Shown: positions 1 through 64,000 of the stretch, piece by piece
How positions within the stretch are numbered: the stretch's first letter is position 1
Layout: the number at the start of each line of letters is the position of its first letter
From: Pavona decussata
Taxonomy: Eukaryota
Length of the DNA: 64,000 nucleotides
Direction: 5' to 3'
Assembly: GCA_977016875.1 (NCBI GenBank)
Contig: CDRNST010000120.1
Span: 1,550,001-1,614,000, forward strand
Notes under the pieces: model-generated
Databases searched by the model: none
Told to the model about the DNA's origin: nothing
Seen by the model: only the letters and a program-made list of their open reading frames with translations
Program-made: the position numbers and the translations under genes

Positions 1-1
1 A

Positions 2-3000
2 GACTCTTTCGATGAGGACATCGCCAGACTCGTACAGCACATGCACGTACACCGTACAGCACAGGACACCTTCGAGAAAAACAAATGCGAGATTTGGATC
101 AATGGAACCAAAATAGAAGTTGAACCGGATACAGGCGCCGATGCAAACGTCATGGACGAACACCAGTTCAATGAATTGCTACGAGTAACGCCGGAGGTTA
201 AATTACGCAACACGAAGATCAAGCTGAAAACACTCACCGAAGATCTACCAGTTATTGGAGAATGCGACGTCACCTTAGAAAACAAAACGCGAAAAACACA
301 AGCGACAATCGCCGTTATTCAAGGAACAATCGATTCCCTACCGTTACTCGGAAGACAAACACTGGAAGAGCTGGGAATGATCCAATTTGACGCGACAGGA
401 GGACTGAAAGAACCAAATCGAGAAGAATTACAGAAGATCCACAAGATCCAAACCGGAAATGAAGATCTTAACAAGATTCTCTTTCAGCACGAAGAGAGAT
501 TTAGAGGCATTGGCAAAGCAAGAAGAGATGGACAAGACATCGAAATCCATTTACCACTTAAAGAAGATGCGAAACCGATCGCACAAAAGCCCCGCCGAGT
601 ACCATACCACCTAATGGAACCTCTACGTCACCGAATGGAAGAATTTGTCGAGAGAGACATCATGGAAAAGGTGCCAGAACATAACTCCATCACATGGTGC
701 TCACCACTGGTTGTCCAACCGAAACCAAAAAAACCCAACGACATCCGTGTCAGCCTTGACTTAAGAGTACTGAATAAGTCCATGGAGCGCACAAGACAAG
801 TACAAGCACCTATCACAGAGGACTTCATCACCACTTTCAAAGATTGCAAAGTCTTCAGTAAACTTGACATGAACCACGGATACCACCAGTTCTCACTAGA
901 CGAAGAATCAAGAAAACTCATGACATTCTCAAGTCCATGGGGTAACTATCGTTACAAGCGACTCGCGTTTGGAGGTGTCAACAGCCAAGATTTATTTGAT
1001 GCTGAAATGAGCAAGATTATCTCGGGAATACCAAGAGTCCTTAACAACCGAGACGATATCATGATTGGCGGAACCAACTGGGATGACCACAATGCCGACT
1101 TAGCAGCTTTACTTCAACGACTGAAGCTCCACAACCTTACCCTACGTAAGGAGAAGTGTGAATTTGGAAAATCAACCATCGACTTTCATGGGCACCTGTT
1201 CACTGCCGAAGGATTGAAGCCCAGTCCCAGTAAAGTCAAAGCTGTCAGCGAATGCAACCCACCGAAATCTAAAGAAGAGCTTGTGTCATTCTTGCAAATG
1301 ATGGCCTATCTATCACGTTACATCAGCAACTTTTCCAACCGCTGCGAACCGTTGAGAAGACTCACAAAGAAGGAACACAGCTTTGAATGGACCGAAGCTC
1401 AGCAAACTGCTTTCGAAGATCTGAAGACTGCAATTACTTCAGCACCAGTTCTCATCCCATACAAGCCAGGTCGAGAAACCATGGTCATATGCGATGGCAG
1501 CCCAACTGGCCTTGGAGGTGGCTTGTTCCAAAAGACTGAACATGGTTACCAACCAGTCCACTTTGTTAGCAGATCATTAACAGACACCGAGAAACGGTAC
1601 TCTCAAATAGAACGAGAAGCACTGGCTGCAGAGTTTACCACCACCAGGCTACACATGTATCTACTTGGAGCACAGCACTTTCAGTTAGCAACTGACCACA
1701 AACCGCTCCTCCCACTCTTCAATAATCCAACTGCAAAGCTACCACCAAGAATAGAGCGAATAGTGATGAAGATGCAGAACCTAGACTTCACTGCAGTACA
1801 TATACCGGGGAAATCCAATATGACTGACTACCTTTCCCGACACCCATTACCAGAGGTCCAGCAAACAAAACATGAAGGCTACGTCAAAGCAGTCATTGAC
1901 GCAGACCACGCGATAGTCATGGACACTATCCGATCAGCAAGTAAAGAAGACAAAGTGCTGCAGAAGTTGAAGATAGCACTTGAAACAGGGAAATGGAATA
2001 GAAACGATCCAGACCTGATACCATACTACGACGTAAGAGCAGACATTTACGAATCCGAAGGAGTCCTGCTGAGGCTCAACAGGATTATCCCACCAGAATC
2101 ACTGCGAGACAAGATTGTCAGCATTGCTCACAAACAGGGACACTTAGGCATTTCAAAAACAAAAGAACTTCTCAGACGGAAGTATTGGTTTCCCAACATG
2201 AACAAACGCATCGACGATATTGTTAGCACATGCTTCAGCTGCCAAGTGACCACCAACACTCAGCACACTGAACCCGCCAAGATGACGGAACTGCCAGAAC
2301 GACCGTGGAACACCGTCGAGGCAGACTTCTGTGGCCCATTTCCTAATGGCGAATATGTACTCGTTGTAACCGACCAGTACTCAAGATACCCAGAAGCAGA
2401 GTTCATCAGCTCAACATCTATCAAACCAGTCCGAAGAAAACTGAAGAAGATGTTCGCCACACATGGGGTACCACAGACAGTACAAACCGATAATGGACCG
2501 CCATTTAACTCAAAAGAGTTCCAGACACTTGCAACAGAAATGGGATTCAGTCACAAGAAGATCACACCCAAACATCCGAAAGCTCAAGGCCAAGTTGAAG
2601 GTTTTAACAAGCTCGTAAACAAGATAGCGACAATCGCAAAACAGGAAGGGATAGATGTACGCGAAGCAACCTACGACATGCTCCAAACATACAGGGATAC
2701 ACCACACCCAGCAACCAGGAAGACACCCTATGAGCTAATGATGAACAGAGAGATCCGAACGAAACTTGAACACTTCCCATCATCCATACCAACACAGGAT
2801 CAAGAAGTCAGAGTCAACGACCGAAACTACAAAGAACGAATCAAGCAATACCACGACAAGCGATACCGAGCGACGGAACTGCACCTAGACATCGGGCAAG
2901 CAGTCATCGTAAAGCGAGACAAGAAACGAAAAGCTGAGACGCCGTACGAACCGCACATATATGTCGTGACCCAGGTGAAGGGATCAACCATCATCGCCAA

Positions 3001-3283
3001 GAGGTTAACTGATGGCAAAAGTATCTGCCGAGACAAATCAAAATTCAGACGTCTCAAAAGCAATACCAGCAACACCGATTCCAACGAAAGGGAAACAGGA
3101 ACGCAACCTCAAACACAGATACCACCTGCATATCTCCCACAACCACCAGCAATAGCAGCACAGAGGGTGGATGCAGCTAGCAACGATGCAGAACATAACC
3201 AGGCCGCACCGGAACCACTCAGGCGATCCAACAGAAGGCCTAGATCAGTCTTCGAAGGACACTTAAGAGATTTTGAACAATGA
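2..3283 (+). CDS. Ty3/Gypsy (Mag-like) pol polyprotein PR-RT-RNaseH-IN; frame is open to the window edge
   Basis: Protease PDTGAD; RT LDMNHGYHQ, LAFGG and NRDD; RNase H CDGS, EREALA, TDHKPL; integrase HHCC (HKQGH...CFSC) and D,D,E (ADFCGP, TDNGPPF, VEGFN). Domain order PR-RT-RH-IN. No stop upstream of ATG 41. Confidence 0.97.
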   Translation, partial: DSFDEDIARLVQHMHVHRTAQDTFEKNKCEIWINGTKIEVEPDTGADANVMDEHQFNELLRVTPEVKLRNTKIKLKTLTEDLPVIGECDVTLENKTRKTQATIAVIQGTIDSLPLLGRQTLEELGMIQFDATGGLKEPNREELQKIHKIQTGNEDLNKILFQHEERFRGIGKARRDGQDIEIHLPLKEDAKPIAQKPRRVPYHLMEPLRHRMEEFVERDIMEKVPEHNSITWCSPLVVQPKPKKPNDIRVSLDLRVLNKSMERTRQVQAPITEDFITTFKDCKVFSKLDMNHGYHQFSLDEESRKLMTFSSPWGNYRYKRLAFGGVNSQDLFDAEMSKIISGIPRVLNNRDDIMIGGTNWDDHNADLAALLQRLKLHNLTLRKEKCEFGKSTIDFHGHLFTAEGLKPSPSKVKAVSECNPPKSKEELVSFLQMMAYLSRYISNFSNRCEPLRRLTKKEHSFEWTEAQQTAFEDLKTAITSAPVLIPYKPGRETMVICDGSPTGLGGGLFQKTEHGYQPVHFVSRSLTDTEKRYSQIEREALAAEFTTTRLHMYLLGAQHFQLATDHKPLLPLFNNPTAKLPPRIERIVMKMQNLDFTAVHIPGKSNMTDYLSRHPLPEVQQTKHEGYVKAVIDADHAIVMDTIRSASKEDKVLQKLKIALETGKWNRNDPDLIPYYDVRADIYESEGVLLRLNRIIPPESLRDKIVSIAHKQGHLGISKTKELLRRKYWFPNMNKRIDDIVSTCFSCQVTTNTQHTEPAKMTELPERPWNTVEADFCGPFPNGEYVLVVTDQYSRYPEAEFISSTSIKPVRRKLKKMFATHGVPQTVQTDNGPPFNSKEFQTLATEMGFSHKKITPKHPKAQGQVEGFNKLVNKIATIAKQEGIDVREATYDMLQTYRDTPHPATRKTPYELMMNREIRTKLEHFPSSIPTQDQEVRVNDRNYKERIKQYHDKRYRATELHLDIGQAVIVKRDKKRKAETPYEPHIYVVTQVKGSTIIAKRLTDGKSICRDKSKFRRLKSNTSNTDSNERETGTQPQTQIPPAYLPQPPAIAAQRVDAASNDAEHNQAAPEPLRRSNRRPRSVFEGHLRDFEQ

Positions 3284-3469
3284 CAATTAGAATTTGAGAA
3301 ACACGTGAGAGAATAGCTAAGAATTAGGACACCGATCGGACATTGGACATAAACTGTTACTGTTATGTAATCGCACGAATCATTTATGATTATATTTTAG
3401 TAATAAGAGATCTTGGTCGATTATTTTTACATTCACGATTTGTACAGGAATGTACTGAAAAGGGAGGAA

Positions 3470-3623
3470 TGTAGTAATATGATAGTGCATGATTATGCAA
3501 TACATGATACGTATCACATGATTACTGTAAGCAGAAAGCACATGGTATAATACAGTGAGTTAAACGGATGTCTGTGTCTTCACTCGTGTCTTCAATTATA
3601 TAAAGAACCCTTCGGTTACTACA
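3470..3623 (+). repeat. 3' LTR, 154 bp
   Basis: Begins TGTAGTAA right after the PPT and ends TTACTACA (perfect 8-bp terminal inverted repeat). LINE sequence resumes at 3624. Confidence 0.9.
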
Positions 3624-4315
3624 AATGTTAGAGTCATAATTGGCACACATTAAAATATGGGCTGCACGATTTTGGAGCTTCTGAAGCTTTTCAGAGAGAC
3701 CACTGCCACAGATGGCCCAGACAACACTACAGTAATTAAAATGTGGTTGAACTAGGCTGTCATATACATTAATTAATATGTTAAAAGGTATAAGATGTCT
3801 TATTCGCTTAATTGCGCCCAAAGCAGAAGCAATCCTTTTACAAATGTTCTGTATATGACATTCCCAGTTCATGTTTTGGTCGATGTGCACACCAAGAAAT
3901 TTCGTAGATGACACCTGCTTCACTGGATGGTCATTTATACTGAAAGAAGGAATTTCAGGAAATGTTGATAACTTCTGTCTCGACGCAACTAACATGAACT
4001 CAGTTTTTGTTAAATTTAAGGTCAGTTTATTGGCTGGTAGCCATGCATGTATACACCCTGCTTAAATCATAGTTAAGGTAGTCATCAATATGTTTTAAAT
4101 CTACTCCAGCGAAGGTGAGGCTGGTGTCATCTGCATACATTCTAGGTTGTGAAAAATACAGACAATTTGGCAGGTCATTAATATATAATAGGAAAAACAA
4201 GGGTCCTAGAATTGTTCCCTGGGGGACACCACATTTGACTAACTTTGGAGTAGACATAAAGGAGTTCATTAGACAAGTTTGAGTGCGATTGCTTAAATAT
4301 GACATAAACCATTTG
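3624..4315 (-). pseudogene. 5'-truncated non-LTR (CR1/L2-group) RT fragment, interrupted by the Gypsy element
   Basis: GVPQGTILGPLFFLLYIND, MYADDT, KFLGVHID, LQKLQNRAA. Frameshift near 4045. Reading stops at NYDSNI at the LTR junction. Confidence 0.92.
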
Positions 4316-4789
4316 TGATGAAATTATAAAAGAAATGTGCTAAAAAAAACAAGGTGCTTTTTTAGTCGTACAAAGTAGACTAAAATGAGAAAAATAGTGT
4401 TCCGGGGACTGGGTCAGCTAGTTTAGTGTTTGATGACGTAGGAAATGCCTTCAAGAGCAGAGATTTTTTTACAACACTGATCTGGCCTTGTTATTACAAA
4501 GAATCACCCAATATTTTTATCGCAAAAATTTTTGTGTTCAAGGTTTCCCAAAAAAAAAATGTCGGACAATGACATATAGCGTGCCTTTCCATAAAATGAT
4601 CAAGTGTGCTGTACATCATAGGAAATAAGACTTAAATCCTAAAAGACATAAATTTACAATGGTTTCAACAAAACATGTTAAAATAAAAAAGAGATAAAAT
4701 CAAAAAAATTTAATAGAAACCAACTTGACTTCAATAAAAGCTAACTTAAAATTGAATCTTGCTTGTAAGTAAAGTAATACCGGGCATTA

Positions 4790-7480
4790 ATAACCTTGTA
4801 ATACTTGGCATGTACTAATAACTGGCAAACACAAAAAATACAAGGCATTTATCATTGCTCCAAGACAGAAAATTAAGGGTTCTAGGGATTGATTGTTTAA
4901 TATACTTCAGAGCTCCATTCAGCCAAATTCAGGATTTGTGTCTGGGCTCCAAGCAGAGAACAGCTTTGGGCTCCAGCCTCCATGCTAAAAACTTTCATGG
5001 CTCCAGGGCTCCAAAGGTAATTAAAGGGAATGAGTGTGTAAGATGTAATGTAAGATTATTGTTGTTTTTCCCTGTGTGATCAGTAAAACAGTCATGAGCT
5101 ATGATTTTTTTCATTTCAAAAGAAATAGAAAACTTAAGCTGTGTTTCCAACCCTCTCTCCTCTCCTGGCAACTTATGTGAACAGTTATACCAAATATCTG
5201 GAATTAAATACCCAAGCATTACTCCTTACTCCCCCCTCCCTCTTCCCTTCCGGCAATGGAAGTCATTTATTTTGATGCTCATGACCAAGAGACATATGCA
5301 CAGTGTAGATTACAGTGATCTGTTGAATCGGGCCAGAGTTACACATAAAAAAAAAAAAACTAAGAAATTTTCCCAAAATAATTGAATAAACTTGTGACCT
5401 TCTGATGGACCACTATTTTTGTTAAAAATTTACTCTTTCCTCTACATTTAGGCCAAATGTTTTCCTTGTCAAGGAATTTATACTCAATGGCTAAGATACC
5501 TAGACAAAAAGTGAAAACAACGAATAAAAATGAAAGAAAGAGTGAGCATGCAAATTCAAAGAACTGCCTGGGTTGTTATTGCTCTCATTTAAAAATCTCA
5601 AAAATTTGAATTGTTCTCATGCCTGAAATCAAATTTTCCACACATTAATTAATTTTACAACAGATGTATATTTGTGTTACACGTTGAACTAAGTCTCTAA
5701 AGTTATTTTCTCTCTTTTGGCAGACAAAGAAGAAAACCAGATGGATAGAAGATAGACATTTGTGGTCTAACGTGCAGGATCTTGTTTGAACTTGGACAAT
5801 TTTCACTTGTAAGTATAAAATAGTATTATAACCTTACGATACTTGGCACATAATAACGACTAGCCAACACACCCACAAGAAAAAAAAGGGCATCATGGCT
5901 CCAAGACAGTAGAATAAGGGTTCTTAAGGGATCTATTGCTTTAGTCTTCAGAGCTCCACTTAGCCAAAATCAGGATTTATGTCTGGGCTCCAAGCAGAGA
6001 ATAGGGACTTTAAGAGACGGGGACTACAGGCTACGGTTGGACGCACGGTTTTCTTACTACGGAGGACTGGGCCGACCACACAACGAGTGATGCCAAAATA
6101 TGAAGCTAAGATCGCAGACTACAACACCGGACTACGAACAAAGTAAATCCAGAAAAAGCTCTCTTCATTTTCGTATTTTGCGTCCAGAATGGCTTTTGGA
6201 AAGGTTCAAAATGACCTCATCTCCTCTTAAGTGGATGAAATAATCAACGAAAAAGAATTTGTACTTCTGTTTGATGCCTAAAAATCAGTAAATCCATCAC
6301 TACTTCAATCAAATTCTAATGGTTTGTTTTCAAAATAGTCTAAAATTTCCTTGCAAAATACTTCGGTACAAACATAAAAAACTGTTTACTTACATTACCA
6401 CTTGGGGAAAAGTCACTTCCATCTAGAAAATGCAAAGAGTGTGTTTTAACTCTCAAGTTTTGTTCTCGTGGAAATAAAAGTAAAAACACATTGCAAAGAG
6501 TGTGTTTTAACTCGTAAGTTTTGTTTCTCATGTAAATAAAAGTAAAAACAAATTGGCTGTCAAAATCTGTAAACATGACTTAGCCGTAAATTGTTCGCTT
6601 TTGGGAATTCAAAAGTGCTTGAAATTGCACCAGATGTGGTTGTTCGTGTACGTGATAGAAAGCATCAAGCCCTCAGTCCACATTCTAACGAAAACTTTCT
6701 CTTCTCGTACAACTTTTTTATGACTCTGTACTCACCTTGATCACAATACGAGAAATTCGCTTACTTCACACCGTCGCCAGCTTGCAACGGTGGGAAGCGA
6801 GAGCACGCTTGTCTCATCCCAGTCCTAATTTTGGTCTCGTCCATAGTTGTACTCCTCCGTTGCCGTATCTTAAAGTCCCTAATTGCTTTGGGCTCTAGCC
6901 TCCATGCTAAATACTTCCTGGCTCCAGGGCTCCAAAATTAGAGGGAATAAGGGTGTTGAATGTACGATTATTGTTGTTTTTCCCTGTGTGATCAGTAAAA
7001 CAGTCATGAGCTATGTTTGTTTTTTGGTTTTTTTTTTTTCATTTCAAAAGAAATAGAAAACTTAAGCTGTTTCCTACCCTCTCTCCTCTCCTGGCAACTT
7101 ATGTGAACAGTTATACCAAATATCTGGAATTAAATACAGAAGCATATCCTTATCTCCCACCCCCCTCCCCTCGGGCAATGGAAGTCTTTTATTTTGATGC
7201 TCATAACCAAAAGACATATGCACAGTGTAGATTACACTGATCCTTTGAATCAGGCCAGAGTTAGAAAGAGTGAGCATGCAAATTCAAATAACTGCCTGGG
7301 TTGTTGTTGCTGACTCGTTCAAAAATCTCAAAAATTTGAATTGTTCTCATGCCTGAAATCAAATTTTCCACAGTCACAACATACATATTTGTGTTAAACA
7401 CATTGAACAAAGTCTCTAAAGTTATTTTCTCTTTTTGGCAGACAAAGAAGAAAACAAGATGGATAGAAGATAGGCATTTA
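4790..7480. repeat. Diverged direct tandem duplication (unit 1 ~4790-5765; unit 2 ~5825-7480, including an 878-bp insertion)
   Basis: Collinear shared blocks, e.g. CTTCAGAGCTCCA, TGTCTGGGCTCCAAGCAGAGA, CTGTGTGATCAGTAAAACAGTCATGAGCTATG, GAGTGAGCATGCAAATTCAAA, GATGGATAGAAGATAG. Unit 1 has ~195 extra bp at ~5341-5535. Confidence 0.9.
6003..6880 (+). mobile_element. Non-autonomous PIF/Harbinger-superfamily DNA transposon (deletion derivative)
   Basis: TIRs AGGGACTTTAAGA(G/T)ACGG. 3-bp TSD AAT (6000-6002 and 6881-6883), supported by the empty site in the paralogous unit. Decayed transposase-like N-terminus MAFGKVQNDLISS*VDEIINEKEFVLLFDA* from 6189. Confidence 0.85.
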
Positions 7481-10400
7481 TGGGAAGTGGAGAGGTTGGA
7501 CTGGAGGACAGCAAGGACAAGAAGAATCCCGATGACTTCAAACACACATGGCTTGGTTTAAATTTTAAAGCTGGGTTTACTTTAATTTTTTTAATACAAT
7601 TAACTTTTTCAAAGCTTTAGAAATTGAAATGAACTCTGACCCAGCCCGGGAGGTCTTTGAATGTGGGGTACAGCTGGCCCGGGGTTTTCCTCCTAGGAGC
7701 AAGTGGATGCACGGGGAGGTTTTTCACCCAGCTGTTGTTCCACAACCTCCATTCAGTTACGGCCATTGCTTTGGAACTTTTTTTTTTTCACTTTATGTCT
7801 TGATAGTTTTTCAGCCCATTACTATTTAACCAGCTACAAAGTTTTTTTTTCTCACATTCAGTTTATAATTTATCAAGCTGACCCACACCTTATCTGATTT
7901 TTGCATGTCTTCAAAATTTCGAGAATATATAAGATCTCAATTGAGTCATTTCTTCTTAGGAGCAATGGCTCAATGAAAGGAATTTTCTTCTTTTTTTTTG
8001 TCAGTAAAAACATCATCTTCTTTCTGTAGCAGGTTAGATAATACTAAGGAAACCCAAGCTTACCAACCATTCAAGGATGATACAGGGCATTACGCATACC
8101 TGATTTTGTTCCATAATTTAAATTTGAATTAACCACCTTTGGTGGATGTTTGGGCGTTCAATTTAGCAAAGAAAACATACAATTTCCAATCTTTACACAA
8201 TGTACTCAAATGCTGCTGCATTTGAGACTAAATTTTTTCATAACATGCAAACTTTAGCAGAAGCCAATTCTCTATTATTTTTTCAGTAATTTTTACTGGT
8301 TTGGTTGGCAAGTTTTTTAAGCCTTATCTTGTGAGTGTGCCACCATCAAGTATACAAATAAGTGTCCATTTTTGTTATAGTATAAAAGTTTTACAACTAA
8401 AAAATAGACATCCTTTTCTTTTTCCTTAAAAAGGGTATGGAAAATTACCATTATCCTACACAGCTTTCAACTAGACCAAGAGCATTGACCCTAGCTTCCT
8501 TTGAGGTTTTTCTTTTCCTACTATTAATACCCTTTAGCACAAATTTGCAGAAATATTCTTCAGAGGTATTCAGATCACATGAAACTTAACATCAAAATCA
8601 ACAGTCAGTTAACATTTTCCTTTTAAAACAAACAAACAGAAAAAAATCAGAAGTTAAAGTGCTAGAAATTATCTTTCACTTGAGATTTGTTTGAGGATTC
8701 AGCATGAAAGATTGCGGCAAAGAAAATTGGTCGATTAATTTTTCAACACAGAAGTGAGACACTTGTTTGTACCCATGCAGTTGGAGGAATAAGGTCACTG
8801 TTCAGACTGAATTTGTGCTGACATTCCAATATTAATTTTTTTTGGCGCCAAAATTCATTCTTATTGACCAGAAATTGTAAATTTACATGTGTGAATTATT
8901 TGCTTTGGAGAAAAAGGTTTTAAATTTGGAGCTTTTGCTTCTACTGCAGATTAGCTTCATCAGAAAAATGAGGTGTGAAAACACGTCGGCTTTTCATCTC
9001 TGATTTAACATAATGAGATGAAAAGCTGTGTTTTTACACTTCATTTCACTGATGAAGCTTCTGCCTCATTCTCTGAAGAAAAGAATGTACACACGTTCTG
9101 GTTCATTTATTTTACTGATGTAGAATGTTAAATGAAGATCCCGACAGCTGGCCTTCATTTTAATTCTTTTAATATGCTCAGAGATTTGCCAACATCCTAT
9201 TCCTCCAACTTCTGTGGTAAACTTGTTTTCAAAACAGTGATGGAACTGCTTAAAGGGATTTACATTTATCGGAACTTTTTGAACCTCTTAAAGAAAAATC
9301 TTTCATAATTTTTTGTGGCCAACTTGAATGAGTCTTAAACTTCACTGAAAAGCCAAACTGAAGTGCAAATTCTTCTGTTCAAAATCCAACTGATAGCCAA
9401 CAATTTTCATTGCGACAATTATTGTCATGACAACCAACAGAAAATAAAGAGGACAAGAAACCTTGAAACTCACCGATCACAAGCCTTTGACAAGGTCTTT
9501 TGAACTACAGAACAAAACTTTTAATTTATTCTGACTTCTAATTTATTGAGATCAAATTACATGCCAAACATAACTGTTGGTTGCAATTTTGAAGTTCAAA
9601 GTTTGCCTGTAAATGCTGTTATCATTCAAAATTAATGTAGATAGCAGTGTCCATCGCTGTTTTAAATTTACATTAAATTATGACCTACATATTTCAGTCA
9701 TGATCATGTTGAACAAAAATGTATTATGCATTAAGCATTTAAATAAATTAGGAAAGGAAATGAGTACTGACAGTACTCAGAAACAATGCAGCATTTGAAA
9801 TGGTAGTGACAATAATTCATTCTTTTTTGGCTCCACTTTGAAATGACATCTCATAACATATTAGACTACTCCACACTGATGTCAGATCAGTATTTTCATC
9901 CGATTTGTATATTCTAAGCATTACAATGACAAACAGACTATGCTGTCGTTTCCAGTAGAATACACTTAATGCTCAACATGATCATGATTGGGTAGTTTGA
10001 TAGCTGGTCTAAGTACTGTTTAACTCATTTCAAAACAAAGGAAGCAGGAACATATGCAAAAATGGAGCACTAAGTAACTATTTAATTTTCTTGGACACAT
10101 TATTCACGTTATTTTACAAATTTTCCTTTAGTTTTTATCACTTAAAAAATTTTTCTCTCCTCATAAGGGGCTTGCAGGGATAATTAAACAAATTAACCGG
10201 AAACAATTTTTTCCATAGGTAGACACAATCATTCTGCTTCCTTTGTTTTGTAGAACTCATGCTCATTGACACTGAAATTATTTTTAAGCTCGTGTAGGTG
10301 AAAGTTCTAGGAAGCAATGGTTTATTTTGGGTTTTTCATTAGACAGACGATATCTTTCAGCCACTTTACACAAATTATGCACAATATTGAAGATGAACTT

Positions 10401-13400
10401 TATAATGTTGGCCTTGGTCAAAAAATGGCACCTCGGCTAATCAAAGAAATCAACTTCAGCTGTTTCATATTATTATTTCTGGCTTTTCTCTGGAAAACCT
10501 GTAAGGATTTGTGGCTGAAGGATCTTTTCTAATTTTGTGTTGTCAATGAGCTTGATTTGTATCTATAACAATTAATTTTTATTGTTTTTTCTAAGCTTTA
10601 TTTATTTAGCAGGTAACACAAACTGGCGGCACACTCACAATCTAGCCAACCATCTCCCTGCCACTGGGTTGCGGAAACTCTGGCTCTGAGAAGGTCTGTG
10701 TTTCTGGCGTCCTCTACAATATTCCAACTGAGAATCCTGGAAGGTTTATTCTGATCGACTGATTTCTGAGGGGTGATGTGGACACTGGGAGATTCACTTT
10801 TGATTCACAAGAGGACATGACAACATGGAGGCAGGTGAGGGTTTGTTCCTTTGTCTTCTGGGTTTGATTCAGCTTTGGTTGGATACCACATTGCTAAGTT
10901 ATTGCGAGGGGAAGTTATTTTGGCCGAGATGCTTGTTTCACTTCCACTGTCATGGATGAAAAACGTAGGTGTTTAAGGGATGGGGCTATGGTTAGGCTAC
11001 TCTGATGGATGGTGATAGGGGGGGCATTAAGAGGCTGGGGACCCTGCACGCCCCTCTCTGTCGACTCACATGTAGCAATTCGGATTGAGCTGGAAGCCTT
11101 GTTGAGGGGATTCTTTGCTGTGTTGCTGCCTAATCAAGTTTTTCTGCACATTGAGCATTTTCTGCAGTCGCAAAATCCTTGCACTCCAAATTCTTAACTT
11201 CGAGCCAAAACATTTTCGTTTGTATAATGACCAAATTTTATGCCAAAAATTTATTGATCATTTCCTTAATTCGGATGAAAAATTATGAACTAAAATTTAC
11301 CAACCAAATTTTCTTTAATAATAAATAAAATAATAAATTGTTTGTCTCATAATGTAGTCACTTAAGTGGTAGAAGATTGTGATCTATAACTTAAGTAACA
11401 ACATCATGAGACAAACGATTGTTTATTTATTATTGTAACCCACTGATTAACAAAACACGTCACGTGGTAAAAAATTAGACAGTGTTTATCAGACAATAAC
11501 CACTGTCTGATTTTTTAGAAGAGAAAATCCAAAGAAAACATCACGGTTTTAGGTTTTAGAATTTTCAATCCAAACCAAAAACAATTAGTCAGCTAACGTT
11601 TATTTTCCTGCAGTCATGCTATGGCTAGCACTGGCTGTGTTTTTCTTTTTAAAGCGTACGTGTTTAAGGAATTAATGAGAGGATTATAGGATAAATAAAC
11701 CCCTTTCTGGTTTTCTGGTGTATTGATAATGCCCTCAGTTTAAAGATTGTCCTCAAAATGTCACAGTTGCCCCTGAAGCTTTGTTTCTGGGCCAACTGTT
11801 TACTTTTTTAGACAATCTTTCAGCCCTGGGCATTATATTTTAATTTTTTTAATATTCCCTAATATACCAGCTGCCTGATGGAGTTTATTTAGTAAAACTA
11901 TTATATTCTACCAACATGATCAAATTATTATCTTTTTCACAATTTTCCTATCTAAAACATCTTTCAGTTTTGCGGAAAATTTACATTTTGTCTCCAACAA
12001 TAATTCTTGTAGGAACACGATACTGTATTCATAAACCAATTTCTTGATGAATTTTGTTCAGATTCCAGGACCCCAGGTACACGATACATGAATCCTGCAC
12101 CTTTCAAGTGTTTGTGTTCATGTACAGTGTTTGGGCTGCCTGTGATCAGATGAAATTGACAGGGAAATGCACTATGACGTTATGTGACATATCAATTTAA
12201 AGAATTCAATTGGTCCTACCTTGGTTCTTTATTTTTCATTCCAAAAACAAAACAAAATGCTCATAGATGTACTGTTGTCTAATGATGTCACAGTTCAAAT
12301 CTCTTTCTCAAATCATTAACAATTCATGAAACAAAAGGAAATCATTACCGTGAAGGCGGTTTGGGAAATGTGATCTAAATTATCATAAATTTTTAGCAAA
12401 CTTTCTCTTTGAATTTCTCTAAGAATTATTGATGGTTTGAGAAGCTATGTCAAACACTCGAAAGACTTTCATCCGATTTCCAAACACCTCGAAGTTGGTC
12501 TAAAAAAAACTCGGCTTGGCCTCGTTTTTTCAAGCCACTTCTTGGGTTTGGAAATCGGATGAAACTCTTCCTTTGTTTGATATATGATTCCAAAAAATTG
12601 ATTTGCAATAAGTTAGGCTAGCCTAACTTTTCATTCTTTTAAAATAAATTGGCTAAGGAAATCGTAACAAGAAATTTCTTTACACGGCCCACACTAAATT
12701 ATGCATGCTTACAAATTTTGTTTACAAAAATGCATTCAAAAGCATGACAGCTTTCATAACGTTTTTTGACTTTGAATGCCCTTAACCGTTTCATAACCAC
12801 GAATTCTAGGTTCAAGAAACAAAAAAGACTTGAATTGAAAACAAAAAACTGTAAGTACCATACGGCCAACCATTTTGAATTCTTCGATTGCTTTTCATCA
12901 CCGCAACTTAGCATAATATTGCACGTGCTTTTATGTCATCCGAAGCTGTGTATAATTAATTCATTTCGCCATTTCGAAGTTCACTCTTAAAATTGTCAAA
13001 ATGCTGTTATTTGCCTTTTGTTTCACACTCAATGTTGAGACGACACTCAAATAAACCGAATATTACCGCAGGCTAGCGAACATCAAAATTTAACCAGAAA
13101 TTTAGGTCTGCTTTCTTTACAATTTAGCACTTTCACACATTAAAATTTTTTTCTGCTTGGATTTTGCGACTAAATGGCGGGATTAGGGGCGGCAAATTTT
13201 GCTTTTGGCAGCTTCATAGAAAGAACTACCCTCCACGAGACTTTATGGTGCTCTTTGATTTGCTGTATGACAAGGTGCGGCCGGGGAAATGGTAGACGGC
13301 ACGCTGAACCGGTCTCGTCCTCCTCCTCTTATGATGAAATGCCGACCTTGCTCTTGAACAGCGACGCTTATTTTTTTCATCCAAGACAGTGGAAGATCTA

Positions 13401-13896
13401 AAGCCAAACATTGAATTTGGGAAAAATTTTATTTTACCGAATAGCCAAATTATGAAACAAGCATATACCAACCACTTTGAAACTGATTGGCACTTAAACA
13501 AAAATTTAGGAATTGTGGTATCCAGGCAAAGTTGGATTGGACTGTAGAGGGCAGGGAAACAAACCCTCACCAGCCTCCATGTTGCCATGTCCACTTGCCG
13601 ATCATTAAGGAATCTCCCAGTGTCCACATCACCCCTTAGAAATTATGAGATCAGATAAAACTTGACAGGATTTCAAAGTTGGAATATTTAATGAGGACAA
13701 AAGAACACAGAACAACTTAGCCCAGAGTGGAAGCAACCCAAAAGGCAAGGGGGTGGGTGGCTAGATATTTTTTTTAATTCATTTTTTTTTTTTTTTACAA
13801 CTTTGTCATTGATAAACAAAATAAACCTTTTTTCACTGCAAACTTAGTGTGTGTTGTTTTTGTCTGCGACAATAATAGTGAACCAAGCAAAGTTAA

Positions 13897-14657
13897 GATT
13901 ACACTAAACCTTTTTGGCCATGTTGCGCGCAAAGACCCGTAAGTGCTTAGCTTTTAGAGTAAAGTGTCCAAAGCTATACATCATCAAAGCTTAAAGAATG
14001 ATCAAAAGTAAGAAATCAAACTTCTTTAACACAAAAACTGTACCCACTACAAGACCTTAAGTGCAAATTTACTGAGGGTTTTAAACATGAACTACCCACG
14101 CGACCACTTCACTCTACTGAACATCTAGTGGTTGCAAAATGTTTAGGAGGTATTGGCCTCTAAAACCGTGTCTGGGATTTTTTGAGTCTGCTTTTGTTTT
14201 GAATTTACAAGCTCAGACGCAAAAAAATGGCGGACAGAAATCACAAATCAAACTTCAAGTCACTTTTACTTTATTTTGAAAACAGCTGTCAAAAATACCT
14301 GACAGAGTTTTCAAAACAAAGTAAAAGCTACTTGAAGTTTGATTATTGATTTCTGACTGCCATTTTTTGCATTTGAAGTTATAATTTCAAAACTAAAACA
14401 AACTCCAAAAATCCCTGACATTGTTTTAGTGGCCAATACCTGCCACATCTTGCAATCACCGGATGTTCAAGTTAAGTGAAATGGTTGTGCAGTTAATTCA
14501 CATTTATATACCTCAATAAATTTGCACTTAAGGTCCTGTACTTACATTTCTCCATTCTTTTAGCTTTAAAATGATGTACAGCTTTGGATACTTTACTCTA
14601 AAGCTGAGCGCTTGCGGGTCTTTGTACGTAACACAGCCAAAAAGGTTTAGTATAACT
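13897..14657. mobile_element. Foldback MITE with TTAA target site (Kolobok/piggyBac-type TSD)
   Basis: Near end-to-end palindrome centred at ~14293. TTAA at 13893-13896 and 14658-14661. Confidence 0.85.
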
Positions 14658-14661
14658 TTAA

Positions 14662-14864
14662 GTGTCTATGGCCCATGACTATTTGTTTACTTGACATCTC
14701 CACAATGTGTAGACAAGTGTCCCCCTAAATTGAAAGGCTCAGTGCATAACAAATGAAAGCTATACTGAATCGTCAAAAAGCATCAGAATCAGACATGTTT
14801 GGGACACTTGCCTGCACATCATAGAAATATTAAGAAAAAGAATAGCCCTAGGACACGAAGACAC
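14662..14864. mobile_element. MITE with TTAA target site, sharing a TTAA with the previous element
   Basis: TTAA-GTGTCT...AGACAC-TTAA, with ~60-bp imperfect TIRs containing CAAGTGTCCC/GGGACACTTG. Confidence 0.8.
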
Positions 14865-14927
14865 TTAAAAGCTCTTGGGATGGCTACATAAACATCAATG
14901 CTGGACTTATGCTAACAAGAGACATTC

Positions 14928-15056
14928 TGGCTCCAATTGTTCAAAGAGTGGATAACTTTATCTGTCTAGCAGATAAAATGTACTCCAACTAACACATTTT
15001 ATCCACTGGATAGCAACTTTTCTGCTTGATAATGTTATCCACTCTTTGAACAACTG
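14928..15056. mobile_element. Short palindromic MITE
   Basis: TTGTTCAAAGAGTGGATAAC ... GTTATCCACTCTTTGAACAA. Confidence 0.75.
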
Positions 15057-18000
15057 TGACTAGGTCTTCATGTCTGATGTAAGCATGTTACAGCCTGCAA
15101 TGATTACATAACCAGCCCCATTTTAATAAAGAGCAGATTGATAAAATTAATCTTACCAAAAGACAGCCTTACATCAAAATTGATTAATAAAAATCTGTTT
15201 TGTCTGTCTTGATCTAAAACTGCCAAGCACTTTGATTTCAGTTGAAATACTTTTGTCTTCATCCAAACAACATTTCCCAGCTGAGGATTTCCACTATTTC
15301 TTTTGCCTGTTTCCATGGCAATAGTGTGATCTATACAGAGTCCTTAGATATTTTGCATGTGATAAAGTGATTTCCTGAATTTTTACCACAACAATTGTAA
15401 AAAAAAATACTTCATTCAAATTCTCTACACATCCTGCTCATGATTTGATAAGACCTTCACTAATTCTGAATGGATTGCATTTCAAAATTAATGTTAAACT
15501 GAATATTGTTGTCATCCAACGAAAGCCTCAATTGAGATAACAAAAGTCCAAATTTTCCAGTATTCTTATTCATTCCCTTATATTATAAAACTACCAATGG
15601 TCAATTTGTTTGGGTTCCATGTGTCAACAACTTATACAATCAGAAGACTTCTGAGTTCAAGAAAATTCGCTCACAAGTCCAAGTCATCACCACAATTAAT
15701 TCTTCCTGGAGTTTATCACTCAGCTTAAATTTTTCCAAAGCTTTTGTCCAACTGAGTCTTTCTGGCATTTTGGTCCCAGAATTGTTGAAAGAACAGCGAG
15801 TCAGTTTACTTCTTGTTTATAAGGATTGACAAGTTTGGTTTCATCTTTTGACTTTTTATTAGGGGAGACCTTTGCCAAAAGTGTTTGATTTTTAAGGTCA
15901 GGTAGCAGCGAAAAATGCTAAAAAAGAAAGAAATTTTGCAAAGTAAAATATAATCTTTGCTTCATTACCAACAGTCTCTTTGCTTTTGTTGTGGTTTTAT
16001 CCTGTGAAATGATTTGTGGCAGCATAATAAAAAAATGTACTAGGAATCAATCAATATTTGTTATTTTACATGAGGTCAAAGGTGGACAGTTATAATATTC
16101 ATTTTAACGGTAGAAGTGAAAAACAAAAAATAATACAACCTGTTCTGGAAAAATTGTTTTGGTCCGTTTGGGTCAAAATATCAATCTGCTCTTTATTAAA
16201 ATAAACATACATAAGCCAAGTAAAGTTCTGCTTGTCTAGAGTACACCCAAGTTTACTTAAATCCCCCATACGGTTTAAATGTCTTTTTCAATAATATTAT
16301 TATTTGTATAGTGATTGGCATGATGATGTCATGTTTCTACCATGATTAAATATCCTAAAGTGTGATACAGCTTTGTGATGTGCGTTAAGTTGATTGGTTT
16401 AGGTTGACTTCGGCAGAAGACTGTGATGCTATATTTTCAATAATTCCAATGGATGGAAAATCCAGCAATCTTTCTATTAATCCTTCATCATCCATGCAAA
16501 ACAATCATTGTGCTGTGTCAGCATCTTTTGTTTCTGAGAGTTTACTATCTGTGCATGTAAAGCATCTATGTTGTCTTGAGAAGTAAAACAGTTTTCAGAG
16601 TGACAAAGCATATGTTTGTGTAAGTTTAAGTTCTGGAAAATTGTAACGCCACTTTCAAGTAATCAGAGCCTATTGTACAAATTTTTAATGTATGTGAACT
16701 TGAAACTTGACTTCCTCTTTTCCCTTTAAAATGCTTGATATTTGTTGGTGAAAAACCTTTTTATTTCTTGTGCCTGCAGTTCAATTGGTGACCTTTATGG
16801 AAACTAAGATTGTTGTGAAGAACATCAATTTGGCCATCTTTCAAGTTTCATGCTAAGATGTTTCTTTTTAAATTTGCAATCCAAAAATTAAAGAGTTAGA
16901 AAGCATATTCAAACAGTTATTCTGTACTTTTCCTTGAAAGTTGATAATTTTTGGCAGTTCTGGGACATTCAAATCACAGTGGTTGGCAGTATCATTCTTA
17001 ACTTTTGCATACCAAAATTTTAATAAACGCCTCTACAGCTGAATGTCTTCAGAATTCTAAAATTAAAAACACTAACAAAGAAAAAGTTGATCTTTTGTCT
17101 GATGATTGGATGCAGACATGGGACAGCAGAAGTTTAGTTGGAGATATGCAGCTACAAAGAAAGTGTTTGATTACAAATCACCATTCTCACAGCACAAATT
17201 AAGCATGAAATATCACAAAACAAAAGTAATGTCAAGTTTTCCCTGTGCCCCCTACAACCTTGCATCCAAGTTGAATGGTCAGTAGACAAATAAATTACAG
17301 TCTAGACTGTAAAAACTTTCAGACGAACTGTGTTCCGTAGCTGGGAGATTTACATGTAATCATGCACTTTCTTTGTAAATATAGCTGCATGCCTAAACTA
17401 AAAGGAGAAGAGTTGTTAGTATCAAATCCAAACATCACTGTTTGAAATTTTGTTGTTCGTCCATCACTCAGTTGACCAAAACTCAATTCCAATTTATTGT
17501 TCAAATAAAAGTTGTCCAACCCATAATACATGTAAATTTATGCAATTTACGCTGCTGAGATAGCATTACAAAATTTGTACTGCAATCTCAATGTGCTTGC
17601 ACATTTCACAACACTTCTCCTTTTAATGCTTGGTTCACTATTATGACAGAACAAAACAAAAGATTATCTACACTGTCTAGTTGGTCATCACTTGAGCAGT
17701 GCACATCTTTCATCATCTCATCATGCCTCTGATCCTGCAATACAAATATGCAGACATTAACAAATCAGGCCCACCAATAACTAAAATTTTACACAATTGT
17801 TTTATAGATAGCTAGACAATTTTTTTAGAAAAAAAAAAAAACCAAGGCCTACAAATGCTAGGGTTATGCTCCAAATGCCAAGACTATTCTACTGTCATAT
17901 TACAGAAGAGTGAAACTCGCACAAGTTGAAATTCCGTACATAAACTCCTTTAACCCCTCAAATGTGTCAATCAAAAAAATCTAATGCAGATTTACGATAT

Positions 18001-21000
18001 GGTCAGGTTACAGCAGTTTTATTTTTCACATGCCCTTGTTTCCAAAAAACGTTAAAAATTAATGCCAACTCTAATGCATTGTTGTTGTATGCCATGCCCA
18101 TGCTGTTGCCATTCTATCATGCTCTTGGAACAACAAATCACCAGCTGTCCAGTTTCCAAAGCACATCTGTGTCCTTACTTTTCATTAAAAATTAAAAAAA
18201 AATTGGCTTATTGCTTCACCATATTTAAAAATATAGATATACATTTTTTAATTTTAATGGGTGCACCTAAATTAACTACTTTTGAGTAATTTTGATCTGA
18301 AAATCTTAAAAATTAATGGCCATGGATTGTAAGAGAGTAATGTTTGAAACTGGCATTGGAAAATTATTCATACTCTGGTCTGAAATTGGGTCAGGATTTG
18401 TAGAACAGGTGGACCGAACATCCCCTCCCCATCACCAAACATTGCGAGCAGTACCCCCCCCCCCTCCCCCGGAACTTCTCATTGTATCTTCCCTGCGAAA
18501 CCCCGCGAATATTCAAACTTGGCGCTTACAAAGTTAATTAAGACTTACCCTTAAAAAAAAGGTTACAACTTTCATGTAGGAGTCAATTTATCAAACTCTG
18601 TCGTTACGTAGAGCTTTGAACCCGTAAATGACACGTTATTTCAACTTTTAAGAAGACCTACCTTCGCGATGTTTTCCCGCTGAAGCTGAGTCAGGTTGCT
18701 TTCAAACACAATCTTAGAACTCCGCAAACACCTGAAAAACGGCAAATGTGGTTTCTTTATCACATTTTGAACGCGTCTAAAACTTAAACCAAAGTAATAA
18801 CGAAGTAAAAACGCAAAATTTTTCGACAAAAATACCTTCAAATTAGGAGATGTGAAAGCTTGCGGCCACGTTTGGTTTATGGGGCTGCAATGCCTTTTGG
18901 GTCAACAAAATTTAACACGTGATGACTCCACGTGGCAAACTCGTGACAAAACTCATTCCCAGGCCAAGTGAGTAGGCTTATTCAGGAGGCAATTATGGCT
19001 CCTGATTCAGATTTACCGATAGAATCGGTTCCTCTGCCAACAAATCTGTAAATTACTTTTTTCAAGCAGGTGGACCATCACTACCAGTCTGAGTTTTCTT
19101 GAGGCCATCGGAATGGGGGTAGGAGGGGAGGAAGAACCGGCCCAGAATCCTTTATGTGTGGCACTCGATAACAACACTCTGGGAGGTCATTGCATTGAAC
19201 ACCCTGCTAGCAGAGCCTTCTGGATTTTTTCAGATGGGGAGTCAAGAGAGGTTTTGATTACAGGGTGCAATGCAGTTTTATGTATAGACTTCTGGCCATT
19301 AATTCAAGGAATAAGACAGACAGCCAATCCGAACTGTCCTTACTAATAATTCCCTCTGATCCACTTTTCCCCCGCCCCTCCCCTCCCTTCCCCACGCCAG
19401 AGGAGAGAGCAGACCGCGTGAAATAATGTCGATAATGGTGACTTTGAAGATGAAGATCAGGTTACGCCAAAACGTGATAAACAGGCACTCCTTAATGGAG
19501 CCCCAACGACTCGCCATGGATTAAGCAACAAACAAGAATGTAACGAAAGAAGAAAAGTAAGTATGCCGTAATATTGTTTAGTTTCTATTTCTTTTTCAAC
19601 AAATTATAACATTTATCGAGTCTGCCAATGGCAATATTTACAATGTAGAATAAAACGTTTACTGTTTTCATTTGAAAGTTCTTTTTTATCTCTGTCCGAA
19701 AATGTTCTGAGTTTCTTTTAGCTACATATTTATAGTCTTTCGGGATTCACTGCGCATATAAATTACTCTAAGGTTATGTGAACGTTTTCTTTCACATATA
19801 TTAGTTATTTGTGTATTAATTAGCTTCCAATTTGTCGATAAATCTTGTGTTATTTGAGCCGAACACATTGCAAAAGTTCTCTGATTTTCTCAGAGGGAAG
19901 CGTTGCGAGTCCGAGCTTGAGGCTTGGCATGGTGAATGTTTAATAGCTGTAAGTTAAGGCTGTAAAGTAAAATTATCGAAAACGGAAGTACCAGGAGCAC
20001 TTTTGTGCCGTTAAATATTACCTATATTTCGCCGCTATTTTTAGCGCTCTACAAAGGTGGTTTTAAAGTGTCCGCTAGCATGCATCACAAAATGAATAGA
20101 TTTGAAAAATGTTTAGTAGTGGATAATAAACAAAAATAGTTGTTTATAGTGTAAATCAGCGTATGTTTTAGCTGATGCCTAAAAATTCTAAAACTTCAAT
20201 GTTCAATATTAAAAGTACGATAATATTTAGCTTTATTACTCTATTATTTTCACTCCTCGCTGCAAGCCTTAATATGTATTCACTTTCTTGTATTACATCT
20301 TTTTCTTTGTAGAAACTGAGTTCTTAGTCATTTTCAGTAATTTAACTTTTCAATTGGGGAAAACAACACCTCTGGAGACTTATCTTTAAAAAATACTTAC
20401 GGCTTCCTTTAGAAGGTGTTTCAGCTGTGAAATTGGAAAATGATACAGCCGATCTTTAATGAACGTTTGTTTTAGGCTCTTGCTCGTTCGCACCTTGAGG
20501 CCGAGCTTCGCATAACAACAACATAACAATTGGCTTAGCGAACCTCATTAAAATCCAACTTAACTCGCACACTTTAACATCTTTACAGTGTAAGTTCTGC
20601 GCTGCCAACTCAATCATTTTCAATTGAGTTTTTACTTAAACTAAAATCTGTTTCGACAGGATTTTAGTAAAACTTGGTTACTTTCAGGATTTGAATTACG
20701 CTATTGGAATTCAGCCATTCAGGTATCTTAGGTTTTTCAAATTTTTGCACGAACAAAGAAACCTTACCTAATTTGTTATTCCTTTCGCTATCCGGCTCAT
20801 CACAGCTGAGTACACCTACTTTTCGCATAACAATAATGTTTATTTTTTAGGAAAAACCAATTAACTTTAACGTTCAACATAAATAGAGCTGCTTTGTAAA
20901 CCATAATCAGTAGTACAAGAAGTAGATACTTGATCGCTTGATCCTGAGCTGTTAGAACTCTTATCGCTGAATAAAACAAGTGGGACATCACTCCTTGTGA

Positions 21001-21124
21001 CAATAGTTTGTGTAAAGTTTGACTTCAACTGAAGTTATTTTAAGCATTTGATAGTGCTTCGTTCTCGCACCTTATTTTGAACCTTCAGTAGGCCGAAAAA
21101 CCACACTTCTACTATCATCAGCCG

Positions 21125-22160
21125 CCACTTGCCTACGACACACTGTTACGCGGGTGATACTCAGTTATATCTTGCGTTTCAACCTAATGACAATGCTGTC
21201 CAAGACTCCGCAATGAAAGCAATGGAGGCGTGTTTACAGGACATTCTCAATTGGATGATTAGGGACAGACTCATGATCAATGATGACAGAACCGAATTCA
21301 TGATCATTGGTACGAAGGTGCAATTACGAAAGATCCACCAGAACAGCCTGATCGTGGGTGAATGTGAGGTGTTTCCCAGTGATGAAGCGATACGGAACTT
21401 AGGGGTGTGGATAGATAATTCTTTTACTTTGAGCGCTCATATCACAAAGATTTGCAAAGGCGCATTCTACCACCTACATAACATCAGGCGTATCAGAAAA
21501 AATTAAACAGGGACTCAACTGAGAAATTAATCCACGCATTTGTAACTAGCAGACTGGACGATTGTAATGGAATTTTATACGGACTACCTAGCAATTTAAT
21601 ATCTAAGCTACAGCATGTCCAAAATGCGGCGGCAAGATTACTATACCGTGCACCTCGGTATTGCCATATAACACCATTGCTACGTGAATTACATTGGCTT
21701 CCAGTGAGGTCCAGAATTGACTATAAGATTCAAGCAATCTATGGGACAGCTCCTAAGTATATATCGGATTTAGTAACTTTAAGACCCAATTCTGAATATA
21801 GTCTTAGATCTAATGACAAGTTTCTCCTATCGCCACCCATGATCAAGACCTCACCTACACTTGGCGATAGAACATTTATAGCTCTTCCTTATGGCGTCAG
21901 AAGCACGTCGAACTTTAGTACTTTTAAACAGAAGCTTAAAACCACACTTTTTATTCAAGCGTACGAATAAAGCTCTGATATATTTTATACACATACGTTA
22001 GGTTAGTTAGTTTAATTTATATGTAAATTCGGATTTGATTTTCCTATTGTTATTATTCATTAGTATTATATACAGTTCATATTTGTGAGGTGCATCTGAA
22101 AACTGTACAGTTGAATTTGCGCCATATAAAAATAAATATTATTATTATTATTATTATTAC
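21125..22160 (+). pseudogene. 5'-truncated L2-type LINE 3' end with (TTA)n tail
   Basis: HCYAGDTQLY (decayed YADD), RNLGVWID, LRELHWLPVRSRIDYK, frameshifts, then AATAAA and (ATT)n at ~22131-22160. Confidence 0.9.
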
Positions 22161-22333
22161 TTTGACGGCATTTTCAAATTTTTGCGAATCTCTCAAAATT
22201 AAAAATTCGCTGGAACTTTTAAATAGAATTTTTGAAAATAGTTCACCAAAGGGTATTTTTGGACCGAATATGAGCGTTTCGCCAAATTGGTCGTTGACGG
22301 CGAATTCTCGATCCTTACAGGCAGCCGCTATAA

Positions 22334-22720
22334 AGGGACAGTATCACGCTATTTTTAGTAACACATTAAAATCGGAAAGACGCTTTTCGGTTGATAGCAG
22401 CCAAGATATAATGACAAAATTCCATTAAAAGACTATCAGACAAAGAAACTATCCACGGATATTTTCGCCGGCAGATGACCAAGATAGAGAGGGGTTCAAA
22501 TTTGAAAACGTCTGGCGGACGTTTTCAAATTTTGCTGTTGTAACGCACTAAAAATCGCCGGTTGTACTATATTTTGGTTCAACCTTTCGTCTTAGAATCA
22601 CTATTAATATTTCTTTAAATTAGCGATTAAGAAATTAATTAACAGTGTTCAAAGTTTAAATTTAGTGAATTTTGGCCAAATATCATGATATCTCCCATCG
22701 ATCTCCATGATACTGCCCCT
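22334..22720. mobile_element. Kolobok-like MITE just upstream of ERMP1
   Basis: ATAA-AGGGACAGTATCA ... TGATACTGCCCCT-TTAA. Related termini at 53105-53561 and 60592-60893. Confidence 0.75.
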
Positions 22721-22940
22721 TTAAGGCTTCAGTAAGAAGTGAATATAATAGAGTAAAATAAGCTAAATATTATCATACTTCTAAAACTGAACATTGAAGT
22801 TTTAGAATTTCTAGGAATGAGCCAAAATTTTTATTTACAATTTGATCGCATTCGCGGGGTTTTCCCAGGGTGAAAAAGATCGTGCAGAAAACCTGGTAAC
22901 TAATTTGCAAAGACTAGGTTTTCCATGTCACAAATTCAAG

Positions 22941-25900
22941 ATGGCGGAGTTGAGGAAGCGAGGTGCGGGTAGTTCTTCCCCTTTCGTGCAAGACTGTGGA
23001 GGGAACACCTGTTGCCCTTCAGTAGCCTCAGACTCAAAGAAGAGAGGATCGTCAACCTGGATCTTCTTTTTGGTTTTGGTTTTCCTCATTTCTTCTCTCT
23101 TCATCAGCTTTAAAGCATCGCGCGCTTTACCCGCGCCCAAAACATCTGGCGGGAGTGCAACAAGCGATTTTGTGGAAGAAAGAGCAAGAAAGCACCTTGA
23201 AACAATCACATCTTTTGGTCCACGACCCGCTGGAAGCTACGCAAACGAAATTCAAGCAGTGAACTACATCACTGAAGCTTTGCAAAAAATCAAAGCCTCT
23301 GCGAGAGAAGATATCATCATTGAAATTGACATTCAAAAGCCATCTGGAAGTTTTGATCTGGGGTTTTTAGCGGGTTTCACGAGCATTTATCGCAAGATTA
23401 CAAATGTTCTCGTCAGAATATCGCCGAAAGACAGCTATCCGCCAAAAAATACAGTTCTTATGAACGGTCACTTTGACAGTGTCCCTGGCTCACCTGGAGC
23501 GAGCGATGATGCTGTGAGTTGCGCAGTCATGTTAGAAATCATAAGGTGCCTAGCCCAGACTAGGAACTTTAATTTTGTTCACGGGGTTGTGTTCAATTTT
23601 AATGGCGCAGAAGAGAATATTTTGCAAGCAAGTCATGGGTTTATCACGCAGCACAAATGGGTGGAAACTATAAGAGCCTTCGTGAATCTCGAAGCAGTTG
23701 GAGCAGGTACATTTCCAGCCTTTCGTTGCAATAATTATTGTATAATATGTATTCAAGAAGACTAGAAATTAAGTACTCAGTAAAAAATGAAGCCAGATGG
23801 GTCAGCAGTGTTGGCGCATGGCTCTCTTTAGCAGAAAGCAGCTGAGAGCATTGCAGTATACTTTCCCGGAAGGGGGGGGGGGGGGGTGGGGTACTCCCAT
23901 ATATTCGCTATATAGGTACGTGCCGTGGAATAGGTTATGGTTTTTGAGGTTCTCGGTCCTTACATAGGGTATCATTTTTTACCCTTTTGCTATGGTATTC
24001 CTGGTGTGGTCCTTAGATAGGGTAGCTAAATTGTATTATCTGATAATGGAGTGTGAGATTTTTTTAAAAAGGGTATCAGTTTTCGCCTTCGTAGTCCTTA
24101 AATAGGGTTAGGGTTCAAGAAACTTCGCGGCTCACCCCTACACAAAATTCCCTGGTATACTTTTCCCTGGACAAGTCCATGGGTGAGGTGAGGGAGGGGA
24201 AGAGGGAGATGGAAAATGACCATGGAAAATTCACTATCCTTATATTTTGTGGGGTCTAAAAATGGAGGGATGTCCATCCCTCCAGCATACAAGCCATATT
24301 GTGTCTCACGAGTATAGGGAAGGGGAGAGGGATGGAAGGAGTGAGATGGAGAAGGTGAGCTTTTAACAAAAGAATTATCAAATCTGGATCTACTGCATAC
24401 TAAATTGTCCGCTGGATATCTGCTCTCTGGACAAACGTGTCTGATTAAAGCCAAAACTTCAATGTGCTATACATTGTGCGTCTGTGACTCGATCAAGAAG
24501 TATTACATTCTTAATCTTAAAATTTGTTTCACATTTTTGGATTTTGTTTGATGTTCTGCTCAAATTTTAATAGGTGGAAAGGAGATAGTGTTTCAGACAG
24601 GCCCTGAGCATCCGTGGTTAGTAAAGACGTATTCTGAGGTAGTGCCACACCCTTGGGCACAGGTCTTTGGTCAAGATCTCTTTCAGAGTGGGCTCATTCC
24701 CGGTGACACTGACTTCAGGATCTATAGGGACTATGGTAAAATACCAGGTAAATTATTATTTAATTAATAATATCCTTAAAGGACTGTGTGTGTTATTGAC
24801 CTATAGTGCATGTGGTAGTTAATTCCTCCAAGAAGTAATATATCAAACACGAGAAAGCGTGTTTCATCAGATATCCAAACACAGAAGTAGGTTGAAAAAA
24901 TGAGGCGCAGCCGAGTTTTCTTAAACGACTTCAAATGTTTGGATATCTGATAAAACACACTTTCGAGTGTTTGATATGGCTTCTCAAATGAGCAATAATT
25001 CTTGGAGAAATTCAAGGCTAAAGTTGGGAAAATTTTATGGTAATTAGGATCGGTCATGGTAGTGATTTTCTTTGTTTTCTCTTCATGAATTATTAATGAG
25101 TTTGAGAAACATAGTTCCGATGTTTTATTTGCTGCTTTGCACTTCGTTTAGCGGGAACAACAGAAATGTTACCCATGATGATAGGTTTTCATTGCAGATG
25201 AAGCACAGAGCAAGGCATAAAACATTGGGGCAATGTTTCACTTATGGAATTAAAGGCGATATGCCAAAATCTGTTGAATCTGAGCTAAAACAAACAACAC
25301 TTTAGGTTGGTTATACACCAACCCCTTTAATTAATAATAATATTAAAGTTCAATGGAGGCCTTAAAGCTACATTGTACTGTTGGGGTAAAAAGTTATTAA
25401 AAATCCAAGCTTTCGCCGATCAACGGCATCATCAGCGGCGAAAGCTTGGAATTTTAATAACATTTTACCCGAACACTAGCTTAAGGCCTCACTTGAACTT
25501 TAATATTATTATTCTAAAATGCTGCTGAAGGTTACCTCCAATTAATACTGAAATAAGAAACAGGATGGGAAATTATTGCTCATTAACTAGTGTTCTCTTG
25601 AGTGATCATTTTCACTCCAAATGTAACATGAAATATACACACACTCACAGCTTTCAACCATGTTGCAGAAAGGTGACAGCATAAATTTTATCCTCACAGA
25701 CTAGAGAAAAGTCCTGCTCAGTGGCTTTAATTTGAATGATCACATTTTAAGATTCCATCCTTCTTGTAAGACTGAAAAGCTAGAAAGACCTTCAATGAAC
25801 TCTTTGTTACATGTATTTCTAGGAATGGATCTTGCATACACTGCCAATGGTTATGTATACCACACAAACTATGACACGCCTAGAGCTGTGACTGCGGGTT

Positions 25901-28900
25901 CCATCCAGCGAGCTGGAGACAACATTCTTGCACTTGTAAAGGGTATTGTGAACTCACCATTTCTGGCCAACCCTGGAGAGTATCGCCATGGTGCTATGGT
26001 ATTCTTCGACTTCCTTGGTGTATTTATGGTTTATTATCCAGAACGAATTGGTCTTGTGATAAATGTGGTGACTGTTTTCGTGGTATACCTTTGTGTCATC
26101 AAGAAATTTATTGGGTTTCCAGAAGGTAAGGCTGTTTTGGGGAGTATCCATTATTGGGGACACCCTGGCTTCGTCCACAGCCCCACTACCCTCATTGTTC
26201 TAACACATGCATACCAATTCTCCCTGATATAATAATAATAATGCTTTGTTTGTTTATAGTGGAAAATGCACTTAGCTACCCAAAGCTAGTTTACAGGCAT
26301 TCCACTCAGAAATAATGGGAAACAAATAACGGGAAACACTAGAGGTGAATCTCCCAGCAGTTTCCTGTACACTCCCAGGTGATATGACCAAATAAAACCT
26401 CACAGATAAAAGCCACTTTAAGCCCCTGTTACAAGTTGAATCTTTTAGCTGAAACTTTTGTGCAACGGCGAACGGGACCAATTTCATGAAGTGGTGTTAC
26501 ACGGTGAAACTCTTGTTTTTTCACCACTGCGACCGTTGAGAGCCGTTGCAGAAGTAGGAAGCGGTTCTACTTGCTGTGAAACTTGTCTTGCCGTTGCACA
26601 CAAGTTTCAGCGAACAGTTTCAATGTGTAGCGGCGGCTTTAGTCGTCAGTTTTTTGAAAACCCAGGAAATAGAGACTCTCGGAATCGTTCAGGGGAGTTG
26701 CTTTCAATTAGCAGTTGTCCAAATAATTATTATTATGTTAAGCCAGTGCTTTTTATTTTATTTTTTAGCACACTTCTCATCATCCTTGACTGATCTTTTC
26801 ACCTCTCTACTCACCCTTGTGTTATCGTGGCTGGTTGGTATAGCGTTTCCTGCAGTCTTGTCCTTACTTCTGACATACACAGGGCACTCACTTACTTGGT
26901 ATTGTCGGCCATACCTACTTGTGCCACTGTTTGGTGCCCCAGCTTTGTTTGGCATTGGATTTGTGCACTATATTGCAAGAAGGTCACTTGTGTCCAAGGT
27001 GTGTTGATGAAATACAGTATAATAAGGTAAACCATCTTTTATCCCCACCCCCCACCCTCCCCCACCCCTGCAAACAAAAAAGAAGAAACAAAATCAGAAA
27101 GACAAAAATCAAGAGACAGTCCAAGGCTGTTAGAAACCCTTTGCGACACTGTCCAGAAACCAAGCTACGGTAGTTAACCTTCATTTGACAGGTCCAGCTC
27201 ACTTTAGGATTTTATCCACAGAATCAAAAGTTAGAGCCACCTTGTACAGCATAATTAATTGCACCACAGCTAGGTACAAAAACTTATGGTTTGAACTCAT
27301 TTAACTTTTCGGCCACAAAGTACTGGAATTCCTTACCGGACAAGCTTAGAACTGCCTGACTGTGCCAAATGACTTCATGAGAGCAATATGACAATGTAAT
27401 TTTAATTGAAAAGTGGTTTTCTCAACCGATTAGAATGATTTTTGTATTTGAATCTTAATACGGACTTCATTTTCTTTAGGATAAAGTTTAGTTTTGTTTT
27501 TGGTTTAGTTTTATCTTTTCTCTCGAAGAAACTAGGCAGCTTATCTTAGCTATTTAAAAATTTGATTTGAAATAGAGGTTTATGCATGTATGTGTGCAAG
27601 TACTGGTCATGATCAACAGCTGGAATGGTTAATGGACTGTAAAGATTTATAAATGATTTCATCCACACTCTAAAGAGTCCAAATTTGTTAATTTGTTTAA
27701 ATATTAACTTAAGTCTTTATGTTTATTTTGCAGAGAAGATCTGTTCTAGAAAAGCAAGTAAAAGCATCAAGAGAAACAGAAACATTTTATGCTGCTTTAT
27801 TAGTTTGGACAATATTCTTGTCAATTTTAACTTTCAATCGCCTGGCTTTGGCACATGTTCCTCTGATTCTTGTGATCTTTCCATTAATAGTGAGAGTATT
27901 TGTATGGGAGAATTTCTTTACGACAAAGGCAGTTGATCAAAATCTGGGCAAATTTGTGTTCATGTACCTCCTTGCTACTATAATCCCTGTACAGTTCTGT
28001 ATACAATTGACAGTGGCAGTGTTTGATATATTTGTGCCAGTTATGAGCCGTGCTGGAAGCCGGATGCCTCCTGATGTCATCATGGCAGTGATGTGTGCTT
28101 TTGTGGTTGTGGTCATGACATCTTATCTGGTAAATAGATATCTAAACTAGTAATAATCAAAGATTACCGAGAGCATTTGATGATCTTGATTCCAGTCTCT
28201 TTAGCAATTTGGTGATGTCATCCACCCCTGCAAAAATCTGCAGGGGATGCTAGATATGCATCCCAAGGTCCATTCATTCAATCAACCTTGTCCCAGACAA
28301 TCTCAACTCCAATCTGTATTACGAGTGTGTTCTTTCTACGTCAAAGGCAACTACAGTACCACATGTGTGCATAATATTATTGCAGGGTTTTATCTCGGGG
28401 TGGGGTGGGAGGTATAATTTCTGTGGAATATTTGGTGGGGGTAACTGTGTCTCTTAAAATCTAATCAGGATAAGTCAAATGGACTCACGTGTGAGCTTAC
28501 GGCCGTTCTCTCAGCGCTTATATAAACATCCTTGAATTGCTTTTTGGATGACAGTTGTGGAAAGTTTTAAAACAAGAGCTGTCCTTATTCAAGCCCCACT
28601 ACATTGAGTGGATAAAGGCCCACCAAGTGACGTTCAGCTAATAATTTTCCTTTTTCTTTACTCTAGGTCAGTACATTGTACCTCATGGGGGACCTCAAAG
28701 TTCCAGCGGCATTTTTAGCCCTTGTCTCTATCCTTGCCCTTTTAATATCTCTCTCAGGGATTTCATTTCCTTATTCAGCTGCCAATCAGTGCCCTAAAAG
28801 GGTTTTCTTCCTGGTAAATATTTTAATTAATAATTTTAATATAGCAAAATGAGTACCTTTTGCAAGTGTGGAGGCTGCATGGGAGTATAATAGGAGCCAC

Positions 28901-31900
28901 AAGTGTGGCACTACAATCCTGGTCTCAAGGGGATTGATAGTCTGTGAGCTGGTTGTTAACTCAATGTTTTCATAATTATGAATGGTCTGGTGGAAATGGG
29001 CATAAGTGATGATTTGGCTTTGGAATCTAAATTTCCCCAAATTCATTCTAGTTTCGCATGCATACAGACTGGTTCTTGAGTCAGAAACTTAGTGCCATTA
29101 ATATTAACTTGACGTTGTTAAACTAATACAAGTATTGACACATACATCTCGCAACACATGGTCTGATTAAGTAACTCTGATTTCTTAAGGATGGTGTCTT
29201 CTAATTCAAAGGTATTTTTGGACAGTTAACGACAATGAAAGGGAAAGAAGATCTTTTTAAACAAGCCAGGGCTAATTTGGAATATCCCACATATTTTGCA
29301 GACTGAGATAATCAAGTTTCAAATAGGAAAAAAATCATACATTGTTATGTAACTAACTCAAAGCTTATTAGAATATTATTGTTGTTGCTTATATATCAAT
29401 AATTATCTCTGAAAATGCTTGGTTGCCCCCAAGTTTTTTTTTTCTTTGTAATATTTATTTTCAATAGCCCATGAGTGTGTAAGATCTTGTTTTTCTACAT
29501 AGTCATAAAATTAATTGTACATATACCTTTATTAGGAGGCACCGTACCGTCATATTTGCCCAACAAGCTTAATACAACTTAAGCCAAAAAAGTGAACCAA
29601 CTATTAAGTGGGATGCTGGAATGACTTCCTTTCTTCTCTGTTTAAAGCAAAACAAATGTTCTAAGTAAATTGAACATGACAACAAGCCTACAGACTAAAT
29701 TAATCCATATAATCATTGATTGATTGTATGAATAAAGTATTTAACAATTATTCCACGAACACGCGTTGGATGTGAGATGATAGATAGCCAATGAGACACG
29801 TAGCGCCGAGTTGGCTATAATCATCTCATATCCAACAAGCGTGAGTAGAATAATTGTTTTATTAAAAACAATCATTAAAGAAATATTGCTAGATTTTGCT
29901 GATTTCGCTTTGCAAGAACAATTACAAGACAACTTAATGGTCTGTGTTTCTCGGGCATAGTATAATGCCTCACATAGCATGGCCGCTAAGCCAATCAAAT
30001 CACTCGAATTGCATTATACAACGATCCAGTTTTTAGAAATTATTTATTATCATTTATGACCACTTTGTCCAATAAAATGTTGCCTCTGCCCTAGCATACA
30101 TCAAGAGAATTTCACAACAATGAAGGCCAAGTTGTCTTTGAGGATGCTGGTGTCTGGATCACCCCACTGGATTATTTAGGAATCAAACCATTCGCTGATG
30201 TCCCTATATTTAGAAATGCTTCATTTGCACCTCAGTATGGAGTCTATGGAGGATTTCCATATTATATGCCTTTCAGGCATATAATGCGGTATGTTGTTAG
30301 AGAGTATAATCCACTTAAATTCGAGTTTTGTGACTACACTCAGTGCTGATTAACTGATGATACAATGAATGAATGTACATGAACTTAACTCCTTATTAGC
30401 CCCATAACAGTAACCAACATCAAATAATAATATTGCTTCTTATTTACATTAATGCCTATGTCGTAAATGGAAGTTGGGTGCCCAGGAGGCAGGGGGCTGG
30501 TACCCCTCCGCCATGAGCCCCGCCAGCAACCCAGCCCGAACCCTAGCACCCGTCACACTGAGACTAGAAGCTCAGTGGAAAAATAATAAGTAAATAAGAC
30601 ACAGAACTGACCCTACCCCTAACCATGCCACACCACCAGGGAGCAAACTTGCTCCAAGTTGTTAACTAAGTTAAATTACATTTAACCCTATACATCTGTA
30701 TCACTTCTTGATCTGTTATACACTCAGGTTTGGCCATGAGAAGAATGAAAATGAGCACCAAAGATATTATGTAATTATCTGCACTTGTGCCATTAGAGAA
30801 ATATCGCCAAAACAGTAGGAAGAATCTGTATGATGGTATCAGGGTTACTTTTCTGAGACAATCAGACAAACACAACAATAAGATTGAAGAGCTGCTCAAG
30901 AGCATATTAACCAACCCAAATGACTTTTCAGATAGCTTTTTCTTGTTTTAGCTCAGATTCACCAGATTCAGGAAGCATTACATCAATGTTTTATCGGCTG
31001 CTTTGTGCTTTGTTTGCAATAAAAAGCTATGATAATCGTAATGGGCAAGACTTATGTTTTTATCAAAAAATTAAGCACAAAGCTTCTCCAAGAATGATAA
31101 GTTGGAAAGGAATAATAATTTTATTTATTTAACTTTCCTTTAGGAACTCTTGGTATCTTCCTGGCCCTCCACCGCAAGTTGCATCACCACCACTAGAAGT
31201 CAAACTACTCTCTAGAGAATACCGTAACGACCTCTACATTTTTACATTTTCAATATCAGGTACGTGTGCTGTGGCAAATTGTAGGATGCTAGCTAATTTA
31301 TTCACTTATCAGAGTAAGGCCTGGGAGGGGACATTTCCTGCCCCCCCCCCCTCCCCCTCAGCCTCCTTCAAATACGCAAACTAAATTTATTATTCAGCGC
31401 TCGCCCATGAAAAATGCCTGCACTGCAGGCTAGGGAGGGGAGGGGAGGGGAGGGGAGGGGGACCCTGGACAGATGTGGGGCATTCAAACTAACTTGAGGA
31501 TTTAACTGTAAAATTTATGACCAGTATTCTTCAAAAAGTGAAATGCTTCACATTTACCCAAAGACCCTCTTTCACCTTAGATTGGACACTGATCAATAAA
31601 ATGTAGGTGCAAAATAATTATTAATTATTACAACTCTTCACATTTTATTCAAAACTGGAGCAAACCAAACAAACAGAATGTGGACAAAGTTCTCTTTAGT
31701 ACTTCAAGTTGGTTGGAGGAGGAGGAAAGCAGCATAATTAAAAAGAATTTATCCATTATGTTGTATCTCATTAAAGGTCCCGATCACATGACTGTGTATC
31801 TCTCTCCTGCAAGTGGGGTATATCTGGTAAGGTCGTCTCTGGGATCACTGTACCCCATTCAAGACGAAGATGGCGGAGACCGGCTGACATACTTCATCTA

Positions 31901-32799
31901 CTATTCTCATGGCACTGATGTTGGACCATGGGAGTTCACGCTTTATGTAGCAGTGAGTATGCAGTTAGGGCTGTGATATTTCACCTGCAGTCTCATCTTT
32001 AACCGACTTTTTTTGCACAAGAACTTTCTCTTATGCAATGAAAGGCTAGTCCCTTTGTAGACCTCACCAAGTTATCTTTAGATAGACACTCTAATTTCAC
32101 CATAATGTTCAATAATTTTTGCTCCCTTGCAGAATAGTACAGCTCAGTCAACTTGTAGACTCGCATGCATCCAAGGAGAGTATGCCATAAGCTTAAACAT
32201 GCATTTGTCCATTTAGGGGTATGGATTGTTGGTCAACTTGAAACATGTTATGGCCAAGTTGTTGTTAGTATTCTCTAACTATAAGGCAGACTTGCAATTT
32301 GATTGGCTATGTAAGAGTGGTCTAATTTTCAATAGACTGTCCTTGGAGTGTATACAAGGAAAATTGCAAACCTAGAGAGAAATGAACCACTTTTGCTGAA
32401 TACACATATTGGAATTAAAACTGAATAATAATTGCATGTTGAGAGTTTGCTCCATGTTTCTATCAAATTTGAACTACCAGCTGATTTAATTTTATTATTT
32501 AAACAAATATTTATACAGGAGATGTCCAATTCACAAGATCCGAGTTAAATAGAAACCTCAAGTTTCAAGTTATCTATTTTTAGGAAAAAATTTCTTATCT
32601 ATTTTTTTTTTCACCATTCTAGACTGAGAAAGAAATGCCAGCTAAGAGCAACCTGTTGGATTTTGCAGTGGCAGGTCAATACATTCACGGAAAGGATTCA
32701 TCTTCACCATTGCTTAAAGAAGTTAAACAGGCCACCCCTGACTGGATTTGTGGTTACTCTTGGGTCGTCTCTTACAAGAGCTGGTCATTTACTACATAG
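22941..32799 (+). CDS. ERMP1: Endoplasmic reticulum metallopeptidase 1 (M28 peptidase, multipass membrane), 10 coding exons, 892 aa
   Basis: Exons 22941-23706, 24574-24747, 25823-26125, 26769-26998, 27734-28129, 28667-28813, 30095-30288, 31144-31259, 31777-31952, 32623-32799. All introns GT-AG with consistent phases (2679 nt). M28 motifs [38 protein letters not shown]; TM segments; CPKRVF and GPDHM in the C-terminal domain. AATAAA at 32832. Confidence 0.96.
24836..25110. repeat. Interspersed repeat in ERMP1 intron 2, with a related copy at ~12400-12590
   Basis: Internal inverted motifs TTTCATCAGATATCCAAACAC / TGTTTGGATATCTGATAAAAC, shared with the 12.4-12.6 kb copy. Confidence 0.7.
25333..25512. 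mobile_element. Palindromic MITE-like element in ERMP1 intron 2
   Basis: AATAATAATATTAAAGTTCAA...CCAAGCTTTCGCCG versus CGGCGAAAGCTTGG...TTGAACTTTAATATTATTATT. Confidence 0.75.
29185..29550. mobile_element. Decayed TTAA-type MITE (same family as 55430-55820)
   Basis: TTAAGGATGGTGTC ... GGCACCGTAC termini; internal AATTATCTCTGAAAATGC-GGTTGCCCCC block shared with the 55.6 kb copy. Confidence 0.6.
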
Positions 32800-34605
32800 C
32801 TTATTCTAGACAATATGAAGTGAACATTAAAAATAAATCTTTTAATTTTAGTAGCTCTTGGGATGGTTAACTAGGGTGTGTTTTAGAATTTGGCTTCTGA
32901 GGACCAATTGCAGTTTCTTTGGTGTTGTTAGAGAGCACATTTTTCACAAAAATGGACCCAAGATGATAAGCTTGTAATACTGAAATAATAATAATAATAA
33001 TTCATGATAAATTCATATCATTATAATAATCATAAACCCATCACTCCTCTTCGCATCCGTCTATTTGGCTCGTGTTTTTTTTTTTTTGCCAGAGCCCAAG
33101 CTTCAGCCCATTATGATGATCCCATCTTATCCATGTCTTCCACAATGGTTTGCTTCCATGTTTTTCTTGGCCTGCCTCTTTTTTCATCTTCCTTTCGGTG
33201 TCCAGATCATATCCTGTCCAGAAATTCTGTCCCTGTCCCTGTCCCATTCTCCATAGATGACCAAAACGTAGGAGTCATTTTGTCCTCAGAAGACAAGTCC
33301 TCTTATCCTGTCTAGTTCGGTTTTGAATCTCTAAAGTTGTGATGTAAAATTAATGTTTTGAGAAATGGCCTGGAACTTTTCACTAGTTACTTTCAATTGA
33401 TAGCAAATCAAATCAATTTTGTAGCATACTGTTAAAGTAGCGTTCTTCAGGTATATGGTGCAGAATAATAATATAAATGTGTACTGCATTGGTGCACTTC
33501 TTCAAATTTCATGTGCCAATGCTTGTTATTACAGGAATCTCTAGAATAAACCCTGGTTATAACTACCGCCATAAGAAATATATTAATATATGGGTTGTAA
33601 TGAATATATATACAGATTATAAATATTATCCAATGTTTTCTTGTTAACTTTGTATGACATAGATATTGCCAGTAGGTTATTTTTCTCAGCTAGATAATCA
33701 GATGAACTTATAAGCACATTTTTGGTGACTGTTAAAAATTAATGATCTCCAAAGGCAACAGGCAAAAAAAAAATTATTTCGGGAAACTATGAACTTTGCA
33801 TTAAAGATTGAAAGAGATCAAGTTGTAATCAGAAGGGTTTTATTTAACATTTTACTATTTACAAGTTGTGTTTAGTTAACAGAACTGTATGAATTGCACT
33901 GATTAGAAACAAACCTCGTTCCCAAGGGAACGGAAGAGGGGAGACCCTTGGAATGAGGCTGACATAAACTGAAGTGTTGGTTTAGATGACATCTTGACAC
34001 AGGTTGCAGTAAACAAGTATTGGTTATCAACCAACGTCTTACCAGGAGTGTTTGCCATTTGCAAAAAAAAAATCGAAAGTTTTGGTTGGAAATCAAATTA
34101 ATGCTGCACAAAATTTTGGGAAATCCCCTCTGGAATTCTCAGGCTACCTCTAGAGGTATTCCTCTTTTCCCTTTCAAAATGGATTCATCATTGCTATTTC
34201 TCCGATTTTCAATCTCCTCTCAAGGAGAATTGTGCGACACTGTAAACGGAAAGTGCCATCACTTTTGGCTATCACACTGTTTTGAGGAAAACCTTAACAT
34301 TATTCAACACTGACCACAACTGACTTGGATATGGTAAACACCCTGGCACAGTCAGAATCTACTCCTCTAAAGTGAACATAAGAGTTTTTAGACTGCAAGC
34401 AATCTCTCTTTTACTTGGAAATTTGCAGAGGGGTGAGCAACAAAGCTGCGAGACATGAGTAGCATGGCATGTTTGCTCCCAACCAACGGTTTTTGCGTTC
34501 TTTCCCACAGATTTTTGAGCAAAAGAGAGACTGCTCACAGTCCAAAAAGTTTTTAAATAAATAACTTATTCTGACTTACACTTCAACAATAATATTCTTT
34601 TATGC

Positions 34606-36551
34606 TCAGTGTACAGCAGTTCCATCAACACTAACATTATGAATGGAAACAAAATGATCATATCCGCTCTTGATGAGAAATCTCAAATGACATGCTGATG
34701 TAACAGGGATCTAATAAAAATGAAGAAAAAAATATTTTCAATAATTTAACCTGATGGAAGATACAGCTTTGACAAATAAAATTCAAAGATTGATAATTCT
34801 TTCTTACTTCCCCCAGTGCCCCTCAAATTCAAGGACTTTCAAGGAAATATACCTTTATCTCCTCCCTCTGCATTTGACCATCTGTATTGTCATACTCTGA
34901 AATAGAAAAATGTGCCCACATATGAGCATTTGAAAGTAATCAAATGTCATCAAAATAGTGATATGCTCTTTATTGTAGAAGTAGTCAAGTAGAGATTGAG
35001 AACACTTTTGAGGTTCAGGAAAGTCCATTTAGCTCCAACCACTCTATGGACCACTCTGGGTTTCATTAAGGGCCAGGCTATGCACCAATTGACTGTGTGA
35101 ATAAGCCTGGTTTTAACATCTGACCAACTTTTGTCCACAAATGCAACCTTGTTCCAAAGCCGGATCTTTGTGATATATTTAAAATGGTGGATGGTGGCGA
35201 AGACCCGATGACTAGCTGAAAAATACTCCTTGAATTGTTGAGCATTGTCATTTGATTTTCATCTTCGTAACACATTTTGCAGAATTAAAATTAACAAAAT
35301 TATGGTATCCATCTGGCAGCCACATTTGAGCTGGAAAAAAAGGGAAGACGGAAATCAAGTGCGTGTCTTCACCGCCATCCGCCATTTTGAATGTCTTGAA
35401 GACTCTGGGGATGAGGTTGATTACAATGATCATAATATTAATATGATATTAATATGATAACTTGCATAATTATTATGCAAGTTAACTATCCTGCATCAGG
35501 TACCTATGTATTCAAAATTGTAACAAAACCCTGCCATTCCAACATTTGCAACCACACTATTTTAGCACTGAAGGGGACATTAGCATTGGTGGGAGAGTGA
35601 ATATTTGGTTAATTATCAACTGGGTGGATTATGTAAATTGGCCACAGTAAAAAGTTTTAAAAACTGGTATTTTGGGTGCTAGCCCTTGAACGGAGTGTGT
35701 CCACGCAGAGCTAGTGCTTGAAATGTTGACTTTTAAATGTCTTTATTGTGGCCGATAAATTCTCCTTATATCAACACAGTTGAAAAACCCAAAAATATAA
35801 TTACCTTTCTCCACTAGGGGTTCAAAATCTACTGGATCTGTCTTTGTACTTTTCTCAATAGAAAGGTCTTTAACTGCCAGAAAGAGTAAATTTTGTTAGT
35901 GGTGATGCAGTGATATATGATCTCCTTGCACCTATATGTAGTAATAATTTCTATATAGATACATTATTTCCAAATTTGCTTCTCTGTTTGGTTGAAATTG
36001 ATATCTTCTTACCATTTGAGCACGAGATTTTTATGTTTCCTATGCTCATGAGTGTACTGAAGCTGATGATGAATTCTTGAGGAAACATCCCTGTTGTTGG
36101 CCAGAAAGATTCAAGGCTTCTGTTAAATTAAAAAAATAAAAACATTGCAGAATTTGTAAAAAATGTATATAATAATAATAATGTTTATCGACATGCAATT
36201 AAAAAGAAAAAAGACTCTCTTTTTTACGTTACCATAACAACAATCGAGATTTACATTACCATGAAAACAATAGTAGTTTAAAGGTTGTCATACAATAATA
36301 AAAATACTGTTGATCTTCGAACTTAGTTCACCCCTACTGTAGGCTTACTTTAAGATGTAAAGGAATAAAACTTTAATAAAATTAAGCTTAGGTCTTACTA
36401 AAAACTAGAAGTAAGCTTCGGCTTAGATTTTTCTTCTTAGCTATCGCCACAGTACCTACCCGTCTATGATGTTTTCTGGCGGATAATTTTCGTCATGTGA
36501 TGTTACAAGGGCAATAGTCGCTCCAGCACTACTTAAAGCAACGTCAAACAT
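34606..36551 (-). CDS. IFT25: Intraflagellar transport protein 25 (HSPB11), 5 coding exons, 138 aa
   Basis: Exons (minus) 36551-36460, 36119-36013, 35873-35805, 34896-34853, 34710-34606. GT-AG introns, phases consistent (417 nt). Translation MFDVALSSAGATIALVTSHDENYPPENIIDGSLESFWPTTGMFPQEFIISF...IEKSTKTDPVDFEP...HLRFLIKSGYDHFVSIHNVSVDG matches the IFT25 family. Confidence 0.96.
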
Positions 36552-36714
36552 ATTTGTAGTGCAGTTTGTGGCCCTGAAAACTCGTGTGAAATGTTGACAA
36601 ATTCAATTTTTCAAACCAAACATCATGAGAACGAAAGTGAACTGGGGCGAGTTACAGTATTGAGTATGCGCGTTCATCAGGTACACGCTGACAGGCTGCT
36701 GGCTCATTATCAAC
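36552..36714. promoter_or_regulatory. Compact bidirectional promoter region
   Basis: Only 163 bp between divergent ATGs (36551 on minus, 36715 on plus). CpG retained. AACATGGCGG context at the + start. Confidence 0.7.
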
Positions 36715-49169: not shown

Positions 49170-49515
49170 AGTAGTACTTTCCTCTGGTGCTACTTATTAT
49201 GCTGTACAAGGTGGTTCTACCTTTTGAGTCTGTGGATGAAATCCTAAAGTATGACTATTCAAATGAAAGCTACTGAGCAGTATTTTCCTCTGGTGCTGCT
49301 TATTATGCTGTACAAGGTGGTTCTAACTTTTGAGTCTGTGGATGAAATCCTAAAGTGTGAAAGCTACTGAGCAGTACTTTTCTGTGGTACTGTTTATTCT
49401 GATGTACAAGATGTTTTTTTGGTCTGTCGATGAATCCCTAATAAATTATACGCCATTATTCTTAATTTTAACCATTCAAATAAAGTTTTGACCAGTACTT
49501 TTCGAGTGCTGTTTA
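49170..49515 (+). repeat. ~106-bp satellite, about 3 decayed units
   Basis: GTACTTTCCTCTGGTGCT..TTATTATGCTGTACAAGGTGGTTCTAAC..GAGTCTGTGGATGAAATCCTAAAGTG..GAAAGCTACTGAGCA. Confidence 0.9.
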
Positions 49516-49706
49516 GTGTGGAACTTACAAATTTATTGGCTGTGAACCATTTGATGCCAGATTTGGTGTGATTTTGTAAGCTGACTTTGATCTTGGTTTC
49601 TCCTTAACTGAAAGATATTCATCGAGGAAAAGTTGAAATGTTGCTTAATGTTTTTTGCCTGAGTCTGTCTATTTTGACATTCAAAAGGAAAAATAGGTAC
49701 AGACGA

Positions 49707-51054
49707 CTACTTCAGACTTCCAATCCAGTGTTGAGTTGTGGAGTTTGGATAAGAAGTGCAACGAAATGCAGGGTTTATGCGGTCAGGTGCATAGCGTCCA
49801 AAGTTCTGCTCAGAACCAACAGCTCCGCTTCGGCCATCAAACTGACAGCTGCCTGGGTCAGAGCTAGTAAGATGCCACGCCTCGTTTTCAGGTAGCCACG
49901 TTCGAGCAGTGCAATTTTGACATTGATTTCCCCGGATGTTAAGGAGCTCATATTCGCGGCATTGGCCATACCAATAACCAAACAGATCATGACCTTCCAG
50001 TTTTGCGCGTGCGTAGTCGGTGTACACGAGACCATCATCCGGGAAGTTGCAAGTGGCTCTTAAGTGGGTTGAGCCGTTAGCAACTGACTGCATGTGGGAC
50101 AAAGACAAACGATAAGCATTCCAATTTATCATTCCACCATCTTCATTAACAGGATTGTCAACACCAAATCTGTGATCTTTAAACATGTTGCTGTTCGCGA
50201 GCGAAAAAGATTGTATTAAGGCCCAAACATAAGGAGATTCGGAAACAAAATCGCAGTAAACTGGAAAAATGTTGTTCTGAAAGTCCTTCAGGAGGTAGAT
50301 TGCAGATTTTTTCGCGCCATTTGTTGCCAGATCTTTACAGCTGTGATAAGGCTTTAACTTCTCGCACCGCTGACCAGTGGAATAATTAGGGCAAGTACAG
50401 TTAAACCTCACAGTGGAGGGGTCACAAATCTCCTGACAGGTCCCTCCCTGGAGACATGGATTTGTTTGGCAACATCTGTTGACACAGCGGTCTCTCCCTT
50501 GAACAAAACTTCGCCCCTGTTATTTTAAAAGAAACAGCGATAGCATTATATATCTCGGCATACAACAGCAAATTTGTATTTTAATGTCTAACTGCGCTAT
50601 AGGCTGTTACATGTAATGGATAAAGCATCTTAAATCATATTCGTGTAAATTTAACTTGTTGAATCGAGAATGCGCATGGCAAGTAACTCATAGTTTAATA
50701 TAGAACACTCACATCCACTTTGTAATCTCGCACCAAACCATAATAACTTGCTCCAGCTTTGTATTTCAGTGCCGCTGGTTTCATCTCTTTATTGGCGTCG
50801 TTCAGTTCACAGTTGTCTTCCTGTTTGTTGTGTATGTAGTTCATTGAAATCCAGCGGCAATCATCTCTGCACATCACGTGACAATGGGTCACTTTGTCCA
50901 CTGTCAAATTTTTAAACACGTGACCTTCAAGTGCGTGGTCAGGAATGACGTCCTCGTCTCCAACAAACTTGAAGTTTTGACAGATTTTCTCGGCAGAAGC
51001 GGGAAATTGTCCCAGTAGGATAAGAAGTGGAAAAAGCCAGTGTAAGATTTCCAT
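49707..51054 (-). CDS. Secreted PAN/Apple + EGF + fibrinogen/intelectin-like domain protein, copy A (383 aa)
   Basis: Exons 51054-50713 (GAT|GTGAGT) and 50516-49707 (TAACAG|GGG), phase 0. Signal peptide MEILHWLFPLLILLGQFPASA; PAN motif HALEGH..CHVMC..SMNY..CELN; EGF NPCLQGGTC..CTC..TGQRCE; SCKDL..FPVYCDF..WALIQS. Confidence 0.9.
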
Positions 51055-52415
51055 TGGGTTAAAAACTTGTTGTTTCAGTCTGGACATTTGGAAAATAAAC
51101 CAAAACACCAGGTGTTACGGGGTGATATATAACTACATATTTTTACATTTTATGGAACAAGTCGTTCCATTGGGGGATGAAACGGAGAGATTCAAAAGCA
51201 CGACTCTAGTGCAACTAACCCCATTTTTTTTTCTTTTCCTAAATAAAAACTCCCAATTGTCCTGATTACGTGTGCGAAAAAAATTTGTTCGATTCATTTC
51301 ATTATATATTTTTTGAATTTTTATGGTCTGTGAAAGTTTCAAATTTTCGCGTGTCTTTGGCATCGGTTCATCACGGCGCATTAAAGGAGTGAAGAATTTC
51401 AGCGAGGAGAAAGGAAAGTGAAAAAATTAATATCTAGAATGCTGTAAGCGACATGACTAACCTGACTTTATGGTAATGCCAGTAGCGTTTGTTAGTAACA
51501 TTACTTCTGCTGTTCTTGCCCTAGAATGCAAACAAGTTCCTTCTTGTTTGGCTTTCAACAATAAAGAATTTTAGAACGAGTTGCAGCCTCGCCCTCTGTT
51601 AACAAACAAGACTTCAACGTCAAAGCGACGTGATTACAAATGATTACGGGCAACTGTTGAAGTGGGGCTAATTCACGCCCTTTTGTAGGTCAATTAGCTT
51701 TACGAAGTCTGCGCACGCATCTGAATATGCCATCAACATAACGCGAGTGTAGATTGGAACGGCATAATTTATAATCCTACCAAATATCAAATTCATCTTT
51801 AAGGCACCTATTAGAAATTCAAGAAAAAGTATTCTGCTAAATATACATTTTAGCAGCAAAATTGGTAGTGATACCACGCTATCTAAAGGGGAATTGAGAA
51901 TTTTTAAACTATTCTTTAATATAACTCACCTATAAAGACAATGATTTGGCATTGGCTCTTAACAACGATTTAATAAGATGCAAACTTGAAGGACACGTTG
52001 TTAATATTTGATGATAGCAAAAGAAACAACGAAAAGCTTTAATAAATGACAAACATTTTCATCTATAAAATCGACAATAATGAGCTCGAAAGTTACGAAT
52101 GCGAAATTTAGGACCCTATCGAATGGAGGAGTTTTCTTTTTTTTCTCTCTCCCTCTTATTTTTTTTTTTTCGAGAATTCAAAAGCTGGCAATAGGCACCC
52201 AGAAAGGTCAAATAAGCGCCCTGCAGACAATTCCTTACTCTTCTCAAAGTAACTGAGCTTGGTGCACCTATTGAAATGACATAGCTTGTTGAAGTAAAAA
52301 AAAAAAAAAAATAGGGACATTTTTCAGAGACAATTAAGCCTCATGTTTACTTTGTTATGTATTTTGACGCTTTTTAGAATTCTTGTGGCGTGATATATTA
52401 TCTCAGAAATGCTTC

Positions 52416-52447
<32 letters not shown>

Positions 52448-52739
52448 AACAGCGCAAAACCCTCTGTATTAGGTGAACATCAACTTTAAAGATACGTGCA
52501 TTTACCGTCTTCAAAGTAATTTAAAGACTCGAAACACCTGGTTAGTTGAAAATAGACCCTAAAAGTTCCATTAAACCCCCAAGGAAGCTTTTTCATTTAA
52601 TTTTAAACCCCAAGGGGAATGCTTATTAGAGAGTAGGTCTTAATGGAGGAGGTGCTTACTTCATGTTATCTTGTATCTGTCCACTGAAAAGGAAAGTTGT
52701 GCCTTAGATTCGGTCAATGTAAAAAAAAAAAAAAAAAAT

Positions 52740-52918
52740 TGTAAATGTAATTTATTTACCCACGAAGCCCCAAAGAGCTCTCGGAGCTTGTTCAAAAGGT
52801 GTCCGTGCGTTCCAGGTCGAATTGGCAATTGGAAATGTTGGTTTTTATGGAGGGAGGAAAACCGGAGAACCCGGAGAAAAACCCTCGCAGCAGGGACGAG
52901 AACTAACAACAAACTCAT
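52740..52918 (-). mobile_element. 5'-truncated SINE body and tail
   Basis: GGGTTTTTCTCCGGGTTCTCCGGTTTTCCTCCCTCC...TTCCAATT..CGACCTGGA core, then AATAAA with (TTACA)-like tail on the minus strand. Confidence 0.7.
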
Positions 52919-53104
52919 GGAAGTTTTTTTTTTTGAAGGATTTTAATTAGCAGACAACCTCTGCAAACTGACTTCTTTCTAGAATAATTAAATCGTTGTG
53001 TTGATTTTTCGCCTTTGTTTTTTGTCCCGTAATAACGGCTGATGGGGAATACATAATACGTAGTGAATGATTTGCCGATTTTGCTTGGATTCTGATTAAA
53101 TTAA

Positions 53105-53561
53105 AGGGGCAGTGTCACCTATTTGTGATGTTACTTTGAACGGCCAAAAAACATATTTGCATCGACAGAATCGTTTAAATCATGGTTTAATTTTAGTTAA
53201 CAGTAACCCTACTATATACTACACAGAAGCTAGTGTGAGTTATCTTTGGCTGCAGATAGCCAACTATTGAAATGGATTGAAACTTGAAAAAATTGGCCAT
53301 TTTTTTCAAGTTCTTCCAGTGTATTTGGAGAAATCGCTAAAAAACTGACAATAGTTTGTTCTTCGCAGGAGAAACCACTTTTAAATATTGCTCTAGGAGC
53401 AATTTAATGTTTGCGAAAAGGTACCTTGTCAAATATTTGAGCAGTTTCGACAAAAGTTAACACAGTTGGCGTGATGTATCACGACTTTACCGACTTAAAT
53501 AAATGTAGATGAAGATGTAGACGTAGAAAAGACACAGAGAAATCTCTGTGACTATGCCCCT
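53105..53561. mobile_element. Kolobok-like MITE
   Basis: TTAA-AGGGGCAGTGTCAC ... GTGACTATGCCCCT-TTAC. Confidence 0.75.
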
Positions 53562-54292
53562 TTACCGAATTTGTTTTTTTTCCCTGTTAATTGCTATTAC
53601 TCGTTCCGATTGCTTCGCAATCACGAGTTAAAAACCAAACACAGAATAAAGGCTTCTCAGGTACCTTCACATTAATAGCCTTTTGAAATTGAAAACCAAG
53701 TTTACCAACAATTGCGAACTGGATAACACTTGACTTTCGCTGTCGACATTAAATAATGTTTTGCGAAAATAAGACGATTTCCACATGCGCTCGCGTGTTT
53801 TCGCTCGTTCCACCATTGCTAAGAAAAATCATAAACTACTCATAATATACCCTTTCTCCTAATTTAGGAGCTCCGCTGTTAGATTGGCCTATGCAAACAT
53901 TTTCTGAGAGGACTTCGGACAGAAAATAGGCAGAACTGGTTCTAACAGTAGTCGTTTAATGAGTATCCTGAATATAACCCAACTGCCTAAACATTGTTTA
54001 ATGTAACAGCACTAAACAGTTAGGAACGGAAACCACACAAAAATACAGCCCTACATTTCGTTGTAGAAACTGGTGAATACTGAGATAGCGTTACTTTAAA
54101 ATAGACCCAGTCCTTAAGACAGCAATACTAAAAAAATCATGCATGTTATTCTAAGTTGTTTTCATGACTACAAAGTTATATATCATATCAATGCTCTTGT
54201 CTTTACAGCTACGATTGTGGCAACTTTTGGGTTTATTATTGAAATTAGAGCGTGATCACTGACTCAAATAAAGGGGCAAGGGGCTAACCCAT

Positions 54293-55170
54293 ACTTATTA
54301 TTGTGCTGTACAAGATGATTCTAACTTTTGAGTCTGTGGATGAAATCCTAAAGTGTGACCATTCAAATGAAAGCTACTGAGCAGTACTTTCCTGTGATGC
54401 TGCTTATTATGCTGTACAAGGTGATTCTAACTTTTGAGTCTGTGGATGAAATCCTAAAGTGTGACCATTCAAATGAAAGCTACTGAGAAGTACTTTCCTG
54501 TGATGCTGCTTATTATGCTGTACAAGGTGATTCTGAGTTATGACTCTGTGGATGAAATCCTAAAGTGTAAAAGCTACTGAGCAGTACTTTCCTGTGGTGC
54601 TGTTTATTATGCTGTACAAGGTGGTTCTAACGCTTGAGTCTGTGGATGAAATCCTAGAGTGTGACCATTCACATGAAAGCTACTGAGCAGTACTTTCCTC
54701 TGGTGCTGTTTATTATGCTGTACAAGGTGATTCTAACTTTTGCGTCTGTGGGTGAAATCCTAAAGTGTGATCATTCAAATGAAAGCTACTGAGCAGTACT
54801 TTCCTGTGGTGCTGTTTATTACGCGGTACAAAGTGGTTCAAAGTTTTGAGTCTGTGGATGAAATCCTAAAGTGTGACCATTCAAATGAAAGCTACTGAGA
54901 AGTACTTTCCTGTGGTGCTGTTTAGTATGCTGTACAAGGTGGTTCAAAGTTTTGAGTGTGTGGATGAAATCCTAAAGTGTGACCATTCCAATGAAAGCTA
55001 CTGAGCAGTACTTTCCTCTGGTGCTGTTTATTATTCTGTACAAGACGGTACTTTCCTGTAGTGCTGTCTCATGTGGTACTGTTTGTTTTGCTGTACAAGG
55101 TGGTTAATTTATTCTCACTTTTGAGCCTGTAGATTCAAGTAGTTAAAATCCTGAAGTGAAACATTTCAAT
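54293..55170 (+). repeat. ~106-bp satellite, about 7.5 units
   Basis: AGTACTTTCCT recurs at 54383, 54489, 54583, 54689, 54795, 54901 and 55007. Confidence 0.95.
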
Positions 55171-55429
55171 TGGAATATGTTGCTGTTGAGCTACTATTTA
55201 AAATATTTATGAAATTGAACCACTTTTGACAAACTTGATAATTCGTGAAAATTGAAAAGGGTTCAGGATTTTGAACACTCAGTCAGAGGGTTAGGGTTAT
55301 AGTGTGGGGCATTCTGGAAAGCAAAGTTAATCGAAAACATCCATTCTTGCGACTGTTAAAGGCCAATTCGCACATAATGCCGAATCATGAGTTAAGAATT
55401 AATTGGCTTTTGGGAGTAAAAGAAAACGA

Positions 55430-55820
55430 CACCGAAGTATTTTTGCGCGCTTTATGACTATGCATGCGGGAAAAGTAGATCTTAGCAAGGGCTACTGGAA
55501 TCCAAAAAGAATATTAGGGATAACCACGCATTTTTTTAGAGATAATTAAGCAACATTAATTCTAAAAATCGTCAAAATACAAAACAATGTATGGAATTTT
55601 TCCCAAATTGAAGCTTAATTATCTCTGAAAAATGCATGGTTACCCCTTGTTTTCTTTTCGGATTTCAATAACCCTTGCCAATATCTGCTTTTCTCGCGTA
55701 CTTATAAACCGCGCAAAAATATCTCTGTTTTAGCAGGCACCACCGTTAAGAAACCCAACTTTTTTGTAACATCGTGAGGTGCGCAGAACGTATGCGCAGT
55801 AGCAAAATCAGGCACCGTCC
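55430..55820. mobile_element. TTAA-type MITE abutting the stop codon of PAN-EGF copy B
   Basis: Terminus GGCACCGTCC-TTAA (TTAA at 55821-55824). Internal inverted blocks GATAACCACGCATTTT/AAAATGCATGGTTACC. Confidence 0.75.
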
Positions 55821-57345
55821 TTAAGACAACTTGCTTCCAATCCAGTGTTGAGTCGTGGAGTCCTGGTTGGATGTGCATCGAAATGCTGGGTTTCTGCAAC
55901 AATTCGAATACGCACCAAAGTTATCTTCTGACGTCACAGCTCCTCTTCTGCCATCAAATTCGCAATTTATAGAACTTTGAAAACTGTCTATGTGCCAAGC
56001 ACCAAATTGCCACGTTGCCGCGGTGCATTCTTGACAGTCAATTCCCCGGATGTTCAGGAACTCATATTTCCGACACTGGTTATCCCAATTACCAAACAGA
56101 TCATGACCTTCCAGCTTTGCGCGTGCGTAGTCGGTGTACACGAGACCATCATCCGGGAAATTGCAAGTGGCTCTTAAGTGGGTTGACACGTTAGCAACTG
56201 ACTGCATGTGGGACAAAGACAAACGATAAGCATTCCAATTTATCATTCCACCATCTTCATTAACAGGATTGTCAACACCAAATCTGTGATTTTTAAACAT
56301 GTTGTTGTTCGCGATCGAGAAAGATTGTATTAAGGCCCAAACAAAGCCAGGTTCGGAGTTAAAATCACAGTTAACTGGAAAACGGTTGCCTTGAGAATCG
56401 TACAGGAAGTGCCTTCCAGATACCTTGGCGCCATTTGTTACCAGATCTTTGCAGCTGCGTGGATGTTTTATTTTCTCGCACCGCTGACCAGTGTAATAAT
56501 CAGGACAAGTACAGTTGAACCTCACAGTGGTGGGGTCACAAATCTCCTGACAGGTCCCTCCCTGGAGACATGGATTAGTTTGGCAACATGTGTTGATACA
56601 GCGGTCTCTCCCTTGAACAAAGTTTTGCCCGTACTGTTTTAAAGTAGGCAAATATAATTAGTTCTACATAAAAAACATTTCTGTGGGTGACTTTCATGTA
56701 AACAAACAACACGTATTCAATAAAGAATTTTTCCTGGTAACGGGGAACCGAACCTGTTTGCCAGGTTTTATTTCGTATAAATTGTTAATTCACTACAAAA
56801 TTTATACAGTTCCAAAAATATATGAATATACGATATACTCTGCATTATATATTTTGATTGTTACGAAATTTCTTGGGGCGAGAATTAATTTGGAGCGTAA
56901 GAAAACTAGACTCTACTTCAAACCAACAACGGTTTGAATTGTCTGAAGTTGAAACTTTCGTCTCTGTACGCCAGCAGGCTTATTAAGAAAAAAAAATACT
57001 CACATCCACTTTGTAGTCTCGCACCAAATCATAATAGCTTGCTCCAACTTTGTATTTCAGTGCCGCTGGTTTCATCTCTTTATTGAGGTCGTTCAGTTCA
57101 CAGTTTTCTCTCTGTTTGTTGTGTATATAGTTCATCGAAATACAGCGACAATCACGTTTGCACATCACGTGACAATCGACAATTTTATCCACTGTCAAGT
57201 TTTTAAACACGTGACCTTCAAGGGCATGATGGGAAACAACGTTGTTGTATATACCAAAGTTGAAGTTTTGACAGATGCCGCCAGCAGAGGCGGGGGATTG
57301 GCCCAGCAAGAGAGATGAAAGAATCAACCAGTGAATAATTTCCAT
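55821..57345 (-). CDS. Secreted PAN/Apple + EGF + fibrinogen/intelectin-like domain protein, copy B (384 aa)
   Basis: Exons 57345-57004 (GAT|GTGAGT) and 56633-55821 (AAACAG|TAC). Same architecture and intron position as copy A. A 5' UTR acceptor TTTCTTTCAG lies near 57369. Confidence 0.9.
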
Positions 57346-60019
57346 GTGGTTTGGAAATCGGTTGGAATCTGAAAGAAAGTTGTCAAAAAAAAACAAACAA
57401 AAAAAAAACAAGAGGTAATGTGTATTTTGGCAAATCTGTATAACTTCTGTCTTGTTTGATTTATGGGCGTCGGAAATCAGATCATGGACATTTGCAGAAC
57501 CAATGATAACAGGAGTAAAATTAAAGCGAAAAGATTACATGGTACAGGTTGTGCAAAAAAGAAAAAGAAACAAACACCCTAAACAAACGAACGAAATAAA
57601 AAAATCGTATTTGAGCTTGAGCATAAGTGCATTCTTAGGCCCATCCCTCAAGTGAGAAAGAAAAGTGTCAAAAAACTAAGACGTAATGTGTGCCTCAGTA
57701 TCTTGTAGCCACTGGAATGGGCACTAAACCCGCGTGAGCAGAGTTCACTTCTCCTTGACTAACCATTACGTAAAGCAAACAAACAAATTCGGCCTGAGTG
57801 TTATTCCTCAAGTGTGACACTTTACCATGTTTACTTTTTTTTCATCATTTAATTTAATAATAAGAAAAGTCATCCATTCTAAAGTTAATTATTTCTGATC
57901 CATAGAATTGCCAAGGTTAACTTTGCGGTTACAGTTATACGTATCATTAGCTGCGTCAATTCTCGCTTATAGCTCTAGTGTTTTTGGTAGTTATCCCTGT
58001 TATTCCAACCCAAAGTCCTCCGAATGTTTATCAAAACCAAAAATTGTGTACTTTAATAGAAGAATAATGTCGTGTTACCAGAAAAAAATTAAGAACCAAG
58101 GCTTTCGGACTCTTGTCGACTTTGATGTTCATTAATATTGTATCAGACCTTTGTTTGGCTAAATTAACTTTTCACAGCTAGCTTGAATTAAGAGATTTGA
58201 AAATAATTGATGTAAAGTTTTCATTGATTTTGTTAAGCAAACTCACATTAGCATTCACATTCAATTTACTGTATCGTTTAGCCGGGTATCCCTTTATCTT
58301 GAAGGAAAAAAAAGCAAAGATAAAGGCTCTACTTGACACTGACCTCGTTAATATTTCAAGCTCTAGTTTTGAACGTAGTCTTTGTTGAATTGATGCCGGT
58401 TTCAATACATATTAATTATTCAGCCAAGGAGCTTTTGCAGTTGACTGAAAGAACGAAGTGAGTTTAGTCTCCACGATTCTAAAATACCTTAAAAGTTAAG
58501 TTGACGGAAAATGTTACAGTTAACCTTTAGTGCTTTTCTTTAAGCTGCTAAACAAACCAAATAATGAAGAAAATACTGCCACAACAGCTGGCTTGTTCTC
58601 AAGCATGTGATCAAGGCGCATTTCGACATTTCCAAAGAAAGAAATATTAAAAGAAAGGCTTCATTTATACGTTGGATATCAATCGTGTTCGAATACAATT
58701 CAAGTTAAAGATACCAATCGAATCTGTACTTTGTTTGACTTTTCAGGCCTTTCACGTGTGAAATATAGTTCATAACTCGTGTTGTTTCCTGAATGGTTAT
58801 AGTCTGATATGTAGTGACTTTCGCCCATTTATTTCTAGTGCTTGTATTATATTCGATCTGACGAAAAGCGGCTGTACCACATTGCAGTATCCTTTTAGGA
58901 AAATCGATAAATAATTTCCGTAGCACATTACAAGTAACAATGAATCTCGATCACGAACTCCTTTTAGAATTTAATGATTGAAACTTTGTGAGACGTGTTC
59001 TTTTCAGGGCAGTAAATTAAAATAGCAAATTAAAATTAAAATTTTTCCACTTTATATGTACGAGACCAAAAAATGTGGGTGCAAAATGCGGAAAATGTGT
59101 GTGCAACCAAAGTTATTTTAACATCACGAAGGCTTAAACCTACCTTCAGATATCGAATTGAGTAGCTTAGCCAGCGACGAAATATTTCACAACTGGTAAC
59201 AATTTGTCTAAGTGTTATCTTTATCCACAAAGTTTATAACGGGTTTGAATAATTAATTGGAATAAAATTGTTTTCAGATTTCTAATGAATGACCACCTTT
59301 TTTGTCGTATGGCGGTCAGATTCATAATGCTCACAGTTTACATTGTTCGAACTAAATTGATTTCTTTTTTTGACCAAAGTTAAAAAGAATTTCATTTTAC
59401 TTCCAGTGGAACTTTTAATAATATAAACTTAAAAAACAATGGAAAACATATGAAAGCAAATGAATTATTAAGGAGAACTCTTAATGCCTTCTATATCGGC
59501 GAAGTTATTTCAGTTTGTAATCGACTGGCGAAATTAATCTGCGTCTGCTTTGTTTTGATTGGCTGACCCAATCGAGGGCGGGAAGAAAAGGCGTCTTAAC
59601 TTATTTCAATTTGCCTTTCAAAACAGTAAATAGATGCAAAAGTGACCATGAATAATGTACTAAATTTAAGTGACGCTGTTTAGACAAAGCTAATTTACTT
59701 CATTGATGTCTAGGGGATTCTAAGATATTCATCAGTTTTTACTAAACTTTTAAACAGAGTGTGCTTCAACACATTTTTGGGTGTTTCTTGACAAGTTACG
59801 GATATCTGGTAGTAAGGAATTCCAACTGTTTTCTTTTTGCTCTTGTAAAAACGTTCATCGGCGGATGCCTTCTTACGCACCCACGTGGTCAGTAGTTCTA
59901 CTCTGTATAAAACTGAACGAATGAGTGATAAACATACGAGGAATTGTTTGCTAAGACTACATTGTGAGAACGGTCCAAGAAAATGCATGCATATCAACGG
60001 TTATTCGAGTTCTTTAAAA

Positions 60020-60160
60020 AGCTGTTTGATGGCAGAGAGCGAATTGTAGAAGATGAACATAACTTTGGTTGGTATGAAAATAAAAACACTGCATTTCGAT
60101 GCACATCCAATCAGTCCTCCACTACTCAACACTGGATTGGAAGCAATTGTCTGGTCAACT
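60020..60160 (+). pseudogene. Inverted C-terminal fragment of a third PAN-EGF-fibrinogen-like paralogue
   Basis: FDGRERIVEDEHNFGWYENKNTAFRCTSNQSSTTQHWIGS matches the C-termini of copies A and B; no upstream homology seen. Confidence 0.85.
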
Positions 60161-60209
60161 CTTCCTTTATCGAAAACACTGTGATGTGTCCATGCCGTCT
60201 TGCTTGTAA

Positions 60210-60360
60210 GCTCCTGTAGCTCAGTGGTAGAGCATCCAAACTTGTAACCGGAAGGTCATAGGTTCCGGACTCTTTTATCCGAGTGTGCCTGGGTCACTCT
60301 CTGAATAATACATCATTCTCTTTCATGTACCAGGCTTGAAATATACCATCACATTTATTC
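60210..60360 (+). mobile_element. Decayed tRNA-derived SINE
   Basis: GCTCCTGTAGCTCAGTGGTAGAGCA (A box), truncated GGTTCCG B box, non-tRNA body. Confidence 0.7.
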
Positions 60361-60591
60361 CACTGAGCTTAAAAGTAGGAAATTGTCAAAGACAAACGAA
60401 GAAAAGCCAGGTAATGAACAAGGAAAGAAAAATCTTCTTCTAACCTCGAAACAAAATATCTGGCTGGCACTGAAAATTAAATTTTTTACACGGGCTAGAA
60501 GATCTAAGTATTCTCTAGTTTTGTCAAGTACGATTTAAAAAAGCAGTTACACTGAAAAAGAAACGAAAATTACCAAAATTAAAGTGTTTAA

Positions 60592-60893
60592 AGAGCAGTG
60601 TCATCTATTTTTAGAAACAGTCACTTTGACCGTCAAAAGCACGTTTGTTCACAACTCCCCTCCTAATACACAGAAACTAGTATTAATTATCTTTGGCTGC
60701 GGGTTAACAGCATGGAAACGGAGTACAACTTGACAAACTTGGATAATTTTTCCAAGTTCTTCTTCTCTAAAAACCTGATTATAGTTTGTTCCTCCTAAAA
60801 GAAATTAATACTTCCTCTTGTTGATCTAAGAGGAAGTTGATGTCAGAGAAGAGAATCATTTCTTTTTTCTTGAATTACTGTGACAGTGTACTT
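60592..60893. mobile_element. Decayed Kolobok-like MITE
   Basis: TTAA-AGAGCAGTGTCA ... TGACAGTGTACTT-TTAA. Internal ACACAGAAACTAGT..TTATCTTTGGCTGC shared with the 53.2 kb copy. Confidence 0.65.
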
Positions 60894-61001
60894 TTAACTT
60901 TGATTCTTAAAGAAATCACTGTGCTCACAACATTTGATTTCAACAAGAGCTTACAAACAATGAGTTGAAAAAGGCATCTGCATTTTAAAAGAAAAGCAGT
61001 T

Positions 61002-62303
61002 CTAGCTATCATTTTGACAGTGAGGCTTGTGTTCCTTCCAATGTTGTTTCTGACATTGTTTGCGGCAATAGAATACTTTCTTACAACCAAAGCATCTCTT
61101 TAAATCCTCTGTCTTCGAATGACAAAAGGCACATTCTGGCTCCTTCAGAGGAGGGGCCCATTGACTAGGGCGAAACGAAGTTGTTCGATTCAGTCCCGAG
61201 AAGAGGGAGGCCATCAGTTCTTGTTGAAACAAGTCTCCGAAGAAATCGGAGAAGCTATCTGGGGAAAAGTCTTGTTCAGTTGGATTGGTGTTTGGAGAAA
61301 AGGACTGGCTGGAGGGGAAGTCTTTCATTGCTTCTGTAAGGTAAACAAACATATTAGTCGAATTAGTGTCTTAAACTGACACAAACATTCAGTGCCATGT
61401 TCCCATCGCCCGCCTTTTACTTCTTCAAAGTTTTAGAGAAATTTCTTCATTGAAGACAATTATGCATAAATTCTGATATTAGTCTGTATTAAGACATTTT
61501 TTATCATAAACGAAGGAAAGATTTCTGACTCGAAAAATCCATGCAACTGAAATGTTGTTCCGAAAAAGAGGGCGACCTAAGAAAACTTTGAACATCTATC
61601 TGCACTGACACCAGCGGAGGCAGCGTGGTCGAGTGGTTAGGGCGCCGGACTTGAAATCCGGACTTCCCGGGTTCAAGTCCCGCTCTGACCGCTAGCTGGA
61701 GTTGTTTCTCGGCAGCCCCAAGCTCAACTCCTCGGCCGCGCTTGTAAATAGCCAGCTGGTCTGCCTCCTGCCAGTTGGGATTTAATTTTAACCACGTTAT
61801 TTTCAATTTGTATTATTTCTTTATGAAGTTTATTGCTCGGCCCCACTAGCACTTGTGCTATAAACACTGCCGAGGGTAAATAAAGGTTATTTATTTATTT
61901 ATTTATTTATTTTTATTTACCAAGAGCCAAGCACTCTGTCAAATGTCAAATTTACTGAAAAAGGAGAGAAAACTATCTTAAGCAAGGAAACGTCGTTTCT
62001 TTGGCCTAGATCTTCGACTTACCAAAGAATTTGAGGTTGTTTACTCTTGGAAACAACGGTGATAAAAATGAACTCTTCCACGCACCAGACTCGCTAGACT
62101 GAGCAACTCTAGCTGCATTCGTGTAAAGCAATTTTCGTAACAAGACTTTTTCCTGTTAAAAGGAGATCATGGTATTAAATAAGTAAGCAAAGGTTATATT
62201 GAGACCAGCCAACCAGTTAGCCGGCAGTCAGTCAGCCTGCCAATATTAGTCAGTCAGCCATCCAGCCAGTCTGTTACAGTGGTCAGCCAGCCAATCAGCC
62301 AGG

Positions 62304-62393
<90 letters not shown>

Positions 62394-62450
62394 GTCACTC
62401 ACTCAGTCAGTCAGTTAGTCAGTCAGTCAGTCAGTCAGTCAGTCAGTCAG

Positions 62451-62497
<47 letters not shown>

Positions 62498-63707
62498 ATC
62501 AATTCTTACCCTCCCCCTCGATAAAGCTCGCATGTGGATCTATACGACAGCGAATTATCGTTATAAAGAGAATTTCGTAACTGAATGATTAATATCATTA
62601 ACATATCACAACTCACTTGAGGGTCGGCCACAATTCTTTCTACGGAGAAGTAGGATTTGAGTGTTTGTACGGCCGGTAAATCATTCCGGAACTTTTCGGC
62701 ATGTTGTTGACAATCGAGGAACAAAACTTTAGCAACAGGCAAATTCTTCCATCTGTACATTTCTTGTACTTTAATAACAAAACCCTTCTTCCTTGACATG
62801 TTGTCTGGCGTTTGGTAAGGCTCTTCAATAATTCCACGTTCGTCAACGCAATATATCTTGGGCATCACCTTTCAATGGAAATAAAAATTCAAATTCAAAT
62901 AAAATTTCATCTCTTCAAAACTTGACCAATTTTAACTGGAAACTACAACTTCTCTACTCCCAGGATACTAACAGATTCTTTAAAGAACCTGTCAGCATTG
63001 ATCCCAGAATCTGCGTGAGGAAAAATCATGCGAAAAGGACACTTTCACATTACTTTCGTCTCGATTTATCGCTCTATTTTCGCGCTAAAAAAATTCGCAA
63101 GTGTAATCCAGCGGCAACTTTTGTACAATTTGAGCGCTATTCCAGTCGAGTGCGATACCTACTTGGAATTTGCTTCAGTTTCTCCCCAAATCACCGCAAA
63201 TTTGCATGACGTTTCGAAACTTCTGCGATATCGTAGTAACAAATCGCGCCAAAAATCATCTGAAATCGGCGCAAGTTTACATTTGCGATTTTCACCGCGA
63301 GATCGAGCGCAAAATAGTTTCAATAAGATGTACGACAAAAATTGTATAAAAATTGCGTGTTTGCAAACGGGTGTAGAGTCACAAAACGACTTTGTCTAGG
63401 GGAAGGAAATCAATCATTTTTCCTTGACCAAGGGCAGGGGTTGAGGGATTGCCAAAGCTAGTGACTGCGGCGAGTTATAACATTAATTCATGGGGGCCAG
63501 TGAAAGTAGTTTGGTGGTTGGGGGTGGGGGAGACCCAGCCGGCTATTTACAGGAAACAACCTTAACTCCACACACACCTTCGACTCTGTCCTCTCTCCCA
63601 ATAAAATCATTTGAATGGTTTCTCTGAGGTTAAAAAATGGCGAACCACTTTTTCTTTGATTCTTCAGCACAAGATCGGCTTTGGTTCGAAACATTGTAAT
63701 GCAGATC
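61002..63707 (-). CDS. C-terminal MYND zinc-finger protein, last 4 exons (5' part outside the window)
   Basis: Exons 63707-63578, 62868-62617, 62152-62023, 61333-61002, GT-AG with phases consistent. MYND motif CAFC..LKRCFGCKKVFYCRKQCQKQHWKEHKPHC. Confidence 0.88.
61616..61918 (+). mobile_element. Full-length tRNA-derived SINE in the last MYND-gene intron
   Basis: A box TGGTCGAGTGG, B box GGTTCAAGTCC, unrelated body, AATAAA and (TTTA)n tail. Confidence 0.88.
62283..62503. repeat. Compound (TCAA)n/(TCAG)n microsatellite
   Basis: Directly visible tetranucleotide arrays. Confidence 0.97.
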
Positions 63708-64000
63708 CTGAAATATAAATCGAAAGGTGTGTCATTCGGGAGGAACGACAAAATGAAAAAGGAAGCGGTAGAGAAGAGGTTAAAAAAATAGTGAGTCTAT
63801 TCGTTTTAAAAATTGAACCCTTACTGCAACTGCGTAACGCCCCCTAAAGTAGCGATAACACCTGACGAGTCTTAGGAAGTTAAAATGTTTGTGGACCATG
63901 ATCTGGCGTTTCTCTCAAATTGTACCTCTCTTGTTTTGGGCTTGAGAGCAAGCAGCGGAAGAGGAGCCTATTTTGTTCTGTTTTTGAAGTAGGGGTGCAC

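Follow-up and report, generated by a model that had tools for sequence, protein, structure and literature searches.

A long inverted repeat conserved in several coral lineages as a candidate long hairpin RNA gene

Most known long hairpin RNA loci come from flies and plants; there they are young and evolve fast, the rapid turnover of Drosophila hpRNAs being an example. To our knowledge, the long hairpin RNA loci of cnidarians have been reported only as existing. In Nematostella, small RNAs of heterogeneous character map to inverted repeats of up to 700 nt (PMC3975064), and clustered editing has been described in the repeats of corals (PMC5850803, PMC5625713). Hairpin RNAs with 18-21% G:U pairs still trigger RNAi, and in engineered plant G:U hairpin transgenes C-to-T changes, all placed in the sense arm, keep the RNA hairpin while breaking the DNA inverted repeat (PMC9263138).

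The locus described here lies within a 64,000-nucleotide stretch of Pavona decussata DNA (hereafter the window, in which positions 47167-47301 are a run of N). The DNA is of a coral-like invertebrate type, and no human sequence turned up in it. The locus resembles the hpRNA endo-siRNA loci of Drosophila and Nematostella in being a one-strand inverted repeat with arms of hundreds of bases, in its imperfect duplex with G-U pairs, in its multiple loci per genome and in having a cnidarian precedent. It differs from them in being known here from DNA alone, in its very long loop (1.3-2.9 kb) and in arms that are 15-25% unpaired and have conserved purine-rich loops. It also differs in that no trans target was found: at the protein level and in one frame, a word search and a full HMMER search with the arm ORF matched only arm copies. 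Unlike the hpRNAs of Drosophila, the coral arms are conserved across deep lineages. As in the engineered G:U hairpins, wobble pairing preserves an RNA hairpin, but here the G-U pairs make up about 7-14% of columns and occur on both arms. The inverted repeats that serve as ADAR substrates, such as inverted Alu pairs, likewise form intramolecular duplexes of hundreds of base pairs between copies within a few kilobases. Those repeats are young, neutrally decaying and high-copy, whereas the coral pair is low-copy, old and constrained. The parts of the locus are the following.

7638-7757, + strand: ultra-conserved element of 118 nt, probably part of the locus, 2.9-4.0 kb upstream of the left arm
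10598-10639, + strand: conserved leader just outside the helix base, with a run at 10606-10650 that is invariant in three species
10640-10972, + strand: outer homologous part of the left arm, pairing with 13364-13766 (z = 59 and 9.4 against shuffles) and containing the helix base (10640-10662), a GGAA/GGAA purine loop, the core (10769-10795) and a G-U-rich patch (10846-10882)
10973-11069, + strand: left-arm segment without a detectable partner, either a large internal loop or an insert (z = -0.3)
11070-11197, + strand: inner homologous part of the left arm (z = 9.9 and 7.4 against shuffles)
11198-13139, + strand: spacer (loop), unconserved between lineages
13140-13267, + strand: inner homologous part of the right arm, pairing with 11070-11197
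13268-13363, + strand: right-arm segment without a partner, CpG-rich and conserved, a candidate promoter in the earlier note
13364-13766, + strand: outer homologous part of the right arm, with about 57 additional bases near 13396-13452 and the partner of the core at 13610-13636

An earlier note on this DNA had described inverted arms that form a long helix around a spacer, and local alignment of 10640-11197 with the reverse complement of 13140-13766 bears this out. The alignment spans 535 columns in 30 blocks, of which 395 columns (74%) are Watson-Crick and a further 7% are G-U, and it gives arm lengths of about 560-630 bp. The perfect 27-bp core (10769-10795 with 13610-13636) is exact as described, and the outer segments that contain it (10640-10904 and 13499-13766) match in blastn at 75.6% identity (E = 3.5e-42), with a z of 59 against shuffles. 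The arms are homologous, but not throughout. Roughly 100 bp of the mid-arm (10973-11069 against 13268-13363) shows no homology detectable by alignment score against shuffles (z = -0.3), so the helix consists of two homologous stretches that flank a non-pairing insert. Co-folding of the outer arms yields -344 kcal/mol compared with -146 for shuffles, and the + strand co-fold beats that of the - strand by 50-75 kcal/mol in every copy and lineage. Two deletions, of 71 and 53 nt, set the left arm of the window apart from those of sister species; a three-species alignment places the first at about 11120, in the left inner arm, and the second at about 11217, just beyond it. The right outer arm contains both an invariant run (13669-13717) and a cluster of 5-6 window-specific changes (13598-13609) that disrupts pairing.

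The arms gave no match in Rfam at gathering score or with E up to 1, their ORFs gave none in Pfam, and the spacer holds no ORF over 75 aa. Three small MITE-like palindromes in the spacer (11317-11434, 11726-11836 and 12446-12584) produced only sub-threshold miRNA-like matches to Rfam. Coding exons in the arms were rejected on the grounds that the ORFs starting with MDTGRF vary from 34 to 133 aa and shift frame after about 45 residues; the D right arms also carry a 2-nt deletion in the core. Deletions between species in the right inner and insert region (4 nt within 13268-13363 and 1 nt at about 13247) are frameshifting, so 13170-13370 is not coding. A remnant of the USP/UBA neighbour of an ERMP1 paralog was likewise rejected for lack of homology.

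Read on the + strand, the whole helix has 38 G-U pairs (21 T-G and 17 G-T by arm orientation) against 13 A-C mismatches (binomial p = 6e-4), or 32 against 12 once the non-homologous mid-arm columns are omitted. The claimed asymmetry thus survives formal alignment and classification of the mismatches, and the G-U excess exceeds chance. Its local details were also close to what the earlier note had claimed. Between 10848-10882 and 13522-13557, where 12:1 had been reported, we count 11 G-U, 1 A-C and 2 purine-purine mismatches. In 10641-10768 the count is 6 G-U to 3 A-C (about 7:2 had been reported), and purine does mostly face purine there, with 17 purine-purine against 4 pyrimidine-pyrimidine mismatches. 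The excess is patchy, running at 7:6 in 10640-10839, 11:1 in 10840-10880 and 8:2 in 11080-11197. As evidence for RNA-level structure and for strand, the asymmetry holds in part: the excess is real, but the pairs of the G-U patch are mostly ancient and common to all copies, so they do not represent a set of independent events.

Mutational explanations of the excess were considered and rejected. A control palindrome of similar age only 130 bp away (13893-14661) has the reverse ratio, with 14 G-U to 27 A-C. Strand-biased mutation in the region is contradicted by this palindrome, by polarised substitutions in the surrounding 11.6 kb, which lean slightly to A-C on the + strand (275 vs 321), and by the polarised transitions within the arms, which are balanced at both paired (51 vs 46) and unpaired (48 vs 44) sites. 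CpG decay is symmetric by construction, and the patch is without CpGs. An ascertainment effect of slow paired sites alone explains only part of the excess: the control palindrome likewise has faster unpaired sites, but its paired sites evolve at 0.96 of the neutral rate compared with 0.54-0.59 in the arms.

The inverted pair recurs in two sister species (L001 and L004/L005), one of which has it at a further locus (L008). It also occurs in two coral lineages that are more distantly related (L009-L012 and L013-L014) and in metagenome contigs L063 and L066, and the inverted orientation of both arms is kept in at least three coral lineages. Across copies, left arms group with left arms and right arms with right arms, so the repeat is older than all of these splits. 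By this grouping, the arms are an ancient inverted duplication that predates the split of at least three coral lineages. The spacers of the D and E copies (1.3-2.9 kb) cannot be aligned to the spacer of the window. In the leader, alignment with the E copies begins at 10598 and with the D copies at 10624. Each genome or sample has two or more loci. The second loci look more like segmental paralogs than independent insertions, since their flanks are collinear (65-80% identity) and the 118-nt element again lies upstream; the duplicated unit of L008 corresponds to window positions 9619-13890 and extends past the repeat ends. No further arm copies were found in the window or in the ERMP1 paralog loci (L003, L006 and L007), and a metagenome scan with the 22-nt helix core returned zero matches.

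The 118-nt element is 92-94% identical among the window, D and E lineages, with sharp edges and unalignable flanks, and the longest invariant run of the three-species alignment falls within it. Among metagenome contigs, 55 carry its 27-nt core. In L066, L063, L022, L020 and L017 a left arm follows the element at a distance of 3.2-4.0 kb; the copies of the element in L031 and L036 have no hairpin close by and may represent another family. A structured RNA was rejected for this element based on a fold z-score of about 0 against shuffles and the absence of an Rfam match. The element is probably part of the hairpin locus.

Between lineages, alignable sequence is limited to the 118-nt element and the two arms, whose rate of evolution is 26-67% of that of the flanks. 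Among three species the arms have accumulated 82 substitutions where 121.9 are expected (p = 8e-5), and when 11.6 kb of the three-species alignment is ranked in windows of 100 columns, four of the five best conserved fall inside the arms. The left outer arm has 0.045 substitutions per site compared with 0.109 in the surrounding region, and the spacer, at 0.119, is at flank level. Orthologs of the D lineage are 2.1-2.3% diverged in the arms and 8.2-8.5% in the left flank and spacer (p = 1e-19), and E paralogs differ by 12% in the arms and 27-32% elsewhere. Mean column identity over nine copies reaches 89% in 10625-10905. The segment at 13268-13363 overlaps an invariant run (13266-13312) and evolves at a rate of 0.056-0.070. 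Purifying selection has acted on both arms from a time before at least three coral lineages diverged. Within the window lineage, slow evolution of the left outer arm (0.045) contrasts with a near-neutral rate in its pairing partner (0.099). Considered with the 124 nt lost and the pairing-breaking cluster, this contrast suggests that the hairpin copy in this window may be decaying.

How pairs change was followed over nine copies (W, S2, S3, S3b and the D and E copies). By parsimony, 62 events lead from Watson-Crick to G-U or back and 26 from Watson-Crick to A-C or back (p = 1.6e-4), with a further 9 double Watson-Crick changes. The ratio of G-U to A-C is 32-38:12-13 in the window group, 47-58:20-23 in the D group and 41:25 and 36:24 in the E copies. 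In each of these copies, whichever of the four mismatch classes is considered, the form that is stable in + strand RNA prevails (76:32 and 95:39 are two of the counts), and stable forms outnumber unstable ones by about 2:1 to 2.5:1, or by 1.5-1.8:1 in the two E copies. Separate deep branches show the asymmetry again (5:0 and 23:7); on the youngest ones it is weak, with 15 G-U vs 11 A-C among species of the window group and 6:6 on the E1/E2 terminal branches. All nine copies retain about ten G-U pairs, the GGAA/GGAA loop and further purine loops. Judged from these counts, selection has tolerated exchanges between Watson-Crick and G-U as well as U-U, G-A and G-G mismatches in the + strand RNA, and it has removed their mirror images, A-C, A-A, C-U and C-C.

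Compensatory change is less distinct. The window and D group differ by 16 compensatory pairs where global shuffles give 6.7, but under a local null with shuffles in blocks of 20-30 pairs the expectation rises to 12.8 +/- 2.5 and the covariation is not significant (p about 0.14). Where both sides of a pair have changed, 12 of 32 remain complementary, which is the chance level. The D lineage has 251 Watson-Crick pairs against 239 under the null (p about 0.006). The longest paired runs measure 34-36 bp in W, S2, S3, E1 and E2 and 30 bp in S3b; the D lineage, having lost the long perfect core, reaches only 19 bp.

Several of these observations would also suit arms that are conserved as DNA-level elements (enhancers, promoters or protein-binding modules duplicated in inverted orientation, for instance), with pairing as a by-product of common descent. 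Both arms are conserved as sequence, mismatch positions included; constraint in the window lineage falls on segments that are not each other's partners (left outer 10600-10850 and right inner 13200-13400); covariation is weak under the local null; and conservation reaches about 40 nt past the helix base. However, a function of duplex DNA is strandless and so predicts equal numbers of G-U and A-C toggles and equal mismatch classes, whereas the toggles and the stable mismatches both lean to one strand. Such a function also leaves unexplained why the arms stand inverted at 1.3-2.9 kb in every lineage, and we rate it unlikely, if still deserving of serious weight. Barely credible, by comparison, is a neutrally decaying inverted duplication in which the G-U excess arose by chance or from one local hypermutation patch. 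It is true that one third of the window excess sits in a single 40-nt patch (11:1), that the outermost 200 bp is balanced (7:6) and that the recent substitutions of the window group are unbiased (24 vs 28). Yet the arms are constrained in three independent comparisons and persist where spacer and flanks turn unalignable, the asymmetry appears on separate deep branches, and the control palindrome is neutral with the opposite lean.

Non-autonomous DNA transposons with long terminal inverted repeats and foldback elements likewise have long inverted arms (here about 600 bp) that enclose a variable, non-coding interior. A remnant or domesticated element of this type, with arm similarity maintained by transposition-level selection or by hairpin-templated repair of single-stranded DNA, would fit the two or more loci per genome or sample and the nested MITE-like palindromes of the spacer, and G-T is the best-tolerated mismatch in DNA hairpins too. 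We nevertheless find this origin quite improbable. The flanks at the sharp repeat ends, CACACTCACA before the left arm and ATTTTTTTT after the right, share nothing and hold no target-site duplication; neither a transposase-like ORF nor a Pfam match was found; the second loci resemble segmental paralogs, and the L008 unit is not delimited by the repeat ends. Orthologous copies have also remained constrained after insertion, unlike a dead transposon. The arms could otherwise be intronic complementary sequences of a pre-mRNA or lncRNA that loop out the spacer to control splicing or back-splicing, and such introns would leave an RNA-level signature identical to that of a hairpin RNA gene. CpG depletion over 4-20 kb suits a methylated, transcribed gene body, and a splice-donor-like CAG|GTGAGG lies within the most conserved part of the left arm. 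Against this, no exon was identified in 4-20 kb, the arm ORFs are interrupted by indels between copies, and the spacer is unconserved between lineages, so no conserved exon is there to be circularised. An intronic role is thus very unlikely.

We consider it moderately probable that the locus produces a + strand long hairpin RNA, and the nearest known counterparts are the inverted-repeat endo-siRNA loci. Ancient arms kept in several lineages, together with substitutions that favour pairing, make a long hairpin RNA gene the most likely identity, and we infer the + strand from the G-U excess and the fold energy. In this proposal, the locus would either be a long hairpin RNA gene in its own right or supply the hairpin of a longer non-coding transcript, read in both cases from the + strand. 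An inverted duplication left two arms, each about 600 bp long, on either side of a variable loop of 1.3-2.9 kb. The RNA would fold into an interrupted duplex of about 550 bp in which 75-85% of positions pair and the paired runs are 19-36 bp long. That duplex might be a Dicer substrate and yield endogenous siRNAs, a fate already reported for inverted repeats of up to 700 nt in cnidarians. Alternatively, the molecule might be a structured RNA that binds proteins through its conserved purine-rich internal loops. It counts against the proposal that duplexes with 15-25% mismatches make poor precursors of siRNAs. The 118-nt element about 3 kb upstream would probably belong to the same unit, perhaps close to its promoter or as a portion that is processed separately.

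More tentatively, the copies may make up a deeply conserved family of long-hairpin non-coding RNA genes in reef-building corals, with at least two loci per genome, each made up of the 118-nt element and, about 3 kb away from it, a hairpin whose arms are about 600 bp long. The loops and G-U pairs of such a family would have been kept since before a major lineage split, and its product could be a structured RNA or an siRNA precursor of a kind undescribed in cnidarians. If the proposal is true, this long-kept hairpin locus would be a testable candidate for endogenous RNAi or a structured lncRNA in an early-branching animal, with a signature of selection that is legible in DNA alone. The asymmetry between G-U and A-C, once checked against a neighbouring neutral palindrome and polarised substitutions, may serve to indicate the transcribed strand of such loci from DNA.

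The left arm of the inverted repeat (10640-11197) and the reverse complement of the right arm (13140-13766) align locally over 535 columns, 395 of which are Watson-Crick, and the outer 265 bp of the arms match by blastn with E=3.5e-42. In shuffle tests, 10640-10972 and 11070-11197 were homologous to the partner arm, and no homology above shuffles was found between 10973-11069 and 13268-13363. The check proposed in the earlier note was to align the arms and classify their mismatches, and the predicted + strand excess of G-U over A-C survives it, at 38:13 over the full helix and 32:12 once restricted to homologous columns. The asymmetry is uneven, running 7:6, 11:1, 4:3, and 8:2 in successive stretches. 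The perfect 27-bp core described in that note is exact on the alignment, and the G-U-rich patch at 10848-10882 keeps its asymmetry with a corrected count of 11 G-U to 1 A-C (given as 12:1). For 10641-10768, the reported ratio of about 7:2 with mostly purine-purine mismatches became 6:3, with 17 purine-purine mismatches counted.

The window has a G+C content of 33-46%. Its CpG observed/expected ratio varies as a mosaic, at 0.3-0.5 in the intervals 4-20 kb and 24-40 kb and ~0.9 in the rest. Together with the Gypsy pol ORF, the LINE fragments and the ERMP1-like gene, this composition identifies the DNA as that of an invertebrate animal and not as human. The window contains the following features around the repeat:

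41-3283 (+): seemingly intact Gypsy pol ORF (RT, RNase H, integrase); its CpG ratio is high
3522-4305 (-), 21129-21970 (+), 47628-48530 (-): among these, LINE RT fragments as well as an ORF encoding a GIY-YIG domain
7638-7757: 118-nt element, 92-94% identical across distant coral lineages
11317-11434, 11726-11836, 12446-12584: short MITE-like palindromes lying inside the spacer
13893-14661: foldback-like palindrome of ~770 bp directly to the right of the hairpin; shared by the three sister species and used as the control
20166-20272 / 22721-22827: 107-bp inverted pair, 86% identical, closely upstream of ERMP1 and enclosing a LINE reverse-transcriptase fragment
22842-34300 (+): ERMP1-like M28 peptidase gene
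47167-47301: run of N
49707-51108 (-), 55821-57411 (-): two tandem paralogous gene copies
54298-55044: tandem array of seven copies of a 106-nt unit
61619-61690 (+): tRNA gene, the sole Rfam match at gathering score within the window

The Gypsy ORF is probably young, given its high CpG ratio. Comparison with L003, L006, and L007, which carry the ERMP1 paralog and lack copies of the arms, identified the window gene as a lineage-specific paralog (~90% identity in first-exon protein sequence); the other copy stands head-to-head with a UBA/USP-like gene, likewise in one more distant species, and the window copy is without that neighbor. The tandem gene copies consist of very similar ORF pairs (234+137 aa and 276+142 aa), and the one copy tested had no Pfam match. 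The 106-nt unit is a dispersed repeat family, with single units at 27180-27277, 49174-49357, and 13455-13775 of L003. The MITE-like units gave only sub-threshold miRNA-like Rfam matches, and the third of them has a relative within the ERMP1 gene (24838-25109). The 107-bp pair has a + strand G-U:A-C ratio of 1:7.

A word search with a 133-aa ORF of the right arm led to a left arm, paralogous to the query, in a sister species, and contig look-ups yielded orthologous loci in two sister species (L001; L004 extended by L005). The three species differ pairwise by 7.9-8.8%, nearly as a star, and all three have the repeat. When this ORF was used in a full HMMER search, four further short ORFs emerged. 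They led to a second locus in a sister species (L008), to two loci, an ortholog and a fragment of one distant lineage, D (L009-L012), and to a pair of loci in lineage E (L013, L014). Five more copies came from metagenome contigs, two of them complete (L063, L066) and three partial. In all complete loci the arms are inverted around a 1.3-2.9 kb spacer, and left arms group with left arms and right with right in the arm tree, so the inverted duplication predates all these splits. Two hairpin loci were seen per genome or sample examined (L008; L009/L010; L013/L014; L063/L066), with collinear flanks of 65-80% identity that are far more diverged than the arms. The two loci of lineage D have left arms that are 99-100% identical and flanks at ~75%, which implies either that constraint is very strong or that the loci undergo gene conversion.

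Constraint on the arms is apparent in three comparisons. The three-species alignment has 82 arm substitutions, where composition-matched rates of the surrounding 9 kb predict 121.9 (p=8e-5), and the arms hold four of its five best-conserved 100-column windows. D-lineage orthologs diverge by 2.1-2.3% in the arms versus 8.2-8.5% in left flank and spacer (p=1e-19), and the two E paralogs by 12% versus 27-32%. In the 4-21 kb stretch of the window, only both arms and the 118-nt element can be aligned between lineages. This element has sharp edges that are not splice-like and unalignable flanks, and the left arm always follows 2.9-4.0 kb downstream. It has no Rfam match and folds no better than shuffles. 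Its 27-nt core occurs in 55 metagenome contigs, up to nine per sample, and some of these contigs (L031, L036) lack a hairpin within 5 kb.

Whether selection acts on pairing was assessed with a pairing map derived from the window and MAFFT alignments of the nine copies from the window group, D and E. Because the deep branches have no root, toggles were tallied without direction. Parsimony gave 62 Watson-Crick/G-U toggles versus 26 Watson-Crick/A-C toggles (p=1.6e-4) and nine double Watson-Crick changes. Every copy has more G-U than A-C on the same strand, and G-G, U-U, and G-A outnumber C-C, A-A, and C-U in each (summed mismatch classes, 76:32 for the window copy, 95:39 for D1a). Co-folding favors the + strand by 50-75 kcal/mol in all lineages. 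The GGAA/GGAA and other purine loops pointed out in the earlier note recur in nine of nine copies, as do about ten G-U pairs of its patch. Mutation bias does not account for the G-U excess: polarized arm transitions are balanced (51:46 in paired and 48:44 in unpaired columns), the surrounding region leans slightly the opposite way, and the control palindrome, 130 bp away and of similar age, has neutral rates at paired sites and the reverse + strand ratio (14 G-U to 27 A-C; 11 to 20 among recent changes).

Other measures argue against selection on pairing. Comparing D with the window group gives 16 compensatory double changes, more than the 6.7 expected under global shuffles but not significantly above the 12.8 under block shuffles preserving local rates (p ~0.14), where only the Watson-Crick count stays significant. 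Of 32 pairs changed on both sides, 12 are still complementary, about the expectation for independent transitions, and the youngest branches prefer G-U to A-C only weakly (15:11 in the window group, 6:6 in the E1 and E2 tips). The long perfect core is lost in D. The covariation evidence is only suggestive. In the window lineage the left outer arm evolves slowly (0.045 per site) and its pairing partner near neutrally (0.099). Relative to L001 and L005 the window misses 71 nt at 11120 and 53 nt at 11217, at or just past the left arm's inner end. A cluster of five to six window changes at 13598-13609 disrupts pairing; at these positions the sister species have kept the match to their left arm. The window copy of the hairpin may be relaxing.

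The arms are not coding: their ORFs shift frame from copy to copy, contain indels, and have no Pfam match. A plain transposon is at odds with the missing target-site duplication and transposase, with the collinear flanks and upstream element that second loci have in common, and with the constraint on orthologs. No described RNA family matched. Judged from sequence, the likeliest reading, which we favor somewhat beyond even chance, is that the repeat would give a long hairpin RNA from the + strand. Endo-siRNA loci of the inverted-repeat type have been reported in Nematostella (PMC3975064), and as experimental precedent, hairpins with ~20% G:U stay active, and G:U breaks up the repeat in the DNA (PMC9263138). 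The Nematostella loci and the hpRNAs of flies are the closest relatives of the putative coral hairpin, which is set apart by being deeply conserved, by its long loop, and by the conservation of its purine loops.
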